Positions 1-46,266 of a stretch of DNA of 46,266 nucleotides are shown here, piece after piece (the first letter of the stretch is position 1; every line of letters starts with the position of its first letter). Source of the DNA: a virus. Taxonomy: Duplodnaviria > Heunggongvirae > Uroviricota > Caudoviricetes. The stretch lies in the IMG/VR virus record IMGVR_UViG_2671180743_000008; one strand, given 5' to 3'. The notes under the pieces are model-generated. The model was given only the letters and a program-made list of their open reading frames with translations. It had not been told where the DNA came from and made no database searches. Both the position numbers and the translations under genes were made by a program.

Positions 1-32
1 CCTCAAAGTGATCTACTATTCCGCGCAGCTAT

Positions 33-497
33 TTAGATTCGTCTCGCCTGCCAGAAATTTTTCTGCCAATAGACATTATCAAGTGAGGAACGCATCACTC
101 CCTTGCTGGTAGAGGCGTGGATAAATTGGTTGTTGGTATCGTAAATACCTACATGCAAACCATTTTGTCCGGAACCCGTTTTGAAAAAGACCAGGTCACC
201 AGGCAGCAACTCGTCTTTATCAATTTGCGTGCCGATAGAGGCTTGTTCTTTGGTTTCTCGGGGCAGCTGCAAATCGAAACGATCGCGCATCGTTACAACC
301 ACAAATCCCGAACAGTCCACACCGCGCCGCGTCATGCCACCATAACGATACGGCGTGCCATGCCAGCTTTGTAGCTGGTCGTTCAAACCGGCAATAACGG
401 TAATCGAATCAGAAAGTCTGGCATTTGGCGGCGGTGCTTTATGGTGGCTACACCCGGCCAGAAACAGTGCTGTGATCAAAATAAGGCAGAAACGCAT
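33..497 (-). CDS. nlpC: NlpC/P60-family lipoprotein (peptidoglycan endopeptidase)
   Basis: 154 aa; lipobox LAGC near N-terminus; translation matches what I recall of E. coli NlpC almost residue for residue; sits downstream of btuD as in E. coli. Confidence 0.9.
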   Translation of the reverse strand: MRFCLILITALFLAGCSHHKAPPPNARLSDSITVIAGLNDQLQSWHGTPYRYGGMTRRGVDCSGFVVVTMRDRFDLQLPRETKEQASIGTQIDKDELLPGDLVFFKTGSGQNGLHVGIYDTNNQFIHASTSKGVMRSSLDNVYWQKNFWQARRI

Positions 498-574
498 TCC
501 GTACGGTTCCTCTGTTTTTTATTCTTGCATTAATTTAGCGTCGTAATTACCCGATTTTCAAGATACTAATGAAA

Positions 575-1324
575 TCAGATGGTCGAAATCAGCATTCTGT
601 GACCTTCGATATCCAGACGGCGAAAATTCATCCCATAGGCCTGCGCCAGATTTGGCGGCGTGAGCACCTCTTCTCTGCGTCCACTGGCCAGCATTTTTCC
701 ACCTTTTAGCAACCACGCCCGATGCGCATGACGCAATGTGTGGTTGAGATCGTGACTGCTCATCACAATCGCCAGTCCTTGCTGACACAGAGCGCTCAGA
801 ATTTTGTCTAACGCACTTTGTTGCGCAACATCAAGACTGTTCATCGGCTCATCAAGAAGCAGCAATTGGCCTGCGGGATTGGCTTGTGGTGTGATTTGCA
901 GCACCACCGCAGCAAGACGTACGCGTTGCCATTCACCGCCGGAAAGTTGATTGGTGCTACGTCCGAGTTTGTCATCAAGAGCCAGCGCCCCTGCGACATC
1001 ATTCAGTAGTTCGGTACGCGTTTTATCGTGCTGATGCAGTGTCAGATAGTGCCAGACCGGCATTGCAAACGGCGGCGTCTGCTGTTGTGAAAGATAGGCG
1101 CGATGCAGCGCGAGTTTTGTTGCGGACCATGCTTCCAGTGGTTGCCCCGCGAACTGAATACTTCCCTTACCGCTGGTCATTCCGGCCATTCGTGCCAGTA
1201 AGGTACTCTTACCCGCGCCATTCGGCCCCACCAGGTGCAGGATCTCCCCAGCCCGAACCTCGCCAGAAAGTGGCCCCAGGCGGGTAGATTCCGCAACATC
1301 CTGTAACTGCATCACAATAGACAT
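575..1324 (-). CDS. btuD: Vitamin B12 ABC transporter ATP-binding subunit
   Basis: 249 aa; Walker [13 protein letters not shown] signature LSGGEWQR, Walker B LLLLDEP; position between btuE and nlpC. Confidence 0.93.
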
Positions 1325-1875
1325 TATTTTGCCAACGCCAGTTTAATGCTTTCCATCACAATGGGGTCTTCCGGCGTCATATCCGGGGAAAAACGCTGGA
1401 TGACCAATCCGTCCCTGCCAACTAAAAATTTCTCAAAATTCCATAAAATATCATCAGGGTACAGCGGTGCACGACCTTTGCTGACCATACGGGCATAGAA
1501 TCCGCTCTCTTCCGGCGCGACTGCGGTCGGCGCTGCGGCAATCAATTTTTGATACAGCGGATGGCGTCCTTCGCCGTTAACTTCAATCTTACTGAACATC
1601 GGGAACGTCACCCCCCATGTGGTGGTACAGTAAGTTTTAATCTCTTCATCGCTGCCCGGTTCTTGTTCCAGAAACTGGTTGCACGGGAATCCCAGCACCA
1701 CAAAACCTCGATCGGCCCAGGCTTTCTGAATATTCTCCAACTGCTCATATTGCGGCGTTAAGCCACACTTTGAGGCGACATTGACAATCAACAGCACATT
1801 ACCGGCGTACTTCTCCAGCGTGGTCACTTCACCGTCGATATCTTTCACTACGGTCGTCAGAATGGAATCTTGCAT
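1324..1875 (-). CDS. btuE: Glutathione peroxidase-family protein
   Basis: 183 aa; GPx-type motifs ([18 protein letters not shown]); start overlaps btuD stop; canonical btuC-btuE-btuD order. Confidence 0.92.
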
Positions 1876-1937
1876 CGTTTCTCCTGGGTGTGGTCAGTAA
1901 AAATCTTAGCTTTTAATCATAGACCGTCTTTTTGCGG

Positions 1938-2918
1938 CTAACGTCCTGCTTTTAACAATAACCAGATAAACACCGGCGCACCCAACGTTGCGGTGACCAC
2001 GCCAATAGGCAGCTCTGCGGCAGCTAATGCCAGGCGCGCTACAATATCGGCCAGCAGCACTGCGCTCGCCCCTGCCAGCGCGCAGCCGGGAAGTAATACG
2101 CGATGATCGGTTAAACCACACAACCGAAGAATATGTGGGATCACCAGACCAATAAAGCCGATAGCACCCGCCAGCGCCACACTGACGCCAACCATCCAGC
2201 CGGTCGCTGCCACCAGCACATTGCGCCAGAACCACAGGGGTAAACCCAGTTGCCGCGCCGAGATCTCGCCAAGTGCTAACATATTCATCGGCCTGGACTG
2301 ACAACAGATCCACAACAACACGGGGATCAATGCCAGCATCAGCCAGCTTTGCCGCCAGTCTACGCCGCCAAAACCGCCCATCATCCAGTACATCAGCTGA
2401 CGTAAATCAACAGAGGTGGAAAAGTAGATAGCCCACGTCATTAGTGCGCTACAGATAATCCCTAATGCAACGCCAGCCAGCAATAACCGACTGGTCGAAA
2501 GATGACGACGGGCGAAACGTAAGAGTATTAAAGTGATGATAAGCGCGCCAGCAATCGCACACAGCCCTAGCGCCCAGTTGGGGAGTTGCCCTTGCCCAAG
2601 CAATACCGCGGCGATAAGCCCCACGCCTGCGCCGTTAGAGACGCCAAGTAGTCCAGGTTCTGCCAGAGGATTTTCAAACAACGCCTGCATTACAGCGCCG
2701 GATATAGCCAGCGCCGCACCAACCAGCAATACAGCCAGCGTACGTGGCAGGCGAATTTGCCAGACGAACAGTTCGCCACGAGGAGTAAACCAGTCACCTG
2801 GCGAAATCCATTGTTCACCGGCGCAAAGGCTTAAGAGAAGCGCCAGCAGCATCAAAACTGACAGGCATAATAACCAGCGAATATTTTGTCGCTGTTGTTG
2901 GCGGGCAAGTGTCAGCAT
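1938..2918 (-). CDS. btuC: Vitamin B12 ABC transporter permease
   Basis: 326 aa, highly hydrophobic multi-pass membrane protein of FecCD/BtuC type; first gene of the btuCED operon. Confidence 0.92.
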
Positions 2919-3110
2919 GGTATCCGTTCTGCTGAAGTGTCATGGCGTTGATTTTACGGTGACTCTTCGACAGTGAAAAGAAAAAAGGCCGCAGAGCGGC
3001 CATAAACACAAACAAAAATCAATAAGTTAGGTAATTATCAAAGACTTACAGACACACAAAAACACAGCCAACCACAACAAATAACAGAGATGTGGTCAAT
3101 TTGTGGATCA

Positions 3111-3665
3111 TCAGCCAACAAATTTAGCAACAAATACAGCAACCGCCGCTGTGAAAATGGTTGTGCACACTGGCACAATAATGCCACTCCAACGCCACTT
3201 CGTATTATCATCAACCTTGTCAAACCGCCGATTCATCTCATCCATAATCTTGTCAAAGCGTTTATCCATCGCTTCGGTAAGCTCACCCTTCAGGCTGTTA
3301 ATGTCTGATTTGAGCTGCTCTTTCAGGTTAGCTGTATCAGATTTAAGCTCACCTTTCAGATTCGCAATATCGCATTCAAGATCACCTTTCAGATGTGCTA
3401 TGTCTGCTTTGAGTTCACCTTTCACCTCACCAACATCGGCTTTAGTTGAGAGGTTTGTAGTGCGTTCAGCAAGCGTCGCAAGGTCGTTTCTTGTTAGCGA
3501 TAAATCACCTTCGAGCCGCTCAATTCGCCTTTCAAGTTTATCTGACATTCCGCCTCCACTACTGCCGCCATCGCCACCATGATAAAGCACATCACGCTCA
3601 GAATGCGACACACTACCTGCTGAATTACCGAAAAGATTTCTTGCTACATTACCCATTATCACCAT
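3111..3665 (-). CDS. Hypothetical coiled-coil protein with C-terminal transmembrane anchor (prophage cargo)
   Basis: 184 aa; Gly/Ser-rich N-terminus, repeated LKGELKxDIAxLKG-type heptad/11-mer repeats, single C-terminal hydrophobic helix (IIVPVCTTIFTAAVAVFVAKFV); overlaps upstream ORF by 17 nt; no family recognised. Confidence 0.6.
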   Translation of the reverse strand: MVIMGNVARNLFGNSAGSVSHSERDVLYHGGDGGSSGGGMSDKLERRIERLEGDLSLTRNDLATLAERTTNLSTKADVGEVKGELKADIAHLKGDLECDIANLKGELKSDTANLKEQLKSDINSLKGELTEAMDKRFDKIMDEMNRRFDKVDDNTKWRWSGIIVPVCTTIFTAAVAVFVAKFVG

Positions 3666-4149
3666 CCTGCGCTTTGTCTTTCTCCAACCACTTCAGCACC
3701 GCAGACGTACGATAAAGGCTCAGGTAACCACAATTCAGGCAATGCAGCGTGTAATAAGTTTTGCGCATATCAGGTATGCTCTTAACATCACCCAAAAAAG
3801 CATAAGATACATAATGCTTTATGTTCTCTTTAATTAACTCACTCTGTTCCTCCAGGGGTAGATTGTTAAAATTTTCTGGTTTCTTATTTTTATCCCAGCA
3901 AAGATCCATACTTTCTGGAACAGATAATCGCGACGATCCACATGAAGGGCAGACACTGGAGACCCCCTTCTCAGACAAGAAACGGAAGAAGATTTCTGGC
4001 GTAATCTCCATCAGCCGCTCTTTATGTTTTTTGACACGACTCATCGACTTCTTATTGATTTCATCAGCTTCTTCTTTGCATTTATCTTCTATATATTTCG
4101 ATAGTAAATAGTCATATAACTCTTTTTTTGTAGGTTTTTTTATTTCCAT
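3649..4149 (-). CDS. Hypothetical zinc-ribbon protein (prophage cargo)
   Basis: 166 aa; Lys/Glu-rich; CPSC ... CLNC cysteine pairs suggest a Zn ribbon; markedly AT-rich codon usage compared with flanking prophage genes; starts 3 nt after the integrase stop. Confidence 0.6.
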   Translation of the reverse strand: MEIKKPTKKELYDYLLSKYIEDKCKEEADEINKKSMSRVKKHKERLMEITPEIFFRFLSEKGVSSVCPSCGSSRLSVPESMDLCWDKNKKPENFNNLPLEEQSELIKENIKHYVSYAFLGDVKSIPDMRKTYYTLHCLNCGYLSLYRTSAVLKWLEKDKAQDGDNG

Positions 4150-4151
4150 AG

Positions 4152-5129
4152 TTACATTCCTCCCAAGGGATTAAACCTCACCGCATCCTGCAAGTAATCC
4201 GGCGCAAGATGGGCATAAATCATCGTTGTCTGAATCTTTGCGTGCCCCAGAATTTTCTGGAGCGTCAGAATATTGCCGCCGTTCATCATGAAATGACTGG
4301 CGAAGGTGTGGCGCAGCGCATGAACAGCCTGGCCGTCAGGAACATCAGGTGCGACCGTTTTGATGACATCGCGAACCAATGAATAATCCAGCGTCGGAAA
4401 CACCAGTTTCCCGCCCCGTTTTTTGATCTTTTCAAACAGGCTTTCAGAAATAGGAACGGTACGGTTTTTGCTGTTCTTCGTTTTTGAAAAAGTGATTCGA
4501 CAATGAAGAACACGGCGCTGCTCCAGTGCCGCTACCTCGCCCCATCGCGCCCCGGTCGACAGAAGGATTTCGACGGCCAGCCGTTCATCGGGATTTTCAG
4601 CCAGTGCATCCAGCAACTGAACACATTCAGACTTACTCAGATATCCCATTTCACGCTCGTTAACCTTCATTCCTTTAAGGCCTTGAACGGGGTTATCGTT
4701 AAGAAAATGGCCGGATGAGATGAGTGCGGTAAACATCGCGCTTAACGCCCCAATCTCTCGATTTATGGTGCTGGGCTGTATCCCCTGCTCTATCCTGGAC
4801 ACACGTAGCTCGGTGAGCATCGTTGTATTAAGTTTATGCACGCACGGGTCATCCATTGCCTCACTCAAGCGCAGCAATTTAAGGCGCGTGTTATGCCCTG
4901 ACTTCATTAGCTGGCCGTGGTATTTCCACCACAAGTCAATAAGCACTGACAGCGGACGGCGATCAATGGAGTTTCCTTTCCACTCATTGTTATGCTGTTG
5001 CGCCAGCACCCACCGCTCATATAAAACTGCATCCGATTTCGTTTTAAATTTTTTGCGAATGCGTTTGCCTTTACGCCCCTCAGGACGCATGTCAAGAAGA
5101 TACCCTCCCGGAATTGATTTTATGCTCAT
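4152..5129 (-). CDS. int: P2-type tyrosine integrase
   Basis: Start chosen at MSIKSIPGG (the ORF track extends to 5279); catalytic-region motifs HALRHTFASH and LGHAKIQTTMIYAHL; C-terminus FNPLGG typical of P2/186 integrases. Confidence 0.9.
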   Translation of the reverse strand: MSIKSIPGGYLLDMRPEGRKGKRIRKKFKTKSDAVLYERWVLAQQHNNEWKGNSIDRRPLSVLIDLWWKYHGQLMKSGHNTRLKLLRLSEAMDDPCVHKLNTTMLTELRVSRIEQGIQPSTINREIGALSAMFTALISSGHFLNDNPVQGLKGMKVNEREMGYLSKSECVQLLDALAENPDERLAVEILLSTGARWGEVAALEQRRVLHCRITFSKTKNSKNRTVPISESLFEKIKKRGGKLVFPTLDYSLVRDVIKTVAPDVPDGQAVHALRHTFASHFMMNGGNILTLQKILGHAKIQTTMIYAHLAPDYLQDAVRFNPLGGM

Positions 5130-5178
5130 TCGTGAAGCCCCAGCGTTACAAGACCACCATGCCCCCAGCGTTCCATGA

Positions 5179-5490
5179 TTAGCCGGGCTGTGTGCCAGTC
5201 TTGCGGGATTTTTGAGAAGACGATGTGTTTTCTGGCCCATCAGGGGAGAGAGAAGGACTGATCTGCCCAGCAGCCTCATTTGTTTCGTTACTCATCAACC
5301 ACGTAGTGTATTTTTTAAATTCCGGGTGCATTGTGATTTTCAGTAAAACCTCCGTTCCCACACCTCGAATACCAGTCTCGTATTGCTTAACCGTACCAAC
5401 CGCAATACCTATTGAATCCGCGAACTTTGCCTGACTAAGCCCCTCAGATTCTCGAATTGCTTTTAGCTTCTTTGATATCTCTATTGACAT
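5179..5490 (-). CDS. C: P2 C-type immunity repressor (HTH)
   Basis: Start chosen at MSIEISKK (103 aa); HTH segment LSQAKFADSIGIAVGTVKQYETG; C-terminal ...SSSQKSRKTG resembles the P2 C C-terminus; upstream of and co-oriented with int. Confidence 0.8.
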   Translation of the reverse strand: MSIEISKKLKAIRESEGLSQAKFADSIGIAVGTVKQYETGIRGVGTEVLLKITMHPEFKKYTTWLMSNETNEAAGQISPSLSPDGPENTSSSQKSRKTGTQPG

Positions 5491-5585
5491 GGTGTGCACC
5501 TGAATACTATATTGGTTATCAGTTGAGTACCACTTGACGCTACAAAGAGCCACAAATAGCACCAGATTGAATAGGTTATCACACC

Positions 5586-5864
5586 ATGGCAAAAGTCCTT
5601 AACACATACGAACAAGCGGATTTTGAGCGTTTGGCGGCGTTCTACCCATACCGTAATGAACATGGGCTACCGGTACTTGAAGAAAGCCTAGAGGATTATG
5701 CGAAACGCACAAATCAAAGCATTCTCGCTGTAAGAAGGCAGGCTGATAGATCGGTAATTCCCGTTACTCAAGAAGGAAGAAACACAAAACGCAAAGTAAA
5801 TCTCTTCGCAATTTTCCTGAAAACCATCAGAAACGCAGAGAAATACGTGCAGATGACAAAATAA
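5586..5864 (+). CDS. Cox/Apl-like early regulator (assigned by position)
   Basis: 92 aa ORF transcribed divergently from the repressor, first gene of the early operon as cox is in P2; sequence itself is not recognisably P2 Cox. Confidence 0.5.
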   Translation: MAKVLNTYEQADFERLAAFYPYRNEHGLPVLEESLEDYAKRTNQSILAVRRQADRSVIPVTQEGRNTKRKVNLFAIFLKTIRNAEKYVQMTK

Positions 5865-5878
5865 CGAGGTGTCATTTT

Positions 5879-6217
5879 ATGCTGAAGCAACGCCGTAATT
5901 TTTGTACCGGAACAGAACGCCACGCTAACCGTTTCACTACCAGTGCATCACGCAGCAACATCCGCTACAGCCTGAGTGATACACACGCAACGCCGGATGG
6001 CTACCCAGTAAAACAAATCGGCGAGCACGCCTGGCTGATTGAGAAAGCTGGAATCGTGATCCACAAATGCCCACGCAATCCGTTTACCGGAAACCGCATT
6101 TTTGCACTGAGCTGTGGCGACAATCAGTTCGGGCAGGATTTCACATTATACGAAGCACTTCGCACGGTTGATCGTCTGCTTCGCGGGCAAAGTTTTATTA
6201 AACAGGCTGATTTATAA
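5879..6217 (+). CDS. Hypothetical early-region protein
   Basis: 112 aa ORF in the early operon; no family recognised. Confidence 0.5.
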   Translation: MLKQRRNFCTGTERHANRFTTSASRSNIRYSLSDTHATPDGYPVKQIGEHAWLIEKAGIVIHKCPRNPFTGNRIFALSCGDNQFGQDFTLYEALRTVDRLLRGQSFIKQADL

Positions 6218-6227
6218 CAGGTGCTTT

Positions 6228-6515
6228 ATGACCAAAGACAATGCACAAGGTGTATTTATCCGTTTTATTGATTTTCGCGGTGAACTGTTATTACGTGCAT
6301 CCGCTATTGACGGAGTGACTCCGGCGGGTAAAAACGGAGCCGACGAAGCCACTTACGTTTATCTGAACGGCACGCGACTGCTTGTGGAACTTCCGTACCA
6401 GACCGTACGAGAAATCATCAGCGAAGATGAAAAGGCACGCCAGGTTAATGGCGATGAACCCTATATCGAAATTATTTGTATGGATTCAGAAGCTGAAATA
6501 CAGAAAGCAGATTAA
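6228..6515 (+). CDS. Hypothetical early-region protein
   Basis: Start chosen at MTKDNAQGV (ATG at 6228) inside the track ORF 6114..6515; 95 aa. Confidence 0.5.
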   Translation: MTKDNAQGVFIRFIDFRGELLLRASAIDGVTPAGKNGADEATYVYLNGTRLLVELPYQTVREIISEDEKARQVNGDEPYIEIICMDSEAEIQKAD

Positions 6516-6523
6516 AGGGCGTT

Positions 6524-6769
6524 GTGATGGGCAAAGAATATAAAACTCTCATTAACAAAGCACTTGAGCGTTTTTATTTTCGCTTAAGTGCATCAGGCGC
6601 TCATGCTGAACGTGCGGCCCGTGACTCATTGACCAGAGCAATCCGAAGTCTGTATGACGTGGCTTTTTACGCTGATGATCTGGATGCACTTAACGAACTT
6701 TCCGAGCTGATCTGTGCCGCAGAATGCGGGGAACATATTGAACCGTATAAGCTGGGAAATATCGCATGA
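6524..6769 (+). CDS. Hypothetical early-region protein
   Basis: 81 aa ORF packed tightly after the previous gene. Confidence 0.5.
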   Translation: MMGKEYKTLINKALERFYFRLSASGAHAERAARDSLTRAIRSLYDVAFYADDLDALNELSELICAAECGEHIEPYKLGNIA

Positions 6770-6879
6770 GTATATTTATTTCATGGCTTGTTCTGATTAT
6801 TTCGGTGGTCTGCGCCATTGGGATTATGCGAATTATTAATTCAGTAAAAAAGATTGAACGCTTTTTCACTGAAGAATAA
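6766..6879 (+). CDS. Possible small membrane protein (37 aa)
   Basis: ATG at 6766 overlaps the previous stop (ATGA); translation MSIFISWLVLIISVVCAIGIMRIINSVKKIERFFTEE is one hydrophobic helix; too short for the ORF track. Confidence 0.3.
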   Translation: MSIFISWLVLIISVVCAIGIMRIINSVKKIERFFTEE

Positions 6880-6965
6880 CCGCGCAAATAAGACCCCAGG
6901 TTAAATAAGAAAATGTGAAAACAATCCGCATTCGCGGAGGTATTCGCACACGCCAAGGAGGCGTA

Positions 6966-7169
6966 ATGGCAATTAAGCATTTTCCTGTCGTTCGTTTCAC
7001 CTCCAGAGGACGTGAATACGAAGTTGACGAACGCCTGATTACCACAATCGACAAACACCGTTCAGAAAAGGATGCACATCATATCTATCTCACTGACGGC
7101 ACTTACTTCTGCGCCACCAACGTGGTGCAGGTGAATCTTATCAGACAGGTACAGGAGTCACGCAGATGA
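6966..7169 (+). CDS. Hypothetical early-region protein
   Basis: Start at MAIKHF, preceded by GGAGG; 67 aa. Confidence 0.5.
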   Translation: MAIKHFPVVRFTSRGREYEVDERLITTIDKHRSEKDAHHIYLTDGTYFCATNVVQVNLIRQVQESRR

Positions 7170-7411
7170 CCATTCTGGACTACATCGCTGCCAATCCGGG
7201 TTGTAGCAGTGGAGAAATCGCCGCAGCACTGAATACACCAACCACAACCATTAATGCGGAGCTACGCCGTCTCTGGCGCAGCGGTTTAGTCACAAGAAAA
7301 GAGCGCAAAACAGGCGGTCGCTTTTCTTATCAGGTAAACCTGATGCCGTTTGGGTGTAGCAACCCACTAACCCAGATGTTCAACCAGCTACTGAGGGAAA
7401 TCAGAGCATGA
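7166..7411 (+). CDS. Small winged-helix DNA-binding protein
   Basis: 81 aa; SSGEIAAALNTPTTTINAELRRLWRSGLV looks like a wHTH recognition helix and wing; start overlaps previous stop. Confidence 0.55.
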   Translation: MTILDYIAANPGCSSGEIAAALNTPTTTINAELRRLWRSGLVTRKERKTGGRFSYQVNLMPFGCSNPLTQMFNQLLREIRA

Positions 7412-7552
7412 GCACCTCCAACTGCCGGAAACCACGTCGGGCTTCAGCAGCTCATCCGGCAGCAAAACAAACTCCATTAATTCCTGTTCCGGGCCTTTCC
7501 TGCACCTTGCGGCGGGAGGCCTTCGCACATCTGTAACAAGAGGATTGCCGCA

Positions 7553-7918
7553 ATGATTCTCGCCAACGACTTTCTTGAATACCTGCTCAACACAGAGCGT
7601 GATCTTGCCGCTCGCGTGCGTGATCGTTATGACATGTACCTGAAATCCCTGCCTGTACCGCAGCTCGCTGACGGAAAGATTGTTATTGATGGTCGCTACA
7701 TGATTGACAGCCACGAGGGAAATTACAGGCTTTACCGCATTGAAGGTGGCACCCCGTCCGTTATTGGCATTTACCAGCGCCCATCCTCTGCAATCGTCGA
7801 TGTGATTGCCGACAGCATCCGCATCACACATCGCCATGCCGACACAGAAGACACCGTGCTGGAAATTCAGCGGCTGGCTACAGTCTGCCGCGACACCCTG
7901 AATGGCATGACGAAGTAA
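7553..7918 (+). CDS. Hypothetical protein upstream of replication gene A
   Basis: 121 aa ORF; no family recognised. Confidence 0.5.
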   Translation: MILANDFLEYLLNTERDLAARVRDRYDMYLKSLPVPQLADGKIVIDGRYMIDSHEGNYRLYRIEGGTPSVIGIYQRPSSAIVDVIADSIRITHRHADTEDTVLEIQRLATVCRDTLNGMTK

Positions 7919-7924
7919 ATCACT

Positions 7925-10747
7925 ATGACGGCAGAGTACATCAGGGACTGGCAACAACCGCGCCACGCAGTGGGGCGTGAAGGAACGGGGATCCCCGCTC
8001 CTGAATCCGCGCTTTCCTCCTGGCTGGATGCCCACCGGGCAGAGAACGAGCGCCGCCAGGAAATGGCTGATGCGGCGTTCTCCGCCACGCCACTGGGCAA
8101 CCTGATTAATAAAAGCCTGGACGCACAGGAAAAACAGGACAAAACCATCACACTGGCAGGAGACGCCAGAAAACAGGCACGCGGCGCGGTGGATGAAGCC
8201 ATGGCCTCGCTGCGCCTGCTGCCGTCCTATCTGCGCGATCCGCTTATTCGCCACCTCTCCTTCCTGCGCAAAAAACAGGAAGCCGATCGCCGGAAAGGCA
8301 AAAAGAGCTGGCAGGCGGAACGCTATGCACGCGGAACCCTGCGCAAAATATTCGAACGTCTGGATCGCACTGACGGACACTGGCTGACACCGGGTTATCG
8401 CTCCCTTGCCGGACGTGAACGCCTGGACGATTTGCTTTACCTGCCGCAACTCAACAAACACCAGATACAGACGCTGGCCACCATGACGGCGGCGATGTTC
8501 AGCAGCACCTTCGAAAAACTCTGCGATGGTTTTGGCGCGACTGATGGCGAGCTGACCATGGATGTAACGCTGAAGGCGTATCAGATGCTGGCCCGCATGG
8601 CGTTACACTTACACGCCATGCCTCCGCATTATGACGCACTGACAACAGACAAAGACCGGAGGCACGAACCGGACACAGAACTGCTGCCGGGCGCAATCCT
8701 TCGCCTGACCTGTGCGGAATGGTGGAAACGCAAACTGTGGCTGTTACGTTGCGAGTGGAGAGAAGAACAACTTCGCGCCGCCTGTCTGGTTTCCAGAAAA
8801 ACATCGCCCTATCTGAGCCAGGACGCGTTAAGCGAGTTTCGCGCACAGCGCGAGAAAACACGCGATTTCCTGAAAAGTTTCATGCTGGAAAATGAAGACG
8901 GGTTCACGATTGATCTCGAGACGGTGTATTACGCGGGAGTAAGTAACCCGGTTCACCGTAAGGCAGAAATGATGGCCACCATGAAGGGGCTGGAACTTCT
9001 GGCCGAAGCCCGTGGCGACAAAGCGGTGTTTCTGACTGTCACCTGCCCGTCAAAATACCACGCCACAACGGAGAACGGTCATCCGAATCCCAAATGGAAC
9101 GGGGCCACAATGCGCGACTCCAGCGATTACCTGGTTAACACGTTTTTTGCGACGGTCCGCAAAAAACTGAACCGCGACGGCCTGCGCTGGTATGGCATCC
9201 GCACGGCGGAGCCTCACCATGACGGCACCGTGCACTGGCATATGATGGTCTTTGCTCATCCGGAAGAAATCGACACCATTGTGTCCCACACCCGCGATAT
9301 TGCCATTCAGGAAGATCGTCACGAGCTGGGCGATGACATAACTCCGCGCTTTAAGGCGGAGTATGTAGACGGCTCAAAAGGCACGCCAACCAGCTACATC
9401 GCCACCTACATCGGGAAAAACCTGGACAGCCGCGCCGTGGATGGCATCGACCCGAAAACGGGCAAGCCACGCGTTGACCACGAAACCGGAAAATCAATGG
9501 CCGAGAGCGTGGAACGCGCCATCGGCTGGGCGCGCCTTCACCGGGTCCGCCAGTTCCAGTTCTTTGGCATCCCCTCCCGCCAGGTATGGCGTGAACTGCG
9601 CCGCCTTGCCAGCCAGATGGCACGCAACCCGGAAGGCCCGCAACGGCTGAAGGATGACGCAATGGATGCGGTTCTTGCCGCCGCTGATGCCGGATGTTTT
9701 GCCACCTACATAGAGAAACAGGGCGGCGTACTTGTTCCACGCAAAGACTACCTGATTCGCACCGCCTACGACCTCGCCGATGAGCTGAACGATTACGGCG
9801 AACAGAGCGTACAGATTTACGGGATCTGGTCACCACTCATCGGGGAATCCTCCCGTGTGTGCACGCATCCGGATAACTGGAAGCTGGTAAGACGCAAACC
9901 GGAAGCGGAAGACAGCGCCCGCGAAAATGGTTTTGACCTTCAGGGCGGCCCTGCCGCCCCTTGGACTCGTGGCAATAACTGTCCCCGTGTACAGGAAACG
10001 GACAACAACGGGACAGAACAGCCGGAAGAACGGCCAGCACCGTGGCCGCAGCTCCCTGACGGCGTTGATGTGGATGAATGGATGCGCTCACTGAAACGGC
10101 ACGAACGCCGGGCGCTGATGCGTTCGCTTCGTGACAAACAGGCAAAAAACAGCAGTGATGAAATGCAGAGCTGGACACAGAGCCGCAAACAGCAGCGGCC
10201 TTTGCCTGATAACCACGAATTACTCGCTAAAGAATGGCGGGAGTCTGCTGAATCTCTCGGCCTGCATATCGGTGAACAACAGATGCAGCACCTGTTACGG
10301 GGCGGCAGTCTGTACGTTGACGGCAGCATCATTGCACCGCAGGGATTTGAAATTGTACGCAAACCGGATACCCGCCCGGACAGCCGAATCACGCAGCTCT
10401 GGCAGCGCCTGAGCCGTAATCATGGCGTAAGCAGCACGGAGATCCGCCATAACCCGGTCGCCAGCTATCTGACACAGCTGGGGGCATCAGACCCTGAAGC
10501 CGCCGCACGCCTGGCATCCACACTTCAGCAGGACCAGAACACCATGAAAACACCCGTTACCGTGCTTTCTGACATGCTGCGCGCCATCCGCGACGCAGAG
10601 CACGCACAGAGAATCAGTGAAACCACTGAACGCGCCCGCCGCAAAGCAGACCTGCTGCGGGGTGGCCTGACCAGTGGAAACAAAAAACAGACAGAAACGG
10701 GACTCACGAATCCCGTAAATGAGCAAAAAACGCGCAGCGATATATGA
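7925..10747 (+). CDS. A: P2 gpA-type rolling-circle replication initiator (endonuclease)
   Basis: 940 aa; HUH-type motif VHWHMMVF and tyrosine pair YIATYIGKN as in P2 A; longer than the P2 protein as I recall it, with a charged C-terminal tail. Confidence 0.85.
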   Translation: MTAEYIRDWQQPRHAVGREGTGIPAPESALSSWLDAHRAENERRQEMADAAFSATPLGNLINKSLDAQEKQDKTITLAGDARKQARGAVDEAMASLRLLPSYLRDPLIRHLSFLRKKQEADRRKGKKSWQAERYARGTLRKIFERLDRTDGHWLTPGYRSLAGRERLDDLLYLPQLNKHQIQTLATMTAAMFSSTFEKLCDGFGATDGELTMDVTLKAYQMLARMALHLHAMPPHYDALTTDKDRRHEPDTELLPGAILRLTCAEWWKRKLWLLRCEWREEQLRAACLVSRKTSPYLSQDALSEFRAQREKTRDFLKSFMLENEDGFTIDLETVYYAGVSNPVHRKAEMMATMKGLELLAEARGDKAVFLTVTCPSKYHATTENGHPNPKWNGATMRDSSDYLVNTFFATVRKKLNRDGLRWYGIRTAEPHHDGTVHWHMMVFAHPEEIDTIVSHTRDIAIQEDRHELGDDITPRFKAEYVDGSKGTPTSYIATYIGKNLDSRAVDGIDPKTGKPRVDHETGKSMAESVERAIGWARLHRVRQFQFFGIPSRQVWRELRRLASQMARNPEGPQRLKDDAMDAVLAAADAGCFATYIEKQGGVLVPRKDYLIRTAYDLADELNDYGEQSVQIYGIWSPLIGESSRVCTHPDNWKLVRRKPEAEDSARENGFDLQGGPAAPWTRGNNCPRVQETDNNGTEQPEERPAPWPQLPDGVDVDEWMRSLKRHERRALMRSLRDKQAKNSSDEMQSWTQSRKQQRPLPDNHELLAKEWRESAESLGLHIGEQQMQHLLRGGSLYVDGSIIAPQGFEIVRKPDTRPDSRITQLWQRLSRNHGVSSTEIRHNPVASYLTQLGASDPEAAARLASTLQQDQNTMKTPVTVLSDMLRAIRDAEHAQRISETTERARRKADLLRGGLTSGNKKQTETGLTNPVNEQKTRSDI
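10694..10719. repeat. Palindromic element copy 1 (AACGGGAcTcacGAATCCCGTAAA)
   Basis: Imperfect palindrome ACGGGA...TCCCGT inside the 3' end of gene A; a near-identical copy lies 73 bp downstream. Confidence 0.6.
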
Positions 10748-10766
10748 AGCGCGCACAAAACAGGCA

Positions 10767-10793
10767 AAAACGGGATTTCAGAATCCCGTAAAC
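10767..10793. repeat. Palindromic element copy 2, immediately upstream of parM
   Basis: AAAACGGGATTTCAGAATCCCGTAAA between the gene A stop and the parM start; possible operator or centromere-like site. Confidence 0.6.
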
Positions 10794-10823
10794 GATTAAT
10801 TAATCAACATAAGGAAAAGCGAC

Positions 10824-11783
10824 ATGAAAATTTGTATCGACGACGGCTCCACCAACATCAAGCTGGCATGGACTGAGAACGGCGAACGCCGCAACGCCAT
10901 CAGCCCGAACAGCTTCAAGTCGGAATGGTCTGCGCCGTTCGGTGGCATGCAGCCCGCGAACTACATGCTTGATGGCGTGCGCTATGGTTTTGATCCGGTC
11001 AGCGATCGCTTTGTCCAGACAACCGACACGCAATACCAGTACAGCGATGTAAATGTCATTGCCATTCATCACGCGCTGGTCAAATCAGGCATCACGCCAC
11101 AGGAGGTGGATGTGGTTGTCACCCTGCCACTGAGCGAGTATTTCGACACAAACGCACAGCCGGACATGGCCAACATCAACCGCAAAAAAGCGAACGTTAT
11201 GCGCCCGGTGGAGTACCAGAACGGCGAAGCATTCACTATCCGTAACGTGCGGGTTATGCCTGAATCCATTCCGGCTGGCTTTAAGGCACTGGCTGACATG
11301 AGTCCGTTTGAATCCCTGCTGATTGTGGATTTGGGCGGAACCACGCTGGATGTGGCAAAGGTTCAGGGGCAACTGGCAGGTATCAGCCAGGTGTTTTGCG
11401 ATCCACACGTAGGCGTTTCTCTGATGGCCGATGCCGTACTGTCGGTGATGGCCACTAACGGTATGCGCACCAGTCACCACATCGCCAATACCATTATCGA
11501 ACATCGCCATGATGAAGCCTGGCTGCGCCAGCACATCCACAATGACGCGCATTACGCCAGCCTGATGGCGGTTATTCGTGAAAAGGAAGAAACACTGAAA
11601 CAACGCGTGATCCGCGCGCTGGCGGGTTTTTCGGGTTACGGGCGGGTGATGGTTGTCGGTGGAGGGGCGGAGATTGTGGCACCCGCTATCCGCGAAGCCT
11701 GCGGAGTTAATGCGACTTTCATCGCGGACGGGGTGCCACAGTTTGCTCTGGTTAATGGGCTGTACGCAATGGACAAGGAGTAA
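10824..11783 (+). CDS. parM: ParM/StbA-family actin-like partition ATPase
   Basis: 319 aa; N-terminus MKICIDDGSTNIKLAW, internal YSDVNVIAIHHAL, VMPESIPAG, LIVDLGGTTLDVA, GVSL, FSGYGRVMVVGGGAE and C-terminal LVNGLYA all line up with plasmid R1 ParM as I recall it. Confidence 0.85.
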   Translation: MKICIDDGSTNIKLAWTENGERRNAISPNSFKSEWSAPFGGMQPANYMLDGVRYGFDPVSDRFVQTTDTQYQYSDVNVIAIHHALVKSGITPQEVDVVVTLPLSEYFDTNAQPDMANINRKKANVMRPVEYQNGEAFTIRNVRVMPESIPAGFKALADMSPFESLLIVDLGGTTLDVAKVQGQLAGISQVFCDPHVGVSLMADAVLSVMATNGMRTSHHIANTIIEHRHDEAWLRQHIHNDAHYASLMAVIREKEETLKQRVIRALAGFSGYGRVMVVGGGAEIVAPAIREACGVNATFIADGVPQFALVNGLYAMDKE

Positions 11784-11787
11784 ACCA

Positions 11788-12099
11788 ATGACGACACCAA
11801 CCAGACGGATAAGTTTCTATCTGAAGCCTGCGGCCGTCAAGAACGAAAGCGAAGCATGCGCCTGGCTGGGCAGCCTTACACCAGAAGCCCGCAAAAGCGG
11901 CCAACGCGTGGCTTTTCTGGCCGGGCTGGCACTTCTGAAAATGAATCCAGCAGAGGCTTACCGACTGGCTGCATGGGCTGACGATGAGGCGTTATCGGTG
12001 ACACAAACCAGGACAGAACGCCCCGTGCCACAGCCAGTACCAACCGCACAGATAACCAGTCAGATAGCAGGGAATATCCGGGCATTATTTCCTGAATGA
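11788..12099 (+). CDS. parR: ParR/StbB-like partition adaptor
   Basis: Start at MTTPTRRISFYLKP, 5 nt after the parM stop; N-terminal ribbon-helix-helix-like segment and C-terminal LFPE resemble R1 ParR; follows parM as in the parMR operon. Confidence 0.65.
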   Translation: MTTPTRRISFYLKPAAVKNESEACAWLGSLTPEARKSGQRVAFLAGLALLKMNPAEAYRLAAWADDEALSVTQTRTERPVPQPVPTAQITSQIAGNIRALFPE

Positions 12100-12159
12100 C
12101 GAATTTGACGGCTTTTAATTTTATCGGGGTGCACTGTCGCCCCGCACGAGGAAAACACG

Positions 12160-12684
12160 ATGAAAAAATACGAATACATGCTAATGAAAGAAGCACTGCG
12201 GGCTGGTCTGGCTCCCTGTCCTGTATCCGTAGAAGCTGTTGTTGGGAACACGATTTTCCGAACGCTGCGAAATCGCGTATCCGTGAAGATGGTTCACCAA
12301 CCACCCAAATCTACCAGCATGATCTATCTGCCGCTGCCCGAGGCTATCAAACTTATGCGTTCGCTGAAATTTGCGATTTGGATGCAGACACAAATCAACA
12401 AAGCGGTGCAAAACACCTTCGTTAAGAGACTAATACCGGAGCTTGCTGCCAGATGTGCAAAATGTACCAGACCCGCACTTCAATTTGATCTGTCATTGAT
12501 TCAACAAGCTACGGAGGCAGAACTGTACCGCCTGTCACCTATCCGTGATGCTCACACGGAAGCATCAGAAATGTTCCGGCTCATGTTTCAATTTAATTTT
12601 GCCGTTCGACGCACACGCGTTCAGGTCAATCGCATGATGCAGGAGCAGGAAGAGTTAACACAGTACAAAGGGGGCAGCCAGTGA
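12160..12684 (+). CDS. Hypothetical protein (hotspot cargo)
   Basis: 174 aa; good RBS (GAGG) upstream; no family recognised. Confidence 0.55.
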   Translation: MKKYEYMLMKEALRAGLAPCPVSVEAVVGNTIFRTLRNRVSVKMVHQPPKSTSMIYLPLPEAIKLMRSLKFAIWMQTQINKAVQNTFVKRLIPELAARCAKCTRPALQFDLSLIQQATEAELYRLSPIRDAHTEASEMFRLMFQFNFAVRRTRVQVNRMMQEQEELTQYKGGSQ

Positions 12685-12920
12685 GTAATTCAGCACGACT
12701 ACAGCTTGGTTTTTCACCGCTATCAAAAACCATCGTATTGGCAAAAATGCGTGACTTAGGAGACGGAACAAAACGCCGCGTAGGAAATGATCGCGGTCGC
12801 GATGTAACCAACGAGGCCGCTCAACTCGTTTGGCATCTAGTCATGGCAGAAGGCGGTGAAATTAATTGGGAGCTGGATGATGGTTCTCGTATGATTTTGA
12901 GGGCCGAGAAGAGTAAATAG
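12681..12920 (+). CDS. Hypothetical protein (hotspot cargo)
   Basis: 79 aa; start overlaps the previous stop by 4 nt, suggesting translational coupling. Confidence 0.5.
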   Translation: MSNSARLQLGFSPLSKTIVLAKMRDLGDGTKRRVGNDRGRDVTNEAAQLVWHLVMAEGGEINWELDDGSRMILRAEKSK

Positions 12921-12934
12921 CTCAAGGGGGATTA

Positions 12935-13120
12935 ATGCTAAATGATGATGAAGAAGAGCTGCTTATGCAGGAATGGTCGCTCGGTGATTATGATAATGGT
13001 GAAAATGGGTGCCCGCATTGTGGCCGTTATCGTTTATGTATCTGCCAGAATGGAAAACACAGATGTGAAAAGTGCAATTGGTCTCCGGAACTTAATGACT
13101 ACGTGCCGATCGAGTGGTAG
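12935..13120 (+). CDS. Small cysteine-rich (zinc-finger-like) protein
   Basis: 61 aa; acidic N-terminus then CPHCGRYRLCICQNGKHRCEKCNW (four Cys pairs). Confidence 0.5.
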   Translation: MLNDDEEELLMQEWSLGDYDNGENGCPHCGRYRLCICQNGKHRCEKCNWSPELNDYVPIEW

Positions 13121-13160
13121 AGGTAAGTCACACTAGGTGTTTTTTAGTTGATTTTATAAA

Positions 13161-13190
13161 TGCACAATAGTGCACAAATTTGCACAATTT
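13161..13190. repeat. Three TGCACAA direct repeats at exact 10-bp spacing
   Basis: TGCACAAtag TGCACAAatt TGCACAAttt, directly after the last early-region ORF in the non-coding gap that should contain cos. Confidence 0.6.
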
Positions 13191-13611
13191 TTTTGAACGA
13201 CTTTTTGCCCTTCCGGCCCGCGTGGCGGCTGGATCCGTCAAGGATCCGTGCATGCACAAAAAAACGCGTTTTTTCTGCGCGCAGGTGACGGGGGAACAGC
13301 CCGCGTTTCAGGGGGTAAATAGCATTCCCTGAACGATGTCGCAGAGATACAACAGAATGGCTGTATTTCTCACGCTGAGCGTGAAAAAGACGTGAGGGCT
13401 TTTGATTTGATGGGGTGAAAGGTAAGGCCGTCAAAATCGCACTGAGACGGCGAGAATATGCAGTCAACGAGGTGGGATTGCGTAAGAGTCTGACTGTCGA
13501 TGATGGCAATCAGCAGGAAAGCGTCGTGAAATTATCTGACTGATACAGGAGCTGGAGAGTCGGGGCATAAATTTTTTATGCCCCGGCGAAGCAGCAGACA
13601 AGCGAAGCGCG

Positions 13612-14658
13612 TCAGGATGTGGGCTGGGTGTCTAACAGTGCGTAAGGGTTAAAGCGGATCACCTCTTCGCCAAGCCAGTCATTGATGTGCTTCATGGCCT
13701 CCATGACGGGCATCAGCTCGTTAATTGCGTAAACCCGCGCGGCCTTCTCCACATCACCAAACGCACTTTTTTCGCCCGGCATCGCCCCCATCAGTTGCGG
13801 CGGAACGCGGTGCGCAGCCAGCACATCATCACGGGATGCCGCCTTAACATTCATGAACTCATCCTTTGCGGTGATCTGCTGGAACGGCAAAATTTGCACC
13901 CCCTCTTTGCCCCCGTTGGGCGCATGAATGAGCACGTTTTTAAACGCACCACCACCACGTGCCCCCTGTAGCGTTTCTTTCAGGGAGTCCATGCTTTCGC
14001 GGTTTACCTGCGCTGCACCGATGTAGATGATGCACCCGGCGTGGGATCCGTTGTCGTAGTACAGTTTTCTGAACATGTCCGCCGAATGAGAAAGGCTGGC
14101 CGAGAGTAATGCGCCAAGATATTCCGGCATGCCGTAGATTTCCTGGTTAATATCCGGATTCATCAGGTGGCACACTTTGCCAGGACGAAACTGAAACGCA
14201 TCCTTGCCATCCTGCACATACCACCATGATTCAAGATCGCTTCCGCGTCGCATGTATTTCGCCAGGGCGTGCCGTAATTTAAGCGGTTCGCCGAGCATAT
14301 TGCTCCGAAGCTCAAGGAATGCGTTACCGAACACAAACCAGTCCAGCGCCAGCGCCGAGAAATCCTGCCGGGAAAGCAGCGGGTGCGGAATATAGCAGCC
14401 GAGCAATACATTGCGCTTAAAGTAAAGCGCAGACTGATGCCAGGACGTTTGCCGGGCAGCTCTTGCCAGACCGTACCAGTCCACCGGGGTTTCATACCAC
14501 CGCCCGTTATCAGCACAGTACATATTGTCCAGCAGGTCATGCCCGGTCAGGCGGTAAGGACCATCAAATGTGAATGCACTGAGCGACGATTCTTTCCTGA
14601 GCGCATCAGCGAGATCAATGCGTGAACTCATGCGCACTTTTTTATTTTTTCTGCTCAT
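13612..14658 (-). CDS. Q: Portal protein
   Basis: 348 aa; size and position match P2 gpQ; transcribed leftward with P. Confidence 0.85.
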   Translation of the reverse strand: MSRKNKKVRMSSRIDLADALRKESSLSAFTFDGPYRLTGHDLLDNMYCADNGRWYETPVDWYGLARAARQTSWHQSALYFKRNVLLGCYIPHPLLSRQDFSALALDWFVFGNAFLELRSNMLGEPLKLRHALAKYMRRGSDLESWWYVQDGKDAFQFRPGKVCHLMNPDINQEIYGMPEYLGALLSASLSHSADMFRKLYYDNGSHAGCIIYIGAAQVNRESMDSLKETLQGARGGGAFKNVLIHAPNGGKEGVQILPFQQITAKDEFMNVKAASRDDVLAAHRVPPQLMGAMPGEKSAFGDVEKAARVYAINELMPVMEAMKHINDWLGEEVIRFNPYALLDTQPTS

Positions 14659-16409
14659 CAGAACTCCATAACCGTGAAACGCTCGTTTTCTCCTTCGCCG
14701 CCAATCGGTTCGTTAATGACAGCAAGCATGGTTGCCCACGCAAGGTCGCCGTGGCTGATCCCCCTCGCGCGGTCCGTTTCGTAAGTGATAAAACCGCCCG
14801 GTGTTTTCACCTTACGCACGGCGTTAAAGGCCGCAACCAGCTCGCGTTCGGCGCGATCGTATTCCCACCGCCCGGCACGCATTATTTGCAGCATTTTCAG
14901 TACCAGCGACCGTTTTGATGACAGCGTGAAGGTGTAAGGGATGGCGGCGGGAAAAAACCGTTTCACTATCTGATAGACGGCATCCCCGTGCCCTCCCGTC
15001 GCATCAATGCCGATGTGTTCCACGTTGTAGCGATACGTGAACTCTTCAATAACTCTGGCCTGCTCTTCAAATTCCAGCCCCTGAACGCGTCGCGTCTCCA
15101 CCGTTCTGAAACGACCACCAGGAACAGCCGGAGGAACCACCACGGACACAGCGCCGCTGTCGCCGTTACCACTGCTGCCGTTTGCGTCATACCCAATCCA
15201 TACCGGACGATTCCCCATCGGGCGGGGGGCAAAGGGTTTCCAGTCTTTCCAGTCGTCGTATCCGTCAACACCGCAGCCAATCAGGATATTCAGGTTAAAT
15301 GCCGATTCCCCTTCGCGGACAAACTCACACATATAGAGATTGCGGAACTCGTCTTCGGTGTTTTCATCACGAATTTCATCAATATCGGTGTGTTTCCAGC
15401 CGTGATTAACCACATCTTCCAGCGTGACAATTTGCCGCCACGTCCGGTCAGGGCAGATAAGCCCGTTATGCAGCGTTTTCCAGTCCACAGAAAAACGCTG
15501 GCGTTTATGCGCGGCCTTTTTCTCGTTCCAGCGGTCGCCGTTCCAGTAGGCGTATGCCTCGTGCGTTTCGGTGGATGGCGTGGAGAAGCAGGTGCGCCGC
15601 AGTCCGCTGAGGGTTGCCATAGCGCCAGCCACCTTGCGCAGTTCAGCAAAGCGACTGACCCAGAAAAATTCATCAAAATAAAAATTGCCCGTGTAAGATT
15701 GCGCCGTCGCAGCAGAAGTGCCGAGAAAATGCATCTCTGCGCCGTTGGAGAGGATGATTTTATCGCCCCCTTTCAGCTCCACATCGACTTCAGCCGCGGC
15801 CTTCTGAATAATGCTTTTAAACTGGAACGCCTGACGACGCGACGCAGACAAAAAAATCTGGTTACGCTGGTAAGGTTGTGCCACATCGTCACGCAGCGCC
15901 ATCAGCAGTGCTTCCTGTGCAAAATACCAGGTCGCCCCAATCTGTCGGGATTTCAGGATCATCCTGTTACGTATCCCGGCTTCCCTGCAAAGCGTCAGGG
16001 AGTCAAACCAGCCCCGCTGATGCCACTCCAGCCTGCTGATGATTTTTTCCCGCAGTGCGGCAATCTGTTCCGGCGTGAAATGATTTTTGAGTTTTTTCGC
16101 CCGGCCTTTCTTTCCTGTGGCCGTCGCATCCGGCTGGCCATCATGCAGTTTTTTAAGCTGCCGGGTCAGCAGGTCTATTTCCTTAAAGTCACCACCTGTT
16201 TTATTCTGTTTTTCAGTAAGCTGGATGAGGCGCGCATCGATGGACTGCGTGACACGCTGCACGGGTGGCGTTTCATCCCACTGGTCGCGTTTTTTCCACG
16301 CATAAATCGTGTTCGGGTTTATTCCCATCAGACGTGATATTTCTGCGGGCGGATAACCCTGCCAGTAAAGTTGCCGCGCACGCTGGCGCACAAAAGCGTC
16401 CTGAATCAT
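14658..16409 (-). CDS. P: Terminase large (ATPase) subunit
   Basis: 583 aa; N-terminal HTH-like region, Walker A-like GKKGRAKK; start overlaps the Q stop; matches P2 gpP position. Confidence 0.85.
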   Translation of the reverse strand: MIQDAFVRQRARQLYWQGYPPAEISRLMGINPNTIYAWKKRDQWDETPPVQRVTQSIDARLIQLTEKQNKTGGDFKEIDLLTRQLKKLHDGQPDATATGKKGRAKKLKNHFTPEQIAALREKIISRLEWHQRGWFDSLTLCREAGIRNRMILKSRQIGATWYFAQEALLMALRDDVAQPYQRNQIFLSASRRQAFQFKSIIQKAAAEVDVELKGGDKIILSNGAEMHFLGTSAATAQSYTGNFYFDEFFWVSRFAELRKVAGAMATLSGLRRTCFSTPSTETHEAYAYWNGDRWNEKKAAHKRQRFSVDWKTLHNGLICPDRTWRQIVTLEDVVNHGWKHTDIDEIRDENTEDEFRNLYMCEFVREGESAFNLNILIGCGVDGYDDWKDWKPFAPRPMGNRPVWIGYDANGSSGNGDSGAVSVVVPPAVPGGRFRTVETRRVQGLEFEEQARVIEEFTYRYNVEHIGIDATGGHGDAVYQIVKRFFPAAIPYTFTLSSKRSLVLKMLQIMRAGRWEYDRAERELVAAFNAVRKVKTPGGFITYETDRARGISHGDLAWATMLAVINEPIGGEGENERFTVMEF

Positions 16410-16563
16410 TGCTCCCCCTGAGTAATTACAGGAAGATTACCCGCGCGCGAAACCGTTCTCCTTAACCCCCTGTTCTGGCCGTTTTCTTACAACAAAAGCC
16501 CTTTGTATCAGCCTGTTACGCTTTGCCATCATGACTGAAGAACCAGTCAGAGGGGCAAAAACT

Positions 16564-17400
16564 ATGGCTAATGAAAAAAAGACATCCCGCAAAAAGTTTC
16601 GCGTGGCTGTCTCCGGATCAACTGTTGATGGCCGTGAAATCAGTCCGGTGCATCTGCGTGAAGCCGCCGAGAACTTCAACCCGGATGTTTACGCTGCCCG
16701 CGTGAACGTTGAGCACTATCTCTCGCCATGCCCGTCAAGCGAATTTTCCGCAATGGGCGATGTCACCGCACTGAGTACGGAAGACATTACGGAAGGTCCG
16801 CTGGCCGGACGTACTGCGCTGTATGCAGAAATCGAACCGACCGAGCGCATGAAGCAGCTTGTCGCGGACGGCAAGAAAATCTATTCCAGTATCGAACTGC
16901 ACCCGCAGTTCTCCGTTAACGGGCGCGCCTATCTGGTCGGGCTGGCGATGACCGACACCCCGGCAAGCCTGGGCACTGAGCGCCTGAAATTCACGGCACA
17001 GCAACGTCAGGCGGTGATGACGTTCAACAGTATCCAGGGTGAAGCACCGCTTATCTCCGAAGCCATCGAGTCTGAAATCATCGAAATGGCAGAACAACGC
17101 CAGGAAGAAGGCACCCAGTGGTTTAACCGCGTAATGGGGATTATTGGTCGTGGCCGCAAAGCGGATGACGCCAGTTTCTCCCGTATTCAGGAAGCGGTGG
17201 AAAGCGTCGCAACGTCACAGGCCGACATTATCGACCGTTTTAATGCGCTGGAAACACGCCATCAGCAGGACAGCCAGAAAATCACTTTACTGACCACGGA
17301 GCTGACAGCACTGAAGGAAAAACTGCGCACGCAGGACGGCGATCCGCAGAACCGGTTCACCGCAACGGGCGCAGCCTCCGACCAGCTGGCTGACTTCTGA
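16564..17400 (+). CDS. O: Capsid scaffolding protein
   Basis: Start at MANEKK; N-terminus KKFRVAVSGSTVDGREISPVHLREAAENFNPDVYAARVNVEH resembles P2 gpO; transcribed divergently from Q-P. Confidence 0.85.
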   Translation: MANEKKTSRKKFRVAVSGSTVDGREISPVHLREAAENFNPDVYAARVNVEHYLSPCPSSEFSAMGDVTALSTEDITEGPLAGRTALYAEIEPTERMKQLVADGKKIYSSIELHPQFSVNGRAYLVGLAMTDTPASLGTERLKFTAQQRQAVMTFNSIQGEAPLISEAIESEIIEMAEQRQEEGTQWFNRVMGIIGRGRKADDASFSRIQEAVESVATSQADIIDRFNALETRHQQDSQKITLLTTELTALKEKLRTQDGDPQNRFTATGAASDQLADF

Positions 17401-17423
17401 TAAGACAAAGGAGCAAATTTTTT

Positions 17424-18476
17424 ATGAATCTGGTGATGTCAGATATTACCCGCAACAAGCTGGGTTGCTATATGGCGCAGCAGGCGTCGCTTAACAATAT
17501 CCCGGTTTCTGCACTGGTATCGCGATTTACCGTGGAACCTGCGGTGCAGCAACGTTTTGAAAACGCCTCAAAGGATAGCACCGAACTTACAAAAAAAATT
17601 AACGTGATCGGCGTGACCGACCAGAAAGGCGAAAAAATCCTCCTGGACACCACAGGACCGATTGCACGCACAAATACCAGTTATGACGGAACAAAACGCC
17701 GTAACCCGAATAACGTGGTTGATCTGAAAAACCGCAAATACCAGTGCGAACAGGTGAACTACGACACGTTTATTTCGTATCCGCAGCTTGATGCCTGGTC
17801 GGCACACAGCGATTTTCAGTCCCGCATCAGCGCACAGATTGCCCGACAGGTGGCACTTGACCGCATCATGATCGGTTTCAACGGCACATCTCACGCGGAT
17901 GAGTCCAACTTCAGCACCAACAAGCTGCTTCAGGACGTTAACGTGGGGTGGCTGGAGCACATCAGAACCAATGCCAGCGAGCGCGTAATGAATGACGTGA
18001 CGCTGACTTCCCGCAACATGGACAACACCGTGGCGCACGCGGGTAAATACGCGAACCCTGATGCACTGGTACAGGACGCGCGCTCATCTCTGCTGGATGA
18101 ATGGCACAAGGAAGCTGACGACCTCGTGGTGATTATGGGGCGCAACCTGTTTAACTCGCTGCGTCTGCCAGTGCTGAACAGCATCAGCGGCCAGAATCCC
18201 AATGCGGAATTACTTGCCGGGCAGCTCATCCTGTCATCGCGCACCATTGGCGGGCTGGGTGTGTTCCTTGCACCGTTCTTCCCGGATGCAACGATGCTGA
18301 TCACCTCATTCAACAACCTGTCGATTTACTGGCAGAAAGGTTCAATGCGTCGTCTGATGAAAGACGAACCGGAATACAACCGCATCGCCACCTACCAGTC
18401 CATCAATGACGCTTATGTCGTTGAAGACTATGGCAAGTGCGCGATGGTCACTGGCCTGAAGTTCGCCGACAGCTAA
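17424..18476 (+). CDS. N: Major capsid protein
   Basis: 350 aa; long colinear similarity to P2 gpN as I recall it (FTVEP, YQCEQVNYDTF, GFNGTS, VGWLE, DLVVIMGR, NLSIYW, YVVEDYG). Confidence 0.9.
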   Translation: MNLVMSDITRNKLGCYMAQQASLNNIPVSALVSRFTVEPAVQQRFENASKDSTELTKKINVIGVTDQKGEKILLDTTGPIARTNTSYDGTKRRNPNNVVDLKNRKYQCEQVNYDTFISYPQLDAWSAHSDFQSRISAQIARQVALDRIMIGFNGTSHADESNFSTNKLLQDVNVGWLEHIRTNASERVMNDVTLTSRNMDNTVAHAGKYANPDALVQDARSSLLDEWHKEADDLVVIMGRNLFNSLRLPVLNSISGQNPNAELLAGQLILSSRTIGGLGVFLAPFFPDATMLITSFNNLSIYWQKGSMRRLMKDEPEYNRIATYQSINDAYVVEDYGKCAMVTGLKFADS

Positions 18477-18521
18477 TCAACTCACGGCGGGCATCATGCC
18501 CGCCTGTAACGGAGAGAAAAA

Positions 18522-19322
18522 ATGATTACTCCTGCACAGCAACACTGGCAGAACGTGATGGCACAGCGCGCAGGCCGGGCGAATGAAGGTGTGGACCACG
18601 CCGCGCGTACCGCGCATGAAGAGGTGCTGTATCGTCTGCGTCTGGCACAGGCCCGGCTTAAGGGCGTACAGGCCAGAAGCGCGAAAGCCGACATCAAAAA
18701 AGCGTTGTTGCCGGACTTTTCCGGCTGGATTGAGGGAACGCTGGAGGCTGACGGCGGGCAACAGGACGAAGTGATTGCCACGCTGATGGTGTGGGCGATT
18801 GACTGCGGCGATCTTCCGCTTGCGCTGCGTATTGGTGCGTATGCGGTCCGTCACAACCTCATCATGCCGGATAACTTTGGCCGTACTGCTGCCACAGTGC
18901 TGACCGAAGAAATCTGCAATCCGGTACTGACGCAGGCCGGGACGGATGCCGACGCGGATTTGTCCGTCTTTATCGAACCACTGGACACACTTTGGGAAAT
19001 TGTCGCCAACCAGGATATGCCGGACGAAGTGCGCGCCAAATTATGCAAGGCGTGCGCCTTTGCCCGCCGTGGCCTGAGCGATGCGGACAGCATGGCCTCA
19101 TCACTGAAGCTGCTGCGCGAAGCGATGCATCTGAACCAGAACGCAGGTGTGAAACGCGAGATTGCAACCCTTTCCCGCGCCCTGAAAAAAGCCGATTCCG
19201 CAGCCGCACCAGAAGACGCCAGCGCACAGCAGGCGCAGGACGAAAGCAGCGAAAGTAAAAAGACAACGCGGAAGCCTGCAACACGAAAAACCACCGCGAC
19301 GCAGAAGGCGAAGCGCGGTTAA
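18522..19322 (+). CDS. M: Terminase small (endonuclease) subunit
   Basis: 266 aa; position after N and size match P2 gpM. Confidence 0.8.
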   Translation: MITPAQQHWQNVMAQRAGRANEGVDHAARTAHEEVLYRLRLAQARLKGVQARSAKADIKKALLPDFSGWIEGTLEADGGQQDEVIATLMVWAIDCGDLPLALRIGAYAVRHNLIMPDNFGRTAATVLTEEICNPVLTQAGTDADADLSVFIEPLDTLWEIVANQDMPDEVRAKLCKACAFARRGLSDADSMASSLKLLREAMHLNQNAGVKREIATLSRALKKADSAAAPEDASAQQAQDESSESKKTTRKPATRKTTATQKAKRG

Positions 19323-19414
19323 CGACTGACCCCGTCAGCGGGCGGCGTGCGCGGTGTTCCGGTTTGGCTCCGTGACCGTTTACACCGCGCACCCACCGCC
19401 CGATTTTTTCAGGA

Positions 19415-19918
19415 GTGAACCCCATGAGTATGGTTGCCAGAACTGAACCCGGACCCGCAGAGGACGACATCACCGACACCGAAGATGGCGATACCCGTAT
19501 TTCAGCGGGTGCATTCTGGCCGGATATTGTGCTGCGCGAGCTGCGTCTGGCGGTACGACTGCCGGGCCGCGTGACCACCTCCCGCCTGCTGCATACCGCC
19601 ACCGGGGCCGTGGCACACGTTACCCGCGAGCTGGAAGCATGGCAGCAGGAACAGCAGGCGGCTGGCCATCAGACGCTGGCCGATGTTCCGGCACCTGTAA
19701 TTAACGGAGAAAGCGTCAATCTCTGGCACTGGCGCAATGCTGTTTATACCGCCACACGCGCCCTGATTCTGGAGCGTTACCGCGATGCGGACACAACGGA
19801 CAAGGGCGACCGCCGGGCGGACGCACTGGATATACAGACATCGGATTTGTGGCGCGATGTGAGCTGGGCCATCTCTGACATTCTGTGCCGCCCGCGAATC
19901 TTTGCGGAGTTGTGCTGA
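19415..19918 (+). CDS. L: Head completion/stabilisation protein
   Basis: 167 aa; position and size match P2 gpL. Confidence 0.8.
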   Translation: MNPMSMVARTEPGPAEDDITDTEDGDTRISAGAFWPDIVLRELRLAVRLPGRVTTSRLLHTATGAVAHVTRELEAWQQEQQAAGHQTLADVPAPVINGESVNLWHWRNAVYTATRALILERYRDADTTDKGDRRADALDIQTSDLWRDVSWAISDILCRPRIFAELC

Positions 19919-20115
19919 TGAAAGTGAAGACACTGGAAGGCGACACCGTGGATTCGCTCTGTTTCCGGTACTACGGCACGACGCAGGGCGTCACCGAAAA
20001 GGTGCTGGATGCCAACCCCGGACTCTGCCGACAGGTATTTCTGGAAGCCGGACAGGAGGTGGAAATGCCGGAGCCGGAGAAGAAAAAACAACGAGAGATG
20101 ATACAGCTATGGTAA
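19918..20115 (+). CDS. X: Tail protein X
   Basis: Start at MKVKTLEGD (ATG at 19918, overlapping the L stop); 65 aa; matches P2 gpX size and position. Confidence 0.8.
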   Translation: MKVKTLEGDTVDSLCFRYYGTTQGVTEKVLDANPGLCRQVFLEAGQEVEMPEPEKKKQREMIQLW

Positions 20116-20411
20116 CAGGTTTTTTTCAGCGGGTGAGTGACTGGATCACCTTCTGGGCATCAGTCACAGCCACCACAATAGGCGTGATGACCATCAGTGA
20201 AAAAATCGCCCTTGCCGGGTTGTTACTCGGTTCTCTGTCTGCATTACATGCCTGGCGACATCGCCGCCTGATGGAAACCGCCATGCAGCGTCGCAATGAA
20301 CTCATCGCCAGTATCCTGGCGCAGTCAGACGCACGGCCACTTCACGACAGTGAGCGTCAGGCTCTGAACATTCTGCGGGATAACGATACACATGATAAAG
20401 CTGCCCGTTAA
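20109..20411 (+). CDS. Putative holin
   Basis: Start at MVTGFF; about 100 aa with hydrophobic helices followed by a charged C-terminus; lies directly upstream of the lysozyme, at the P2 Y position. Confidence 0.65.
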   Translation: MVTGFFQRVSDWITFWASVTATTIGVMTISEKIALAGLLLGSLSALHAWRHRRLMETAMQRRNELIASILAQSDARPLHDSERQALNILRDNDTHDKAAR

Positions 20412-20940
20412 ACGTTACGCCGTAGCCGCCATTGTGGCGCTGGGGTTCTCCATTGCCCCTCACAAACTCCGGACCAGCCCGGAAGCGCAAATCCGCATTG
20501 CCACATGGGAGGACTGTCGCGCAACGCCTTACCGGGATATTGCCGGGGTAATGACCGTGGGGTGCGGCTCGACCGGGCATGTGGAAAATCGTCTGTACAC
20601 CGAAACGGAAGTCGCCGGGCGCTGGGTTAATGATATGCAACATGCAGAAAACTGCATAAATCAGAACTTCAGCGGCAACGCCATGCCACAGTCCGCGTTT
20701 GAGGCAATGACAGATGCCGCCTTTAATCTTGGATGCAGAAATCTTATGTGGTTCAGGGATAAGAACCGTAACTACCACCGCACCACTATCTGGAAACATG
20801 CACAGGCGCACAACTGGCCTGACATGTGCAACAGACTGACTGACTTCGTGAACAGCGGCGGCGAACGCTCACAGGGACTGGTTAACCGTCGTACTGATTT
20901 TCGTGCATGGTGCTTACGTGACACCGGAGGCCAGTCATGA
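20392..20940 (+). CDS. Endolysin, T4-lysozyme-like fold, probable signal-anchor (SAR) type
   Basis: 182 aa; N-terminal hydrophobic stretch AVAAIVALGFSIA then the catalytic E-8-D-5-T pattern (EDCRATPYRDIAGVMT). Confidence 0.8.
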   Translation: MIKLPVKRYAVAAIVALGFSIAPHKLRTSPEAQIRIATWEDCRATPYRDIAGVMTVGCGSTGHVENRLYTETEVAGRWVNDMQHAENCINQNFSGNAMPQSAFEAMTDAAFNLGCRNLMWFRDKNRNYHRTTIWKHAQAHNWPDMCNRLTDFVNSGGERSQGLVNRRTDFRAWCLRDTGGQS

Positions 20941-21410
20941 AAGTGCGTTACATCCTGATGATGGCACTGACCGTCCTCACGCTGCTGACCATAACACTCT
21001 GGCAGACATTCAGACTGGGGCAGGAAGACGGACACAACCGTTATACACAGGCGCAACTGGACGATTACAGCCGGACCCTGAAAGAGGCCGGCACCATCAT
21101 CAGCACCGCATCCGGTGTACTGCGTGACGTCATGACAGCGCGCCAGAACCGACAACAGGAAGGGGAAATCCGACGTGAACAGCTACGCAACGATATCACG
21201 ACAGATGCATGTGCCCGCGCTGTTCCTGACGCTCGCTTTACTGAGCGGTTGCACCAGCACGCAGAACGCGTCCGCGCCGCCGCCGTCGTTCCGTTTCATC
21301 CCGGAAGGGCTGACCGCCCCCGTACTTCCCCCGCCGTTTCCGGTGACGCCATCATGGGGAAACATCGGGATATGGAGCGACAGCCTCATGGACGCACTGG
21401 AAACCTGTAA
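20937..21410 (+). CDS. lysB: LysB-like inner-membrane spanin component (Rz-like)
   Basis: N-terminal transmembrane helix then coiled-coil region; the ORF's 3' part overlaps lysC in another frame, so the true stop is uncertain. Confidence 0.6.
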   Translation: MKVRYILMMALTVLTLLTITLWQTFRLGQEDGHNRYTQAQLDDYSRTLKEAGTIISTASGVLRDVMTARQNRQQEGEIRREQLRNDITTDACARAVPDARFTERLHQHAERVRAAAVVPFHPGRADRPRTSPAVSGDAIMGKHRDMERQPHGRTGNL

Positions 21411-21495
21411 CGCCGATAAGCGGGCCATTGAATTACTGGAACAGCGCAGGCTGCAACGACTGAACAACGAGGACAACAACCATGCTGAAAACTGA
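21205..21495 (+). CDS. lysC: LysC-like outer-membrane lipoprotein spanin (Rz1-like)
   Basis: Start at MHVPALFLTLALLSGCT (signal peptide plus lipobox LSGC); Pro-rich; embedded in and overlapping lysB in a different frame. Confidence 0.65.
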   Translation: MHVPALFLTLALLSGCTSTQNASAPPPSFRFIPEGLTAPVLPPPFPVTPSWGNIGIWSDSLMDALETCNADKRAIELLEQRRLQRLNNEDNNHAEN

Positions 21496-21949
21496 TTCCC
21501 TGCGTGAAGCCATGACCCGTTCATGCCGGTGGTGTCATGCCAACCCGGAAAAATTCACCATTTTCGTGGAGAGCGGCAACATTGAAACGACCGGAGAAAC
21601 CCCATCGTTTGTTTACCGCTATCAGATAGTGATGTTTGTCATGGATTACGCCGGAGAGCTGGACGACCTCACGCTGCCGCTGCTGGCGTGGTTATCCGAA
21701 AATCAGCCACAGTTGTTGCTCAATCCGGAGCGTAATCAGGACATCAAATTTTCCGCCGTTATCAATGACGATGACAGCGCCGATCTCCTGTTTACGCTCC
21801 CCCTGCGGGAACGCGTTCGCATCACGCGCAGCAGTCAGGGCACACCGCAGGCAGAACACCTGCCGGAGCCAAAACCCCGCCTGCCCTCTTCCGAAGGCGA
21901 CTGGTCGCATGTATTCCAGGATGTGACGTGGGGGGAAAGCGATGGATAA
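21482..21949 (+). CDS. R: Tail completion protein R
   Basis: 155 aa; size and position match P2 gpR. Confidence 0.8.
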   Translation: MLKTDSLREAMTRSCRWCHANPEKFTIFVESGNIETTGETPSFVYRYQIVMFVMDYAGELDDLTLPLLAWLSENQPQLLLNPERNQDIKFSAVINDDDSADLLFTLPLRERVRITRSSQGTPQAEHLPEPKPRLPSSEGDWSHVFQDVTWGESDG

Positions 21950-22577
21950 GGCATTCACCCGCGTGGATGAAACCTTTGAGGCTATCCGCGACAGCCTGAA
22001 TCAGCAGGCCATTAATAACATCGCCAGAAAGCTGGCACAGGATTTACGCCGCGCCCAGCAGGCGCGTATCCGGTCACAGAAAGCGCCGGACGGGACCGCA
22101 TGGACACCACGCAGACGCCGCGTAACCCGGATACAGGAGCGCATTCGCTTTATCTGGAATAACGAAGCACGCACGCTGAAAAACTGGCATCACGACACGG
22201 GGAAATACGGGCGAACCATCACCGGGTGGGATGAGGATAAAAACAATATCCGCACGTTTTACCGGGATGACATCGACCGTTTTCTGGAAATACGCACCCG
22301 GCGCATCAACCAGGACAGCACCAGGCGCGTCTCCATGTTCGTAAAACTGCGCACCGCCCGCTACCTGAAAGCCCGTGCAGATGCTTCCGGTGTGACGGTG
22401 GGTTACAGCGGCGTGGCCGCACGTATTGCACGCGTTCATCAGTTCGGTGAGCGCGATCAGGTTGCGCCGGGCATTTTCACCGATTACCCGGTACGTGAGC
22501 TGCTGGGTATCAGCCAGGCAGATGAGCGCCTGATTTATAACACGGTGCTGGGCCGGATTGCGGAGGCTGTACGATGA
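21942..22577 (+). CDS. S: Tail completion / virion morphogenesis protein S
   Basis: 211 aa; overlaps the R stop; P2 gpS position. Confidence 0.75.
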   Translation: MDKAFTRVDETFEAIRDSLNQQAINNIARKLAQDLRRAQQARIRSQKAPDGTAWTPRRRRVTRIQERIRFIWNNEARTLKNWHHDTGKYGRTITGWDEDKNNIRTFYRDDIDRFLEIRTRRINQDSTRRVSMFVKLRTARYLKARADASGVTVGYSGVAARIARVHQFGERDQVAPGIFTDYPVRELLGISQADERLIYNTVLGRIAEAVR

Positions 22578-23155
22578 GCGCAGAACTCATGCGACTGCTG
22601 AGCAATATCATCCGCACCGGGATCATCTCTGAAGTTGATGAGGAATCCTGGTGCGTGCGCGTTCGCAGCGGCGAACTGGAAACAGGCTGGCTGCGCTGGA
22701 ACACCACGCGCGCGGGAGACTTCAACGTGTGGTTTCCGCCATCACCAGGCGAACAGGTGGCAATTGCCTGCATCGGCGGCAACCCGGAAACCGCCATGAT
22801 AATCGGCAGCCTGTGGAGTGATGCCATTCCGGCACCCGGCAAAAGCCTGAAAGAAATCGTGGTCAGCGCGCCGGACGGCGCGGTGTTCCGCTACGACGCG
22901 GACGCAGGCGCACTGAGCGCAAGCGGCATGAAAACGGCCACTTTGCAGGCATCCATCAGCGTGACACTGAACACGCCTGTCGTGGAATGCACAGACCTTC
23001 TGAGAACAGCGACGCTTGACGTCACAAAAGGGGGAACGATGAGCGGCAATATCACGCACAGCGGCGGCGATTTCACCTCAAACGGCATCACAGTGCATAC
23101 GCATAAGCACGGTGGCGTTAAAGGTGGCAGCGATTCGACAGGAGGCCCGCAGTGA
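22574..23155 (+). CDS. V: Baseplate assembly protein V (spike)
   Basis: 193 aa; start overlaps S; P2 gpV position. Confidence 0.85.
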   Translation: MSAELMRLLSNIIRTGIISEVDEESWCVRVRSGELETGWLRWNTTRAGDFNVWFPPSPGEQVAIACIGGNPETAMIIGSLWSDAIPAPGKSLKEIVVSAPDGAVFRYDADAGALSASGMKTATLQASISVTLNTPVVECTDLLRTATLDVTKGGTMSGNITHSGGDFTSNGITVHTHKHGGVKGGSDSTGGPQ

Positions 23156-23502
23156 CAACCCGCTACACAGGAATGAACCCGGACGGGACGGGAAACCTGA
23201 ACGATATGGCGCACCTGAAACAGTCAGTCAGGGACATCCTGACCACCCCGCTGGCAAGCCGGGTTATGCGACGGGAATATGGCAGCCTTGTGCCTGATTT
23301 GATTGACGAACCCATGAATAACACCACGCGTCTGCAATGCATGAGTGCTACCGTGATTGCACTGACACGATGGGAACCACGCATTGCCCTGAACGCCATC
23401 GACGTTGTCTGGAAGGCAGGAGGCCACGCCGGGGTGACGCTGTCGGGCACTGTCATGCAGACCATGCAGAATGTTGAATTAACCATCACGCTGAGGGAGT
23501 AA
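23152..23502 (+). CDS. W: Baseplate protein W (gp25-like)
   Basis: 116 aa; start overlaps V; P2 gpW position. Confidence 0.85.
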   Translation: MTTRYTGMNPDGTGNLNDMAHLKQSVRDILTTPLASRVMRREYGSLVPDLIDEPMNNTTRLQCMSATVIALTRWEPRIALNAIDVVWKAGGHAGVTLSGTVMQTMQNVELTITLRE

Positions 23503-23505
23503 ATC

Positions 23506-24402
23506 ATGCCTGCCGTTGACCTTTCCCAGTTACCGGAACCCGCCATCATCGCGGAGCCTGACTTTGAGGCAATTCTGGCTGACACAAAGGCCATGATGAT
23601 TGCAGCTTATCCCGCCGAACAGCGTGAAGTCGTCTCCGCCGCACTGGAACTGGAATCGGAACCCCTGAACGTTATCGCTCAAACCATGTCGTTTCGTGAA
23701 ATGCTGTTACGCCAGCGGGTCAATGAGGCCGCACGCGCCTGCATGTTGAGCCACAGCGCCGGAACAGACCTGGACAACCTCGCGGGCAATATGAACACAA
23801 AGCGCCTGGTTATCACTCCGGCAACGGATACCACCGACGTGGTGATGGAGAACGACACCTCGCTGAGACTGCGGGCGCAGCGGGCGTATGACGGCCTGAG
23901 TGTTGCAGGCCCGTCAGGCGCATACGAGTATTTTGCCCGCAGCGCCAGCGGTCTGGTGCGCGATGCGCGGGCCATCAGTCCGTCTCCGGCAAATGTGACG
24001 GTTTCCATCCTGTCCACTGAGGGCGACGGCACAGCAACGGAGGCGTTGCTTAATACCGTTCGCGCCGTTCTGAATGCAGAGGATACCCGCCCGGTGGCCG
24101 ACCGCCTGACCGTACAGAGTGCCAGAATCGTGACATGGCGGCTGAATGCAAAACTGTACTTTTACCCCGGTCCGGAATCCGAACCTATTCTGGCTGCGGC
24201 TGAATCGTCGTTCAGGAAGTGGCTGGCTGAGCAGGGGCTTATCGGTCAGGACGTGGCGTTGTCCGCCATTGCTGCCGCACTGCATGTGCACGGTGTGCAA
24301 CGCGTGGAGATAATCGAACCCACACAGAATATGGCCATCAGCGACATACAGGCGGCGCGCTGTGAGTCATTCACCATCAGCGAAGGTGGGCGTAATGAGT
24401 AA
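23506..24402 (+). CDS. J: Baseplate assembly protein J
   Basis: 298 aa; P2 gpJ size and position. Confidence 0.85.
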   Translation: MPAVDLSQLPEPAIIAEPDFEAILADTKAMMIAAYPAEQREVVSAALELESEPLNVIAQTMSFREMLLRQRVNEAARACMLSHSAGTDLDNLAGNMNTKRLVITPATDTTDVVMENDTSLRLRAQRAYDGLSVAGPSGAYEYFARSASGLVRDARAISPSPANVTVSILSTEGDGTATEALLNTVRAVLNAEDTRPVADRLTVQSARIVTWRLNAKLYFYPGPESEPILAAAESSFRKWLAEQGLIGQDVALSAIAAALHVHGVQRVEIIEPTQNMAISDIQAARCESFTISEGGRNE

Positions 24403-24925
24403 TTCACTGTTACCACCATCAGCCAGCAATTTCATGCGTTGTGCCGAAGCCGTCGGAACACGCATTACAGACATTCCGGCAGACCTCAACACGCTGTGGT
24501 CGCCGGACACCTGCCCGGTGCATCTGCTGCCTTATCTCGCCTGGGCGTTTTCCGTTGACCGCTGGGATCGCAACTGGCCGGAAGAGACAAAGCGACAGGT
24601 GATTCGTGATGCATGGCTGATACACCGACACAAAGGAACCATCAGCGCCCTGCGACGGGCCATTGAGCCGCTGGGATACCTCATTCGCGTGTCTGAGTGG
24701 TGGGAGTTCAACGGCGAACCCGGAACATTCAAGATTGATGTTGGCACGCTGGACAGTGGCGTGACGGAGGAAATGTATCTGGAAATGGAGCGGTTGATTG
24801 CTGATGCCCGCCCGGTCAGCCGCCACATGACAGGGCTGAATATCATTCAGGAGATTCAGGGAGATATTTTCGCGGCAGCAGCAACTTACGACGGTGAAGT
24901 CATTACCATTTATCCGGACGATTAA
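24395..24925 (+). CDS. I: Baseplate/tail protein I
   Basis: Start at MSNSLLPP (ATG at 24395, overlapping J); 176 aa, the size of P2 gpI. Confidence 0.85.
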   Translation: MSNSLLPPSASNFMRCAEAVGTRITDIPADLNTLWSPDTCPVHLLPYLAWAFSVDRWDRNWPEETKRQVIRDAWLIHRHKGTISALRRAIEPLGYLIRVSEWWEFNGEPGTFKIDVGTLDSGVTEEMYLEMERLIADARPVSRHMTGLNIIQEIQGDIFAAAATYDGEVITIYPDD

Positions 24926-24927
24926 GC

Positions 24928-26964
24928 ATGAGTACCACAACACGAAAATTTAAAACCATTATCACCGATACGGGTGCAAAAAAATTAGCGCAGGCAACCG
25001 CGCCAGATGGGAAACCTGTCCGCCTGACACATATGGCCGTGGGTGACGGCGGCGGTACTTTACCCACGCCAGACAGTAAGCAGACCCGTCTTGTGCATGA
25101 GGTGTGGCGACATACCGTTAATCGCGTCACCCTGGACGCAACACATCAGAACCACATTATTGCGGAGCTGGTTATTCCTCCTGAAACGGGCGGATTCTGG
25201 ATCCGGGAAATTGGTGTGTTTGATGAGCACGGCGATTTGATCGCGGTAGGCAATACTGCCGAAAGTTACAAGCCAACCGTTGCCGAAGGATCCGGACGTG
25301 CACAAACATTTCGCACCATTCTGACCGTATCCAGCACTGCCACTGTGGCGCTTACCGTGGATAACACCATGGTGATGGCCACAGTGAATTACGTGGATGA
25401 CAAACTGAAAGAGCATGAACAGTCACGACGTCACCCGGACGCCTCGCTGACCGCAAAAGGCCTTGTCCAGCTCAGCAACGCCACCAACAGCACGTCTGAA
25501 ACGCTGGCAGCGACACCAAAAGCCGTTAAGGCAGTAATGGATGAAACGAACAAGAAAGCCCCATTAAACAGCCCGGCACTGACCGGAACGCCAACAACAC
25601 CAACTGCGCGACAGGGAACGAATAATACCCAAATCGCAAGCACGGCTTTCGTTATGGCTGCGATTGCCGCACTTGTAGACTCTTCGCCTGATGCACTGAA
25701 CACACTGAACGAGCTGGCGGCGGCGCTGGGCAACGACCCGAATTTTGCGACCACCATGACTAACGCGCTTGCGGGTAAGCAACCGAAAGATGCCACTCTG
25801 ACGGCGCTGGCGGGGCTTGCTACTGCGGCAGACAGGTTTCCGTATTTTACGGGGAATGATGTCGCCAGCCTGGCAACCCTGACAAAAGTCGGGCGGGATA
25901 TTCTTGCGAAATCGACCGTTGCCGCCGTTATCGAATACCTCGGTTTACAGGAAACGGTAAACAAGGCTGGTAACGCCGTGCAAAAAAATGGCGATACGTT
26001 GTCCGGTGGACTTACTTTTGAAAACGACTCAATCCTTGCCTGGATTCGAAATACTGACTGGGCAAAGATTGGGTTTAAAAATAATTCGGATGCAGACACC
26101 GATTCCTACATGTGGTTTGAAACAGGCAACAACGGCAATGAATATTTCAAATGGAGACACCGCATCATTGGCACCCGGCCTAAAGACCTGATGAATCTTA
26201 AATGGAATGCTTTGTCTGTTCTTGTTGAAGCCCTTTTCAGCAGTGAAGTGAAAATATCGACAGTCAATGCACTGAGGATATTTAATTCATCTTTTGGTGC
26301 CATTTTTCGTCGTTCTGAAGAATGCCTGCATATCATCCCTACACGAGAGAATGAAGGGGAAAATGGTAATATAGGGCCACTACGCCCCTTTACGCTTAAT
26401 CTCAGAACTGGCCGGATAAGCATGGGGCATGGTCTTGATGTTACAGGGGATATATTTGCAAACCGTTTTGCAATTAACAGTAGTACCGGCATGTGGATTC
26501 ATATGCGTGACCAGAATGTTATTTTGGGACGTAATGCGGTATCCACTGATGGTGCTCAGGCTTTGCTCCGTCAGGACCATGCCGACCGCAAATTTATGAT
26601 TGGCGGTCTGGGAAATAAGCAATTTGGCATCTACATGATTAATAACTCAAGGACAGCCAATGGCACCGATGGTCAGGCGTACATGGATAATAACGGGAAC
26701 TGGCTTTGCGGCTCGCAAGTTATTCCCGGCAACTATGGCAATTTTGATTCCAGATATGTGAAAGATGTTCGACTTGGTTCACAGCAATATTATGGAGTGA
26801 ACAACTGGCAAACATGGAATTTTCAGTGCCCGTCAGGCTATGTACTGACGGGGATTAACGTACAGGATACCGGAAAAAACTCTGCCGATAATATTGCAGG
26901 CGTTCATTACAGGCCAGTGCAAAAGTATATAAATGGCACTTGGTATAATGTGGCGAGTATTTAA
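24928..26964 (+). CDS. H: Tail fibre protein H, copy 1 (constant N-terminus plus tip variant A)
   Basis: 678 aa; conserved fibre shaft motifs ([62 protein letters not shown]); contains a gix-like site at 25928..25953. Confidence 0.9.
25928..25953. other. gix/pix-like invertase crossover site inside H copy 1
   Basis: TTATCGAATACCTCGGTTTACAGGAA; differs at 2 of 26 positions from the reverse complement of the invertase-proximal sites; lies exactly where the constant and variable parts of H meet. Confidence 0.75.
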
Positions 26965-26965
26965 T

Positions 26966-27493
26966 ATGATGCACTTAAAGAACATAAAAGCAGGTAATGC
27001 TAAAACAGTGGAGCAGTATGAGTTAACAAAGAAGCACGGAGTCATCTGGCTTTACTCTGAGGACGGAAAAAACTGGTATGAGGAAGTGAAGAACTTTCAG
27101 CCAGACACAATAAAGATTGTTTACGATGCAAATAATATTATTGTCGCCATCACCAAAGATGCCTCCACGCTTAACCCTGAAGGTTATAGCGTCGTTGAGG
27201 TTCCTGATATTACAGCTAATCGTCGTGCTGATGATTCCGGTAAGTGGATGTTTAAGGACGGAGCTGTGGTTAAACGGATTTATACGGCTGACGAACAGCA
27301 ACAACAGGCCGAATCACAAAAGGCCGCATTGCTTTCCGAAGCTGAATCAGTCATCCAGCCGCTGGAACGCGCTGTCAGGCTGAATATGGCGACGGACGAG
27401 GAACGCACACGACTGGAAGCATGGGAACGCTACAGTGTTCTGGTCAGCCGTGTGGATACGGCAAAGCCAGAATGGCCACAAAAGCCTGAGTAA
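26966..27493 (+). CDS. G: Tail fibre assembly protein G/Tfa (partner of tip A)
   Basis: Start at [10 protein letters not shown], 2 nt after the H stop; 175 aa; C-terminal 60 residues identical to those of the tfa at 34453..34980. Confidence 0.85.
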
Positions 27494-27498
27494 AAATT

Positions 27499-27518
27499 AA
27501 GGCCCGATATCGGGCCTT
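27499..27518. terminator. Hairpin terminator after G
   Basis: AAGGCCCGATATCGGGCCTT perfect hairpin; a near-identical hairpin recurs at 34985..35004. Confidence 0.6.
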
Positions 27519-27525
27519 ACGCAGT

Positions 27526-28632
27526 GTGAACACCGTTGGCAAATCGGCATTCGTGGAGGCTGTCGGTCGGGCGAGCGATGATGCGGAAGGTTACTTGGAT
27601 TTTTTCAAAGGAGAGATAGGGAAAACACATCTGGCTCAGGAGCTGTGGACGCAGATTGATAACGGTCAGCTTGCGCCTGACCTGGCTGAAATCAGGACGT
27701 CCATTACGGATGTCAGCAATGAAATCACGCAGACCGTCAATAAGAAACTGGAAGACCAGAGTGCGGCAATTCAGCAGATACAGAAGGTTCAGGTTGATAC
27801 AAATAATAATCTGAACAGCATGTGGGCTGTGAAGCTGCAACAGATGAAGGACGGACGCCTTTATATTGCGGGTATCGGTGCCGGTATTGAGAATACGCCA
27901 GCAGGAATGCAGAGTCAGGTGCTGCTGGCGGCAGACAGGATTGCGATGATTAATCCTGCGAATGGCAACACAAAGCCGATGTTTGTTGGTCAGGGCGATC
28001 AGATATTCATGAACGACGTGTTCCTGAAACGCCTGACGGCTCCCACCATTACCAGCGGCGGTAATCCTCCGGCATTTTCCCTGACACCGGACGGAAAACT
28101 GACCGCTAAAAATGCAGATATCAGTGGCAGTGTGAATGCGAACGCCGGGACGCTCAACAATGTCACAATTAATGAGAACTGTCAGATTAAGGGGAAACTG
28201 TCAGCCAACCAGATTGAAGGCGATATAGTCAAAACAGTGGGTAAGGCTTTTCCGCGGGACTCCCGGGCACCGGAGCGGTGGCCATCAGGGACCATTACCG
28301 TCAGGATTTATGACGATCAGCCTTTTGACAGGCAAATTGTTATTCCGGCGGTGGCATTCAGCGGCGCTAAACATGAGCGGGAGAATAACGATATTTATTC
28401 GTCATGCCGCCTGATAGTACGGAAAAACGGTGCTGAAATTTATAACCGTACCGCGCTGGATAATACGCTGATTTACAGTGGTGTTATTGATATGCCAGCT
28501 GGTCGCGGCCACATGACGCTGGAGTTTTCGGTGTCAGCATGGCTGGTGAATAACTGGTATCCCACAGCAAGTATCAGCGATTTGCTGGTTGTGGTGATGA
28601 AGAAAGCCACCGCAGGCATCAGTATCAGCTGA
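27526..28632 (+). pseudogene. Lambdoid host-specificity protein J, C-terminal fragment
   Basis: Open frame starts abruptly right after the G terminator with no plausible start or RBS (first codon GTG); followed by lom, stf and tfa in the lambda order J-lom-stf-tfa; family call from memory of lambda J. Confidence 0.6.
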
Positions 28633-28699
28633 ATTTTATAACCCATATACGGGCGCCAGAAATGGCGCCTTTTTTATTGCAGAAAAGCGAGAGGTAATT

Positions 28700-29299
28700 A
28701 TGCGTAAAGTTTGTGCAGCCATTTTGTCCGCAGCCATTTGCCTGGCCGTATCCGGTGCGCCTGCATGGGCGTCTGAACATCAGTCCACACTGAGCGCGGG
28801 GTATCTTCATGCCCGTACGAACGCTCCCGGCAGCGATAATCTGAACGGGATTAACGTGAAATACCGTTATGAGTTTACGGACGCGCTGGGGCTGATTACG
28901 TCCTTCAGTTATGCCAATGCTGAGGATGAGCAAAAAACGCACTACAGCGATACCCGCTGGCATGAAGATTCCGTGCGTAACCGCTGGTTCAGCGTGATGG
29001 CGGGGCCGTCTGTACGCGTGAATGAATGGTTCAGCGCGTATGCGATGGTGGGTGTGGCTTACAGCCGTGTGTCGACTTTCTCCGGGGATTATCTCCGCGT
29101 AACTGACAACAAGGGGAAAACGCACGATGTGCTGACCGGAAGTGATGACGGTCGCCACAGCAACACGTCTCTGGCGTGGGGGGCTGGCGTGCAGTTTAAC
29201 CCGACCGAATCCGTGACCATTGACCTTGCTTATGAAGGTTCCGGTAGTGGTGACTGGCGAACGGATGCATTTATTGTTGGTATCGGATACCGTATCTGA
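28700..29299 (+). CDS. lom: Lom (Ail/PagC/Lom-family outer-membrane beta-barrel protein)
   Basis: 199 aa with signal peptide; INVKYRYEFTD, VMAGP, SAYAMVGVA and C-terminal AYEGSGSGDWRTDAFIVGIGYRI line up with lambda Lom. Confidence 0.9.
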   Translation: MRKVCAAILSAAICLAVSGAPAWASEHQSTLSAGYLHARTNAPGSDNLNGINVKYRYEFTDALGLITSFSYANAEDEQKTHYSDTRWHEDSVRNRWFSVMAGPSVRVNEWFSAYAMVGVAYSRVSTFSGDYLRVTDNKGKTHDVLTGSDDGRHSNTSLAWGAGVQFNPTESVTIDLAYEGSGSGDWRTDAFIVGIGYRI

Positions 29300-29404
29300 C
29301 AACAGACGCCGATTTATCTTCTGTAAATATTGTTATGATACGCAGGTTCATCCACCTTATGGGGTGAACTGCGTTTGAGGAAACGTAAAGTTACACTGTC
29401 CTGA

Positions 29405-29437
29405 AGCCCGTGGCGTCACTGCTGCGGGCTTTTTTTA
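29405..29437 (+). terminator. Rho-independent terminator after lom
   Basis: AGCCCG ... CGGGCT stem followed by TTTTTTT. Confidence 0.65.
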
Positions 29438-29450
29438 TTGGTGGAAAAGT

Positions 29451-32207
29451 ATGACAGTAAAAATTTCTGGCGTGCTTAAAGATGGCACAGGAAAACCAGT
29501 ACAGAACTGCACCATTGTGCTGAAGGCCAGACGAACCAGCAGCACGATGGTGGTGAACACGGTGGCCTCTGAAAATCCGGATGAAGCCGGACGTTACAGC
29601 ATGGATGTTGAGCATGGTCAGTACAGCGTCACCCTGCTGGTTGAAGGTTTTCCGCCTTCACATGCCGGGACCATTACCGTCTATGAAGGTTCCAGACCAG
29701 GTACGCTGAATGATTTTCTCGGTGCCATGACGGAGGATGATGTCCGACCGGAGGCACTGCGCCGCTTTGAGCAGATGGTGGAAGAGGTGTCACGTAACGC
29801 CTCCGCGGTTGCACAGAATACGGCAGCCGCGAAAAAATCAGCCAGCGAGGCGGCAACTCATGCAACCGATGCTGCAGCCTCAGCACGTGCCGCCAGCACG
29901 TCAGCCGGACAGGCCGCGTCGTCGGCTCAGTCAGCGTCTTCCAGCGCAGGAACGGCATCGACAAAGGCCCGTGAAGCAGCAAAAAGTGCTGCTGCAGAGT
30001 CATCAAAAAGCGCGGCAGCTACCAGCGCCAGTGCCGCGAAAACGTCAGAAACGAATGCCGCAGCATCACAAAAATCGGCAGCCACTTCTGCATCCACAGC
30101 GACCACGAAGGCGTCAGAAGCTGCCACCTCGGCACGGGGTGCGGCGGCCTCAAAAGAGGCAGCGAAATCTTCAGAAACGAATGCATCATCAAGTGCCAGT
30201 AGTGCAGCTTCCTCGGCAACGGCGGCAGGAAATTCCGCGAAGGCGGCAAAAACGTCCGAGACGAACGCTAAGTCTTCTGAAACAGCAGCGGGACAGAGCG
30301 CCTCAGCTGCGGCAGGTTCAAAAACAGCGGCTGCATTATCTGCCAGTGCCGCGTCAACAAGTGCCGGGCAGGCCTCAGCCAGTGCCACCGCCGCCGGAAA
30401 ATCGGCAGAAAGCGCCGCATCATCCGCTTCAACAGCCACAACGAAGGCTGGCAAAGCCACTGAGCAAGCCACTGCAGCAGCGAGGTCTGCTTCTGCAGCA
30501 AAAACCTCTGAAACAAATGCAAAGACTTCAGCAGACAATGCTGCTTCCTCTAAGGCAGCAGCCGCATCGTCAGCCAGTTCAGCGGCGTCATCGGCATCAT
30601 CTGCGTCTGCTTCAAAAGATGAGGCGACCAGACAAGCGTCAGCAGCGAAAGGTAGTGCCACGACAGCAACAACGAAAGCATCAGAGGCGGCAGGCAGTGC
30701 GACGGCTGCATCTCAGAGCAAAGTTGCTGCTGAATCCGCGGCAACGCGCGCCGAGACAGCAGCAAAACGGGCAGAGGATATTGCATCCGCCGTGGCGCTG
30801 GAGGATGCGAGCACGACGAAAAAGGGGATAGTACAGCTCAGCAGTGCGACCAACAGCACTTCCGAGTCACTGGCGGCAACGCCAAAAGCGGTTAAGGCGG
30901 TAATGGGTGAAACGAACAAGAAAGCGCCCTTAAATAGTCCTGCACTGACCGGAACGCCAACAACACCAACTGCGCGACAGGGAACGAATAATACCCAAAT
31001 CGCAAGCACGGCTTTCGTTATGGCTGCGATTGCCGCCCTTGTAGATTCGTCACCTGATGCACTGAACACGCTGAACGAGCTGGCTGCGGCGCTGGGCAAC
31101 GACCCGAATTTTGCGACCACCATGACTAACGCGCTTGCGGGTAAGCAACCGAAAGATGCCACCCTGACGGCGCTGGCCGGACTTACTACTGCGGCAGGCA
31201 AGTTTCCGTATTTTACGGGGAATGATGTCGCCAGCCTGGCAACCCTGACAAAAGTCGGGCGGGATATTCTTGCGAAATCGACCGTTGCTGCCGTTATCGA
31301 ATACCTCGGTTTACAGGAAACGGTAAACAAGGCTGGTAACGCCGTTCAGCGTTCCGGCGATAAAATGACCGGAGAACTGAAAATTGGCACGGTGAATGCG
31401 CTGCGAATTTTCAATGATACCTTCGGTCTAATTTTCCGTCGTTCAGAAGATTTTCTTCATTTCATTCCGACGGCTGAAGGACAAGGCGAAAACGGTAATA
31501 TCGGCCCATTAAGGCCATTCGCTATAAATCTGAGAACAGGTGCTATATCTGTCAGCCACGGGGCCAAAATTAAAGGAGGTCTAGCTATTGGAGCTACTGA
31601 TAACGCACTGGGTGAAAACTCCATTGTTCTGGGAGATAACGACACCGGATTTAGGCAAGATGGAGATGGTATTATTAGCTTCTATTCAAATGGTTCGCGC
31701 ATCGGACATATTGATGAGTTAGGATTACATCTTTATAAAGATATTGAATCTAATGGCAGCAATTTTAGATTAAAAAGTAATTACCGCCACCACATTACAT
31801 TCGCCAACGAAGACGGAAGAATTCGTATGTTTTTGTGGAAAGATAACGGTGGTGATGGTGTTCATATTAATAACGGTTCAGATGGTGGTGGTGATTTCAT
31901 TTTTAAAACAGATGGGGGATTTGCGCTGGGAAGTGGTGCGCAAGTTGCGTCTAGTGGCGATATTTATGGTTCAGTGTGGGAAAACAACTGGTTAAGCACA
32001 TGGCTGCATAATCATGTCGTTCGGGATATTCGTCTTGGCAGCATTGAATATAAAAACGTATGGCGCGACTACGGCTTTGGCGATGCGTCAGGTTATGTTT
32101 TAACAGCCGCAATTAACAGCAATGCGGATGATATTGTCGACACTGTTGCCAGAAGGCCAATTCAGAAATTGATTGGGGGAATATGGTACAACGTGGGGAG
32201 TGTTTAA
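29451..32207 (+). CDS. stf: Lambdoid side tail fibre protein Stf (tip variant B)
   Basis: 918 aa; long Ala/Ser/Thr-rich repetitive shaft; C-terminal half homologous to H but not identical to copy 1 in the shaft (GIVQLSSATNSTSES versus [15 protein letters not shown]); contains a gix-like site. Confidence 0.85.
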   Translation: MTVKISGVLKDGTGKPVQNCTIVLKARRTSSTMVVNTVASENPDEAGRYSMDVEHGQYSVTLLVEGFPPSHAGTITVYEGSRPGTLNDFLGAMTEDDVRPEALRRFEQMVEEVSRNASAVAQNTAAAKKSASEAATHATDAAASARAASTSAGQAASSAQSASSSAGTASTKAREAAKSAAAESSKSAAATSASAAKTSETNAAASQKSAATSASTATTKASEAATSARGAAASKEAAKSSETNASSSASSAASSATAAGNSAKAAKTSETNAKSSETAAGQSASAAAGSKTAAALSASAASTSAGQASASATAAGKSAESAASSASTATTKAGKATEQATAAARSASAAKTSETNAKTSADNAASSKAAAASSASSAASSASSASASKDEATRQASAAKGSATTATTKASEAAGSATAASQSKVAAESAATRAETAAKRAEDIASAVALEDASTTKKGIVQLSSATNSTSESLAATPKAVKAVMGETNKKAPLNSPALTGTPTTPTARQGTNNTQIASTAFVMAAIAALVDSSPDALNTLNELAAALGNDPNFATTMTNALAGKQPKDATLTALAGLTTAAGKFPYFTGNDVASLATLTKVGRDILAKSTVAAVIEYLGLQETVNKAGNAVQRSGDKMTGELKIGTVNALRIFNDTFGLIFRRSEDFLHFIPTAEGQGENGNIGPLRPFAINLRTGAISVSHGAKIKGGLAIGATDNALGENSIVLGDNDTGFRQDGDGIISFYSNGSRIGHIDELGLHLYKDIESNGSNFRLKSNYRHHITFANEDGRIRMFLWKDNGGDGVHINNGSDGGGDFIFKTDGGFALGSGAQVASSGDIYGSVWENNWLSTWLHNHVVRDIRLGSIEYKNVWRDYGFGDASGYVLTAAINSNADDIVDTVARRPIQKLIGGIWYNVGSV
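31294..31319. other. gix/pix-like crossover site inside stf
   Basis: TTATCGAATACCTCGGTTTACAGGAA, same sequence and orientation as the site in H. Confidence 0.75.
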
Positions 32208-32208
32208 G

Positions 32209-32535
32209 ATGATGCACCTGAAAAATATTAAGGCCGGGAATCCGAAAACACCGGAACAATACCAGCTAACTAAAAAACCGCTGGGATACCTCATTCGCGT
32301 GTCTGAGTGGTGGGAGTTCAACGGCGAACCCGGAACATTCAAGATTGATGTTGGCACGCTGGACAGTGGCGTGACGGAGGAAATGTATCTGGAAATGGAG
32401 CGGTTGATTGCTGATGCCCGCCCGGTCAGCCGCCACATGACAGGGCTGAATATCATTCAGGAGATTCAGGGAGATATTTTCGCGGCAGCAGCAACTTACG
32501 ACGGTGAAGTCATTACCATTTATCCGGACGATTAA
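32209..32535 (+). pseudogene. Chimeric ORF: tfa N-terminus (23 codons) fused in frame to the C-terminal part of gene I
   Basis: [23 protein letters not shown] then PLGYLIRVSEWWEF...ITIYPDD, which is identical to the end of gene I at about 24665..24925; junction at about 32277/32278. Confidence 0.75.
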
Positions 32536-32537
32536 GC

Positions 32538-34451
32538 ATGAGTACCACAACACGAAAATTTAAAACCATTATCACCGATACGGGTGCAAAAAAATTAGCG
32601 CAGGCAACCGCGCCAGATGGGAAACCTGTCCGCCTGACACATATGGCCGTGGGTGACGGCGGCGGTACTTTACCCACGCCAGACAGTAAGCAGACCCGTC
32701 TTGTGCATGAGGTGTGGCGACATACCGTTAATCGCGTCACCCTGGACGCAACACATCAGAACCACATTATTGCGGAGCTGGTTATTCCTCCTGAAACGGG
32801 CGGATTCTGGATCCGGGAAATTGGTGTGTTTGATGAGCACGGCGATTTGATCGCGGTAGGCAATACTGCCGAAAGTTACAAGCCAACCGTTGCCGAAGGA
32901 TCCGGACGTGCACAAACATTTCGCACCATTCTGACCGTATCCAGCACTGCCACTGTGGCGCTTACCGTGGATAACACCATGGTGATGGCCACAGTGAATT
33001 ACGTGGATGACAAACTGAAAGAGCATGAACAGTCACGACGTCACCCGGACGCCTCGCTGACCGCAAAAGGCCTTGTCCAGCTCAGCAACGCCACCAACAG
33101 CACGTCTGAAACGCTGGCAGCGACACCAAAAGCCGTTAAGGCAGTAATGGATGAAACGAACAAGAAAGCCCCATTAAACAGCCCGGCACTGACCGGAACG
33201 CCAACAACACCAACTGCGCGACAGGGAACGAATAATACCCAAATCGCAAGCACGGCTTTCGTTATGGCTGCGATTGCCGCACTTGTAGACTCTTCGCCTG
33301 ATGCACTGAACACACTGAACGAGCTGGCGGCGGCGCTGGGCAACGACCCGAATTTTGCGACCACCATGACTAACGCGCTTGCGGGTAAGCAACCGAAAGA
33401 TGCCACTCTGACGGCGCTGGCGGGGCTTGCTACTGCGGCAGACAGGTTTCCGTATTTTACGGGGAATGATGTCGCCAGCCTGGCAACCCTGACAAAAGTC
33501 GGGCGGGATATTCTTGCGAAATCGACCGTTGCCGCCGTTATCGAATACCTCGGTTTACAGGAAACGGTAAACAAGGCTGGTAACGCCGTTCAGCGTTCCG
33601 GCGATAAAATGACCGGAGAACTGAAAATTGGCACGGTGAATGCGCTGCGAATTTTCAATGATACCTTCGGTCTAATTTTCCGTCGTTCAGAAGATTTTCT
33701 TCATTTCATTCCGACGGCTGAAGGACAAGGCGAAAACGGTAATATCGGCCCATTAAGGCCATTCGCTATAAATCTGAGAACAGGTGCTATATCTGTCAGC
33801 CACGGGGCCAAAATTAAAGGAGGTCTAGCTATTGGAGCTACTGATAACGCACTGGGTGAAAACTCCATTGTTCTGGGAGATAACGACACCGGATTTAGGC
33901 AAGATGGAGATGGTATTATTAGCTTCTATTCAAATGGTTCGCGCATCGGACATATTGATGAGTTAGGATTACATCTTTATAAAGATATTGAATCTAATGG
34001 CAGCAATTTTAGATTAAAAAGTAATTACCGCCACCACATTACATTCGCCAACGAAGACGGAAGAATTCGTATGTTTTTGTGGAAAGATAACGGTGGTGAT
34101 GGTGTTCATATTAATAACGGTTCAGATGGTGGTGGTGATTTCATTTTTAAAACAGATGGGGGATTTGCGCTGGGAAGTGGTGCGCAAGTTGCGTCTAGTG
34201 GCGATATTTATGGTTCAGTGTGGGAAAACAACTGGTTAAGCACATGGCTGCATAATCATGTCGTTCGGGATATTCGTCTTGGCAGCATTGAATATAAAAA
34301 CGTATGGCGCGACTACGGCTTTGGCGATGCGTCAGGTTATGTTTTAACAGCCGCAATTAACAGCAATGCGGATGATATTGTCGACACTGTTGCCAGAAGG
34401 CCAATTCAGAAATTGATTGGGGGAATATGGTACAACGTGGGGAGTGTTTAA
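32538..34451 (+). CDS. H: Tail fibre protein H, copy 2 (recombinant: H copy 1 N-terminus plus stf tip B)
   Basis: 637 aa; identical to copy 1 up to [11 protein letters not shown], then identical to the stf C-terminus ([13 protein letters not shown]...WYNVGSV); the switch coincides with the gix-like site. Confidence 0.85.
33538..33563. other. gix/pix-like crossover site inside H copy 2
   Basis: TTATCGAATACCTCGGTTTACAGGAA, same orientation as the other two intragenic sites. Confidence 0.75.
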
Positions 34452-34452
34452 G

Positions 34453-34980
34453 ATGATGCACCTGAAAAATATTAAGGCCGGGAATCCGAAAACACCGGAA
34501 CAATACCAGCTAACTAAAAAAGCGGGCGTGGTATGGCTCTTTTGCGAAGATGGCAAAAACTGGTATGAGGAACAAAAGAATTTTCAGCCAGACACCATAA
34601 AAATTGCTTACGATGAGAACAACATCATCGTTGCTGTCAGTAAAGACGTTTCAACTATTAATCCTGAAGGGCTAAGCATAGTTGAAGTTCCTGATATTAC
34701 GGCAAATCGTCACGCAGACAATAACGGAAAATGGATGTTTCTGGATGGTAAAGTAGTAAAGAGGGAATATACAGAACAGGAACTGCAACAACAGGCCGAA
34801 TCACAAAAGGCCGCATTGCTTTCCGAAGCTGAATCAGTCATCCAGCCGCTGGAACGCGCTGTCAGGCTGAATATGGCGACGGACGAGGAACGCACACGAC
34901 TGGAAGCATGGGAACGCTACAGTGTTCTGGTCAGCCGTGTGGATACGGCAAATCCTGAATGGCCACAAAAGCCTGAATAA
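34453..34980 (+). CDS. tfa: Tail fibre assembly protein Tfa (partner of tip B)
   Basis: Start at [23 protein letters not shown]; 175 aa; follows H copy 2 with a 1-nt gap. Confidence 0.85.
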
Positions 34981-34984
34981 AAAT

Positions 34985-35004
34985 TAAGGCCCGATAGCGG
35001 GCCT
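34985..35004. terminator. Bidirectional hairpin terminator between convergent tfa genes
   Basis: AAGGCCCGATAGCGGGCCTT lying between the stops of the plus-strand tfa (34980) and the minus-strand tfa (35009). Confidence 0.6.
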
Positions 35005-35008
35005 TCTC

Positions 35009-35542
35009 TCATTCTGGTTGTTCGGGAAACGTTACTGGCAGGCTGGAGGTGTCTGTGGATTCGACCTTCTGCGCATAGAGCATCCACTCGGTTAATTTTT
35101 GTTTATTCTCATCGGAAATGATGCCCAGCTGTAGCTGAGAGTCCCACAGCTGGGTTTTATCCCTGACGAGCTGCAGCAGGCTCTGCTTTTCATTTTCCGC
35201 TTGTTGCCTTTGCTCTTCCTCGGTATAAGTTCGCTTTATCACCGCACCATCTTTGAACATCCAGTTGCCCGAAATATCAGCCCGGCGATTTGCTGTAATA
35301 TCAGGCAACTCAACGACACTTAAACCTTCTGGATTAATTGCTGATACATCCTTGTCTATAGCAATAATTATTCCCTCAACTGTGTAAGCCAGTTTTATTG
35401 TATCCTCCTGAAAGTTTTTTAATTCCTCATGCCAATTTTTTCCATCTTCGGACCATAACCAGATAACATCAAAATTCTTTGTTAGCTGGTATTGTTCAAC
35501 GGTTTTTGGATTACCTGCGACAATGTTTTTTAAATGCTGCAT
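35009..35542 (-). CDS. Tail fibre assembly protein Tfa (inverted orientation, partner of tip C)
   Basis: 177 aa; [23 protein letters not shown]-terminus typical of Tfa; opposite strand to the expressed fibre genes, as in Mu G / e14 P invertible segments. Confidence 0.8.
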
Positions 35543-35694
35543 GATTATACCTGCGATACGTTATACCATGTTCCGTTAATTAACTTTTGTATTGGTCTGA
35601 ATACTGCCGGATCATCACCATCGACTTCACCGATAATACCAAGCCCCGTGATTACATGGCCTGATTTTTCATACATCACGCCTTTCTTCATGGT

Positions 35695-36306
35695 CTAAAC
35701 AACTCGTGTGCCAAGTCTGACATCTCTCACATAGCGGGAATCAAAGTTACCGTAATCCGAGGGATTAACACGTCCCGTAATATTTATGGTTTTATTACTT
35801 TGAATGCTTCCGGAGACAAAGCGCATAACATGGACGTTATTAGCATAAACATCCAGATTACCATCGCCTTTTTGTTTAAAGCCCGTGTCATTATCACCCA
35901 ATACAATCGAATTACCGCCAAGAGCACTGGATGTTCCGATACCCAGTGCACCATTCAGTTGACCACCAGATAACGGCAGTGCACCAACATCTCCTGCTGA
36001 AGGTTTTCTGGTGGTGTAAAATTCGGACCAGTCGGCTTCAAAACCATAACCATCACGGGCTGAACGATAAAAAATACCGCCATTTTTATAATTAATCCGA
36101 AACTGAGCTGCAGGACAACTTCCTTCTCCCATATAAAAATGAATAATTAACGTTGATGCACCACTAATAGTTGCGTTATAGGCTCCGCTACTCCAGTTCC
36201 ATCCAACTGCTTTATCATTCGCAACGGTGCTTCCTGTTTTCCCTAAGGCAAACGCACCAACATGACTTGCTTTTAATGTGATATCGGAGGAACCATCAAA
36301 AGCCAC
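35695..36306 (-). pseudogene. Alternative tail-fibre tip segment (variant C), promoterless and probably frameshifted
   Basis: Fibre C-terminal domain motifs ([26 protein letters not shown]); the frame ends prematurely at ...DVRLGTRVV*, while the expected fibre end (...[17 protein letters not shown]) is encoded in another frame at about 35543..35690. Confidence 0.65.
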
Positions 36307-36453
36307 ATTGCTTATTTTCCTGGCAGTTTTTAATTTTGCAGCTGTAGAAGCATTGCCGGATAGTTCACCAGAAAGGCCACCGCTGAATGTTTGTCGATTA
36401 GTCCAGGTATTCGCTGTACTGAGTAACGGTATTTTCTCCCCGCTTGTGCCGAG

Positions 36454-36479
36454 TTCTCGTAAACCGAGGTTTTAGATAA
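36454..36479. other. gix/pix-like crossover site (inverted orientation), next to the truncated invertase
   Basis: TTCTCGTAAACCGAGGTTTTAGATAA, close to the Mu gix sequence as I recall it (TTCCTGTAAACCGAGGTTTTGGATAA); inverted relative to the three intragenic sites. Confidence 0.75.
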
Positions 36480-36533
36480 TGGCGGTTTCTGGCCTGCATG
36501 GCATGATTTGCGCTTTTGGACGGGAGATTCAGC

Positions 36534-36716
36534 GTGCTGATTGGCTATGTAAGGGTATCAACAAATGACCAGAATACAGACCTGCAACGAAACGCTCTTG
36601 TTTGTGCAGGATATGAACAAATATTTGAAGATAAATTAAGCGGAACAAGGACAGGCCGACCTGGATTAAAACGTGCTTTAAAGCGCCTTCAAAAAGGTGA
36701 CGCACTGGTTGTCTGA
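36534..36716 (+). pseudogene. Truncated Gin/Pin-family serine DNA invertase (N-terminal about 60 codons)
   Basis: GTG start then VLIGYVRVSTNDQNTDLQRNALVCAGYEQIFEDKLSG...KGDALVV*; versus the intact copy a TGG to TGA change gives a premature stop, after which the sequence diverges. Confidence 0.8.
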
Positions 36717-36914
36717 AAACTGGACTGACTGGGTCACTGTATGCGGCATCTTGTCGTGCTGGTGGTGGAAGCCTAGAAAAAGTATCGGGTGTTGCTGAAC
36801 CGTGTTGATACATCAACTGCACCTGATATTGAGTGGCCTACGAACCCTGTCAGGGAGTAATCATTGGGATTATGCCGCAGCACGTCTTAAGCAAGAACGT
36901 GCTGCGGTTGGATG

Positions 36915-37583
36915 CTATTTTTTCCCTGAAGCGGAAAACATTACTACAGTACCTTGAACCCTGGTTTTAACATTCTCGAAATGCTCTGAGAGTATATGTG
37001 TTAAGCCTTCTTCGGAATCTTTTGTGTTTGAAAAGATGCCTTTCTGATTGTAAATGCGCATCAGTTTTTGACCGAAGCTATTGTGCACAACTCCATCGCC
37101 AAGAATTGTGGCTCCGTATAGAGTTCCATCAATTAATTTTTGTTTATTCTCGTCGGAAATAATGCCCAGCCGTAGCTGTGAGTCCCATAGCTGGGTTTTA
37201 TCCCTGACGAGCTGTAGCAGGCTTTGCTTTTCATTTTCCGCTTGTTGCCTCTGCTCTTCCCCGGTATAAGTTCGCTTTATCACTACGCCATCTTTGAACA
37301 TCCATTTACCTGAAATATCAGCCCGGCGATTTGCTGTAATATCAGGAACCTCAACGACGCTTGCGCCTTCCGGATTAATTGCTGAAACATCCTTTTCAAT
37401 ACAAATAATAACGCCGTTGTGGTCATAGACCATTTTCAACGTATCAGGCTGAAAGTTCTTTTGTTCCTCATACCAGTTTTTCCCATCCTCTGTATAAAGC
37501 CATTTGATGTTAAATTGTTTCGTTAGCTGGTATTGCTCTTTTGTTTCAGGATTACCAGCAGAAATGTTTTTTAAGTGCATCAT
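36915..37583 (-). CDS. Tail fibre assembly protein Tfa (inverted orientation, partner of tip D), atypical C-terminus
   Basis: 222 aa; the first 160 or so residues are Tfa-like ([22 protein letters not shown]...); the last 45 or so are unrelated to other Tfa ends and run into the deletion scar next to the truncated invertase. Confidence 0.7.
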
Positions 37584-37585
37584 CG

Positions 37586-38329
37586 TTAAATACTCCCCGC
37601 GTTATACCACGTCCCATTAATGCAATACTGAATTGGCCTTGCCTGAGTTGTATCAATTAGTTCATCTCTGTTTGAGTTAACGGAACCGGTAACAACATAA
37701 CCTGACCTGTCAGACCATCCGGGACCATTCCATGTCTGAACAGATAACAGACCACCAAGGCGAATACCTGTAATAAACCTTGAGTTACATTCTGCCTGCG
37801 TATATGCACCAACATCTCCCGCAGAGGGTTTGCGGGTTGTGGTGTAAAACTCTGACCAGTCAGCTTCAAAGCCATAACCATCACGCGCTGAACGATAAAA
37901 AATACCGCCGTTCCTGTAATTCACGCGGAACTGTACAGCAGGGCAGCTCCCCGTATTCATATTGAAGTGGAGGATTAATGTCGATGCGCCACCAATGTTT
38001 GCGTTATAGACCCCGCTATTCCAGTTCCAGCCAACAGCTTTATCATTTCCGACAGTGCTTCCTGTTTGCCCTAAAGCAAATGCAGGTTGTTGATTTTTCG
38101 TGTTGTAGTCTCGTCGCCAGCCAGGAGCGTAAGCATCACCATGATTAATATAAGTGAATTGAGCGTTAGTAATTCCGCCACCGCTGGACGTGCTCGGCGT
38201 GGTAACGCGTATGGTCATTGCGCCGCGAGTGCCAATAACTTCCACCACAGCACCTGCAAGACAAATATTTCCGCAACCTGTATCTGTAATGACCTTATTA
38301 TTTGCATAAGCCCATGAGCCTTTGCACAT
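37586..38329 (-). CDS. Alternative tail-fibre tip segment (variant D), promoterless
   Basis: 247 aa listed; fibre tip ending ...[17 protein letters not shown] immediately upstream of its tfa; the open frame probably continues up to the crossover site at about 38530. Confidence 0.7.
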
Positions 38330-38530
38330 CCAGTAAGGATGGTTAAATGCTCCCTGACTCTCCAGCCACGAAATAAATTGCGCGGTTGTCCAGACCTGAC
38401 TATCGCCACCAATATTCAGCCATGAGCTATATGCGCGGCAGGCACCAATATTTTTGGTGAAGGTATCTTTCCCCGGAATATCTGCGCCGTTCTGGTTTTT
38501 CTGTAATGCGCCAGAAGCCTGATTTACCGT

Positions 38531-38556
38531 TTCCTGTAAACCGAGGTTTTAGATAA
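38531..38556. other. gix/pix-like crossover site (inverted orientation), next to the intact invertase
   Basis: TTCCTGTAAACCGAGGTTTTAGATAA; the 55 bp that follow match the leader of the truncated invertase copy. Confidence 0.8.
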
Positions 38557-38610
38557 TGGCCGTTTCCGGCCTGCATGGCATGATTTGCGCTTTTGGACGG
38601 GAGATTCAGC

Positions 38611-39198
38611 GTGCTGATTGGCTATGTAAGGGTATCAACAAATGACCAGAATACAGACCTGCAACGAAACGCTCTTGTTTGTGCAGGATGTGAACAAATA
38701 TTTGAAGATAAATTAAGCGGGACAAAGACAGACCGACCGGGATTAAAACGCGCTTTAAAGCGCCTTCAAAAAGGTGACACGCTGGTTGTCTGGAAACTGG
38801 ATCGCCTCGGGCGAAGCATGAAACATCTGATTTCTCTCGTCGGGGAACTACGGGAGCGAGGAATTAATTTTCGCAGTCTGACCGACAGCATAGATACATC
38901 TTCTCCAATGGGGCGTTTTTTCTTCCACGTGATGGGTGCCCTGGCTGAAATGGAACGTGAATTAATTGTTGAACGTACACTGGCCGGACTGGCGGCAGCA
39001 CGCGCACGGGGGCGCACAGGCGGACGTCGACCGAAGCTGACAAAAGAACAGCATGAGCAAATAGCAAGGCTGATCAAAAACGGGCACGACAGAAAACAAC
39101 TGGCAATAATTTACGGCATTGGTATATCGACGATTTATCGTTACCACCCCGCAGGAGAATCAATCGGAACAATAGAGAAGAGTCAGGAAACAAAATAA
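38611..39198 (+). CDS. pin: Gin/Pin/Hin-family serine DNA invertase
   Basis: GTG start; VLIGYVRVSTNDQNTDLQRNALVCAGCEQIFEDKLSGTKTDRPGLKRALKRLQKGDTLVVWKLDRLGRS with the catalytic Ser in the YVRVST motif; C-terminal HTH; closely resembles Mu Gin / e14 Pin. Confidence 0.9.
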   Translation: MLIGYVRVSTNDQNTDLQRNALVCAGCEQIFEDKLSGTKTDRPGLKRALKRLQKGDTLVVWKLDRLGRSMKHLISLVGELRERGINFRSLTDSIDTSSPMGRFFFHVMGALAEMERELIVERTLAGLAAARARGRTGGRRPKLTKEQHEQIARLIKNGHDRKQLAIIYGIGISTIYRYHPAGESIGTIEKSQETK

Positions 39199-39226
39199 CC
39201 GCTAATCTGACCATTAGCGGTTTTTG
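39198..39226. terminator. Bidirectional terminator between pin and U
   Basis: ACCGCTAAT ctgacc ATTAGCGGT hairpin followed by TTTTT on the plus strand and an A-rich run on the other side. Confidence 0.7.
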
Positions 39227-39233
39227 TGTTAAA

Positions 39234-39728
39234 TCAGAACAACCCTTTAACTGAACTGGCCGCGCTGTTAAGGGATGATGTTACCTTATCTTTGAAGCCG
39301 GACAGCATATCGCTGAACGATGAGGATTGCAGGCGCTCCCGCAAATCCTCATCACAGCGTTCAAGAGTCAGTGAAAATTCTATCTTTTTCGCCTTACCGT
39401 AGCGATCAAACTCGGAGCGGGTCGTATTCGTTTCGGTCAGGACATACATGCCGTAAATCTGCCCGACGCCATCAATCAGAGGCCAGGGTCGTCCTGTATA
39501 CGCCTGCGTGGTCAGCAGCGACAGCGACACTTCGCCACCTGTAATTTCAGGATAAAGCACACCAGAAAGAACGATGCGCTCATCACCTGCACCGATATAC
39601 TGCCAGCTTGCCGAACGGTTAACGCGTTCATTTTTCACATGCCGCCAGCTTTTGTTTTGCTGTAACTGCTGATGCGGCAATGTACGCAGCTCAAAAACAA
39701 ACATGCCGTAGATCATCATCATGGCCAT
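39234..39728 (-). CDS. U: Tail protein U
   Basis: 164 aa; N-terminus (IYGMFVFELRTLPHQQLQQNKSWRH ... LSGVLYPEITGG) resembles P2 gpU. Confidence 0.8.
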   Translation of the reverse strand: MAMMMIYGMFVFELRTLPHQQLQQNKSWRHVKNERVNRSASWQYIGAGDERIVLSGVLYPEITGGEVSLSLLTTQAYTGRPWPLIDGVGQIYGMYVLTETNTTRSEFDRYGKAKKIEFSLTLERCDEDLRERLQSSSFSDMLSGFKDKVTSSLNSAASSVKGLF

Positions 39729-39734
39729 GACTCC

Positions 39735-42578
39735 TCAATCTTTATCGTAAAAACTGCCACGCCCGGCACGGGCGCGCCGTTCCATTTCTGCCCTGACCAT
39801 TTCACCGACCAGTTTCGCCAGTTCGCGGGGATTCTGCGTAACAACGTTATGCAGATGAACATGAATTTCACCACCAAATCCGGAGGCAACAGGCTCCCGG
39901 TTACGGGAAGTTACAGGAACTGATGCCACTGGAGAGCGTATGGCCTCCGCCACCGGGCGGGAGCTGGCCGCAACAACAGGGACCAGCGCCGGAGGCAGCG
40001 GAGCCGGGACCACGGGTGTGATATTAATTGCGGGGGCAGGCTTACTGACCTGCGCAATCTTCCGCTCCTGCCACTCCCCACGAACAGCAAGTGCGCGGGG
40101 CAGGTTCTTAAAGACAATATCGCCGGGGCCAATGCGTTTTTTCGTCTCATCAACCAGCTTACCTGTGTTATCAGCAATTTTGCTGAGTCTGCGTAGCGTC
40201 CCGGTATTGCTGTCTGTGAGCGGTTTGTTGTCTTTGGGTTTATCACCTCCGGTGCCATTGCCATTTTCCACAGGCTTCGGCGGATTGATTTTCGCCAGGT
40301 CCCCCTGAAGCAAGGCAACCTTGTCCTGAAGAATGGCCGCACGCTGTGCGTCTTCGATTTTCTTGCGCGCCCTTTCCGCTTCATCCGGAAGGACGCCAAG
40401 TTTTTCAAGTATCCACGCCAGCGTATCCAGTAGCATTTTTGCAGGTGTCAGAACAAGTTGTAACGCACCGCCAAGAACGTTACCGAATATCTCGCCAGCA
40501 CTGGCACATTTATCCAGCGTTTCCTTGCTGGACTCCATCGGTGACAGCAGCGATTTAAACCAGTTAAAGACCTGAATAATCCCATCGCGCACGACATCAA
40601 AAACAGGGCCAAACCGTTCAAAGGTTTCGCGCAACGGGGTCAGCCTTTCCATAATCCCGCTGAACACCCCGGCAAAAAATGCCCTGATGGGATCCCAGTA
40701 TTTCCAGATAAGAACGGCAGCTCCGGCAAGCGCAGCCACGATAAGACTAACCGGACTGAACAGCGCCCCGATAGCGCCACCAAGTAAAGAAACGGAACCC
40801 GTCACCATTCCCCATAATGCAGGCAGAACCCTGACAACATTCATTGATTCGGTCAGGAGAGAAAAACCGAGACGCAACGTAGCCAGCTTCCCGTGAAGCA
40901 CCCCAATAACCAGAGACAACGAACCAACCGTTGCTGTTGTCGCCAGCAGTGCGCCTCCCGCTATCAGTAACTGGCGCGTCAGTGCCGGGTGGGCCTGCGC
41001 CAGCGCCGTCACCTTTGAGACAACCCGCGTGAGCCACTGCGTGACAGAACGCAGCGGACCGTCAACCAGATCACTGATGCGAATACGCAGACCTTCCCAT
41101 GCACTGCCGAGTGATTTCAGGTTGCCATCAAGGTTATTGGCCATAACCTTTGCCGTGCGTTCTGCCTCACCGCGCGCGCCTTCAAGTTCTTTTCTCAGTT
41201 TGGCTAAGAAGCCGTCACCTGCCGCATCAACGAGGCCCATAAATGATGTGAAAGCCTCTTCTCCGGCAATGTCCTTAAAGAACGATACCCGGTCAACCTC
41301 CCCGTATTTGCGGGTGGCTTTATAGAGATCGGCCAGCACATTCTCCATCGGGCGCATTTTGCCTTTGGCGTCAGCAACTGACACCCCCAGCTCTTTCAGT
41401 GCTTCTGCCGCTGCCTTTGGCGGTGATGACAGATTGGCCAGGCTTTTACGCAACGCTGTACCTGCATCACTCCCCCTGATACCCATCTTCGCCAGCACGC
41501 CCGCCATCGCTGCGGCCTGCTCCAGCGATATTCCCAGCTTACCCGCCACCGGACCTGCATATTTCATGGTTTCGCCCAGTGCGCGAAGGTCAGTGTTGGT
41601 ACGGGTAAACGCTGCGGTAAGTGTGTCACCGACCCGGTCCATCTGGTCAGCAGAGAGGCCGAACTGCGTCAGGATATTGGAACCAATATCCGCCGTCTCG
41701 CCGAGGTCCATACCGCCAGCCGTTGCCATGCTCAGCACGCCGGGAAGCGCAGCCTGAATGGCCTGCGGTGTGAAACCAGCCATTGCAAGAAATGCCTGTC
41801 CACTGGCGGCATCGCCTGCGGTGAACTGCGTTTCAGAGCCAAGTTTTAACGCCTGCTCACGCAGCGCCTTAAACTGCGGGCTGTTTTTATCGATTCGCGT
41901 CAGTGCCTGAACACGGGACATCTCTTTCCCGAACCCGATAGCGGGCTGCAAAAAACGCCCGGCAGCATAGCCGCCCGCTGCCGCCGCACCTGTTGCCAGC
42001 GCACCACCTGTTTTCAGTTTTCCCGCTGTTTCCTGCGCGCGTGAATACCGCTCACGCGCCTGCGTTACACGCGCAAGCGCCCGCCGTTCGCGTTCAAGCT
42101 GGTTGTTGTATTGTCCGGTGCGTCTGATGGCCTGCTGGATGGTGTTATCGCTGCCTGTCAGGGAAATGCCGTGGCGTTTCAGCTCTCCGCCAAGTTCCCG
42201 CATTTTCTGAATTTCCCGTGTGCGCGATTCATTCAGGCGTTCAAGCCGGGTGCTTAACTGCTGCATCAGCTTTTGTTGTTTTTCGCTGAGCACTGTACCC
42301 GTGCGTTGTAACTGATTAAGGGCGTTAAGCTGGCGTCGTGCTTTCACGATGCCCGCATCCGCTTTACTGACAGCGTCACGGGCGCGCTCAAATGAACGCG
42401 CCTGACGCTCGAGATTTTTGATCGCCCCCTGCGTTCGCTGGATGGAGTCACCAAACTGCCCCATCAGGCGGCGGGCGTTTTCGGCAGGCCGGGTCAGCCT
42501 GTCAACGGCGCTGAAAGCGACCCGGATATCAAGAGTCTTCATTGTCTGCATTCCCGCTGCGAAGTGCCGCCCGCTCAC
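39735..42578 (-). CDS. T: Tail tape-measure protein T
   Basis: 947 aa; long alpha-helical, Ala/Gly-rich with hydrophobic central segments; lies between E and U as in P2. Confidence 0.85.
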   Translation of the reverse strand: MSGRHFAAGMQTMKTLDIRVAFSAVDRLTRPAENARRLMGQFGDSIQRTQGAIKNLERQARSFERARDAVSKADAGIVKARRQLNALNQLQRTGTVLSEKQQKLMQQLSTRLERLNESRTREIQKMRELGGELKRHGISLTGSDNTIQQAIRRTGQYNNQLERERRALARVTQARERYSRAQETAGKLKTGGALATGAAAAGGYAAGRFLQPAIGFGKEMSRVQALTRIDKNSPQFKALREQALKLGSETQFTAGDAASGQAFLAMAGFTPQAIQAALPGVLSMATAGGMDLGETADIGSNILTQFGLSADQMDRVGDTLTAAFTRTNTDLRALGETMKYAGPVAGKLGISLEQAAAMAGVLAKMGIRGSDAGTALRKSLANLSSPPKAAAEALKELGVSVADAKGKMRPMENVLADLYKATRKYGEVDRVSFFKDIAGEEAFTSFMGLVDAAGDGFLAKLRKELEGARGEAERTAKVMANNLDGNLKSLGSAWEGLRIRISDLVDGPLRSVTQWLTRVVSKVTALAQAHPALTRQLLIAGGALLATTATVGSLSLVIGVLHGKLATLRLGFSLLTESMNVVRVLPALWGMVTGSVSLLGGAIGALFSPVSLIVAALAGAAVLIWKYWDPIRAFFAGVFSGIMERLTPLRETFERFGPVFDVVRDGIIQVFNWFKSLLSPMESSKETLDKCASAGEIFGNVLGGALQLVLTPAKMLLDTLAWILEKLGVLPDEAERARKKIEDAQRAAILQDKVALLQGDLAKINPPKPVENGNGTGGDKPKDNKPLTDSNTGTLRRLSKIADNTGKLVDETKKRIGPGDIVFKNLPRALAVRGEWQERKIAQVSKPAPAINITPVVPAPLPPALVPVVAASSRPVAEAIRSPVASVPVTSRNREPVASGFGGEIHVHLHNVVTQNPRELAKLVGEMVRAEMERRARAGRGSFYDKD

Positions 42579-43058
42579 GCCAGCTAACCACTTCGCCGGG
42601 CGTCATCATGAAGATTTCGGCGGGCGACCAGTTAAAAATGGCGGCAATATCCGCCACAAAGTCTTCTATGTGCTCAAAGCACACAACCGTGATCAGGCTT
42701 CCGTCGCCTGTTCGTTCTTCTCGCCAGAGTCCGCACCGCTCAAAAAATTTACGGCAACCACACATAACTGAATAAAGTCACGGGATGCCATTTTTTTGAT
42801 CGTCACTTCATCCAGTCGCGGTGATGTCACGCGTGACAGCAGCGTAAACATGGATTCCGCTTTCAAATTCAGCACATCAGACAGCGACAAATCTCGCAGA
42901 GATCCAGCCTGCTCAATAGCCCCGGTGATCTCCACATACGTGATTTTTTCGCCGCCTCGCTCAATTGGTTGGGTAAGTTTTACGCCACGCTCACTGGTTT
43001 CTTTCACAGTGTCAGCAACGACCGTGTTTTCGGTATCGATGTTTTTCGTCTCTTTCAT
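42529..43058 (-). CDS. E': Tail assembly chaperone E+E' (-1 programmed frameshift product)
   Basis: The -1 frame is open from the slippery site at 42741..42747 to the stop at 42529; by coordinate arithmetic the frame relationship is -1; same heptamer as I recall for P2 E/E'. Confidence 0.6.
42693..43058 (-). CDS. E: Tail assembly chaperone E
   Basis: 121 aa; ends ...AVNFLSGADSGEKNEQATEA; contains the slippery heptamer U UUU UUG (minus strand, 42747..42741). Confidence 0.8.
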   Translation of the reverse strand: MKETKNIDTENTVVADTVKETSERGVKLTQPIERGGEKITYVEITGAIEQAGSLRDLSLSDVLNLKAESMFTLLSRVTSPRLDEVTIKKMASRDFIQLCVVAVNFLSGADSGEKNEQATEA

Positions 43059-43112
43059 CAGGAAACTCCTTTCAGTCAGAGGCGACGCACTGCGCCGCCT
43101 GCATATTACTTA

Positions 43113-43625
43113 TCAGCCAAGCCCGAGCGCGGAACGGATGCGATCGGGCACAATGTCCCTGCCGTCCTTCCGGTAAATGAAGTTCAGCAGGTCAATCTCC
43201 CACAACGGGCGATCGTTAACACTCAGCTTGTAGTAGGTGTTTTTAATGGCGTAAGTGTGTGATGTGGCTTCGCCCTGTTTGGCTTCCCCCATATCAATTT
43301 CCGTCACACGTCCGCGCATTTCGACTTCATACAGGTCGCTTTCAGCGTCGGTGTAGTATTCACCCGCAAAACGCAGCAGCGTACCGTCAATCGTGCCGCC
43401 ATACTTAAGGAACAGCTCACGAACTGCGCCCCCCATGACAAAGCTCGCATCAAGCGCGGAGTCATCCAGGCCGAGATCAATACTTACCGCTCCCATCATG
43501 CCACCACCCCGGTAGCTGTCGGTTTTGCGCGTCAGCTTAGGCAGAGTGACGGACGTCACCTTACCCACTTCGTTTTCACCATCCACAAACAGCGTAAAAA
43601 AGCGAAGATGTTTTGGTACAGCCAT
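43113..43625 (-). CDS. FII: Tail tube protein FII
   Basis: 170 aa; immediately downstream of FI; P2 gpFII size. Confidence 0.85.
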   Translation of the reverse strand: MAVPKHLRFFTLFVDGENEVGKVTSVTLPKLTRKTDSYRGGGMMGAVSIDLGLDDSALDASFVMGGAVRELFLKYGGTIDGTLLRFAGEYYTDAESDLYEVEMRGRVTEIDMGEAKQGEATSHTYAIKNTYYKLSVNDRPLWEIDLLNFIYRKDGRDIVPDRIRSALGLG

Positions 43626-44809
43626 CAGGCACCTCCCAGCACCGCAAATGCGGGACCAAAGAATTCATCAGTAAACGACTGGTAAAGCTCCATGTCTTCC
43701 AGCGGGGGAACAGGCGTATATTTGTAGCGAATACGCACGCGCCCCTGACGTAAATTCGTGGTGCCGTTATCCACCACGTCATACCAGCACGACGCCCCAA
43801 TCAGTTTCCCGGCAGTAACCAGTGAATCCAGTTTTGCCCTGATGGCACCGATAACATCCTTCACGTTCGCAGGCGTCAGTGGACTGTCGATGGTTTCAAA
43901 CTGCGCTTCCGCAATTGAATCAGCCAGCACCTGTGCGGTTCGGGTATACACCTCAAAGATGTAGGCGTTCGTTTCCGGTGTGCGGTTGCCCCAGAAGCGG
44001 AACCCGTTGCGACGAATAATGGTCGTGATTTCTTTGTTGTTGAGGCTGTTGGCATCACTGTCTTCGGCCTGCAACGACCAGAACACATGCCTGGACATCC
44101 CCAGCACATTTTTAACCGGAACGTTGGACAGCGATTTGTGCCAGCCCTGCTCATGGTCAATGTACGCACGAAGGCCGCACGCATAGGCAGGCGCGGGGAA
44201 CGTTTCGTTTTTGCCACTTTTCGGGTTGTAGGCGATGAAGTCCGGCCATAAGAGCATCACCTCACGTTCGTTGAATTTCTGGCGGTAGGTAATTGCCTCA
44301 GCCATCGTGTTACAGTCATGACATGAGGCATACACAAACGCGCGCAGTTTACCCGCAATCACGCACAGGGATTTTGTCACCGCCTCCGTGTCCAGCTCCG
44401 GCGCGGCCAGAATACGCGGACGGTATCCGATGCTTTCATCCTGCTCTGCAACAAGCAGCGCATACATCCCCGTATAGCTGCCGTCAGATTCAGAACCACC
44501 GATAACCAGTTGATCCTGCGTTTTTCCGTCTTCTTCTTTGTGTTCAGCCACGCGAACGACGATCACCTTTGTGCTCACCTGGTCTGCGATGGCCTTAAGC
44601 GCACGATAAAGCGTCCCCGTTGTTCCGCATTTTCCCAGCACGTCATTGACGCGGGGCAGCAGTGTGGGCTTGTTCAGCGGGAACAGCTCCGCGTCCGCAT
44701 CATCCGCCGTTGCCACGATACCGATAACGCTGGAATCAACATCGTTAATCGCTGTTACCAGGTCGGTATTTTCCGTAACACGGGCACCATGAAAACGAGT
44801 TTCACTCAT
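43625..44809 (-). CDS. FI: Tail sheath protein FI
   Basis: 394 aa; P2 gpFI size; first gene of the FI-FII-E-T-U block. Confidence 0.88.
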   Translation of the reverse strand: MSETRFHGARVTENTDLVTAINDVDSSVIGIVATADDADAELFPLNKPTLLPRVNDVLGKCGTTGTLYRALKAIADQVSTKVIVVRVAEHKEEDGKTQDQLVIGGSESDGSYTGMYALLVAEQDESIGYRPRILAAPELDTEAVTKSLCVIAGKLRAFVYASCHDCNTMAEAITYRQKFNEREVMLLWPDFIAYNPKSGKNETFPAPAYACGLRAYIDHEQGWHKSLSNVPVKNVLGMSRHVFWSLQAEDSDANSLNNKEITTIIRRNGFRFWGNRTPETNAYIFEVYTRTAQVLADSIAEAQFETIDSPLTPANVKDVIGAIRAKLDSLVTAGKLIGASCWYDVVDNGTTNLRQGRVRIRYKYTPVPPLEDMELYQSFTDEFFGPAFAVLGGA

Positions 44810-44966
44810 AGCTTCAACCCCTTGTATCCGTTAAATGATTCGGCAACAATCATCACCCACCACGCGCGTAATCTCACCCCTGCGCCATTCTCCCGCCACG
44901 GCGACAACAAAAAGCAGTAACCCCCTCCGCACGCACATGCGACCATGCCACACAGGGAGGGAGCAG

Positions 44967-46076
44967 ATGACCGACACCACCATGCAATTGCTCAGTCAGG
45001 GCACAGACCCCGTGAAAATGCCGGATTTTGATATTCTCGCGGAGGGTAAAACGCTGTCAGGCGTGGCAGAGCGCCTGATGAGCCTGTCACTGACCGACAA
45101 CCGGGGATTTGAGGCGGACCAGCTCACCATCACGCTGGATGATGCGGATGGTCAGTTGCAGCTACCGCCACGGGGCGCGCGCCTGACGGTTCTCATTGGC
45201 TGGAAGGGAGAACCGCTGACAGAAAAAGGCACTTACATTGTTGATGAAATCGCTCACGAAGGACCGCCGGACAGGCTGACTGTTTCAGCCAGAAGCGCAG
45301 ATTTTCGGGCTGAATTTAACGTTAAACGTGAGGTGTCCTGGCATGATGTGACCGTTGAGCGTGTGGTATCCGCCATCGCTCATCGGTATGGTCTGAAACC
45401 GCAAATCAGCGAAATGCTGATGGATATCGAAATCGACCACGCCGACCAGACCGAAGAAAGCGACATGTCCTTCCTTACGCGCATGGCGGAAATGCTGGGC
45501 GCAATCACCACGGTAAAAAGCGGTAATCTGTTATTCATCATGCCCGGTGGTGGCGTGAACGCACAGGGCCAGCCGTTGCCCTCGTTCGCCATCACACGCA
45601 GCAGCGGCGATCGCCATCAGTTCCGCATTGCTGACCGCGAAGCGTATACGGGGGTACGCGCTTACTGGCTTGATCTTAATTACGGGAAAAAGAAAAAAGT
45701 CAGCGTGAAACGCCGCAAACCGTCAAAACCAAAAAAGGAGAAAAGCAGCAGCCGGGAAGGCGACTATATGGAAGGTGCGGAAGGCAACGTGTTTGTGTTA
45801 CGCAAAACTTATCAGAACGAGCAGGCAGCAAGACGTGCAGCGGCGGCAAAGTGGCAGCAGCTACAACGCGGAGCCGCATCATTCTCCATCACACTGGCGC
45901 ATGGACGTGCAGAACTCTACCCCGAAATGCATGGCACGGTAACAGGATTTAAAAGCGAGATTGATAATCAGGACTGGATTATTGCAAAAGCCGAGCACAC
46001 CATTGATAACAGCGGCTTTACCACGCAGCTTGAGCTTGAGGCAAAAATCCCGGAATGGATAGCAGAAACAGAGTGA
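44967..46076 (+). CDS. D: Tail protein D (late gene D)
   Basis: Start at MTDTTMQ, preceded by GGGAGGGAG; 369 aa; position matches P2 gpD except that it is divergent from FI here. Confidence 0.8.
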   Translation: MTDTTMQLLSQGTDPVKMPDFDILAEGKTLSGVAERLMSLSLTDNRGFEADQLTITLDDADGQLQLPPRGARLTVLIGWKGEPLTEKGTYIVDEIAHEGPPDRLTVSARSADFRAEFNVKREVSWHDVTVERVVSAIAHRYGLKPQISEMLMDIEIDHADQTEESDMSFLTRMAEMLGAITTVKSGNLLFIMPGGGVNAQGQPLPSFAITRSSGDRHQFRIADREAYTGVRAYWLDLNYGKKKKVSVKRRKPSKPKKEKSSSREGDYMEGAEGNVFVLRKTYQNEQAARRAAAAKWQQLQRGAASFSITLAHGRAELYPEMHGTVTGFKSEIDNQDWIIAKAEHTIDNSGFTTQLELEAKIPEWIAETE

Positions 46077-46266
46077 GCAACTTAAATGTATTAACTCAGA
46101 ACGGATCAACACACTCACAACATAGAGTCAATATAGCTGCTCGCTTTGTTCCAGCAAGGATGCCTATTTCTAAGGAAAAACAGAGCAGAAACATATGGTG
46201 TTTTCCTACCTGACATCAGGGGTGGTAGACTGGCCCCCTGAATCTCCAGACAACCAGTATCACTTA

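Follow-up and report, generated by a model that had tools for sequence, protein, structure and literature searches.

The closest described counterpart of the locus analysed here is the SE11 prophage PP_SE11-4, a P2-like element of 35.8 kb for which Oshima et al. (2008; PMC2608844, Table 2) list a 25-nt duplication and a position 'between btuC and ihfA'; the published description, through which we make the comparison, mentions neither arm sites nor an ihfA terminator as the core of the site. In attachment sites of the P2 type the core is flanked on either side by two or more direct repeats (consensus tgTGGaCa), which are read by the N-terminal domain of the integrase, and the N-terminal residues Y, D and R (as opposed to W, E and Y) have been proposed to discriminate arm binding of the P2 type from that of the 186 type (PMC3448106). 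In the P2 record such repeat pairs, with an 11-bp spacing, are found on both sides of the att region. Phage 186, Fels-2 and SopE-phi integrate into the 3' end of a tRNA or tmRNA, and with the copy of that end that they bring in the structured RNA locus is rebuilt. The himA(ihfA)/btuC spacer has a history of its own as the source of STnc540 in Salmonella, an RNA of about 85 nt on the same strand as both genes (PMC2515195), which was later shown to be a ProQ-dependent, ProQ-associated sRNA made from the ihfA 3' UTR (PMC6315103).

We are confident that a P2-like (Peduoviridae-type) prophage has its left attachment junction, attL, at positions 2919-3110 of the DNA analysed here (46,266 bp, referred to throughout as the window), and that it entered the chromosome at the ihfA intrinsic terminator through site-specific recombination by an integrase. 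The element resembles PP_SE11-4 in being P2-like, in its integration site and in the 25-nt duplication, whose length agrees with that of the core derived independently below, but it differs in size, with about 47 kb between attL and the predicted attR as compared with 35.8 kb, owing to an IS element and a fragment of lambdoid tail genes. It is an ordinary prophage attachment junction of an already published kind, and no gene is disrupted; the anatomy at base level, the connection with the ihfA/STnc540 terminator and an example of secondary-site use are refinements and not a new kind of system. The coordinates of the features are collected in Table 1.

Table 1. Features of the attL region and the adjacent host and prophage genes, in window coordinates.
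Feature	Position	Strand	Remarks
nlpC	33-497	-	
btuD	575-1324	-	
btuE	1324-1875	-	
btuC, vitamin B12 ABC transporter permease; host gene flanking attL	1938-2918	-	326-aa ORF; RefSeq annotation of the L001 and L002 homologues
Native btuC upstream spacer, B arm of attL	2919-2976	-	Identical to empty-site reference
att core AAAGAAAAAAGGCCGCAGAGCGGCC, 25 bp	2977-3001	.	Direct repeat shared with attR and attB
Probable strand-exchange (overlap) segment AGCGGCC	2995-3001	.	ihfA-proximal end of core; position deduced (see text)
Phage P' arm of attL, 109 bp	3002-3110	.	Conserved among prophages at the btuC/ihfA site
IHF-consensus match AATCAATAAGTTA	3017-3029	+	
IHF-consensus match TATCAAAGACTTA	3036-3048	+	
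Two P2-type integrase arm repeats, TGTGGTCA (3091-3098) and TGTGGATC (3102-3109)	3091-3109	+	11 bp start to start
First prophage ORF, cargo	3111-3665	-	Coiled coil and hydrophobic C-terminus (DUF1640; phrog_9415); RefSeq start is window 3548
Second cargo ORF, 166 aa	3649-4149	-	CxxC motifs (phrog_4293)
P2-family tyrosine integrase, 325 aa	4152-5129	-	Pfam Int_N 1.5e-28; Phage_integrase PF00589 1e-19
HTH repressor, C/CI position	5179-5490	-	Pfam HTH_3; RefSeq annotation in L002
cox-position ORF, 92 aa	5586-5864		phrog_11533 its only match
gpA-type replication endonuclease	7925-10747	+	Pfam Phage_GPA 6.6e-131; marks the element as P2-like

A preliminary description of this DNA had placed the start of btuC at 2918, the end of the first prophage ORF at 3111 and the prophage junction in the short interval between them, and these placements hold. 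The btuC start codon ends at 2918, with btuE, btuD and nlpC following on the same strand, the stop codon of the first prophage ORF occupies 3111-3113, and the intervening 192 bp contain spurious short ORFs only. The same description placed ihfA directly upstream of btuC on the E. coli map, which is the arrangement in the uninterrupted K-12-like genome L001, where ihfA ends 100 bp upstream of btuC and is itself followed by pheT. Alignment to this uninterrupted region, the check that had been proposed, gives 100% identity through window position 3001 and unrelated sequence from 3002 onwards. By this comparison 2919-3001 is native chromosome, and the phage DNA within the interval is restricted to 3002-3110. 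The same breakpoint is seen across complete E. coli genomes: the btuC side is matched in 5,426/5,426, the match stops at 3001 in nearly all of those sampled, and just 37 of the 5,426 continue to match within the first prophage gene. A consensus scan finds an identical promoter-like site in the btuC spacer at attL and at the empty site, its hexamers (-35 TTTTCA, 2979-2974; -10 TAAAAT, 2956-2951) being recognized by consensus match only.

The btuC/ihfA site is uninterrupted, with ihfA directly following the core, in 5,118 of the 5,426 genomes. The remaining 308 have an interrupted site, and the P' arm is present in 296 of them, such that one phage lineage makes up nearly all of the occupancy. 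These counts bear directly on the suggestion that the interval could be native chromosome with the prophage boundary elsewhere, since the arm at 3002-3110 is found only in genomes whose site is interrupted. A related alternative is that the junction was produced by homologous recombination or rearrangement, without an integrase, but a 25-bp repeat flanked on both sides by P2-type arm repeats is the mark left by recombination through a tyrosine integrase; we found nothing to support either proposal and consider that both can be virtually dismissed. There is no tRNA at the integration site, and a tRNA as the integration target was rejected on that ground.

The sequence at the breakpoint, AAAGAAAAAAGGCCGCAGAGCGGCC, is present once in the window even when three mismatches are allowed (none expected by chance), as anticipated from the earlier proposal that the right junction lies outside the window. 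The direct repeat that was to be sought at the other prophage end is found in relatives, where the identical 25 bp are present at both attL and attR of O26 RM8426 (L002; 3026 and 38124-38148) and of O127:H6 E2348/69 (L004; 237 and 36696-36720), as well as at attB of L001 (1778-1802). In these two genomes and in O104:H4 (L005), all of which have the same attL, the layout is btuC - junction - cargo - integrase - repressor ... gpD - cargo - ogr - hok - junction - ihfA - pheT, and ihfA lies beyond the second repeat at a distance of about 35-38 kb, which bears out the idea that integration had separated ihfA from btuC. The reported lack of an IhfA-like ORF is likewise supported by tblastn, which yields no better match in the 46,266-bp window than one of 12 aa (E = 2.7), and a tblastn search of the same window gives no match to a PheT fragment. 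The ihfA stop codon is 18 bp beyond the attR copy of the core in the relatives, and neither ihfA nor the upstream region of btuC is damaged by the insertion.

The window ends 190 bp past gpD, and attR was read in relatives, the best record among the 5,426 genomes covering at most 71% of window 27000-46266. Ten contigs (L007-L016) were chosen by an exact match to the tail-sheath protein of the window, and all ten continue gpD - PIN-domain gene - ogr - hok - ihfA - pheT - pheS. One of these, L010, is 99.97% identical to window 38516-46266 and exact over the last 400 nt, and its attR core starts 3,972 nt past the position at which the window ends. We predict that attR of this genome reads ...AAATCAATCAGTTATTG, then AAAGAAAAAAGGCCGC(NN)AGCGGCC, then TTTTTAGTTAGATCAGATTACTCG (the ihfA stop codon). 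In all of the relatives examined, the prophage genes nearest to attR are ogr and a hok/gef-family toxin gene (37719-37859 in L002), both transcribed towards the ihfA terminator.

The core is the intrinsic terminator of ihfA. Read on the minus strand it consists of GGCCGCUCUGCGGCC-UUUUUUCUUU, a 6-bp GC hairpin (3001-2987) followed by a U-tract (2986-2977); it is scored as an intrinsic terminator by the scan, with the hairpin as the centroid fold (-11.6 kcal/mol). The stem at the empty site is longer, reaching 11 pairs through the flanking A5 and T5 runs, as compared with 6 pairs at attL. The A5-hairpin-T5 arrangement of the empty site looks symmetric and a bidirectional terminator was considered, but the scan gives a terminator on the minus strand only. 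An Rfam match to the Histone3 stem-loop at 2982-3026 (18.5 bits, against 34) was set aside as the terminator hairpin fitting a generic stem-loop model. The intact ihfA-btuC spacer is a full-length match to the Rfam STnc540 model (RF02082; 67.4 bits, gathering threshold 38), and in this empty-site match the core hairpin is the central helix. Upon division of the site the score is 43 bits on the attR side and 22.1 bits, under the gathering threshold, for the attL half in the window, indicating that the sRNA-proximal part stays with ihfA at attR, outside the window. Because the GC hairpin and U-tract lie entirely within the core, with the A-tract partner on the ihfA side, the full terminator is rebuilt at attR, and attL retains a 6-bp stem and U-tract before the unchanged btuC spacer. 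Identification of the core as the terminator of ihfA and the STnc540 locus is a small addition and not a new principle, and it is not mentioned in the literature that we consulted on the site. The element is similar to phage 186, Fels-2 and SopE-phi in that integration rebuilds a structured RNA locus with a 3' end supplied by the phage, but the target here is an mRNA/sRNA terminator instead of a tRNA or tmRNA, and the arm repeats are of the P2 type and not tgccGCCActt.

From this arrangement we would expect expression of the host genes to be unaffected by the insertion. An opposing view is that lysogeny alters btuCED expression, or alters the ihfA/STnc540 3' end by way of a phage loop variant, and there are several observations with which this would be compatible: the stem is reduced from 11 to 6 pairs at attL with loss of the A-tract half, the cargo and int genes are on the btuC strand with phage transcription pointing at btuC, the loop variants TA and AT exist at attR, and STnc540 is a functional 3'UTR sRNA in Salmonella (PMC6315103). 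We nonetheless think it unlikely, given that a 6-bp GC stem and the full U-tract (-11.6 kcal/mol centroid) are kept at attL, that the spacer with its promoter-like site is unchanged, and that the whole 11-pair terminator is rebuilt at attR. Nor are the bases of a hairpin loop expected to matter for termination. A further reading starts from the product of ihfA, a subunit of IHF, on which the phage itself probably depends as a cofactor in recombination. In this reading the phage lineage targets the ihfA/STnc540 terminator and substitutes its own copy, occasionally with other loop bases, so that lysogeny could tune the output of IHF or STnc540, or that of btuCED by way of a weaker terminator at attL; we regard this as very unlikely. 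Were it true, recognition of the hairpin would also permit insertion into look-alike terminators in other prophages, as in the contig L020 described below.

The scenario that we favor is one of simple site-specific integration, in which the phage attP would carry a 25-bp copy of the ihfA terminator (the GC hairpin and U-tract) and a P2-type integrase, probably together with IHF, would recombine this copy with the chromosomal one to leave a copy at each prophage end. At attR the full terminator is rebuilt beside ihfA, along with the 3' end of the ihfA mRNA and of an STnc540-type 3'UTR RNA, and at attL the hairpin and U-tract should stop transcripts of the integrase and cargo genes before they enter btuCED. 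The two repeats of the P' arm would serve the N-terminal domain of the integrase, with two candidate IHF sites available in the same arm. Both products of recombination retain a terminator, and ihfA and btuCED are undisrupted.

The position of strand exchange within the core can be narrowed by variation in the two hairpin loop bases (2993-2994), which are the host-type AG in 33/33 attL copies with E. coli flanks and which vary in two of 14 attR copies (TA in the O104:H4 attR and AT in the L007 attR). The TA pair is absent from all empty attB among the 5,426 genomes, where the best full-length match has one mismatch; the 61-nt loop-variant query used also matches ordinary sites and shows only the absence of a full-length 100% match, and its 17 matches at 99% or greater identity are candidate attR copies only. 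If the attR loop variants are phage-borne, then the attR bases to the left of the exchange point are phage-derived and exchange occurred to the right of the loop. The two variant attR copies are thus suggestive of strand exchange within AGCGGCC, and overlaps of seven nucleotides are normal among tyrosine recombinases. At the secondary site in L020 the junction has its break where it is seen at attL. A further IMG/VR contig, L025 (1-140), has this phage arm next to a btuC spacer that is diverged, presumably reflecting use of the same site in another Escherichia lineage or species; its attL hairpin loop differs (GCGAAGC), which fits the idea that the attL loop bases are host-derived.

The P' arm is present at full length, once per genome and on the chromosome, with 93-100% identity, in 296 of the 5,426 genomes, and conservation between the prophages stops at 3110, where the cargo genes differ. 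The IHF consensus, WATCARNNNNTTR, has five matches in the 46-kb window, two of which are in this 109-bp arm, and a third IHF-consensus match is located in the attR arm, 3 bp from the core. The two P2-type repeats end adjacent to the first prophage stop codon, and the pattern that they form, TGTGGN6TGTGG, has a single match in the window where 0.14 would be expected; in relatives the attR arm (P arm) carries ATGTGGACACACAGTGGAAC. On the strength of these motifs we predict that IHF and Int bind the P' arm. The organization closely follows that of P2, with two TGTGGaCa-type repeats 11 bp apart in each arm, about 190-200 bp between the pairs across the core, an intergenic target instead of a tRNA, and ogr and int on opposite sides of attP. 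It departs from P2 in the core and host site, and in the two cargo genes that separate the P' arm from int, which follows the arm directly in the P2 record. We found no match to a contiguous attP in 50,697 phage records, in IMG/VR or in JGI metagenome contigs, and the attP described here is therefore a reconstruction. A looser attP pattern recovered 30 loci from IMG/VR, consisting of 28 attL with E. coli flanks, the divergent-host attL of L025 and the L020 junction.

The integrase is 49% identical to P2 Int from end to end, with alignment of the R, H-x-x-R, H and Y motifs. At the N-terminus its YLLDMR aligns with YEVDIR of P2, and it has the same Y-x-x-D-x-R residues as P2. The closest integrase in the 50,697 phage records is 56.5% identical, from a Klebsiella record, and judged by such similarity that collection includes no sequenced free phage with this integration specificity, even though about 5.5% of complete E. 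coli genomes carry the lineage. A further difference from P2 concerns the cox-position ORF, which has no similarity to P2 Cox by BLASTP (E = 18) and no Pfam family, and which may encode a different type of RDF.

The cargo slot between the P' arm and int (3111-4149) is variable. The first prophage ORF of the window is present in only 37 of the 296 arm-bearing genomes, and E2348/69 and O104:H4 have instead a single unrelated gene of 131 aa. PADLOC matches of the first cargo protein to LmuB, ZorA and LeoBC (E 1e-3 to 4e-5) all fall on the coiled-coil segment and were rejected as composition noise, and we find no convincing match to a defence system for the cargo genes at 3111-4149. The remainder of the element is P2-like in content, with gpA, portal, terminase, capsid, baseplate, sheath/tube and gpD (from Pfam, and from gene calls in L007-L016), and the annotated prophage region of RM8426 shares 99.4% identity with window 34-12097, later blocks being at 92.7-97%. 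According to the RefSeq annotation of RM8426, gpA is directly followed by genes for a segregation ATPase of the ParM type (10824-11783) and for a small partition/stability protein (region approximately 10824-12148). This pair is also present in E2348/69 and O104:H4, and plasmid-style partition genes are unusual for an integrating P2-like phage.

In the tail region the minus strand encodes FI, FII, E, T and U (39234-44809), whereas V-W-J-I-H-G (21942-27493) and gpD (44835-46076) are on the plus strand; the FI-U and V-G genes are co-oriented in P2, and here FI-U are inverted relative to V-G. RM8426, E2348/69 and O104:H4 have the same tail-gene orientation, which is therefore a trait of the lineage and not a local rearrangement. 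A fragment of lambdoid tail genes at 27526-32207 encodes the C-terminal part of J (27526-28632), Lom (28700-29299; Ail_Lom 1e-125) and an Stf-like fibre (29451-32207), and is flanked by a P2-type pair of H and tail-fibre-assembly genes (24928-27493) and a second H-like fibre gene (32538-34451). Relatives have only H, G and an acetyltransferase at this position, and the fragment was probably acquired by recombination between homologous fibre segments of two prophages. To its right are opposed tail-fibre-assembly genes, at 34417-34980 (plus) and at 35009-35542 and 36915-37583 (both minus), fragments of fibre C-termini at 35695-36306 and 37586-38329 (both minus), and a serine invertase of the Hin/Cin type at 38593-39198 (Resolvase 1.5e-50). 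By its gene content, 34417-39198 is a putative invertible host-range cassette. It is arranged otherwise in L007-L016, where it is often broken by IS3-family transposases.

In L010, gpD and the PIN-domain gene are separated by transposase genes of the IS3 family (HTH_Tnp_1, rve), and the last 57 nt or so of the window (approximately 46210-46266), TAGACTGGCCCCCTGAATCTCCAGACAACC..., have what we take to be a resemblance to the IS2 terminal repeat. With an IS3-family insertion after gpD and the lambdoid fragment, this copy of the prophage may be unable to form phage. The junction could then be a fossil, intact at attL but belonging to a defective prophage that neither excises nor makes particles, with the site no longer functional. 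To the IS2-like element, at the window end and in L010, and the lambdoid J'-lom-stf fragment within the tail-fibre region can be added the lack of any free phage or contiguous attP with the core AAAGAAAAAAGGCCGCAGAGCGGCC in three collections, and we view such a state as possible, if somewhat doubtful. The integrase, repressor, gpA, both sets of att motifs and the 25-bp core are intact and full length, and the IS is intergenic, in a slot that is filled by cargo genes in relatives. Occupancy across many unrelated lineages, together with insertion at a secondary site, further argues that the phage lineage has been mobile recently.

The example of a secondary site is the IMG/VR contig L020, which encodes an integrase 98.8% identical to that of the window and has the same P' arm, joined at 4562-4581 to a different terminator, GAAAAAGGCCGCAGAGCGGCC. 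This sequence sits between the lysis and terminase genes of a lambdoid prophage and is empty in strain UTAK-5 (L047, 9663-9682). The break is right after the hairpin, as it is at attL, and L020 looks like the use of a 20-bp secondary attachment site inside another prophage.

The base-level coordinates of the 25-bp core, the P' arm and its motifs apply to an integration site that is occupied in approximately 5.5% of complete E. coli genomes, and exact prophage boundaries matter at this site, where host btuC could be mistaken for a phage 'auxiliary metabolic gene' through over-extension. The BtuC permease is included as a putative auxiliary metabolic gene in a 2026 survey of P2-like viruses (PMC13100340), and over-extension of the boundary at the btuC/ihfA site is a plausible cause of that listing. 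Among the 30 IMG/VR contigs with the junction (L017-L046), we note that 22 start 68 nt before the hairpin, equivalent to window 2919 and the base after the btuC start codon, and that at least six others run 1.6-4.3 kb into host btuC and/or btuD.

What the first reader, a model, noticed from the sequence alone, without database searches (positions are those of the whole stretch)
3111..4149. AT-rich two-gene module between the integrase and the chromosome junction: candidate uncharacterised defence or exclusion system
Two overlapping minus-strand ORFs (3649..4149 and 3111..3665, 17-nt overlap) sit between the int stop and the chromosomal btuC upstream region. P2 itself has nothing between att and int. 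Their base composition is visibly more AT-rich than the surrounding prophage, which marks them as horizontally acquired cargo. The first product is Lys/Glu-rich with a CPSC...CLNC zinc-ribbon signature. The second has a Gly/Ser-rich N-terminus, a long repetitive coiled coil and a single C-terminal membrane anchor. I recognise neither as a known family. A nucleic-acid-binding sensor paired with a membrane-anchored effector is a common layout for abortive-infection or superinfection-exclusion modules, but that functional reading is inference.
Basis: partly seen in the sequence, partly recalled or inferred. Interest (0 to 1): 0.75.

Follow-up and report, generated by a model that had tools for sequence, protein, structure and literature searches.

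The report
Prophage zinc-ribbon plus membrane-stalk gene pair
Between the integrase and the attachment site of this E. coli P2-like prophage sits an uncharacterised two-gene cassette, a small zinc-ribbon protein and a tail-anchored coiled-coil membrane protein, that recurs in many unrelated temperate phages, often right behind the repressor gene, and is a good but untested candidate for a phage-exclusion system.

Summary
Two minus-strand genes lie inside the prophage between attL (25-bp core, 2977-3001) and int.

- **ORF1 (3649-4149):** a 4-Cys zinc-ribbon protein with no Pfam, NCBIfam, PADLOC, PDB or fold match. It belongs only to phrog_4293 (function unknown).
- **ORF2:** a DUF1640/CCDC90 (MCUR1)-like protein. 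It has a variable N-tail, a Gly-rich linker, a head helix, an LSTKAD beta-layer, 11-residue repeats and a C-terminal TM. RefSeq annotates only a truncated form from the internal ATG at 3548. The long form is real and probably starts at ATG 3656, giving an 8-nt overlap.

The pair is a conserved, translationally coupled cassette found in P2-like, 186-like, Mu-like and lambdoid phages at different positions. Five of about ten contexts put it in the repressor/integrase operon, including the position rexAB holds in lambda.

Among about 300 E. coli prophages sharing this integrase, the slot is polymorphic. Three versions of the pair are only 24-34% identical to each other (about 123 genomes), and an unrelated gene fills the slot in 158 genomes.

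ORF1 type tracks the ORF2 N-tail type, with the mosaic breakpoint in the Gly linker. A conserved internal Met preceded by a Shine-Dalgarno motif suggests two ORF2 isoforms.

The cargo reading is supported. The defence function is plausible but unproven.

The parts
2977..3001 (.). attL core: a 25-bp direct repeat identical to the copy next to ihfA at the far prophage end. On the minus strand it forms the GGCCGC-TCT-GCGGCC hairpin plus T-run (the ihfA terminator), which would end the cI-int-ORF1-ORF2 transcript.
   Evidence: repeat; terminator 3001-2987
3002..3110 (-). att-proximal non-coding arm, conserved in about 300 E. coli prophages whatever cargo fills the slot. It is the likely site of the Int arm-type sites, by analogy with the P2 P' arm.
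   Evidence: first ~100 nt match in 301 genomes; P2 layout
3111..3665 (-). ORF2: a tail-anchored DUF1640/CCDC90-like coiled-coil protein. The maximal ORF is 184 aa. The likely start is ATG 3656 (181 aa, 8-nt overlap with ORF1).
3582..3665 (-). ORF2 variable N-terminal tail (residues 1-28). Its type goes with the ORF1 type, and it is predicted to be disordered.
3549..3581 (-). Gly-rich linker (HGGDGGSSGGG). The mosaic breakpoint lies here. It also contains the GGAGG at 3553-3557, 4 nt upstream of the internal ATG.
3546..3548 (-). Conserved internal ATG (Met40). This is the RefSeq start and a candidate second translation start giving a short, tail-less isoform.
   Evidence: (M40 invariant)
3222..3452 (-). 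Beta-layer (LSTKAD, residues 72-77) followed by 11-residue repeats (GELKADIAHLK and similar). The repeat copy number varies among relatives in 11-aa steps.
3126..3182 (-). C-terminal transmembrane anchor (residues 162-180).
3649..4149 (-). ORF1: a 166-aa soluble 4-Cys zinc-ribbon protein (phrog_4293). Invariant residues are C67, C70, G71, C137, C140, G141, F54, F57, L58 and W154.
4152..5129 (-). Tyrosine integrase. Its stop lies 2 nt before the ORF1 start.
5179..5490 (-). cI-like HTH repressor and first gene of the presumed lysogenic operon. The divergent early promoter-like site lies at 5484-5513 (+).

Best explanation
The two genes form a mobile 'moron' cassette of temperate phages that is expressed in the lysogen. 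Here it would be read from the cI-int transcript.

ORF2 is a tail-anchored inner-membrane protein. Its cytoplasmic part is an MCUR1-like stalk: head helix, beta-layer and hendecad coiled coil, probably trimeric. A flexible Gly linker joins the stalk to a variable N-terminal tail.

ORF1 is a soluble zinc-ribbon protein made by translational coupling. It docks on that tail and acts as the specificity or sensor subunit.

The complex most likely acts against other phages, as superinfection exclusion or abortive infection, in the manner of RexAB-type systems. Either ORF1 triggers the membrane protein, or the membrane stalk sequesters ORF1 until infection releases it.

A conserved internal start may give a tail-less short ORF2 isoform that tunes the complex.

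**Shown:** gene structure, architecture, conservation of pairing, operon geometry, slot polymorphism, and the association of ORF1 type with tail type.

**Inferred:** expression in the lysogen, physical ORF1-tail binding, trimer formation, two isoforms, and the anti-phage function.
For: **Pairing.** The pair is conserved with an 8-nt overlap or a 0-4-nt gap in every intact locus examined:
- 21 IMG/VR loci
- Klebsiella
- Providencia, a type-B-like P2-like locus (L031) and a more distant P2-like locus
- 186-like and Mu-like phages
- lambdoid SPN3UB gp24/gp25
- lambdoid L044

**Lysogeny-operon position.** The orders found are:
- cI-int-pair in the window
- cI-pair-int in L034
- CI-pair in L044
- S24 repressor-HIRAN-pair in L045

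The P2 annotation shows Pc reading through C and then int. No intrinsic terminator was found between int and the att-core hairpin.

**Polymorphic slot.** Strongly diverged alleles sit between near-identical flanks.

**Type-to-tail association.** ORF1 type A always goes with tail type A, and type B with tail type B. The stalk and TM stay about 97% identical, with the breakpoint in the Gly linker.

**ORF2 architecture and DUF1640 link**. MCUR1 is a membrane scaffold whose head binds a partner (PMC6801532).

**Internal start.** A Shine-Dalgarno-like motif precedes the conserved Met in 9 of 11 lineages, against 2.3-4.9 expected (P = 2e-5 to 0.012).

**Precedents.** RexAB-type systems sit behind the repressor and pair a soluble protein with a membrane protein. 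The Butters variant has reversed polarity (PMC12894663). A defence hotspot between cI and int exists in K139-like P2 relatives (PMC9122126).
Against: - There is no homology to any PADLOC defence model.
- There is no enzymatic or known effector domain.
- A single tail-anchor helix is unlike the multi-pass RexB-type effectors.
- With nearly all of ORF2 in the cytoplasm, it cannot meet an incoming tail in the periplasm as classical Sie proteins do.
- In some phages the cassette lies in late regions: before the holin in L035, and within tail genes in L036 and SPN3UB. There, expression in the lysogen is not evident, and promoter scans were not above chance.
- No expression, interaction or phenotype data exist.
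- The ORF1-tail interaction rests on an association across only three types.
Confidence: 0.4

Rival explanations
1. The cassette serves the phage's own lysis or life-cycle control. ORF2 would be a holin-, antiholin- or XhlA-like membrane protein with dual-start isoforms, and ORF1 its regulator.
For: - There are weak PHROG matches of ORF2 and its partners to lysis families: holin phrog_689 (E = 0.004), XhlA-type 'hemolysin' phrog_1193 (E = 0.023) and holin/antiholin phrog_10340 (E = 2.6e-4).
- In the Mu-like L035 the pair lies directly upstream of the holin and the SLT endolysin.
- The conserved internal start resembles dual-start holin/antiholin genes (the dual-start comparison is from my own knowledge).
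Against: - The window prophage has a complete separate lysis cassette: holin, M15 endolysin, LysB and LysC.
- Most copies lie in lysogeny operons or moron regions, not lysis cassettes.
- More than half of the prophages with this integrase lack the pair altogether, so it is dispensable.
- The PHROG matches are weak and driven by coiled coil plus TM.
Confidence: 0.15
2. It is a toxin-antitoxin or addiction-type module that stabilises the prophage. One product would be a membrane toxin and the other its protein antidote.
For: - Two small, translationally coupled genes sit at a prophage end.
- A Hok/Gef toxin and a PIN protein sit at the other end of the RM8426 prophage.
- The L043 remnant sits beside a Gp49/HTH_37 TA pair, and its membrane partner is interrupted by an IS element.
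Against: - There is no similarity to known TA families.
- Strong allele diversification and variation in stalk length are not typical of addiction modules.
- Many TA-like modules are themselves abortive-infection systems, so this rival overlaps the best explanation.
Confidence: 0.15
3. It is a lysogenic-conversion factor acting on host physiology. ORF2 would be an MCUR1-like membrane scaffold that recruits or sequesters a host protein, for example a transporter or regulator, through ORF1.
For: - ORF2 shares the DUF1640 architecture, and MCUR1 is a scaffold for a membrane channel complex.
- Stand-alone DUF1640 genes occur in ordinary chromosomal contexts.
- Borrelia prophage-borne Bdr proteins are inner-membrane associated and of unknown function (PMC10016077). 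That they are built from repeats is from my own knowledge.
Against: - Rapid allelic diversification, with 24-34% identity between types in the same slot, is easier to explain by conflict with other phages than by a conserved host target.
- The family is strongly restricted to phages.
Confidence: 0.1

Closest known systems
DUF1640 / CCDC90-like family (PF07798; MCUR1, CCDC90B, yeast Put6/Put7, prokaryotic homologues)
   Same: - ORF2 has the family's order of elements: helix, beta-layer motif (LSTKAD against the consensus aliphatic-A-T-K-polar-D/E), non-heptad coiled-coil stalk, and C-terminal TM.
- NCBI names it DUF1640/CCDC90.
- The family profile's best solved-structure hit is 6H9L, over the beta-layer and 11-residue repeats.
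   Different: - The Pfam score is below the gathering threshold (24-25 bits against 33.5).
- There is no globular head, only a single roughly 30-residue helix.
- ORF2 has an extra variable N-tail and Gly linker.
- It has an obligatory zinc-ribbon partner gene.
- The cassette is phage-borne.
- Typical bacterial relatives such as P0067 are stand-alone genes without a tail or a partner.
RexAB-type prophage abortive-infection systems (lambda RexA/RexB; Sbash gp30/31; CarolAnn; P. putida RexABpp; Butters gp30/31)
   Same: - It is a two-gene cassette of a soluble protein plus a membrane protein.
- It lies in, or just downstream of, the repressor operon (L044, L045, L034 and the window).
- It is accessory and prophage-borne.
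   Different: - There is no sequence or fold similarity.
- The membrane partner is a single tail-anchored helix with a long cytoplasmic coiled coil, not a multi-pass channel.
- The soluble partner is a small zinc ribbon, not a RexA-like DNA-binding dimer.
- The function is untested.
P2-family variable cargo loci (old/tin between A and Q; Z/fun; the cI-int hotspot of K139-like phages; Rousset et al. 2022)
   Same: - It is a polymorphic cargo slot bounded by conserved phage genes.
- Alternative, unrelated contents occur in otherwise near-identical prophages.
   Different: - The position differs (int to attL) and is not among the hotspots named in the passages of that paper retrieved here.
- The content is dominated by diverged versions of one cassette plus one unrelated gene, rather than by many different systems.
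Borrelia Bdr proteins (cp32 prophage plasmids)
   Same: - They are prophage-borne, inner-membrane-associated proteins of unknown function (PMC10016077).
- From my own knowledge, not tested here: they have 11-residue repeats whose copy number varies, and a C-terminal hydrophobic anchor.
   Different: - No sequence relationship was tested or detected here.
- No zinc-ribbon partner is known for Bdr.

Membership tests
DUF1640 / CCDC90-like (PF07798) | Pfam model score at or above the gathering threshold (33.5 bits) | tested here: not met
   The long form scores 24.1 bits and the short form 25.1 bits. Close homologues carry precomputed PF07798 hits, and NCBI names them DUF1640/CCDC90.
DUF1640 / CCDC90-like (PF07798) | Beta-layer motif [aliphatic]-A-T-K-[polar]-[D/E] at the start of the stalk | tested here: met
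   The motif is L72-S-T-K-A-D77. T74, K75 and D77 are invariant in A6. The motif definition comes from PMC4786415.
DUF1640 / CCDC90-like (PF07798) | Coiled-coil stalk followed by a C-terminal transmembrane segment | tested here: met
   The periodicity peak is at 3.67 residues. The TM spans 162-180 with KD 2.43. The helix segmentation is H40-69, H75-149 and H153-183.
DUF1640 / CCDC90-like (PF07798) | Profile similarity to a solved family-type structure | tested here: inconclusive
   The best hit is 6H9L at E = 1.1e-4, but it runs over repetitive, compositionally biased sequence. That the entry belongs to the family is my recollection, not something verified here.
DUF1640 / CCDC90-like (PF07798) | Globular head domain and trimeric assembly | not testable with these tools
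   Only a monomer could be modelled (pLDDT 57). The region before the beta-layer is a single helix.
RexAB-type abortive infection | Homology to RexA/RexB or to any catalogued defence protein | tested here: not met
   PADLOC gives only weak coiled-coil matches to LmuB, ZorA and LeoBC for ORF2 and nothing meaningful for ORF1.
RexAB-type abortive infection | Two-gene soluble + membrane cassette co-located with the prophage repressor operon | tested here: met
   This holds for the window (cI-int-pair), L034 (cI-pair-int), L044 (CI-pair) and L045 (S24 repressor-HIRAN-pair). It does not hold in the Mu-like and tail-region contexts.
RexAB-type abortive infection | Multi-pass membrane effector | tested here: not met
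   ORF2 has a single C-terminal TM.
RexAB-type abortive infection | Protection against phage infection with growth arrest or membrane damage | not testable with these tools
   This needs experiments.
Phage lysis proteins (holin / XhlA-like) | Significant family match and location in the lysis cassette | tested here: not met
   Only weak PHROG matches were found (E = 0.004-0.03). The window's lysis cassette is elsewhere. Adjacency to a holin was seen only in L035.

The most novel reading that the evidence does not exclude
The cassette is a previously unrecognised, widespread two-component anti-phage system of temperate phages. A tail-anchored MCUR1-like trimeric stalk would present, on a flexible variable tail, a rapidly diversifying zinc-ribbon specificity subunit. 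Two ORF2 isoforms from a conserved internal start would set its activity. This would also give the first function for prokaryotic DUF1640 proteins.
Probability: 0.3. Interest if true: 0.8.

Novelty: new variant of a known kind. Interest (0 to 1): 0.6.

Why it matters
If the cassette excludes phages, it adds a compact system that current defence catalogues do not detect. It is carried by about 2% of complete E. coli genomes at this one site alone, and by P2-like, Mu-like and lambdoid phages across Enterobacterales.

It would also point to a new effector logic: a tail-anchored coiled-coil stalk with an exchangeable zinc-ribbon subunit.

It would give an experimental handle on the prokaryotic relatives of the mitochondrial scaffold MCUR1, whose bacterial function is unknown.

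Independently of function, the work corrects a systematic RefSeq start-site error. It also defines a new polymorphic cargo slot (int to attL) in a common E. coli prophage lineage.

Tried and rejected
**Searches that found no relative of ORF1**
- Pfam, NCBIfam and PADLOC gave no significant hit for ORF1.
- PDB sequence search with both a single sequence and the family profile found nothing.
- Foldseek against BFVD and the PDB gave nothing at E <= 1e-3.
- The afdb50 library was unavailable.
- tblastn of ORF1 against 50,697 phage records gave no match. Only more distant family members opened that route.

**Other negative or uninformative results**
- The Rfam scan of 2800-6000 gave only a sub-threshold STnc540 hit at the att/btuC leader.
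- Promoter scans in the window and in three other phage contexts were not above the shuffled expectation. An autonomous promoter is therefore neither shown nor excluded.
- No natural ORF1-ORF2 fusion was found among the 150 best-scoring (listed) of the 171 representative hits.
- A complex prediction could not be run, because the tool models single chains only.

**Readings considered and rejected**
- Spurious ORFs: rejected because the pair is conserved across genera.
- An excisionase or recombination accessory: rejected because an Apl/Cox-like gene sits in its usual place, the pair occurs without an integrase in Providencia, Mu-like and lambdoid contexts, and a membrane anchor is implausible for that role.
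- Only the short RefSeq form being real: rejected because the roughly 30-40 upstream codons stay open in all 11 lineages, carry conserved peptide motifs such as GVTPIR, and show only in-frame indels.
Full report
**Observation**

The window is an E. coli chromosome, 99.9% identical over the region to O26 strain RM8426. A P2/186-like prophage is inserted between btuC and ihfA.

The two minus-strand ORFs are present as described. The prophage boundary is a 25-bp direct repeat, AAAGAAAAAAGGCCGCAGAGCGGCC, at window 2977-3001. The same repeat lies next to ihfA at the far end in RM8426. It is the ihfA terminator hairpin.

The pair (3111-4149) therefore lies inside the prophage, between attL and int (4152-5129). 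In P2 itself the attP core lies only about 80 bp from the int stop.

GC content by segment:

| Segment | GC |
|---|---|
| ORF1 | 38.5% |
| ORF2 | 45.0% |
| int | 50.3% |
| rest of the prophage | 53.9% |

**Gene models**

RefSeq annotates ORF2 only from the internal ATG at 3548, giving 145 aa beginning MSDKLERR. That ATG has a GGAGG 4 nt upstream. The long form is nevertheless real, for four reasons:

- Strains STEC388 and TUM1880 are about 99% identical to the window from the Gly-rich linker to btuC and strongly diverged upstream. In both, the upstream roughly 30-38 codons remain in frame, including across an 18-nt indel.
- Homologues from E. coli, Salmonella and Klebsiella share peptide motifs in this region, for example K-R-E-x-G-V-T-P-I-R.
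- A GGD repeat expansion in locus L016 is in frame.
- In all 11 independent lineages examined, the extension is open and starts at or over the ORF1 stop.

The family-wide junction is an 8-nt overlap. In the window that corresponds to ATG 3656, giving 181 aa as in cluster P0019.

**ORF2**

The order of elements is:

1. a variable N-tail of about 28 aa
2. a Gly-rich linker
3. a conserved helix (LERRIERLE...)
4. the motif LSTKAD
5. 11-residue repeats (GELKADIAHLK and similar)
6. a MDKRFDK segment
7. a TM at residues 162-180, four residues from the end

The hydrophobic periodicity peaks at 3.67 residues, i.e. 11/3. Homologue lengths step by 11 aa (112/123/134/145/156 and 170/181/192). This shows variation in repeat copy number, which fits the 33-bp tandem repeat at the DNA level.

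The Pfam PF07798 score is below the gathering threshold, at 24-25 bits against 33.5. A family profile's best solved-structure hit is 6H9L at E = 1e-4, over the beta-layer and the 11-residue repeats. Lupas-lab beta-layer constructs follow it in the list.

The monomer AF2 model has low confidence (pLDDT 57). Its segmentation is a disordered tail 1-39, helix 40-69, a break at 70-74, helix 75-149 and a TM helix 153-183.

MCUR1, the founding member of the family, is described as head + beta-layer neck + stalk + TM. It is a scaffold whose head binds a partner protein (PMC6801532).

A typical bacterial relative, P0067, is a stand-alone chromosomal gene with no tail, no linker and no partner.

**ORF1**

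ORF1 has no significant match in Pfam, NCBIfam or PADLOC. Its only family is phrog_4293, of unknown function, at E = 8e-23.

The family is small. A word-indexed search of 5.8 billion proteins returned about 35 clusters. An exhaustive profile search of 1.84 billion representatives returned 171, nearly all of 57-180 aa; the one longer hit (264 aa) is a low-complexity match.

Invariant residues are C67, C70, G71, C137, C140, G141, F54, F57, L58 and W154.

The AF2 model is confident (pLDDT 87.8, pTM 0.70). It shows a long N-terminal helix, a short helix, beta-hairpins carrying the two CxxCG knuckles, and a C-terminal helix.

It has no significant structural neighbour:

- Foldseek against BFVD and against the PDB gives nothing at E <= 1e-3.
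- The only resemblances are weak ones to small zinc ribbons: TFIIS-type, NrdR and ribosomal L37ae-type.

**The pair is a conserved cassette**

In every intact locus examined, an ORF1 homologue is followed by a partner with the ORF2 design, with an 8-nt overlap or a gap of a few nucleotides. That design is a variable tail, a GGGGxD-type linker, a Met, an LE(K/R)R(I/V)xxLE helix, a coiled coil and a C-terminal TM. One remnant (L043) has its partner cut by an IS element, and in L045 the partner lacks the Gly linker.

The cassette's position differs between phages:

| Position | Where seen |
|---|---|
| int - pair - attL | E. coli; one Klebsiella locus (L005); 21 IMG/VR P2-like prophage contigs (host taxa not checked) |
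| int - 278-aa gene - pair | L032 |
| cI - pair - int | 186-like phage L034 |
| beside ogr, no integrase nearby | Providencia |
| upstream of holin and endolysin | Mu-like phage L035 |
| between tape measure and the DNA-circularisation protein | Mu-like phage L036 |
| arc/ant/KilA-N accessory region of the tail cluster | Salmonella phage SPN3UB (gp24/gp25) |
| accessory region upstream of the tape-measure gene, near an HTH gene | Klebsiella ST101-KPC2phi6.1 |
| directly behind a CI-type repressor | lambdoid prophage L044 |
| behind an S24 repressor and a HIRAN gene | L045 |

All distant ORF1 relatives fall in phrog_4293. Their partners fall in phrog_9415, 3556, 6136 and 6324, all of unknown function.

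**The slot is polymorphic**

About 300 of 5,426 complete E. coli genomes carry this integrase and the roughly 100-bp att-proximal arm. Between these flanks the slot holds one of the following:

| Slot content | Genomes |
|---|---|
| Unrelated 131-aa soluble protein with no family match (includes O104:H4 2011C-3493 and O55:H7 CB9615) | 158 |
| 'Type C' version of the pair, 120 + 145 aa (ORF1 profile E = 1e-18; 24% and 34% identical to the window proteins) | 86 |
| Type A or type B pair sharing this ORF2 stalk (type A, as in the window: 23) | 37 |

Types A and B differ throughout ORF1 (about 24% identity) and throughout the ORF2 tail. They share about 97-99% identity in the stalk, the TM and the att arm. 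The breakpoint lies in the Gly linker.

Every type A ORF1 goes with a type A tail, and every type B ORF1 with a type B tail. This is the basis for inferring that ORF1 binds the tail.

**A possible second isoform**

The Met immediately after the Gly linker is invariant among close homologues and nearly so across the family.

In 9 of 11 independent lineages, a GGAG or GAGG lies 3-10 nt upstream of that Met, spelled largely by the rare Gly codon GGA. Synonymous resampling gives the following expectations:

| Codon-usage null | Expected lineages | P |
|---|---|---|
| E. coli usage | 2.3 | 2e-5 |
| the cassette genes' own usage | 3.6 | 8e-4 |
| uniform usage | 4.9 | 0.012 |

This suggests, but does not prove, that both a long tail-bearing form and a short tail-less form are made.

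**Interpretation**

The geometry in the window is cI, then int, a 2-nt gap, ORF1, an overlap, ORF2, and then about 110 nt to the att-core terminator. No intervening terminator was found. This indicates co-transcription with the lysogenic operon. In P2 that operon is read from Pc through C and int.

Several features fit a lysogen-expressed accessory module engaged in conflict with other phages:

- the repressor-adjacent copies in other phages
- the polymorphic slot
- the strong allelic diversification
- the moron-like mobility between phage families
- the low GC content

The closest functional analogues are RexAB-type systems. They pair a soluble protein with a membrane protein and sit behind the repressor. 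The Butters variant has reversed polarity: the membrane protein sequesters the soluble effector (PMC12894663). A defence hotspot between cI and int has been described in K139-like P2 relatives (PMC9122126).

There is, however, no homology to any known defence protein, no recognisable effector domain, and no experimental evidence. Some copies lie in late-gene regions.

I therefore give the anti-phage reading a confidence of 0.4. The rivals are lysis or life-cycle control at 0.15, a toxin-antitoxin or addiction module at 0.15, and a host-directed scaffold at 0.1.

**Novelty**

Neither the cassette nor the ORF1 family appears in the searched literature or in the defence catalogue used here. ORF2 belongs to a known family whose bacterial function is unknown.

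If the cassette works as proposed, it is a new variant of the known kind 'prophage two-component exclusion system'. It would not be a member of any known family of such systems.

Noticed in passing
window 27526-38329: This P2-like prophage carries a roughly 10-kb block of lambdoid-type genes between its tail-fibre and tail-tube/tape-measure genes. The block holds a J C-terminal receptor-binding fragment, Lom/Ail, two stf-like side tail fibres, two lambda-gpK-family tail fibre assembly proteins and gp37_C. The otherwise 99.9%-identical RM8426 prophage has only a serine O-acetyltransferase at this position.
   Followed up: partly
window 3111-3548 against 3111-3656/3665; also L002, L003, L005: RefSeq/PGAP systematically annotates the DUF1640 gene from the internal Met. 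That drops the conserved N-tail and Gly linker, and in TUM1880 the upstream zinc-ribbon gene is not annotated at all.
   Followed up: yes
L040 2599-2994 (E. coli A24); L041 (O104:H4 2011C-3493): The most common occupant of the int-attL slot (158 genomes) is an unrelated AT-rich (40% GC) 131-aa soluble protein. It has no match in Pfam or PADLOC, and its function is unknown.
   Followed up: partly
L004 12822-15159 (RM8426, far prophage end, beyond the window): The opposite prophage end carries further cargo next to attR: a 500-aa PIN-domain protein, ogr and a Hok/Gef toxin gene.
   Followed up: no
window 3222-3452; homologues P0019-P0061: The copy number of the 33-bp (11-residue) repeat varies from about 1 to 6 among close relatives. 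The stalk length of ORF2 is therefore highly variable, and the Gly linker also expands by GGD units (L016).
   Followed up: partly
L032 4111-4947; L034 6687-7766; L045 3586-3969: Other cargo genes accompany the cassette in the int/repressor region of related phages: a 278-aa membrane protein, a PIN_12 protein and a HIRAN-domain protein. The lysogeny module looks like a multi-cargo zone in these lineages.
   Followed up: no
window 10824-13509: The classical P2 hotspot region (between gpA and the portal) here holds ParM, a partition protein and small hypothetical genes. One of these (12160-12684) has no Pfam match.
   Followed up: no
window 2919-3042 (-): There is a sub-threshold Rfam match to the enterobacterial sRNA STnc540 (22.1 bits against a gathering score of 38; E = 0.087). 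It spans the att core/ihfA terminator and the btuC leader.
   Followed up: no

What the first reader, a model, noticed from the sequence alone, without database searches (positions are those of the whole stretch)
10694..10793. Two copies of a 26-bp palindromic element flanking the gene A stop, upstream of parM
AACGGGAcTcacGAATCCCGTAAA (10694..10719, inside the 3' end of A) and AAAACGGGATTTCAGAATCCCGTAAA (10767..10793, just before parM) are near-identical imperfect palindromes 73 bp apart. Their position suits a ParR-binding centromere/operator, although the canonical R1 parC has many short iterons rather than two palindromes. They could instead be a terminator or the A-protein origin region.
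Basis: seen in the sequence. Interest (0 to 1): 0.45.

Follow-up and report, generated by a model that had tools for sequence, protein, structure and literature searches.

The report
Likely centromere of a prophage partition module
Two copies of a roughly 20-bp symmetric DNA motif, 73 bp apart and just upstream of the actin-like segregation genes parM and parR of a common P2-like E. coli prophage, are most likely the site that the ParR protein grips, i.e. the module's centromere, built differently from the textbook plasmid version.

Summary
Dyad 1 (10697-10716) and dyad 2 (10770-10789) are the only two copies in the 46-kb window; no shuffle gave two. Each lies in a 42-nt direct repeat with 73-bp spacing.

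The window is a P88-like (Xuanwuvirus, P2-family) prophage: gpA, then ParM, then a ParR of family PF10784.

The pair travels with parMR, not with gene A:
- In relatives with an unrelated A or an extra upstream gene, homology starts about 15 nt left of dyad 1.
- Dyad 1 is crossed by different reading frames or is intergenic.
- In parM lineages only 62-63% identical (Hafnia, Plesiomonas), the spacer has diverged and the hairpin potential is lost. Two GGG-N10-CCC units still sit 72-73 bp apart.
- All these lineages share the ParR N-terminus TRR[IV]SFYL.
- Sister prophage modules and plasmids with NRK[IC]SFY carry different repeats (ATTTTTCT).

The homologue of the P2 ori nick site lies about 735 bp upstream. 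Terminator-like shape exists only on the minus strand and is not conserved.

Best reading: a ParR-binding parC made of two spaced, dyad-containing repeats (confidence about 0.7). ParR binding is untested, and no promoter was found. I rate it a new variant of a known kind, of moderate interest.

The parts
10681..10722 (+). Repeat unit 1 (42 nt): an A-rich left flank, dyad 1, and the right flank TAAATGA. It is the left edge of the mobile par cassette.
   Evidence: Direct-repeat family D1. Homology with L048 and L068, which have unrelated upstream genes, begins about 15 nt left of dyad 1.
10697..10716 (+). Dyad 1 core, ACGGGACTCACGAATCCCGT (GGG-N10-CCC). It lies inside the 3' end of gene A in this phage.
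   Evidence: The GGG and CCC positions are invariant in four lineages. The site is crossed by different frames or is intergenic in relatives.
10723..10753 (+). Central spacer holding the A stop codon (10745-10747) and two CGCGCA direct repeats (10731-10736 and 10750-10755). No consensus sigma-70 promoter was found here.
   Evidence: The corresponding repeats read CGTGCA twice in Hafnia L133. The spacer is not conserved in L139 or L141.
10754..10795 (+). Repeat unit 2 (42 nt), containing dyad 2.
   Evidence: L022 keeps homology only from about 4-5 nt left of dyad 2.
10770..10789 (+). Dyad 2 core, ACGGGATTTCAGAATCCCGT, with perfect 8-bp arms. It is intergenic and ends 34 nt upstream of parM.
   Evidence: CGGG and CCC are invariant in four lineages.
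10795..10815 (+). ATTAAT(T)AATCAA element, invariant in four lineages, followed by the parM Shine-Dalgarno AAGGA (10811-10815). It may be a translation-initiation region or a weak -10 element.
   Evidence: It is duplicated together with the ribosome-binding site where a 93-aa ORF was inserted in L146.
10824..11783 (+). parM: actin-like segregation ATPase, 319 aa.
   Evidence: Pfam StbA_N, E = 2.7e-82, and the ParM C-terminal domain, E = 1.3e-68.
11788..12099 (+). parR: centromere-binding adaptor, 103 aa. It has an N-terminal TRRISFYLKP strand, a variable linker and a conserved C-terminal NIRALFPE tail.
   Evidence: Pfam PF10784 (Plasmid_stab_B), E = 2.1e-23. A profile of 24 homologues hits PDB 2JD3 (deposited as 'STBB PROTEIN') at E = 0.0016. 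Conservation pattern.

Best explanation
The two repeats are the cis-acting centromere (parC) of a type II ParM/ParR partition module carried by a P88-like, P2-family prophage.

Proposed mechanism:
1. ParR, a ribbon-helix-helix protein, binds each roughly 20-bp unit, probably as a dimer of dimers. It would contact the invariant GGG and CCC triplets through the outward-facing residues of its N-terminal strand (R, S and Y of TRRISFYL).
2. The two units lie 73 bp apart, about 7 helical turns, so they face the same side of an A-tract-phased, probably bent, stretch of DNA. They could be gathered into one ParR-DNA complex.
3. That complex would cap ParM filaments through the conserved ParR C-terminal tail. 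The circular, excised or infecting, phage genome would then be moved or positioned.
4. parM and parR follow gene A on the same strand with no + strand terminator at the junction and no detectable promoter of their own. They are therefore probably expressed with the early lytic operon.

Shown here: the repeats, their uniqueness in the window, their linkage to parMR, their conservation and spacing, and the family membership of ParM and ParR.

Inferred: ParR binding, its stoichiometry, the looping of the two sites, the timing of expression, and the biological role.
For: - Canonical position: immediately upstream of parM, with parR downstream.
- Only two copies in 46 kb; 0 of 100 shuffles reach two.
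- Of 120 viral contigs with the exact palindrome, 115 are the same A-parM junction. The other 5 are unrelated single copies.
- Cassette boundary: L048 has an A protein 31% identical to the window's and 38% to P2 A, and L068 has an extra 145-aa ORF. In both, similarity to the window starts about 15 nt left of dyad 1 and runs through parM.
- Dyad 1 is not conserved for coding reasons. The window's A reads through it. The Hafnia L133 A ends with TGA in its centre. L068 reads it in another frame. In L048 it is intergenic.
- In prophages with ParM 62-63% identical (L139 Hafnia, L141 Plesiomonas) and in L133, two GGG-N10-CCC units lie at -128/-55, -131/-59 and -124/-51 from the parM ATG. The window's lie at -125/-52. 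Spacing is 73, 72, 73 and 73 bp. The background rate of this motif in the window is 0.19 per kb.
- Hairpin potential is not conserved. Predicted RNA folding energies are -9 to -10.7 kcal/mol in the window but -4.6 and -4.7 kcal/mol (z = -0.5 and -1.1) in L139. L141 keeps only 3-4-bp stems with 10-nt loops.
- The ParR strand TRR[IV]SFYL is invariant in every dyad-bearing lineage, including both ParR allele families that are about 52% identical to each other. Modules with [NL]RK[IV]SFY (L142, L143, L147) and the plasmids pOXA-48 and pEC556 (NRKCSFY) carry ATTTTTCT-type repeats instead.
- In L146 a 93-aa ORF is inserted between the dyads and parM, and the dyads stay at the head of the unit.
- AAA[CT] tracts are phased at 10.3 bp (R = 0.80; 1 of 2000 shuffles).
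- Precedent for small or mixed centromeres. pB171 ParR binds two 10-bp repeats (PMC9426499). [quoted passage not shown]
Against: - No binding data exist, and none could be computed.
- Characterised ParR proteins bind arrays of direct repeats, and their parC usually contains the par promoter (PMC9426499). Here there are only two strong units, and no sigma-70 consensus promoter was found in any of four lineages.
- The link between the ParR strand type and the repeat type rests on two clades plus two plasmids. It could be shared ancestry rather than independent co-variation.
- The sequences within the P88-like clade are too similar for column conservation to single out the dyads.
- More than 99% of E. 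coli copies are chromosomal. A segregation role therefore needs the excised form, which has not been shown.
- The AlphaFold2 monomer model of ParR was unusable (pLDDT 56). The ribbon-helix-helix fold rests on family membership and a weak profile hit to 2JD3.
Confidence: 0.7

Rival explanations
1. The elements act as RNA stem-loops in the early transcript that runs from gene A into parM. They could be processing or stability elements, or modulators of parM translation.
For: Both copies fold as stable hairpins on the + strand in the window (-9.0 and -10.7 kcal/mol; z = -2.7 and -3.3). They lie at a gene junction inside a probable polycistronic unit with no promoter of its own.
Against: The hairpins are not conserved where the GGG-N10-CCC units and their spacing are. 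In L139 the energies are -4.6 and -4.7 kcal/mol, with z = -0.5 and -1.1. L141 has only 3-4-bp stems with 10-nt loops. No compensatory double changes were seen among 117 loci. There is no Rfam match. A fixed 72-73-bp spacing of two hairpins has no obvious RNA rationale.
Confidence: 0.1
2. The elements are binding sites for a DNA-binding protein other than ParR, either a host factor or another phage regulator. They would control parMR or the end of the early operon.
For: Dyad symmetry with a variable centre is typical of many dimeric regulators. No test here identifies the protein.
Against: The sites move with the parMR cassette into phages with a very different replication gene (L048 A is 31% identical). 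They also stay with parMR behind different upstream genes. ParR is the only DNA-binding protein encoded in that cassette. The sites occur nowhere else in the 46-kb window. They track the ParR strand type.
Confidence: 0.1
3. The elements are tandem intrinsic terminators on the minus strand. They would stop antisense transcription that enters from the late or accessory region and would otherwise run into gene A.
For: Both copies score as terminator-like on the minus strand: an 8-bp stem followed by TTTTGCCTGT or TTCTGTCTGT. The same holds in Hafnia L133.
Against: No minus-strand gene ends nearby; the nearest is the portal gene, which ends at 13612. The T-runs come from an A-rich left flank that is specific to the P88/L133 lineages. 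No terminator-like site is found at the dyads in L139 or L141, although the units and their spacing persist there. On the + strand there is no T-run.
Confidence: 0.05
4. The elements are part of the gene A replication origin, either the nick site or an auxiliary element.
For: The P2 ori lies inside gene A, and dyad 1 is inside the 3' end of A.
Against: The P2 nick sequence GCGCC/TCGGAGTCCTGTCAA encodes AAPRSPVNNC. The homologous residues of the window's A (AAPWTRGNNC) are encoded at about 9948-9982 by GCCGCCCCTTGGACTCGTGGCAATAACTGT, roughly 735 bp upstream. The dyads accompany parM behind A proteins only 31% identical and behind other genes.
Confidence: 0.02

Closest known systems
parC of plasmid R1 / NR1 (type II ParMRC, also called StbAB)
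   Same: It is a cis site immediately upstream of parM-parR. ParR belongs to the same Pfam family, PF10784. The repeats lie on both sides of a central segment. The DNA is A-tract-rich with roughly 10-11-bp phasing.
   Different: R1 has ten 11-bp direct iterons flanking a clear promoter (PMC9426499; R1-like sequence). Here there are two 20-42-nt units with internal dyad symmetry, 73 bp apart, and no recognisable promoter. ParM is 46.5% identical to the IncFII plasmid ParM (H88/L127, the R1-like locus). By sequence alignment and the alternating side-chain pattern of a ribbon-helix-helix strand, the outward-facing residues would be R/S/Y here and T/A/K in R1; this is inferred.
pB171 par1 ParR/parC (PDB 2JD3)
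   Same: It is the only solved structure detectably related by sequence (profile E = 0.0016). Its ParR is reported to bind just two 10-bp repeats upstream of parM (PMC9426499), so a two-site centromere has a precedent.
   Different: Those repeats are short direct repeats, not dyads 73 bp apart. It is borne on a plasmid.
srpMRC of SXT/R391 integrative conjugative elements
   Same: It is a type II partition module in an element that normally sits integrated in the chromosome. [quoted passage not shown] SrpR binding and plasmid stabilisation were shown (PMC4489591).
   Different: SrpR has no recognisable similarity to ParR. The host element is an ICE rather than a phage. The repeat sequences are unrelated.
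AlpAC/alpS of the Corynebacterium glutamicum prophage CGP3
   Same: An integrated prophage encodes an actin-like filament protein, an adaptor and upstream repeats. The genes are expressed early after induction and are needed for efficient replication of the circular phage DNA (PMC4446434, PMC5539076). It is a functional model for what parMRC might do here.
   Different: alpS consists of 24 short TTAAnnG repeats. The proteins are not close relatives. The host is Gram-positive.
Sister par modules of P2-like prophages in Serratia and Enterobacter (L142, L143, L147)
   Same: They occupy the same genomic slot (gpA, parM, parR, then portal). ParM is 54-58% identical for L142 and L143 (not measured for L147) and ParR belongs to PF10784.
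   Different: The ParR strand is [NL]RK[IV]SFY. The upstream site is one large inverted repeat, GAAATAGAAAAAT ... ATTTTTCTATTTC, with 26-28 nt between the arms in L142 and L143. It shares the ATTTTTCT motif with the pOXA-48 and pEC556 iterons.

Membership tests
Type II (ParMRC) partition locus: the parC centromere | Actin-like ParM ATPase encoded in the locus | tested here: met
   Pfam StbA_N, E = 2.7e-82, and the ParM C-terminal domain, E = 1.3e-68, on ORF 10824-11783.
Type II (ParMRC) partition locus: the parC centromere | Small ParR adaptor of the ribbon-helix-helix type encoded directly downstream of parM | tested here: met
   PF10784, E = 2.1e-23. Profile hit to PDB 2JD3 ('STBB PROTEIN') at E = 0.0016. 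The N-terminal strand motif and the C-terminal tail are conserved. The fold itself was not confirmed: the AlphaFold2 monomer model has pLDDT 56.
Type II (ParMRC) partition locus: the parC centromere | Repeated DNA motif in cis, adjacent to (usually upstream of) parM | tested here: met
   Two units at -125 and -52 from the parM ATG, unique in the window. They are linked to parMR in all contexts examined.
Type II (ParMRC) partition locus: the parC centromere | The repeats are specifically bound by the cognate ParR | not testable with these tools
   Only indirect support: repeat type and ParR strand type go together.
Type II (ParMRC) partition locus: the parC centromere | Array of several tandem direct iterons (R1: 10 x 11 bp; pSK41: 20-bp repeats; pCW3: 4 x 17 bp) | tested here: not met
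   Only two strong units, 73 bp apart, each with internal dyad symmetry. There are phased AAA[CT] tracts but no iteron array.
Type II (ParMRC) partition locus: the parC centromere | parC contains the par promoter, which ParR autoregulates | tested here: inconclusive
   No sigma-70 consensus promoter in the window or in L133, L139 or L141. The best candidates are TGAGCA-15 nt-TATATG in the window and TGAACA-16 nt-TATAAG in L133, both read directly from the sequence and both weak.
Type II (ParMRC) partition locus: the parC centromere | Stabilises an unstable replicon in cis and exerts incompatibility | not testable with these tools
   This needs an experiment.
Intrinsic (rho-independent) terminator | G+C-rich hairpin followed by a U-run on the transcribed strand, downstream of a gene | tested here: not met
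   On the + strand there is no T-run after either hairpin. On the minus strand the shape is present in the window and L133 but absent in L139 and L141, and no minus-strand gene ends nearby.
P2-type origin of replication (gene A nick site) | Homology to the A nick sequence at the conserved position inside gene A | tested here: not met
   The nick-site homologue maps to about 9948-9982. The P2 nick sequence has no match within 3 mismatches anywhere in the window.

The most novel reading that the evidence does not exclude
P88-like P2-family prophages are present in about a quarter of complete E. coli genomes and are almost always integrated. On this reading they carry a working minimal centromere of only two ParR sites, seven helical turns apart. 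The excised or infecting phage circle would then be actively positioned or partitioned by ParM filaments. That would give an integrating P2-type phage either a plasmid-like carrier state or a cytoskeleton-assisted replication and packaging step. It would also show that a type II centromere can be built from two looped dyads instead of an iteron array.
Probability: 0.3. Interest if true: 0.65.

Novelty: new variant of a known kind. Interest (0 to 1): 0.42.

Why it matters
Characterised type II centromeres are described as arrays of direct repeats bound by ParR (PMC9426499). A ParR of the R1/pB171 family that works through two dyad-containing units 73 bp apart would widen the known range of segrosome architectures. 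It would also give a very small and tractable centromere for structural work.

The module sits in an integrating P2-like prophage found in 1308 of 5426 complete E. coli genomes, including O157:H7 strains. What an actin-like segregation machine does for such a phage is unstudied in the literature I could search. Defining the cis site makes that question testable through site mutants, ParR ChIP and stabilisation assays.

If the site turns out to be an ordinary ParR operator, the result is still a useful annotation for a very common prophage.

Tried and rejected
- Sigma-70 promoter scans of the window (10300-12400) and of three other lineages found nothing. The 'operator' or autoregulation reading therefore stays unsupported.
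- An Rfam search of 10500-10950 at E <= 1 gave no match.
- phmmer of ParR against PDB sequences gave no hit even at E <= 10. Only a 24-sequence profile reached 2JD3.
- The AlphaFold2 model of ParR from alignment A3 had mean pLDDT 55.9 and showed a helix where the N-terminal strand is expected. This is not surprising for an obligate dimer. I did not use it and ran no fold search.
- The single genome-contig scan with ParM returned only 3 loci, all 98-99% identical, so it added no diversity. The intermediate relatives came from the protein search plus contig look-ups.
- Column conservation within the P88-like clade (117 loci, 70 unique rows) is too uniformly high to single out the dyads. No compensatory double substitutions were seen, so covariation could not separate an RNA reading from a DNA reading within that clade.
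- A first regex-based extraction of the variants missed many loci. I replaced it with an alignment-based one.
- A search for the P2 nick sequence with up to 3 mismatches found nothing. I located the ori homologue through the protein alignment instead.
- From reading the sequence and from my own knowledge of their consensus sequences, I considered and dropped IHF, CRP, LexA, Cox-box and Ogr-type sites. None resembles the motif.
Full report
**1. The observation**

The sequence at 10690-10800 reads ...CAGAAACGGGACTCACGAATCCCGTAAATGAGC...GGCAAAAACGGGATTTCAGAATCCCGTAAACGATT.... Searching ACGGGATT-N4-AATCCCGT with up to three mismatches finds exactly two sites in the 46,266-bp window. They are 10697-10716 (one mismatch) and 10770-10789 (perfect). 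The expectation is 0.12, and none of 100 dinucleotide-preserving shuffles gave two.

The repeat finder shows that each palindrome sits inside a longer 42-nt direct repeat. The two copies are 10681-10722 and 10754-10795, 81% identical, with start-to-start spacing of 73 bp.

**2. Context**

ORF 7925-10747 (940 aa) is a P2-type replication protein (Pfam Phage_GPA, E = 6.6e-131). ORF 10824-11783 is ParM (StbA_N, E = 2.7e-82, and the ParM C-terminal domain, E = 1.3e-68). ORF 11788-12099 (103 aa) is a ParR of family PF10784 (Plasmid_stab_B), E = 2.1e-23. A profile of 24 ParR homologues hits PDB 2JD3, deposited as 'STBB PROTEIN', at E = 0.0016. By my own knowledge that entry is the ParR of pB171.

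The locus is 95-99% identical to Escherichia phage P88 and other members of Xuanwuvirus, Peduoviridae. In a closely matching chromosome, the element is an integrated P2-like prophage. Its gene order is integrase, repressor, early genes, A, parM, parR, then portal and terminase on the other strand.

The locus occurs in 1308 of 5426 complete E. coli genomes. It is found at 1454 chromosomal places and 2 plasmid places.

**3. The sites belong to the par module, not to gene A**

Of these, 115 carry a P88-type A and/or ParM next to the site. The other five are unrelated sequences with a single copy and no similarity to the window.

Several relatives break the link with gene A:
- **L048.** Its A protein is only 31% identical to the window's and 38% to P2 A. 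A further 159-aa ORF follows it. Both dyads are then intergenic and parM is 98% identical.
- **L068.** It has an extra 145-aa zinc-ribbon-like ORF upstream of parM, and this ORF reads through dyad 1 in a different frame.

In a three-way alignment, similarity between the window, L048 and L068 begins about 15 nt to the left of dyad 1 and is then nearly perfect through parM. In Hafnia L133 the A gene stops with a TGA in the centre of dyad 1, whereas the window's A reads through it for 17 more codons. Dyad 1 is therefore conserved regardless of coding frame, and the left edge of the mobile cassette coincides with the left edge of repeat unit 1.

**4. Deeper conservation**

The plasmid ParM proteins closest to this one are at most 52% identical. 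The relatives at 54-63% identity are all in P2-like prophages, in the same slot between gpA and the portal gene: Hafnia L139, Plesiomonas L141, Serratia L142 and Enterobacter L143.

In L139 and L141, as in the closer L133, there are exactly two GGG-N10-CCC units. Their positions relative to the parM ATG are:

| Lineage | Unit 1 | Unit 2 | Spacing (bp) |
|---|---|---|---|
| Window | -125 | -52 | 73 |
| L133 | -124 | -51 | 73 |
| L139 | -128 | -55 | 73 |
| L141 | -131 | -59 | 72 |

The background frequency of this motif in the window is 0.19 per kb.

A four-lineage alignment shows which columns are invariant. They are GGGA, AA-N-CCC-NN-AA-NN-G in unit 1 and CGGG, A-N-CCC-NN-AA-NN-G in unit 2. 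The 53-nt spacer between the units is not conserved.

What is conserved is therefore an oriented unit of about 23 nt that contains a GGG/CCC dyad. The motif GGGA-N6-AA-N-CCC-NN-AA occurs twice in the window (expectation 0.02) and, across the fetched loci, on the same strand as parM.

The inner arms (ATT/AAT) are not kept in Plesiomonas, where the unit reads GGGACAACAAAAACCC. RNA hairpin stability falls from -9 to -10.7 kcal/mol in the window to -4.6 and -4.7 kcal/mol (z = -0.5 and -1.1) in L139. In L146 a 93-aa ORF has been inserted between the dyads and parM, together with a duplicated ribosome-binding region. The dyads, still 73 bp apart, remain at the head of the unit.

**5. Link to ParR**

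All ParR proteins of the dyad-bearing lineages have the N-terminal strand TRR[IV]SFYL. This holds across the two ParR allele families of P88-like phages. Those families are only about 52% identical overall, yet they share residues 1-19 and the C-terminal NIRALFPE, and they have the same dyads.

The sister prophage modules L142, L143 and L147 have [NL]RK[IV]SFYL. Upstream of parM they carry a different design: one large inverted repeat, GAAATAGAAAAAT ... ATTTTTCTATTTC. The plasmids pOXA-48 and pEC556 have ParR strands NRKCSFY, and their iteron arrays are built on the same ATTTTTCT motif. Phage D6 and the Arsenophonus and Phytobacter plasmids have the strand types K-M/Q-Y and TCTC-type iterons.

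Repeat type and the outward-facing strand residues therefore go together. This is what is expected if these repeats are the ParR targets. The assignment of outward-facing residues is inferred from the alternating pattern of a ribbon-helix-helix strand. The association could partly reflect common descent.

**6. Rivals**

*Replication origin.* The P2 nick site (record position 29892, GCGCC/TCGGAGTCCTGTCAA) encodes AAPRSPVNNC. The aligned residues of the window's A protein (AAPWTRGNNC) are encoded at about 9948-9982 by a recognisably similar sequence, roughly 735 bp upstream of dyad 1.

*Terminator.* Neither hairpin is followed by a T-run on the + strand. On the minus strand both score as terminator-like. 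This results from an A-rich left flank that exists only in the P88 and L133 lineages. The L139 and L141 sites give no terminator-like hit on either strand. No minus-strand gene ends nearby.

*RNA element.* Hairpin potential is not conserved, no compensatory changes were seen, and there is no Rfam match.

*Another regulator.* The sites move with a cassette whose only DNA-binding product is ParR, and they occur nowhere else in the window.

**7. What remains open**

No sigma-70-type promoter was detected between or after the dyads in any lineage. parMR is therefore probably read from the early operon, and the R1-style autoregulated promoter is not demonstrated.

An invariant ATTAAT-N-AA element lies between dyad 2 and the ribosome-binding site. 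Its role is unknown.

AAA[CT] tracts are phased at 10.3 bp across 10675-10810 (R = 0.80; 1 of 2000 shuffles). The phasing is weaker in L133 and L139 and absent in L141. Together with the 73-bp spacing (about 7 turns), this suggests the two units lie on one face of bent DNA. That is inference.

**8. Comparison with what is known**

ParM and ParR are members of the R1/NR1/pB171 type II family by Pfam. The cis site meets the positional and repeat criteria of parC. It does not have the tandem iteron array of R1, pSK41 or pCW3. According to PMC9426499, all ParR proteins characterised to date bind direct repeats, and pB171 ParR binds two 10-bp repeats.

Two integrated elements with actin-type partition modules have been studied. 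[quoted passage not shown] The other is the CGP3 prophage AlpAC/alpS, expressed early after induction and needed for efficient replication of the circular phage DNA (PMC4446434).

The P88 genome paper does not mention partition at all (PMC5285337). Searches for Xuanwuvirus, and for Peduoviridae or P2-like prophages with ParM/ParR/parC, found no description of this site.

**9. Verdict**

It is a new variant of a known kind: a type II centromere candidate made of two spaced, dyad-containing repeats in a very common integrating P2-like prophage. Interest is moderate. The site's position is what a specialist would expect. Its architecture, and the unexplained presence of ParMRC in an integrating phage, are the parts worth an experiment.

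Noticed in passing
window 9948-9982: Probable replication origin of this phage, the gene A nick site. GCCGCCCCTTGGACTCGTGGCAATAACTGT aligns with the P2 ori sequence GCCGCGCC/TCGGAGTCCTGTCAATAACTGT at the homologous position of the A protein.
   Followed up: partly
L149 (NZ_CP148288.1, whole record): A 34,461-bp circular record deposited as a non-mobilizable E. coli 'plasmid' is a complete P88-like phage genome. It carries integrase, cox, A, parM, parR, the structural genes and a hok/gef gene. Either the excised phage circle was assembled, or the phage can persist as an episome.
   Followed up: partly
window 10600-12100; E. coli genomes: The A-parM-parR junction is present in 1308 of 5426 complete E. 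coli genomes, including O157:H7 strains. It is found at 1454 chromosomal places and 2 plasmid places, with up to 3 copies per genome.
   Followed up: yes
window 11788-12099; L001 4489-4803: ParR exists as two allele families about 52% identical. They share residues 1-19 and the C-terminal NI(R/Q)xLFPE and differ in the middle. The DNA similarity to phages such as vB_EcoM-569R5 ends about 55 bp into parR. This looks like recombinational replacement of the linker and helix region while the DNA-reading strand and the ParM-binding tail are kept.
   Followed up: partly
L142 3380-3445; L143 3383-3450; L147 about 1430-1475: Sister par modules of P2-like prophages in Serratia and Enterobacter have a different upstream design. 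It is a 14-20-nt inverted repeat, (T/C)GGGAAC..ATAGAAAAAT / ATTTTTCT(A/G)TTTC..., with 26-28 nt between the arms in L142 and L143. It shares the ATTTTTCT motif with the direct iterons of the pOXA-48 and pEC556 parC regions. Their ParR strands are K-S-Y instead of R-S-Y.
   Followed up: partly
L146 1072-1545: In one Hafnia prophage a 93-aa ORF is inserted between the two dyads and parM. The ATTAATCAA and ribosome-binding-site segment is duplicated, so both the inserted gene and parM have a copy.
   Followed up: partly
window 10731-10736 and 10750-10755: Two CGCGCA direct repeats lie 19 bp apart in the spacer, centred midway between the dyads. Both read CGTGCA in Hafnia L133, a concerted change. 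Their significance is unknown, and they are absent in L139 and L141.
   Followed up: no
window 10795-10808: An ATTAAT(N)AA element between dyad 2 and the parM ribosome-binding site is invariant in four lineages, although its distance from dyad 2 varies. It may be a weak -10 element or a translation enhancer.
   Followed up: no
L137 (NZ_JBQPOM010000071.1): A 226-kb contig labelled Vagococcus sp. WN89Y, a Firmicute, carries a parM 98% identical to the E. coli prophage gene. The assembly is probably contaminated or mislabelled.
   Followed up: no
L116 about 4000-4275; L022 about 230-560: Degenerate derivatives exist. L116 keeps both dyads, but parM codon 25 is fused to the last 29 codons of parR. 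L022 keeps only dyad 2 and a truncated parM, with A truncated at about residue 762 and roughly 2.7 kb of other DNA in between.
   Followed up: no
L003 (phage P88 GenBank record KP063541): In the original P88 record, ParM is annotated as 'recombinase' and ParR as 'chromosome partitioning protein'. Several database names for ParR homologues read 'peptide transporter'. These look like annotation errors that hide the module.
   Followed up: no

What the first reader, a model, noticed from the sequence alone, without database searches (positions are those of the whole stretch)
10824..12099. Plasmid-type ParM/ParR partition pair inside an integrating P2-like prophage
The ORF at 10824..11783 aligns along its whole length with the R1 plasmid actin-like segregation ATPase ParM, and the next ORF resembles ParR. 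They occupy the slot after gene A where P2 carries accessory genes (tin/old as I recall). A type II partition system is unexpected in a phage that integrates through a tyrosine integrase. It could mean the element can persist as an episome, or that the module was captured and repurposed.
Basis: partly seen in the sequence, partly recalled or inferred. Interest (0 to 1): 0.65.

Follow-up and report, generated by a model that had tools for sequence, protein, structure and literature searches.

The report
ParM/ParR partition cassette in P2-like prophage
An integrated P2-like (P88-type) E. coli prophage carries an intact plasmid-style ParM/ParR DNA-segregation cassette, but this is a common, already annotated and already published feature of about a quarter of such prophages, and its function has never been tested.

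Summary
ORF 10824-11783 is a full-length ParM with every actin-fold ATP motif kept. It matches R1 ParM in the PDB at E = 8.5e-93. ORF 11788-12099 is a ParR/StbB adaptor (PF10784, the family that also holds R1 ParR). The pair sits between replication gene A and the portal gene of a chromosomally integrated P88-like prophage.

It is not new. Near-identical DNA occurs in 1308 of 5426 complete E. coli genomes and is annotated there as ParM. Rousset et al. [quoted passage not shown]

- These ParM/ParR pairs form a clade of their own. Relatives at 54-63% identity sit in the same slot in Plesiomonas, Hafnia, Serratia and Enterobacter prophages. Plasmid ParMs are at most about 52% identical.
- The genes are under strong purifying selection (parM pN/pS 0.055).
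- A candidate two-site centromere lies upstream of parM and is conserved across three genera.
- The phage has no plasmid replicon, and 1454 of 1456 copies are chromosomal.

The cassette most likely partitions the transient circular phage genome rather than maintaining a permanent plasmid prophage. That role is inferred, not shown.

The parts
10697..10716 (.). Candidate parC site 1. This is the palindrome ACGGGACTCACGAATCCCGT (GGG-N10-CCC core at 10699-10714). It sits in the first 42-nt direct repeat (10681-10722), inside the 3' end of gene A.
   Evidence: the pattern occurs exactly twice in the 46-kb window, against 0.01 expected by chance; the same two-site layout appears in the Plesiomonas and Hafnia relatives; the arms are largely kept in 85 close relatives while the centre varies.
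10770..10789 (.). Candidate parC site 2. This is the palindrome ACGGGATTTCAGAATCCCGT, in the second 42-nt repeat (10754-10795). It lies 73 bp from site 1 and 35-54 nt upstream of the parM ATG, where it could overlap a weak promoter.
   Evidence: spacing is 73, 72 and 73 bp in three genera, and at most 15 of 5000 shuffles reach this in each.
10795..10816 (+). Conserved ATTAATTAATCAAC...AAGGAA block. It may be a -10-like element plus the parM ribosome-binding site.
   Evidence: The TTAATCAA..AAGG block is shared by the window, L083 and L084 upstream regions. No consensus sigma-70 promoter was called here, so the promoter assignment is only an inference.
10824..11783 (+). parM: actin-like segregation ATPase, 319 aa.
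   Evidence: Pfam; phrog_691; R1 ParM structures, 8.5e-93; intact at 319 aa in 85 of 85 close loci; pN/pS 0.055.
11788..12099 (+). parR: centromere-binding adaptor, 103 aa. It has an N-terminal DNA-binding domain in the ParR/StbB family (TRRISFYLKP), a hypervariable linker, and a conserved C-terminal tail NIRALFPE.
   Evidence: PF10784, 2e-23; phrog_2515; same family as R1 ParR; the tail motif is shared with the R1 ParR C-terminus; pN/pS is 0.14 for the N domain, 0.52 for the linker and 0.05 for the tail.
7925..10747 (+). Gene A: rolling-circle replication endonuclease (context). Its 3' end contains parC site 1.
   Evidence: Phage_GPA, 6.6e-131; phrog_91.
12160..13120 (+). Variable cargo of the A-Q hotspot (context, not part of the partition cassette). 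It holds three small ORFs of 174, 79 (DUF7446) and 61 aa.
   Evidence: no PADLOC hit; homology to P88 stops at about 12097 and resumes at 13159.

Best explanation
This is a complete, selectively maintained type II (ParMRC-type) DNA segregation cassette. It belongs to a lineage specific to P2-like temperate phages (Peduoviridae; here a P88/Xuanwuvirus-type prophage).

Proposed mechanism, by homology with R1 ParMRC:
1. ParR dimers bind the two palindromic sites that straddle the end of gene A (candidate parC).
2. The conserved ParR C-terminal tail captures the growing ends of ATP-ParM filaments.
3. The filaments push two ParR-bound phage DNA circles apart.

The phage keeps integrase, C repressor and Cox. 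It has no plasmid-type replicon and is almost always found integrated. The substrate is therefore most likely the transient extrachromosomal circle. That form exists after infection and before integration, and after excision while gpA-driven rolling-circle replication makes monomeric circles. Partition would distribute these circles to both cell halves or daughters. This could reduce loss (abortive lysogeny) or organise replication, as shown for SrpMRC of SXT/R391 ICEs and AlpAC of prophage CGP3.

Shown here: the identity, intactness, conservation and selection of parM and parR, and a conserved bipartite cis element. Inferred: ParR binding to that element, the timing of expression, and the biological role.
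For: Identity:
- ParM and ParR family matches, with all ATP-binding motifs kept.

Selection and intactness:
- ParM is intact in 85 of 85 close loci.
- parM pN/pS is 0.055. For parR it is 0.14 in the N domain, 0.52 in the linker and 0.05 in the C tail, which is the pattern expected for a DNA-binding head, a flexible linker and a ParM-binding tail.
- The tail motif (K/R)xN(A/I)xx(L/F)(F/I)P aligns with the R1 ParR C-terminus.

Lineage:
- ParM relatives at 54-63% identity lie in the same gpA-parM-parR-...-portal slot in Plesiomonas, Hafnia, Serratia and Enterobacter P2-like prophages.
- No ParM at 52% identity or less is next to gpA.
- The plasmid collection has nothing between 60% and 95% identity.

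Centromere candidate:
- Two GGG-N10-CCC palindromes lie 73, 72 and 73 bp apart upstream of parM in three genera, although the flanks differ. At most 15 of 5000 shuffles match this in each.
- The srpC centromere of SXT/R391 is similarly small, with four 13-bp repeats.

Transient rather than permanent episome:
- 1454 chromosomal places against 2 plasmid places in E. coli.
- The window prophage abuts host btuCED and keeps its integrase and HTH repressor (C); a Cox homologue is annotated in the relatives.
- The only replication gene in the annotated relatives is gpA.
- A true P2-like phage-plasmid in Arsenophonus instead carries RepA plus a ParA-like ATPase and has no integrase.

Expression:
- No + strand terminator-like site and no consensus promoter lie between gene A and parM. 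This fits co-transcription with the early replication operon.

Precedents:
- SrpMRC stabilises an integrating element that replicates by rolling circle.
- AlpAC is induced early and is needed for efficient prophage DNA replication.
Against: - No experiment exists for this cassette.
- The candidate parC has only two palindromic sites, unlike R1's ten direct 11-bp iterons. The Serratia and Enterobacter relatives show a different repeat layout.
- Site 1 lies in coding sequence, so part of its conservation may be due to gene A.
- The timing of expression is inferred only from the absence of predicted signals.
- A weak ParR-controlled promoter active in lysogens is not excluded.
- One 34.5-kb circular 'plasmid' record is a whole P88-like phage. 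That would also fit longer-term episomal carriage.
Confidence: 0.55

Rival explanations
1. Permanent or alternative plasmid prophage. The cassette lets the phage persist for many generations as a low-copy episome instead of, or as well as, integrating.
For: - A 34,461-bp circular record (NZ_CP148288.1) is a complete P88-like genome with parMR and int.
- The Plesiomonas relative sits on a phage-sized 32,167-bp contig that ends about 140 bp from int.
- ParMRC is a plasmid maintenance system in all its classical settings.
- Phage-plasmid D6 carries a ParM at 47.8% identity.
- The suggestion is in print.
Against: - 1454 of 1456 E. coli places are chromosomal, and a 99.9% identical copy of that 'plasmid' phage is integrated in another strain.
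- P2-like phages without parMR also appear as phage-sized circular records, for example Enterobacter soli pENTAS02 with int. Such records therefore do not show partition-dependent maintenance.
- There is no plasmid replicon. By established P2 biology, gpA is expressed from the early operon that the C repressor shuts off in lysogens, so an immune plasmid state would have no replication.
- The real P2-like phage-plasmid has RepA and lacks int.
- Every relative whose left arm lies within the fetched sequence keeps a repressor and Cox, and int too where the locus reaches that far.
Confidence: 0.2
2. Repurposed cargo of the A-Q hotspot. Prophage-expressed ParR and ParM act on other DNA, for example by excluding or destabilising incoming plasmids or related phages through incompatibility, or by some other defence-like role. 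They would not act on the phage's own genome.
For: - The A-Q interval is a known hotspot for anti-phage systems.
- The R1 iterons and the phage half-sites both contain a CCC core.
Against: - No PADLOC model matches either protein.
- The cassette lies on the conserved side of the hotspot boundary. Homology among P88-like phages runs through parR and breaks just after its stop.
- The candidate binding sites are on the phage itself, directly upstream, as in a self-acting par locus.
- The ParR N domain is only 31% identical to R1 ParR, so cross-binding to IncF parC is unlikely.
- The synteny is old across genera, unlike the fast turnover of hotspot cargo.
Confidence: 0.08
3. Non-functional relic of a past plasmid-phage recombination.
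For: None beyond the unusual combination of a partition cassette with an integrase.
Against: - 85 of 85 close loci have an intact 319-aa ParM, and pN/pS is 0.055.
- The cassette is conserved in four other genera at 54-63% identity, with parR always adjacent.
Confidence: 0.02

Closest known systems
ParMRC (StbA/StbB) of plasmid R1/NR1, the archetypal type II partition system
   Same: - Same gene order, parC-parM-parR.
- ParM aligns over its full length and keeps all nucleotide-binding motifs.
- ParR is in the same Pfam family, and the C-terminal tail motif is similar.
   Different: - ParM is only about 50% identical by eye from the alignment. Plasmid ParMs in general reach at most about 52%.
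- The ParR N domain is 31% identical.
- The candidate centromere has two 20-bp palindromes 73 bp apart, not ten direct 11-bp iterons flanking a promoter.
- The host replicon is an integrating rolling-circle phage, not a theta-replicating plasmid.
SrpMRC of SXT/R391 integrative conjugative elements (Carraro et al. 2015, PMC4489591)
   Same: - An actin-type partition module on an element that normally sits integrated through a tyrosine recombinase.
- The element replicates its excised circle by rolling circle from an HUH-type nickase.
- The centromere is small, with four 13-bp repeats.
- The module is shown to act on the transient plasmid-like form.
   Different: - SrpM and SrpR are only distantly related to R1 ParM and ParR, and SrpR has no recognisable ParR domain. 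The phage pair is a clear ParM/ParR homologue.
- SrpMRC is on an ICE, not a phage.
- The function of the phage cassette is untested.
AlpAC of Corynebacterium glutamicum prophage CGP3 (Donovan et al. 2015, PMC4446434)
   Same: - An integrated prophage encoding an actin-like ATPase plus a co-transcribed adaptor that binds sites in its own upstream region.
- The genes are induced early and act on circular phage DNA.
   Different: - AlpC is not in the ParM/StbA family branch seen here.
- The host is an actinobacterium and the phage is not P2-like.
- The shown role is efficient replication, not inheritance.
Gene pair gp17/gp18 of Escherichia phage P88 (NC_026014) and PHROG families 691 and 2515
   Same: - Essentially the same genes: 98% DNA identity and 99.7% ParM identity.
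- They are annotated 'plasmid segregation protein ParM' and 'partition protein'.
   Different: Only the allele differs. The parR linker and the cargo downstream vary.
ParM (StbA-type) of the P1-like phage-plasmid D6
   Same: A phage-borne ParM homologue with 47.8% identity.
   Different: D6 is a 91-kb plasmid prophage, whereas the window element integrates and has no plasmid replicon.

Membership tests
Type II (ParMRC) partition system | An actin-fold ATPase of the ParM/StbA family with intact nucleotide-binding motifs | tested here: met
   Pfam StbA_N 2.7e-82 plus ParM C-terminal domain 1.3e-68. R1 ParM structures match at 8.5e-93 over the full length, with DDGST, MPES, DLGGTT and GGGAE kept. 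These residues are invariant in the phage clade.
Type II (ParMRC) partition system | A small ParR adaptor gene immediately downstream of parM, with an N-terminal DNA-binding domain | tested here: met
   PF10784 at 2e-23, residues 6-76. R1 ParR hits the same family. BLASTP against R1 ParR gives E = 1e-07. The ribbon-helix-helix fold itself was not modelled.
Type II (ParMRC) partition system | A ParR C-terminal tail that binds ParM | tested here: inconclusive
   The tail motif aligns with the R1 ParR C-terminus and has the lowest pN/pS in the gene, 0.05. Binding itself cannot be tested with these tools.
Type II (ParMRC) partition system | A cis-acting centromere (parC) of repeated ParR sites upstream of parM, overlapping the promoter | tested here: inconclusive
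   Two palindromes lie 73 bp apart, occur only here in the window, and share their layout with two other genera. There are only two sites, no consensus promoter was called, the Serratia and Enterobacter relatives differ, and binding is untested.
Type II (ParMRC) partition system | Stabilises an otherwise unstable low-copy replicon | not testable with these tools
   Needs a plasmid stabilisation assay.
Phage-plasmid (plasmid prophage such as P1, N15, D6, or the Arsenophonus P2-like element) | A plasmid-type replicon usable in the lysogenic state, and residence as a separate replicon | tested here: not met
   The only replication gene in annotated relatives is gpA. There are 1454 chromosomal against 2 plasmid places. 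The window copy abuts host btuCED and carries int. By contrast, Arsenophonus paPv10 has RepA plus a ParA-like ATPase and no int.
Anti-phage systems of the P2 A-Q hotspot | Match to a known or candidate defence protein family | tested here: not met
   There are no PADLOC hits for parM, parR or the three downstream ORFs.
P88-like Peduoviridae (Xuanwuvirus) | Collinear high nucleotide identity to phage P88 across the replication and morphogenesis genes | tested here: met
   Identity is 92-98% in blocks covering 5915-25532 and 37112-41763. The parMR region is 98.0% identical to P88.

The most novel reading that the evidence does not exclude
P2-like phages of this lineage use an actin-type spindle on their own monomeric DNA circles. 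ParMRC, co-expressed with the rolling-circle initiator gpA, would segregate pre-integration or freshly excised genomes to both daughter cells. This would measurably raise lysogenisation efficiency or prophage retention, or the yield of replication. Integrating phages would then have an actively partitioned 'transient plasmid' phase analogous to SXT/R391 ICEs, present in about a quarter of E. coli genomes.
Probability: 0.4. Interest if true: 0.55.

Novelty: already known. Interest (0 to 1): 0.3.

Why it matters
The cassette occurs in about 24% of complete E. coli genomes, yet nobody has tested what it does. If it partitions transient phage circles, it would extend the idea that integrating elements have an actively maintained plasmid-like phase from ICEs to a major family of temperate phages. 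It would also affect how lysogenisation efficiency and prophage stability are modelled. As a finding from a genome scan it is ordinary. The genes are correctly annotated in public records and the plasmid-maintenance idea is already in print.

Tried and rejected
- **Recent capture from a known plasmid: rejected.** tblastn against 72,556 plasmids shows no ParM between 60% and 95% identity. The records at 95% or more are prophage copies.
- **Defence system: rejected.** There are no PADLOC hits.
- **Pseudogene or relic: rejected** on intactness and pN/pS.
- **Solved structure for ParR.** The search found no hit at E <= 1.
- **Close viral contigs.** A search of IMG/VR with ParM returned only 99-100% identical copies, useless for footprinting. 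Diverged relatives had to be reached through the protein search and contig look-ups.
- **Genome-contig scan.** The peptide-pattern scan gave only 45 loci, most of them plasmid ParMs.
- **Does the strain with the 34.5-kb circular phage record also carry an integrated copy?** This could not be answered. That strain is not in the E. coli genome collection, and the best hit was another strain at 99.9%.
- **Enrichment of parMR among phage-sized circular P2-like 'plasmid' records.** None was evident. About two of the more than 20 phage-sized records listed (of 75 matching records, 60 shown) carry the P88-type cassette.
- **Literature.** Searches for a functional study of the P88 or P2-like ParM found none.
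- **** failed on a term shorter than three characters.

Full report
**1. What is in the sequence**

The ORF at 10824..11783 (+, 319 aa) matches both halves of the ParM fold. Pfam gives StbA_N at 2.7e-82 and the ParM C-terminal domain at 1.3e-68. It aligns from residue 2 to 316 with the crystal-structure sequence of R1 ParM (1mwk, E = 8.5e-93).

The phosphate-binding and catalytic motifs are all present: IDDGSTNIK, MPES (R1 E148), DLGGTTLD (R1 D170) and GGGAE. They are invariant in an alignment of phage-clade relatives.

The following gene most likely starts at the ATG at 11788, four bases after the parM stop and behind an AGGAG. The mechanical ORF starts earlier, at a TTG at 11653. Its 103-aa product matches PF10784 at 2e-23. 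I recovered R1 ParR from a locus whose ParM is 100% identical to the PDB sequence, and it hits the same family at 2.7e-30. The two N-terminal domains are 31% identical (E = 1e-07).

PHROGs already holds both proteins as 'partition protein' families 691 and 2515.

**2. Context**

- Gene A (7925..10747, Phage_GPA) ends 76 nt before parM.
- Portal Q (13612..14658, -) and terminase P (14658..16409, -) follow after three small ORFs.
- On the left lie host btuD, btuE and btuC (575..2918), a tyrosine integrase (4152..5279, -) and an HTH repressor.

The element is therefore integrated. The window ends inside the prophage, so the right junction was not seen. The window is collinear with phage P88 at 92-98% identity, except for the cargo after parR and an expanded tail-fibre region.

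**3. How common it is, and whether it is known**

The 1.6-kb region has near-identical matches as follows:

| Collection | Result |
|---|---|
| Phage records | 14 records (P88, P884B11, 520873, Shae_phiSM and others) |
| Complete E. coli genomes | 1308 of 5426; 1454 chromosomal places, 2 on plasmids; annotated as ParM plus a plasmid partitioning/stability protein |
| Plasmid records | 7 records; most are very large records holding an integrated copy, and one is a 34,461-bp circle that is the whole phage with its integrase |

Rousset et al. 2022 analysed exactly this A-Q interval. I found no functional study.

**4. A clade specific to P2-like phages**

Against 72,556 plasmids, ParM identities are either at least 95% (prophage copies) or below 60%. 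The best true plasmid ParMs are about 52% identical. In the phage collection, the only homologue besides P88-like phages is the phage-plasmid D6, at 47.8%.

The large protein search found intermediates at 54-63% identity. Every one that I traced lies in a P2-like prophage, in the same gpA-parM-parR-...-portal-terminase order:

| Host genus | ParM identity |
|---|---|
| Plesiomonas | 63% |
| Hafnia | 62% |
| Serratia | 58% |
| Enterobacter | 54% |

In a tblastn screen of 51 loci, all ParMs at 54% identity or more had gpA nearby (where the locus extends that far upstream) and a detectable ParR relative, with portal and terminase where the locus extends that far. None of the ParMs at 52% or less did. 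The association with P2-like phages is therefore old and is not a recent plasmid capture.

Within the P88 group, homology runs through parR and breaks just after its stop. The cassette thus lies on the conserved side of the hotspot, and the truly variable cargo in this window is 12100-13158.

**5. Evidence for function from selection**

All 85 close loci carry an intact 319-aa ParM. Pooled Nei-Gojobori estimates are:

| Region | pN/pS |
|---|---|
| parM | 0.055 |
| parR N-terminal domain | 0.14 |
| parR linker | 0.52 |
| parR last 11 codons | 0.05 |

ParR exists in several allele families. They share the N-terminal TRRISFYLKP strand region and the tail NI(R/Q)a(L/F)FP but have unrelated linkers. 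The tail aligns with the C-terminus of R1 ParR (KKNAMKLIN). From my recollection of the R1 literature, that C-terminus is the ParM-binding peptide. This is the pattern expected of a working adaptor.

**6. Candidate centromere**

Two 42-nt direct repeats (10681-10722 and 10754-10795) each contain the palindrome ACGGGA-N8-TCCCGT. The pattern occurs only at these two places in the 46-kb window, against 0.01 expected by chance. Site 1 lies inside the last codons of gene A. Site 2 lies 35-54 nt before the parM ATG.

The Plesiomonas and Hafnia relatives also have exactly two GGG-N10-CCC palindromes, 72 and 73 bp apart, at the same distance from parM. Their flanking sequence is different, and in Hafnia the upstream gene is different too. 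At most 15 of 5000 shuffles match this in each case.

The 73-bp spacing is about seven helical turns, which would put both sites on one face of the DNA. That is an inference. The Serratia and Enterobacter relatives show a different arrangement of GGG-containing inverted repeats.

This is not the R1 layout of ten direct 11-bp iterons around the promoter. It is similar in scale to srpC of SXT/R391, which has four 13-bp repeats. Binding by ParR is not shown.

**7. Expression**

The consensus scan found no sigma-70-like promoter and no + strand terminator-like site between gene A and parM. The most plausible terminator-like site after the cassette is at 13170-13185; weaker + strand candidates lie inside parM and inside the DUF7446 ORF. 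A TTAATCAA..AAGG block before the ATG is conserved across genera and could be a weak -10 element plus the ribosome-binding site.

The simplest reading is transcription together with the early replication operon. A possible autoregulated promoter cannot be ruled out. This is inference only.

**8. Permanent plasmid or transient circle**

Evidence against a permanent plasmid state:
- Copies are almost always chromosomal.
- The phage in the 34.5-kb circular record is 99.9% identical to an integrated copy in another strain.
- P2-like phages without parMR also turn up as phage-sized circular records, for example pENTAS02 with int.
- The annotated relatives have no replication gene other than gpA.
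- A genuine P2-like phage-plasmid in Arsenophonus has swapped the integrase for RepA and a ParA-like ATPase.

By established P2 biology, gpA is made from the early operon that the immunity repressor shuts off. An immune lysogen would therefore have partition but no replication.

Two experimentally studied integrating elements use actin-type modules on their transient circles:
- SrpMRC of SXT/R391, which also replicates by rolling circle from a nickase. It stabilises the ICE and a test plasmid.
- AlpAC of prophage CGP3, which is induced early and is needed for efficient replication.

I therefore favour action on the transient extrachromosomal form. The data cannot distinguish better inheritance or lysogenisation from better replication.

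**9. Verdict**

The feature is already known and annotated, and its role is open. Interest is modest. The value added here is the phage-specific clade, the selection pattern, the candidate two-site centromere and the argument against a permanent plasmid lifestyle.

Noticed in passing
window 12160-13120: Three small ORFs follow parR: 174 aa with no family, 79 aa DUF7446/phrog_1578, and a 61-aa zinc-ribbon protein (phrog_24897). They fill the truly variable part of the A-Q hotspot. Homology to P88 breaks at 12097 and resumes at 13159. None has a PADLOC hit, and their function is unknown.
   Followed up: partly
window 11842 onward (parR), and loci L003-L091: parR occurs in several allele families. 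They share the first ~18 codons and the last ~8 codons but have unrelated linkers, while parM stays 98-100% identical. Some phages lose nucleotide homology to the window about 55 nt into parR. Linker pN/pS is 0.52 against 0.05 for the tail.
   Followed up: partly
window 24668-38830: The tail-fibre and invertase region is expanded relative to P88. 300-nt blocks repeat at 24668/32278 (100% identical), 25455/30821/33065 (90%), 35092/37133 and 36454/38531. This suggests duplicated or alternative tail-fibre cassettes.
   Followed up: no
window 3111-4149 (- strand): Two ORFs of 184 and 166 aa lie between host btuC and the phage integrase. One has only weak coiled-coil-type Pfam matches and the other has none. 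It is unclear whether they belong to the prophage end or to another island.
   Followed up: no
L090, L108, L109, L123: Several species-representative genomes carry enterobacterial sequence and are probably contaminated. 'Vagococcus sp. WN89Y' has a 98% identical P88-like prophage. 'Streptomyces morookaense' and a Clostridiales bin have contigs with R1-type ParM (100% and 99.7% identical to the PDB sequence), the Streptomyces one also showing R1 parC and ParR. A Lachnospiraceae MAG contig carries a ParM typical of enterobacterial plasmids (51% to the query).
   Followed up: no
L135 (Arsenophonus nasoniae plasmid paPv10, 33.8 kb): This is a P2-like phage genome that lacks an integrase. It carries a replication initiator protein A and an AAA ATPase next to the C/Cox switch, so it appears to be a P2-like phage-plasmid. 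Zymomonas mobilis 36-37 kb plasmids also carry a P2-type terminase in several strains.
   Followed up: partly
window 10729-10757: An imperfect GC-rich palindrome (GCGCAGCGATATATGAAGCGCGC) spans the gene A stop codon, midway between the two candidate ParR sites. Some alleles replace its centre with a different sequence. Its role, if any, is unknown.
   Followed up: no

What the first reader, a model, noticed from the sequence alone, without database searches (positions are those of the whole stretch)
12160..13120. Three-ORF unknown module in the post-A accessory slot
Three tightly packed plus-strand ORFs (174, 79 and 61 aa; the first two overlap by 4 nt) follow parR and precede the cos-containing gap. 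This is the position where P2 carries phage-exclusion cargo (tin and old). None is recognisable to me. The third is a small protein with four CxxC-like cysteine pairs after an acidic N-terminus. The module is a candidate for a small defence, anti-defence or regulatory system.
Basis: partly seen in the sequence, partly recalled or inferred. Interest (0 to 1): 0.6.

Follow-up and report, generated by a model that had tools for sequence, protein, structure and literature searches.

The report
Three unrelated small phage accessory genes
The three tightly packed genes are real, but they are three separately swapped small accessory genes of unknown function, joined once in the known variable slot of a P2-family prophage, and not a three-part defence system.

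Summary
The three plus-strand ORFs exist as described: 12160-12684, 12681-12920 and 12935-13120. All are genuine genes, with Shine-Dalgarno sites, conserved families and dN/dS of 0.08-0.38. They fill the variable stretch (12100-13160) of a P88-like (Xuanwuvirus) P2-family prophage, between parR and cos/portal. This is the published gpA-gpQ hotspot.

They are not a co-inherited module. DNA-homology breakpoints split the stretch into three single-gene cassettes, each found elsewhere with other partners.
- ORF1 is an orphan family (3 clusters at 50% identity among 1.84 billion proteins) and usually sits beside an Ead/Ea22-like gene.
- ORF2 is DUF7446. It normally lies in Ead/Ea22 gene trains of P22-like, lambdoid and P1-like phages.
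- ORF3 is a conserved zinc ribbon with six cysteines in three pairs, not four. It is the last gene before cos in many divergent P2-like phages.

Every co-occurrence of the three that was inspected lies in one near-identical prophage. The ORF1/ORF2 joint is a conserved linker (AAAGGrGG..CAGTGA) that serves as ribosome-binding site, overlapping stop/start and recombination joint.

There are no PADLOC, NCBIfam, PDB or fold matches. The most likely reading is early-operon accessory genes that act singly. Their functions remain unknown. Ordinary, modest interest.

The parts
11788..12099 (+). parR (Plasmid_stab_B). This is the conserved left flank of the variable slot.
   Evidence: Pfam PF10784 at 5e-23. 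Annotated as a 103-aa partition protein in relatives. DNA homology among P88-like loci ends at about 12095-12100.
12100..12159 (+). Leader of cassette 1. No sigma-70-like promoter was found in it. In one relative (P0003) a 1-nt frame difference makes it an in-frame 21-codon extension that starts at an ATGA overlap with the parR stop.
   Evidence: The leader plus the first 27 codons of ORF1 survive as a remnant in other slot types (83% identity over 12093-12242).
12160..12684 (+). ORF1: 174 aa, basic (pI 10.0), an orphan family. The low-confidence model shows a short N-terminal helix, a beta-hairpin region and four long helices. It is cassette 1 (12100-12688).
   Evidence: No Pfam, PHROG, PADLOC, NCBIfam or PDB match. 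8 clusters among 5.8 billion proteins and 3 representatives among 1.84 billion. dN/dS 0.27-0.38. AF2 pLDDT 49.8. 97% DNA identity over 12100-12688 in E. coli prophages where an Ead/Ea22-like gene follows. Residues 2-71 resemble the N-terminus of a 197-aa protein upstream of a YafO toxin (hhalign probability 82-84%).
12666..12688 (+). Inter-cassette linker ACAAAGGGGGCAGCCAGTGAGTA. It encodes the K-G-G-S-Q tail of ORF1, the Shine-Dalgarno site of ORF2 and the overlapping GTG start/TGA stop. It is the recombination joint.
   Evidence: The same linker joins different upstream genes (ORF1, a 75-aa gene, Ead/Ea22-like genes, a 55-aa gene) to different downstream genes (DUF7446, Ead/Ea22). The homology breakpoints at 12660, 12669 and 12688 fall within it.
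12681..12920 (+). ORF2: 79 aa, a DUF7446 family protein. It is cassette 2 (about 12660-12911).
12905..12934 (+). Joint between cassettes 2 and 3. The last codons of ORF2 (E-K-S-K-stop) and the ribosome-binding site of ORF3 come from sequence that precedes ORF3 in Salmonella P2-like prophages lacking ORF2.
   Evidence: Homology to the Yersinia phage ends at 12911. Homology to the Salmonella P2-likes starts at 12905. ORF2 relatives elsewhere have longer, different C-terminal tails.
12935..13120 (+). ORF3: 61 aa, acidic (pI 4.4). A variable acidic N-terminus is followed by a conserved W-x-L-G-D-Y-D-N-G motif and a zinc ribbon (C26xxC29 ... C44xxC47, plus C35 and C37). It is cassette 3 (12905 to about 13160).
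   Evidence: phrog_24897 at 2.6e-46. 36 clusters; C29, C35, C44 and C47 are invariant and C26 and C37 nearly so. dN/dS 0.095. Only sub-threshold generic zinc-ribbon matches. It is the last gene before cos/portal in 16 of 48 IMG/VR loci, behind varying upstream genes.
13161..13611 (.). Conserved right flank, the cos-proximal non-coding region. It contains a weak terminator-like hairpin plus T-run at 13170-13195 and a cos-like GGTGACGGGGGAACAGCCC at 13282-13300.
   Evidence: Homology among P88-like loci resumes at 13159-13161. The hairpin GTGCACAAATTTGCAC followed by AATTTTTTT is listed and is conserved in Salmonella P2-likes. Its folding energy is no better than shuffled sequence (z -0.7). The P2 cos 19-mer itself is not present within 3 mismatches.
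13612..14658 (-). Portal gene (gpQ homologue), the far boundary of the hotspot.
   Evidence: Annotated as phage portal protein in near-identical relatives.

Best explanation
The stretch 12100-13160 is the cargo of the known gpA-gpQ (here parR-cos) variable slot of a P88-like P2-family prophage. It is a chimera of three independently mobile single-gene cassettes, drawn from the pool of small non-essential early genes that temperate enterobacterial phages share. That pool is the 'ea'/exo-xis-type gene trains rich in Ead/Ea22-like genes.

Shown:
- Each gene is a real, selectively constrained coding sequence.
- Each has its own homology breakpoints and its own set of alternative neighbours.
- ORF1 and ORF2 are joined by a conserved linker that recurs between many different gene pairs. 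The linker supplies the ribosome-binding site and the overlapping stop/start.
- The ORF2/ORF3 joint clipped the normal C-terminal tail of ORF2.
- The three co-occur only in one near-identical prophage lineage.

Inferred:
- The genes are transcribed as the tail of the rightward early/replication-partition transcript. They share its strand and are tightly packed, and no promoter-like site precedes ORF1. ORF1 and ORF2 are translationally coupled.
- Transcription ends in the conserved cos-proximal region.
- Each protein acts on its own as a small binder or modulator of a host or phage macromolecule during induction or early infection. The precedent is the lambda exo-xis proteins (Orf63, Ea22, Orf73/TraR-like). 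They do not act as components of one defence system.
- ORF3 is a zinc-ribbon protein whose near-invariant core suggests a conserved binding partner.
- ORF1 is a basic, mostly helical protein. Its N-terminal domain is shared with a putative partner of a YafO toxin.
- ORF2 is a small alpha/beta protein of the DUF7446 family.
For: Anatomy, coding signals and composition.

Slot identity and variability:
-.
- PMC9122126 defines the gpA-gpQ hotspot. It reports par systems in about a quarter of P2-likes. Its Table S5A lists WP_000759755 (the 95%-identical ORF1 protein of strain PEC41) as 'hypothetical' next to StbA, Plasmid_stab_B and Ead_Ea22.

Independent assortment:
- no complete E. coli genome has all three. 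About 27 have ORF1 at 95-99% DNA identity; the genomes listed show an Ead/Ea22-like gene beside it. One has ORF2+ORF3 behind a ClpX-type zinc-finger gene and a 75-aa gene.
- 80 ParR loci.
- 48 ORF3 loci.
- 80 DUF7446 loci.

Joints: breakpoints; linker.

Usual habitats:
- ORF2 lies between abc1 (anti-RecBCD) and eaD in the early-left operon of a P22-like phage, and in an Ead/Ea22 train of a P1-like plasmid.
- ORF3 lies next to terminase, integrase or recombination genes in other phages.

Other points:
- No defence model matches.
- An IS3-family insertion splits ORF1 in one otherwise identical prophage, so ORF1 is dispensable for carriage.
- Precedent for the function of such small early genes: PMC3824215, PMC7093339, PMC9239242, PMC10869804 (abstracts only).
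Against: - No expression data. The absence of a promoter rests on a simple consensus scan, so a non-canonical or ParR-regulated promoter could drive expression in the lysogen.
- The terminator-like site is weak.
- No function is demonstrated for any of the three families. Structure prediction was of low (ORF1) or moderate (ORF2) confidence, and fold searches were uninformative.
- The slot is a validated reservoir of defence genes. A recent preprint predicts antiviral function for 15-32% of unknown proteins in P2 hotspots.
- The co-occurrence counts come from capped samples: the best 80 of 192 ParR loci and the best 80 of 160 DUF7446 loci. They also rest on a crude greedy ORF caller.
Confidence: 0.7

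Rival explanations
1. One of the three genes, acting alone, is a prophage-encoded anti-phage defence or superinfection-exclusion gene. It would be analogous to P2 tin or old, expressed in the lysogen and excluding competing phages.
For: The location is the experimentally validated gpA-gpQ defence hotspot (PMC9122126). G+C is lower than in the phage core. 19% of P2-likes have only unknown genes at defence loci, and 15-32% of such proteins are predicted antiviral (bioRxiv 10.64898/2026.02.27.708500).
Against: No PADLOC hit. The proteins are small and have no enzymatic, NTPase, nuclease or transmembrane domain. They lie on the same strand as the early operon and are contiguous with it, with no promoter-like site. 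The usual homes of ORF2 and ORF3 are early or regulatory operons of other temperate phages, not defence islands.
Confidence: 0.15
2. One or more of the genes is a counter-defence or host-takeover protein made early after induction or infection. ORF3, for example, could be an acidic zinc-ribbon inhibitor of a host nuclease or restriction system, or a binder of RNA polymerase.
For: The genes are placed in the early operon. ORF2 relatives sit two genes downstream of the anti-RecBCD gene abc1 in a P22-like phage. ORF3 has an acidic N-terminus and an almost invariant zinc-ribbon core across phages that are otherwise divergent, as expected for a binder of a conserved target. There is precedent in small zinc-finger phage proteins that bind RNA polymerase (lambda Orf73/TraR, PMC9239242).
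Against: There is no sequence or profile similarity to any known anti-defence family. No TraR/DksA, Lar or Ogr Pfam match appears among 25 ORF3 family members even at E up to 10. Only 28 of 1511 P2-likes carry recognisable anti-defence genes. This explanation is a functional sub-case of the best explanation rather than an alternative anatomy.
Confidence: 0.2
3. ORF3 is a phage-intrinsic factor tied to the packaging end of the genome. It could be a cos-region or terminase accessory protein, or a regulator of the adjacent late genes. It would not be cargo.
For: In 16 of 48 IMG/VR loci it is the last gene before cos/portal in P2-like phages whose portals are only 44-74% identical to this one, while the genes upstream of it differ. 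In at least 7 non-P2 phage contigs it lies just upstream of terminase genes.
Against: It is absent from most P88-like phages (present in 4 of 80), from P2 and P88 themselves, and from all 50,697 deposited phage genomes apart from weak Lactococcus phage hits. In other contigs it sits next to integrase, head or exonuclease genes. The junction before the packaging genes is itself a common site for accessory genes.
Confidence: 0.1
4. The three genes form one co-functional module, or ORF1 and ORF2 form a toxin-antitoxin pair.
For: Tight packing and a 4-nt overlap. The N-terminus of ORF1 resembles that of a 197-aa protein encoded immediately upstream of a YafO-family toxin in the same slot of other prophages.
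Against: The genes assort independently in every data set examined. The 4-nt overlap belongs to a generic linker shared by many unrelated gene pairs. ORF1 is split by an IS element in a prophage that keeps ORF2 and ORF3 intact. No toxin or antitoxin family matches ORF1, ORF2 or ORF3.
Confidence: 0.03

Closest known systems
Cargo of the P2 gpA-gpQ (cos-proximal) hotspot, e.g. P2 old and tin (Rousset et al. 2022, PMC9122126)
   Same: Same genomic slot between the replication gene and cos/portal. Conserved flanks with highly variable content. Lower G+C than the core. A near-identical ORF1 protein (WP_000759755) is already listed in that paper's table of hotspot arrangements as 'hypothetical'.
   Different: No similarity to old, tin or any PADLOC model. 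The genes are small and co-oriented with the early operon, and they resemble lambdoid early accessory genes rather than defence systems. No anti-phage activity has been tested.
Lambdoid exo-xis / P22 'ea' region gene trains (orf60a, orf61, orf63, orf73, ea22, ea8.5; P22 eaA-eaI)
   Same: Trains of small, non-essential, early-transcribed genes with overlapping stop/start codons and mosaic, cassette-wise exchange. ORF2 relatives actually reside in such trains, between Ead/Ea22-like genes. The 3' end of ORF1 carries the linker that most often ends Ead/Ea22-like genes upstream of DUF7446.
   Different: Here the train sits in a P2-family phage downstream of parMR rather than between exo and xis. 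None of the three proteins is homologous to a characterised exo-xis protein: there is no Pfam match to Ead_Ea22 or to the DksA/TraR zinc finger.
Small phage zinc-finger regulators: P2 Ogr/P4 Delta, lambda Orf73/TraR-DksA type, Rac Lar (RalR), Mu Com
   Same: ORF3 is of similar size (about 60-75 aa) and has a four-cysteine zinc site built from two CxxC knuckles. Like TraR, it has an acidic N-terminal segment.
   Different: The cysteine spacing is C-x2-C-x14-C-x2-C with two extra cysteines, unlike Ogr (C-x2-C-x22-C-x4-C). No Pfam match to these families appears among 25 family members. The only matches are sub-threshold ones to generic zinc ribbons (IS1595, TFIIB, L37ae).
YafO-type type II toxin-antitoxin modules found in the same slot of related prophages
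   Same: Residues 2-71 of ORF1 align with the N-terminus of the 197-aa protein encoded immediately upstream of a YafO toxin (hhalign probability 82-84%).
   Different: No toxin gene accompanies ORF1 here or in most ORF1 loci. The C-terminal two thirds of ORF1 are unrelated to that protein. ORF1 can be disrupted by an IS element without loss of the prophage.

Membership tests
P2-like gpA-gpQ hotspot cargo | Located between the replication gene A and the portal gene Q, next to cos | tested here: met
   GpA is at 7925-10747 (PF05840, 6.6e-131) and the portal at 13612-14658 on the minus strand. The slot is 12100-13160.
P2-like gpA-gpQ hotspot cargo | Content varies between closely related phages while the flanks stay conserved | tested here: met
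   73 ParR-to-portal slots gave 62 distinct sequences and dozens of arrangements. Flank homology ends at about 12100 and resumes at about 13160.
Known anti-phage defence systems (PADLOC-DB 2.0) | Match to a defence protein model | tested here: not met
   No family matched any of the three proteins at E up to 1.
Anti-phage defence (functional) | Reduces plating or replication of a challenging phage | not testable with these tools
   This needs expression and phage challenge.
Multi-gene system / operonic module | Components co-inherited across unrelated backbones | tested here: not met
   The trio was found only in one 99-100% identical prophage (L012-L015). ORF1 occurs without ORF2/3 in 13 of 17 ParR-linked loci. 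ORF2 occurs without ORF1/3 in 76 of 80 loci. ORF3 occurs without ORF1/2 in 44 of 48 loci.
Pfam DUF7446 (PF24233), for ORF2 | Score above the gathering threshold over the full domain | tested here: met
   61 bits against a cutoff of 24.1, residues 7-77 on profile positions 2-67 of 70. Precomputed PF24233 on all listed homologues.
PHROG phrog_24897 (ORF3) and phrog_1578 (ORF2) | Full-length profile match | tested here: met
   2.6e-46 over 1-60 of 60, and 2.1e-32. Both families are of unknown function.
Zinc ribbon (generic fold), for ORF3 | Two conserved CxxC knuckles about 14-20 residues apart | tested here: met
   C29, C44 and C47 are invariant and C26 nearly invariant in 25 sequences. Metal binding itself was not tested.
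Named zinc-ribbon Pfam families (Zn_ribbon_IS1595, TFIIB Zn_Ribbon_TF), for ORF3 | Score above the gathering threshold | tested here: not met
   Best score 17.1 bits against a cutoff of 25.4. 9 of 25 members give sub-threshold hits.
Ogr/Delta late-gene activators, for ORF3 | C-x2-C-x22-C-x4-C zinc finger and a family profile match (the motif is quoted from established knowledge of P2 Ogr) | tested here: not met
   The spacing is C-x2-C-x14-C-x2-C. No Ogr_Delta hit among 25 members at E up to 10.
DksA/TraR C4 zinc-finger proteins (lambda Orf73 type), for ORF3 | Profile match to zf-dskA_traR | tested here: not met
   The family is not among those hit by any of 25 members at E up to 10.
Type II toxin-antitoxin pair (ORF1/ORF2) | Conserved adjacent pair plus a recognisable toxin or antitoxin domain | tested here: not met
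   No TA domain. The pair is not conserved. ORF1 is split by an IS element while ORF2 stays intact.
Ead/Ea22-type gene trains | Cassettes joined by the conserved AAAGGAGGCAAmCAGTGA linker (ribosome-binding site plus overlapping stop/start), with an Ead_Ea22 domain in neighbouring genes | tested here: inconclusive
   The linker is present at 12666-12688 and recurs upstream of most DUF7446 genes. Ead/Ea22-like genes flank ORF1 and ORF2 relatives elsewhere. No Ead_Ea22 gene is present in this window's slot, and none of the three proteins matches PF13935.

The most novel reading that the evidence does not exclude
ORF3 founds an uncharacterised family of about 60-aa acidic zinc-ribbon proteins. Many divergent P2-like phages keep it as the last gene before cos, and other phages often keep it next to their terminase genes. 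It, or ORF2/DUF7446, or the orphan ORF1, could be a new single-protein counter-defence, host-takeover or exclusion factor that binds a highly conserved target.
Probability: 0.2. Interest if true: 0.6.

Novelty: new member of a known kind. Interest (0 to 1): 0.3.

Why it matters
It shows that this apparent three-gene 'system' in a famous defence hotspot is a one-off splice of three separately travelling genes. Tight packing and start/stop overlap in phage hotspots therefore should not be read as evidence of a functional module.

It documents the joint that makes such splicing easy. This is a roughly 20-nt linker that acts at once as the protein tail of the upstream gene, as ribosome-binding site and as overlapping stop/start.

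It also singles out three families of unknown function that are abundant in Escherichia/Shigella and, for ORF2 and ORF3, also Salmonella prophages. The exact proteins occur on 640-900 contigs each. ORF3 is the most promising for experiments because of its conserved position and its invariant zinc-ribbon core.

Tried and rejected
- **Family libraries.** Pfam, PHROGs, NCBIfam and PADLOC scans of all three proteins returned only DUF7446 and two PHROGs of unknown function.
- **PDB sequence and profile searches.** Nothing for ORF1 or ORF2, and only generic zinc-ribbon noise for ORF3.
- **Exhaustive profile search with the ORF1 family.** Only 3 representatives were found, so no remote relatives could be used.
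- **Structure prediction and fold search.**
- **Rfam scan of 11500-14000.** No RNA family.
- **P2 cos 19-mer.** Absent within 3 mismatches.
- **Promoter scan.** The one promoter-like site (12866-12895, inside ORF2) is below chance expectation and lies in the wrong cassette to belong to ORF3.
- **Terminator fold.** Not better than shuffled sequence.
- **tblastn of ORF1 and ORF3 against 50,697 phage genomes.** None for ORF1 and only weak Lactococcus phage hits for ORF3.
- **Literature search for DUF7446.** No paper.
- **Toxin-antitoxin reading of ORF1/ORF2.** Considered and rejected on co-occurrence and on the IS-disrupted allele.
Full report
**1. Observation**

The window carries a P2-family prophage. 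GpA is at 7925-10747 (PF05840, 6.6e-131). It is followed by ParM (10824-11783) and ParR (11788-12099), then by the three ORFs in question, then by a non-coding stretch. Beyond that lie the portal gene (13612-14658) and the large terminase gene (14658-16409), both leftward.

Length alone is weak evidence, because 54 ORFs of at least 40 aa overlap 9000-16000. All three are nevertheless real genes.
- Each has a Shine-Dalgarno sequence (GAGGA, AAGGGGG, AAGGGGG).
- Each has a conserved protein family.
- Pairwise dN/dS is 0.27-0.38 for ORF1, 0.08-0.16 for ORF2 and 0.095 for ORF3. For the distant ORF3 relatives synonymous sites are saturated while amino-acid identity stays at 62-70%.

ORF3 has six cysteines in three pairs (C26xxC29, C35xC37, C44xxC47), not four pairs.

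**2. What the slot is**

The nearest deposited phages are Escherichia phage P88 and its relatives (Peduoviridae, Xuanwuvirus). They match the flanks at 94-97% identity but not the middle (taxonomy).

In 73 ParR-to-portal slots taken from 80 IMG/VR loci there are 62 distinct sequences and dozens of gene arrangements. Homology among them ends at about 12100 and resumes at 13159-13161. The three ORFs therefore fill the variable stretch exactly.

Their G+C is 44.6-48.0%, against 54-58% for gpA, parM, parR, portal and terminase.

This is the published hotspot. Rousset et al. (PMC9122126) define the cos-proximal gpA-gpQ locus as a diversity hotspot with 1,650 arrangements. They note that P2 has old and tin there, and that about a quarter of P2-like phages carry a putative partition system there. 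Their Table S5A already lists WP_000759755 as 'hypothetical', together with StbA, Plasmid_stab_B and Ead_Ea22. That accession is the ORF1 protein of strain PEC41, which is 95% identical to the window's ORF1.

**3. Not a module: three cassettes**

No complete E. coli genome among 5,426 holds the whole stretch.
- Window 12100-12688 (ORF1) is 95-99% identical in about 27 genomes. In the genomes listed an Ead/Ea22-like gene follows it.
- Window 12660-13160 (ORF2+ORF3) is 99% identical in one genome. There it follows a ClpX-type zinc-finger gene and a 75-aa gene.
- ORF2 alone (12669-12911) is 80-92% identical to genes in Yersinia phage vB_YpM_39, a P22-like Salmonella phage, lambdoid phages, and P1-like and other phage-plasmids.
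- ORF3 with its ribosome-binding site and 3' flank (12905-13314) is 88-89% identical to Salmonella P2-like prophages. These lack parMR, ORF1 and ORF2.

The co-occurrence counts agree.
- Of 80 ParR loci, 17 have ORF1 and only 4 of those also have ORF2 and ORF3.
- Of the best 80 DUF7446 loci, 76 have neither ORF1 nor ORF3 within 3 kb.
- Of 48 ORF3 loci, 44 lack ORF1 and ORF2.
- The four co-occurrences (L012-L015) are the same prophage at 99-100% identity, so they represent one evolutionary event. That prophage is common: the exact proteins occur on 820, 908 and 643 contigs, from sources that include E. coli O28ac and Shigella sonnei, and are always annotated 'hypothetical'.
- In L015 an IS3-family element (HTH_Tnp_1 plus rve) splits ORF1 near window position 12323-12330, while ORF2 and ORF3 stay intact.

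**4. The joints**

*ORF1/ORF2.* The boundary lies in a conserved linker. Here it reads ACAAAGGGGGCAGCCAGTGAGTAAT; the consensus is AAAGGAGGCAAmCAGTGAGTAAT. The linker:
- encodes the K-G-G-N/S-Q tail of the upstream protein;
- contains the Shine-Dalgarno site of the downstream gene;
- holds the overlapping GTG start and TGA stop.

The same linker joins ORF1 to Ead/Ea22, a 75-aa gene to DUF7446, Ead/Ea22-like genes to DUF7446, and a 55-aa gene to DUF7446. It explains the 4-nt overlap without any need for functional coupling between the two proteins. It is the kind of short shared boundary at which mosaic phage genes recombine; that generalisation rests on established knowledge of lambdoid mosaicism, not on a test here.

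*ORF2/ORF3.* This joint (12905-12911) lies inside the 3' end of ORF2. The window's ORF2 ends E-K-S-K-stop, using sequence that precedes ORF3 in the Salmonella prophages. Other DUF7446 proteins carry longer, different tails.

**5. What each protein is**

*ORF1* is basic (pI 10.0) and has no match in Pfam, PHROGs, NCBIfam, PADLOC or the PDB.
- It has no relative in 50,697 phage genomes. There are only 8 clusters among 5.8 billion proteins and 3 representatives among 1.84 billion.
- There is one specific lead. Residues 2-71 align with the N-terminus of a 197-aa protein (hhalign probability 82-84%, E about 1e-5), and no other slot family scored above 5% probability. In L024 and in seven complete E. 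coli genomes that protein is encoded immediately upstream of a YafO-family toxin in the same slot.

*ORF2* is a DUF7446 protein and is extremely conserved, with 78-95% identity over 40 sequences.
- Its usual neighbours are Ead/Ea22-like genes.
- In Salmonella phage 29485 it lies in the early-left operon, between abc1 and eaD.
- The model (pLDDT 66) has three beta strands, a helix and two further strands. No structural match was found.

*ORF3* is acidic (pI 4.4).
- It has a variable acidic N-terminus, an invariant W..LG.Y motif and a zinc-ribbon core, GCPxCGRxRLCxCxNGKHRCEKCNW. In that core C29, C35, C44 and C47 are invariant and C26 and C37 nearly so.
- Only sub-threshold generic zinc-ribbon matches appear (IS1595, TFIIB, L37ae). 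No Ogr/Delta, DksA/TraR or Lar match appears among 25 members.
- Its position is notable. In 16 of 48 IMG/VR loci it is the last gene before cos/portal of P2-like phages. Outside the window's own lineage their portals are only 44-74% identical to this one, and the genes upstream of ORF3 vary.
- In other phage contigs it often sits just upstream of terminase genes. It is also found next to integrase, head or exonuclease genes.

**6. Mechanism**

*Shown:* the mosaic anatomy, purifying selection, independent assortment and the shared linker.

*Inferred:*
- The genes share the strand of gpA and parMR and are tightly packed.
- No sigma-70-like site precedes ORF1.
- The families' other homes are early or regulatory operons.
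- The three genes are therefore most likely expressed as the tail of the early transcript on induction or infection, with ORF2 translationally coupled to ORF1. Transcription would stop somewhere in the conserved cos-proximal region. A weak hairpin plus T-run at 13170-13195 is conserved across P2-likes, but it folds no better than shuffled sequence.
- Each protein would act alone as a small binder or modulator. The precedent is the lambda exo-xis proteins, which tune the lysis-lysogeny decision and host physiology (PMC3824215, PMC7093339, PMC10869804). Another precedent is lambda Orf73, a TraR-like zinc-finger protein that reprograms RNA polymerase (PMC9239242).
- I put 0.7 on this composite reading. 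The anatomical part is close to certain. The functional class is roughly even odds.

*Rivals:*

| Reading | Confidence |
|---|---|
| Single-gene defence expressed in the lysogen | 0.15 |
| Counter-defence or host takeover (a functional sub-case of the best explanation) | 0.2 |
| Packaging-linked role for ORF3 | 0.1 |
| Three-gene system, or an ORF1/ORF2 toxin-antitoxin pair | 0.03 |

The defence reading is kept alive by the hotspot's record, and by a preprint that predicts antiviral function for 15-32% of unknown proteins at P2 defence loci.

**7. Novelty and verdict**

The kind of thing is known: variable cargo of the P2 gpA-gpQ hotspot, built from lambdoid-type small early genes. One of the proteins is already tabulated in the literature as hypothetical. 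What is new here is modest.
- The apparent module is shown to be a one-off chimera.
- The linker and the clipped ORF2 tail are described.
- ORF3 has a recurrent cos-proximal position.
- ORF1 has a link to a putative YafO partner.

Interest is 0.3. The most novel reading not excluded is that ORF3 or another of the three is a new single-protein counter-defence, takeover or exclusion factor. I give it a probability of about 0.2, with interest of 0.6 if true.

**8. Limits**
- The co-occurrence samples are capped: the best 80 of 192 ParR loci and the best 80 of 160 DUF7446 loci.
- Gene calling in the comparative loci used a simple greedy ORF picker. At the ORF3 site it picked the 64-aa alternative frame; I corrected for this by using tblastn.
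- There are no expression data and no experimental data.

Noticed in passing
window 10681-10722 and 10754-10795: Two copies of a 42-nt repeat (81% identical), each holding a palindrome ACGGGAyTynnGAATCCCGT. One lies in the last codons of gene A and one in the 76-nt A-parM spacer. They are candidate ParR-binding (parC-like) sites or a regulatory element for parMR. No repeats were found between parR and ORF1.
   Followed up: partly
window 24928-39198: The tail-fibre region is unusually long and composite. It holds a P2-type fibre gene (24928-26964), a lambda-J C-terminal receptor-binding fragment (27526-28632), a Lom/Ail outer-membrane protein (28700-29299) and a lambdoid side-tail-fibre-like gene (29451-32207). 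It also holds a second P2-type fibre gene (32538-34451), two inverted fibre-tip plus assembly-protein pairs, and a resolvase/invertase (38593-39198). This suggests a lambdoid insert plus an invertible host-range segment.
   Followed up: partly
L024 6019-7053 (and seven complete E. coli genomes, e.g. NZ_CP019944.1 1281912-1283112): In the same parR-cos slot, downstream of an ORF1 homologue, a 197-aa hypothetical protein is followed by a YafO-family toxin (PF13957, 2.3e-27). The N-terminus of the 197-aa protein resembles that of ORF1. This may be an unusual YafO partner.
   Followed up: partly
L015 5544-6801 (corresponds to window ~12323-12330): An IS3-family element of about 1.26 kb (HTH_Tnp_1 ORF plus rve ORF) interrupts ORF1 in an otherwise 99-100% identical prophage. 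ORF2 and ORF3 remain intact.
   Followed up: yes
window 12096-12160; protein P0003: An ATG overlaps the parR stop (ATGA at 12096-12099). In one ORF1 relative (P0003, 195 aa) this upstream start is in frame and adds 21 residues. In the window it is out of frame by one base, so ORF1 starts at 12160 with its own ribosome-binding site.
   Followed up: partly
L002 ~8276-8461 (NZ_CP065615.1, E. coli FDAARGOS_943): The ORF3 homologue lies in a stretch that is 99% identical at the DNA level to the window. It is not annotated in this RefSeq record, although the neighbouring DUF7446 gene is. The 61-aa gene is easily missed by annotation pipelines.
   Followed up: no
L085, L019, L040 and other ParR loci (slot between ParR and portal): Other occupants of the same slot in P88-like phages include an AAA-ATPase-like 360-aa protein with a 734-aa partner. 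There is also a 381-aa protein with a 183-aa partner, named by eye as HTH/peptidase-like and PIN-like. A reverse-oriented pair of 135 and 118 aa looks Fic/Doc- and Phd-like by eye. Single DUF4760 and DUF3800 genes also occur. The slot thus mixes likely defence or toxin-antitoxin cargo with small ea-type genes. Only DUF4760, DUF3800, YafO and a sub-threshold Mom-like hit (22.5 bits against a 27.1 cutoff) were scanned against Pfam.
   Followed up: partly
window 13282-13300: GGTGACGGGGGAACAGCCC lies in the conserved non-coding region and is shared with Salmonella P2-likes. By eye it resembles the P2 cohesive-end 19-mer GGCGAGGCGGGGAAAGCAC in about 13 of 19 positions. The exact P2 cos is absent within 3 mismatches.
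   Followed up: partly
window 7925-10747: The GpA homologue is 940 aa. The Phage_GPA domain covers only residues 179-503, and the long C-terminal part matches PHROGs of unknown function (phrog_6857, phrog_14885).
   Followed up: no

What the first reader, a model, noticed from the sequence alone, without database searches (positions are those of the whole stretch)
13121..13611. Non-coding gap at the expected cos position with phased TGCACAA repeats
The roughly 490-bp gap between the last early-region ORF and the portal gene Q is where P2-family cos lies. It contains three TGCACAA direct repeats at exactly 10-bp spacing (13161, 13171, 13181), so all sit on one face of the helix, typical of a protein-binding array. 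It also contains a GC-rich stretch (GGCCCGCGTGGCGGCTGGATCC) and a hairpin (GGGGCATAAA...TTTATGCCCC, about 13560..13585) just downstream of the Q stop. I could not confidently match the P2 cohesive-end sequence from memory.
Basis: seen in the sequence. Interest (0 to 1): 0.35.

Follow-up and report, generated by a model that had tools for sequence, protein, structure and literature searches.

The report
Packaging (cos) site of P88-like prophage
The non-coding gap holds the DNA-packaging (cos) site of a very common P2-family prophage, and the three evenly spaced TGCACAA repeats are its outermost conserved part, a layout shared with phages P2, 186 and phiCTX, the satellite P4 and a satellite-like island; this is ordinary biology, though more extended than the usually quoted 55-bp core.

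Summary

The window is a P88-like (Xuanwuvirus, Peduoviridae) prophage, and the gap is its cos region. The homolog of the P2 cohesive end is GGTGACGGGGGAACAGCCC (13284-13302). This follows from a chain of intermediate sequences.

Homology among relatives, and with a satellite-like island that has no portal or terminase gene, begins exactly at the first repeat. In 91 unique relatives the array lies 92 bp from the proximal copy (90/91) and 123 bp from cosN (82/91).

P2, 186, P4 and phiCTX have the same layout with their own motifs (TGCAT; YGCAGRR): distal copies at about -121/-111/-101 and a proximal copy at -29.

The best explanation is a distal terminase-recognition array of a cos site about 165 bp long. 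Neither cleavage nor protein binding has been shown.

I file it as a new member of a known kind, of moderate interest.

The parts
13161..13187 (+). Distal array: three TGCACAA direct repeats in 10-bp phase, at -123, -113 and -103 from the inferred cosN start. It forms the left edge of the conserved cos block.
   Evidence: Coordinates. TGCAC x3 is invariant in 20 diverged representatives whose portals are only about 70% identical. Homology with relatives and with the satellite-like island starts at 13161.
13188..13206 (+). T-rich tract (T7 GAACGAC T5) directly after the array. Together with repeats 2 and 3 it also forms a weak terminator-like hairpin (GTGCA/TGCAC + T7).
   Evidence: The T-run is largely conserved. 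One search found 1 terminator-like site against 0.8 expected by chance.
13207..13252 (+). GC-rich spacer with short dyads (CCGC-GTG-GCGG; two GGATCC). Its sequence varies between lineages but its length is fixed.
   Evidence: array to proximal copy = 92 bp in 90/91. Other lineages carry CCAGnnCTGG here, at about -64 in both P2-type and divergent P88-type sequences.
13253..13264 (+). Proximal copy TGCACAA plus an A-run (TGCACAAAAAAA), at -31..-20. It is the counterpart of TGCATTAAAA at the start of the P2/186/P4 55-bp core.
   Evidence: T, G, C, A and the A-run are invariant columns across window, satellite-like island, L376, L189, P2, 186 and P4. It is invariant in the 20 representatives.
13259..13283 (+). 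Two palindromes, AAAAAACGCGTTTTTT (13259-13274) and TGCGCGCA (13276-13283), abutting cosN. They occupy the position of the GC hairpin CCGCCCCG-N4-GCGGGCGG of P2.
   Evidence: Read from the sequence. GCGCGCA|GG is conserved in all P88-type lineages and resembles the P2 bottom-strand half-site GCGCGCA^GTG (inference).
13284..13302 (+). Inferred cosN: GGTGACGGGGGAACAGCCC, homolog of the 19-nt cohesive end of P2 (GGCGAGGCGGGGAAAGCAC). The nick positions are uncertain by about 2 nt.
   Evidence: Homology chain: P2 to IMG/VR L189/L190/L187/L138 (GGCGAGGCGGGGGAGCAAG), to E. coli L376 (GGTGACGGGGGGAAAGCCC), to the window. phiRSA1 cos begins GGTGAGGCGGGG (PMC5694545). This bin has the lowest polymorphism of the gap. 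Cleavage is not shown.
13303..13325 (+). Right flank of cos (GCGTTTCAGGGGGTAAAT...). Homology with the satellite-like island ends at about +37 to +43.
   Evidence: alignments end at query 171-177, which is L375 7160-7166.
13561..13585 (.). Perfect 11-bp inverted repeat, 26 nt downstream of the portal stop. It is a possible 3'-end structure of the P-Q transcript and not part of the shared cos block.
   Evidence: minimum free energy of the 71-nt stretch 13541-13611 containing the hairpin: -24 kcal/mol on the minus-strand RNA, with no U-tract after the stem. Conserved in E. coli and Citrobacter relatives, absent in phiT5282H. P2 and 186 annotate terminators tQ/tW at the equivalent place.
13612..14658 (-). 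Portal gene (P2 Q homolog), transcribed toward cos.
   Evidence: PF04860. A portal lies 380-1080 bp downstream of the array in every related locus with enough sequence, except L091.
14658..16409 (-). Large terminase (P2 gpP homolog) with an N-terminal helix-turn-helix. It is one of the two candidate readers of the repeats.
   Evidence: PF03237, PF17289 and PF06056 (residues 6-63), plus HTH_23.
18522..19322 (+). Small terminase (P2 gpM homolog), the most likely reader of the repeats.
   Evidence: PF05944, E = 1.3e-36. 36% identity to P2 gpM. No solved relative in the PDB.

Best explanation
The gap contains the cohesive-end (cos) packaging site of a P88-like, P2-family prophage. The functional site is about 165 bp long (13161 to about 13325) and has a fixed layout:
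1. Three TGCACAA repeats on one face of the helix.
2. A T-rich tract.
3. A GC-rich spacer of fixed length.
4. A fourth, proximal TGCACAA with an A-run.
5. Two short palindromes.
6. The 19-nt cleavage region GGTGACGGGGGAACAGCCC (13284-13302).
7. About 20 bp of right flank.

**Proposed mechanism (inferred).** The phage terminase reads the four TGCACAA sites; the small subunit gpM is the most likely reader, possibly helped by the N-terminal helix-turn-helix of gpP. The three phased distal sites load a multimer cooperatively. The fixed 72/82/92-bp distance to the proximal site lets the bent or looped DNA position the large subunit. The large subunit then makes staggered nicks, leaving 19-nt 5' ends.

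**Shown:** sequence, phasing, conservation, fixed spacing, homology to known cos sites, and sharing with a satellite-like island.

**Inferred:** the nick positions, which protein binds, and that the distal array is needed for packaging.
For: 1. **Context.** The repeats lie next to a portal gene transcribed toward them, followed by gpP; gpO, gpN and gpM are on the other strand. The region is 92-97% identical to P88-like phages.
2. **cosN homology chain.** P2 GGCGAGGCGGGGAAAGCAC|TGCGCGC, to L189-type GCGCGCA|GGCGAGGCGGGGGAGCAAG|CGCGCGC, to L376 GCGCGCA|GGTGACGGGGGGAAAGCCC, to the window GCGCGCA|GGTGACGGGGGAACAGCCC.
3. **Conservation.** In 20 representatives whose portals fall to about 70% identity, TGCAC x3, the proximal TGCAC plus A-run, and GCGCGCAGG are invariant while the spacer is scrambled.
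4. **Spacing.** Array to proximal copy is 92 bp in 90/91 unique sequences. Array to cosN is 123 bp in 82/91.
5. **Left border.** Homology begins exactly at 13161 in phages and in the spread sample of listed rows from 1148 of 5426 complete E. coli genomes, where alignments start at query position 1-8 and most often at 7, which is 13161.
6. **Satellite test.** A satellite-like island in E. coli carries primase, integrase, Ogr/Delta and its own capsid gene, with no portal or terminase gene in the 14 kb examined. It shares only -123..+42 with these phages, including all four repeats at the same spacing.
7. **Same layout in characterised cos sites.**
   - P2 has TGCAT at -123/-111/-101/-29. 186 and P4 have it at -124, -111, -101, -35 and -29.
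   - In 64 non-redundant P2-type contexts, TGCA[T/A] lies within 1 nt of -111 in 55, of -101 in 55 and of -121 in 34. Background is 0.64 per window.
   - phiCTX has TGCAGGG at -110, CGCAGGG at -100 and TGCAGAAAAAG at -29, and its record annotates repeats R4-R6 across cos.
8. **Experiment in the literature.** Cosmids with longer cos flanks than the 55-bp core transduce 10^3 to 5x10^4 times better (PMC9594776).
Against: - No physical end of virion DNA was available. The one linear record that starts inside the region (LR595891, equivalent to 13206) had its nt 1 chosen 'relative to reference genomes', so it says nothing about the ends.
- The cosN homolog matches P2 at only 13 of 19 positions. An ungapped register measured from the proximal motif would put the nicks 2 nt to the left.
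- No binding data exist for gpM or gpP. The literature reached here speaks only of a 55-bp core, and I could not read Ziermann and Calendar 1990 to see whether the distal repeats were tested.
- The side of cosN that carries the repeats is the genome's right end. By recalled literature this end is packaged last in P2, unlike lambda cosB.
- In P2 itself the distal repeats overlap the old-gene promoter region, so a transcriptional role there is not excluded.
Confidence: 0.7

Rival explanations
1. The array is a transcription terminator or insulator. Repeats 2 and 3 form a GUGCA/UGCAC stem followed by U7, which would end rightward transcription from the accessory genes before it runs through cos.
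For: The scan reports this as the only terminator-like site in 12900-13750. It lies directly after the last + strand ORF.
Against: - The stem has only 5 bp, and 0.8 such sites are expected by chance.
- In many relatives, strong terminator-like GC hairpins followed by T-runs (read by eye from the sequences, not scanned) sit immediately upstream of the array, so the cargo modules appear to bring their own terminators.
- Three copies plus a fourth 72 bp away are conserved, where two would suffice for a hairpin.
- The array is kept in the satellite-like island and in P4, 186 and phiCTX behind unrelated upstream genes.
- P2-type arrays lack the T-run.
Confidence: 0.1
2. The repeats are operator or iteron sites for a regulator or partition protein, for example the parC centromere of the phage's ParM/ParR-like system or an operator of an accessory-gene promoter. 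On this view they are unrelated to packaging.
For: Phased direct repeats are typical of ParR centromeres and of repressor arrays. The window encodes ParM (10824-11783) and a partition protein (11653-12099) about 1 kb upstream. In P2 the equivalent repeats lie 26-54 bp upstream of the old transcript starts.
Against: - The array is present at the same distance from cosN in phiT5282H, in the satellite-like island, and in P2, 186, P4 and phiCTX, none of which shows a parM next to it.
- A separate pair of 42-nt repeats with hairpins sits directly upstream of parM (10681-10795) and is the better parC candidate.
- No sigma-70-like promoter was found in 12900-13750.
- The upstream accessory genes differ between relatives while the array does not.
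Confidence: 0.07
3. The distal array is bound by a host architectural protein, or acts only as intrinsically structured DNA that bends cos. Terminase itself would recognise only the proximal core and cosN.
For: The spacing is fixed while the spacer sequence varies, and adjacent T-tracts suggest that geometry matters. Lambda cosB needs IHF (general knowledge).
Against: - The motif changes with phage lineage (TGCAT, TGCACAA, YGCAGRR) among phages that share hosts (E. coli P2 versus P88). This is what is expected of a phage-encoded reader, not a host protein.
- The same word is used at the distal and proximal sites in each lineage.
Confidence: 0.1

Closest known systems
cos sites of P2, 186 and satellite P4 (19-nt 5' cohesive ends; '55-bp core', Ziermann and Calendar 1990 as cited in PMC9594776 and PMC5694545)
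   Same: - Position next to the portal gene.
- A G-rich 19-nt cosN homolog flanked by GCGCGC-type half-sites.
- A proximal TGCA..TGCAYWAAAA block ending at -20.
- Three distal TGCAY copies 72, 82 and 92 bp upstream of the proximal one.
- Shared with a satellite or satellite-like island that has no terminase gene nearby.

   Different: - The repeat word is TGCACAA, not TGCAT.
- cosN differs at 6 of 19 positions.
- There are 2 extra bp between the proximal motif and cosN.
- The P2 GC hairpin is replaced by the A6CGCGT6 and TGCGCGCA palindromes.
- The central CCAGnnCTGG dyad is degenerate.
- There are about 310 bp rather than about 165 bp between cosN and the portal stop.
- The ends have not been determined experimentally.
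phiCTX (Pseudomonas, Citexvirus) cos region, with annotated repeats R4-R6 spanning the 21-nt cohesive end
   Same: Repeats of a lineage-specific word (YGCAGRR) at -110, -100 and -29 from the GGCG of cosN. GTGCAGAAAAAGAGG aligns with GTGCACAAAAAGAGG of divergent P88-type sequences. GCGCGC lies after cosN.
   Different: Different word, and a distal-to-proximal spacing of 81/71 rather than 82/72. What the phiCTX authors concluded about R4-R6 could not be read here.
Lambda cosB (gpNu1 R-sites plus the IHF site) next to cosN
   Same: Works in the same general way: several copies of a short word beside the nicking site are read by the small terminase subunit, and DNA bending brings the large subunit to cosN. 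This is an analogy from general knowledge.
   Different: There is no sequence or protein homology: gpM is PF05944 and not Nu1-like. The repeats are direct and strictly 10-bp phased. They lie on the right-end side of cosN. No IHF consensus was identified.

Membership tests
P2-family (Peduoviridae) cos site | Lies between the accessory or right-end region and the portal gene, with the portal and large-terminase genes transcribed toward it | tested here: met
   Portal 13612-14658 (-) and gpP 14658-16409 (-); gpA 7925-10747 (+) lies upstream.
P2-family (Peduoviridae) cos site | A 19-nt G-rich cosN related to GGCGAGGCGGGGAAAGCAC with GC-rich flanking half-sites | tested here: met
   GGTGACGGGGGAACAGCCC at 13284-13302, 13/19 identical to P2. 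It is linked through intermediates L189 and L376 and preceded by GCGCGCA. The register is uncertain by 2 nt.
P2-family (Peduoviridae) cos site | Conserved proximal core on the right-end side (TGCAACTGCATTAAAACC...) | tested here: met
   TGCATGCACAAAAAAA at -35..-20 aligns without gaps to TGCAACTGCATTAAAA (10/16). TGCA and the A-run are invariant columns in alignment A2. The GC hairpin of the P2 core is not conserved.
P2-family (Peduoviridae) cos site | Terminase cleaves here to give 5' protruding cohesive ends in virion DNA | not testable with these tools
   No read-level or end-sequencing data were available. The start of LR595891 was chosen by its authors.
P2-family (Peduoviridae) cos site | The same site is carried by satellites that depend on the helper's terminase | tested here: met
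   Island L375 (primase, integrase, Ogr/Delta, capsid protein; no portal or terminase gene in the 14 kb examined) shares only -123..+42 with the window. About 56 E. coli records carry this version. That it is a satellite is inferred from gene content.
Lambda-type cosB | R-sites bound by a gpNu1-type winged-helix small subunit, with an IHF site, on the end packaged first | tested here: not met
   The small subunit is PF05944 (gpM type). The repeats lie on the right-end side. Binding was not tested. This is a resemblance in logic only.
ParMR parC centromere | Iterons directly upstream of parM that co-occur with parMR | tested here: not met
   The array is about 1.4 kb downstream of parM. It occurs in phiT5282H, L375, P2, 186, P4 and phiCTX without an adjacent parM. 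Other repeats sit upstream of parM at 10681-10795.
Intrinsic (rho-independent) terminator | GC-rich stem-loop followed by a U-tract at the end of a transcription unit | tested here: inconclusive
   For 13170-13185 plus T7: a 5-bp stem with 3 GC pairs, at a frequency expected by chance. For 13561-13585: a strong stem but no U-tract on either strand.

The most novel reading that the evidence does not exclude
The helically phased triple of a lineage-specific TGCA-word, 72/82/92 bp upstream of a proximal copy, may be an essential and so far under-described distal half of every P2-family cos site. That would extend the functional site from the quoted 55 bp to about 150-165 bp. The word (TGCAT, TGCACAA or YGCAGRR) together with cosN would then set which helper can package which satellite. 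This would define separate packaging-compatibility groups: P2/186 with P4-like satellites, and P88-like phages with the capsid-gene-bearing island found here.
Probability: 0.4. Interest if true: 0.5.

Novelty: new member of a known kind. Interest (0 to 1): 0.35.

Why it matters
- **Prevalence.** P88-like prophages sit in about one in five complete E. coli genomes, yet I found no description of their cos site.
- **Annotation.** Placing cosN at 13284-13302 and delimiting the site (13161 to about 13325) lets these prophages be oriented and annotated correctly. Several records call spurious genes across cos.
- **Accessory-gene hotspot.** The array marks the exact right border of the variable accessory-gene region next to cos.
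- **Cosmid and satellite design.** The analysis gives a testable minimal packaging signal for P88-based cosmids or satellites.
- **The P2/P4 core.** The cross-family comparison suggests that the '55-bp core' used to design P2/P4 cosmids omits a conserved distal element. This may explain the reported 10^3 to 10^4-fold gain from longer flanks (PMC9594776).

Tried and rejected
- **Start of LR595891.** I took the start of the linear record LR595891 (equivalent to 13206) as a possible physical end. Rejected: sibling P2-like records of the same project do start at the known P2 cos, but the paper says nt 1 was chosen relative to reference genomes after terminal repeats were removed.
It matches P2 and 186 at only about 10-11 of 19 positions by eye. 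It lies in the least conserved part of the block and is scrambled in other lineages.
- **IMG/VR contig ends as virion ends.** There is no consistent end at cos, and the provirus trimming is arbitrary.
- **Known RNA families.** Only sub-threshold chance hits were found.
- **Small ORFs in the gap.** These include the ORFs annotated in P88 and Chuche. They show no codon periodicity and no PHROG match, and one spans cosN.
- **parC and promoter readings.** Rejected as set out under rival explanations.
- **Literature.** I could not obtain Ziermann and Calendar 1990 or the Christie and Calendar P2 review. Whether the distal repeats were already described for P2/P4 therefore remains open. The supplement of PMC9594776 holds no cos sequences.
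- **Pattern scan of species-representative genomes.** The phased pattern mostly returned unrelated 10-bp TGCACRA arrays in other phyla.

Full report
**Observation.** TGCACAA starts at 13161, 13171 and 13181 on the + strand. The phased triple is unique in the window even with three mismatches allowed, and it never appears in 100 shuffles. The heptamer alone is not over-represented: 15 copies against 12 expected. The GC-rich stretch is at 13215-13236. The hairpin is a perfect 11-bp inverted repeat at 13561-13585, 26 nt beyond the stop of the portal gene (13612-14658, minus strand; PF04860).

**What the window is.** The gap is 92-97% identical to the same interval of P88-like phages (Xuanwuvirus and Gemsvirus, Peduoviridae). 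Around it lie gpA (7925-10747), ParM and a partition protein, a few small accessory ORFs, then the gap. After the gap come the portal and large terminase on the minus strand and, on the plus strand, the open reading frames at the positions of P2 scaffold gene O (16531-17400) and capsid gene N (17424-18476), then the small terminase gpM. The core of the gap occurs in 1148 of 5426 complete E. coli genomes.

**Where conservation starts.** In an alignment with six relatives, homology begins exactly at the first TGCACAA; everything to the left is unrelated cargo. The E. coli hits listed, a spread sample of the 1149 matching records, begin at query position 1-8, most often 7, which is 13161. The more distant Enterobacter phage phiT5282H keeps only the block from the array to about 13305. 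The array is therefore the left edge of a conserved non-coding module.

**Locating the cohesive-end sequence.**
- The ends of P2, 186 and P4 read ...TGCAAC TGCATTAAAACC GCCCCGnAAAGCGGGCG | GGCGAGGCGGGGAAAGCAC | YGCGCGC.
- A pattern scan of IMG/VR recovered more than 100 loci with the array. In every locus with enough sequence a portal homolog lies 380-1080 bp downstream; the one exception is noted under side observations.
- The most divergent of these (L189, L190, L187, L138; portals about 70% identical) read ...GTGCACAAAAAGAGGC..TTTAGCGCGCA | GGCGAGGCGGGGGAGCAAG | CGCGCGC, an unmistakable P2-type cosN.
- An E. coli prophage (L376) has GCGCGCA | GGTGACGGGGGGAAAGCCC.
- The window has GCGCGCA | GGTGACGGGGGAACAGCCC at 13284-13302.
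- phiRSA1, another P2-like phage with determined ends, begins GGTGAGGCGGGG (PMC5694545).
- This block, together with the array, is the most conserved part of the gap.

I therefore place cosN at 13284-13302. This rests on homology, not on measured ends. An ungapped register counted from the proximal motif would shift it 2 nt to the left.

**Geometry.**
- Among 91 unique P88-type sequences, the array starts 92 bp before the proximal TGCAC in 90. It starts 123 bp before the first G of cosN in 82, and 121-124 bp before it in the rest.
- In 20 representatives, TGCAC x3, the T-run, the proximal TGCAC plus A-run and GCGCGCAGG are invariant. The 46-bp spacer changes sequence almost completely without changing length.
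- This pattern points to selection on positioned sites rather than on a transcript or a peptide.
- The ORFs in the gap show no codon periodicity (38/36/32) and no family match.
- No Rfam family reaches threshold.

**The same layout in characterised cos sites.**
- Counted from cosN, P2 has TGCAT at -123, -111, -101 and -29. 186 and P4 have it at -124, -111, -101, -35 and -29. The window has TGCACAA at -123, -113, -103 and -31, with TGCA at -35 (corrected by 2 nt).
- In 64 non-redundant P2-type upstream contexts from IMG/VR, TGCA[T/A] lies within 1 nt of -111 in 55, of -101 in 55 and of -121 in 34. Background is 0.64 per 3-nt window.
- The P2-type consensus is GTGCATnnTTTTGCATG, against GTGCACAAATTTGCACA in the window.
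- The distances from distal to proximal copies (72, 82 and 92 bp) are identical in the two lineages.
- A central dyad, CCAGnnCTGG, sits at about -64 in part of both lineages and is degenerate in the window.
- Pseudomonas phage phiCTX has TGCAGGG at -110, CGCAGGG at -100 and TGCAGAAAAAG at -29. Its GenBank record annotates repeats R4-R6 across cos.
- BLAST sees only the 55-bp core (-29..+26) between P2-type elements, and that core is what the literature quotes (PMC9594776, PMC5694545, PMC9122126).

**Satellite test.** One E. coli hit of lower identity (L375) lies in a satellite-like island next to hpt. The island carries a helix-turn-helix regulator, an Icd-like protein, a Toprim primase-like protein, an integrase, an Ogr/Delta zinc finger, a P2-family capsid protein (35% identical to the window's N homolog) and MazEF. 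No portal, terminase or tail gene is annotated in the 14 kb examined.
- The island's similarity to P88-like phages is confined to 7001-7166, which is -123 to about +42.
- All four TGCACAA copies are present at the same spacing, and cosN reads GGTGACGGGGGAACAGCAC.
- About 56 E. coli records carry this version.
- If the island is packaged by a helper's terminase, it needs to keep only what that terminase reads, and it keeps the array. P4 makes the same point for the TGCAT version.

**Mechanism.** The most economical reading is a cos site of about 165 bp whose distal array and proximal copy are read by the terminase.
- The window encodes a gpM-type small subunit (PF05944; 36% identical to P2 gpM) and a gpP-type large subunit with an N-terminal helix-turn-helix (PF06056).
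- The repeat word changes with phage lineage while the layout stays. Within each lineage the same word is used distally and proximally. Both points argue for a phage-encoded reader rather than a host protein.
- Three sites at exactly one helical turn would present one face to a multimer. The fixed distance to the proximal site suggests a bend or loop that sets the nuclease on cosN.
- The only experimental hint I could read is that P2/P4 cosmids with longer cos flanks transduce 10^3 to 5x10^4 times better than short ones (PMC9594776).

**Rivals.**
- *Terminator.* A terminator-like hairpin (GTGCA/TGCAC + T7) exists but is weak and at chance frequency. In many relatives, terminator-like GC hairpins with T-runs (read by eye, not scanned) lie just upstream of the array.
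- *parC centromere.* This is excluded by the array's presence in elements without parM, and by separate repeats directly upstream of parM (10681-10795).
- *Promoter or operator.* No promoter-like site is found.
- *Host architectural protein.* This is hard to square with the lineage-specific words.

**The hairpin.** The hairpin at 13561-13585 lies outside the block shared with the satellite-like island. It has a strong stem but no U-tract on either strand. It occupies the place of the annotated tQ and tW terminators of P2 and 186. It is probably a 3'-end structure of the P-Q message; this was not examined further.

**Novelty and verdict.** This is the cos site of a known phage family in a lineage where it has not, as far as I could find, been described. 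Its repeat word and cohesive-end sequence differ from those of P2, but its architecture is the same. I file it as a new member of a known kind. The cross-family regularity of the distal repeats may be under-described. I could not read the 1990 P2/P4 paper or the phiCTX paper, so I do not claim it is new.

Noticed in passing
L375 (E. coli mip270_05, NZ_CM132658.1 about 4413219-4424000); cos at L375:7001-7166: An island next to hpt/can of at least about 11 kb (its left end was not determined) that looks like a satellite. It carries an HTH regulator, an Icd-like protein, a Toprim primase-like protein (889 aa), an integrase, an Ogr/Delta zinc finger, a 236-aa unknown protein, its own P2-family capsid protein (423 aa, 35% identical to the window's gpN, with an extra N-terminal part of about 120 aa) and MazEF. 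No portal, terminase or tail gene is annotated in the 14 kb examined. It shares only the cos block with P88-like phages. About 56 E. coli records carry this cos version.
   Followed up: partly
Loci L015-L134 (genome-contig scan), e.g. L020, L032, L055, L059, L060, L064: Arrays of three or more TGCAC(A/G)A words at exact 10-bp spacing occur in many unrelated phyla (Bryobacteraceae, Phycisphaerales, Tepidisphaeraceae, Bacteroidia, Caldilineaceae and others). They often sit just upstream of a gene start and recur several times within one genome. No link to phage cos sites is apparent.
   Followed up: no
window 10681-10722 and 10754-10795: Two 42-nt direct repeats (81% identical), each with an ACGGGA...TCCCGT hairpin. 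They straddle the end of gene A and the 76-bp gap before parM (10824). They are a candidate parC centromere or promoter of the phage's ParM partition system.
   Followed up: no
L144:11392-11955 (also L149, L153, L176, L181, L228, L235, L240, L245, L250): In a subset of relatives the distance from the array to the portal stop is about 1077 bp instead of 454 bp. The extra DNA holds a 187-aa ORF on the + strand between cos and the portal gene, which would be a second cargo slot on the left-end side of cos.
   Followed up: partly
window 14658-16409 (-), residues 6-63 of the product: The large terminase has an N-terminal homeodomain-like helix-turn-helix (PF06056, 'gpP-like').
   Followed up: no
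window 13363-13391: An imperfect inverted repeat (GTATTTCTCACGCT / AGCGTGAAAAAGAC; 14-nt arms, 86% complementary) lies in the roughly 310-bp non-coding stretch between cosN and the portal stop. That stretch is conserved in E. coli and Citrobacter relatives but absent in phiT5282H, and its role is unknown.
   Followed up: no
L091 (Candidatus Erwinia dacicola, NZ_MAYS01000134.1), array at oriented position 6570: A complete P88-type cos block (array, proximal copy and GGTGACGGGGGAACAGCCC) with no portal homolog in the 1.4 kb downstream. This is either a degraded prophage or another satellite.
   Followed up: no
P88 KP063541.1 10994-11137; Chuche PP925824.1 19473-19957; L375 6902-7174: Several public records annotate 'hypothetical protein' genes that run across the array or across cosN. 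These are very likely annotation artefacts.
   Followed up: partly
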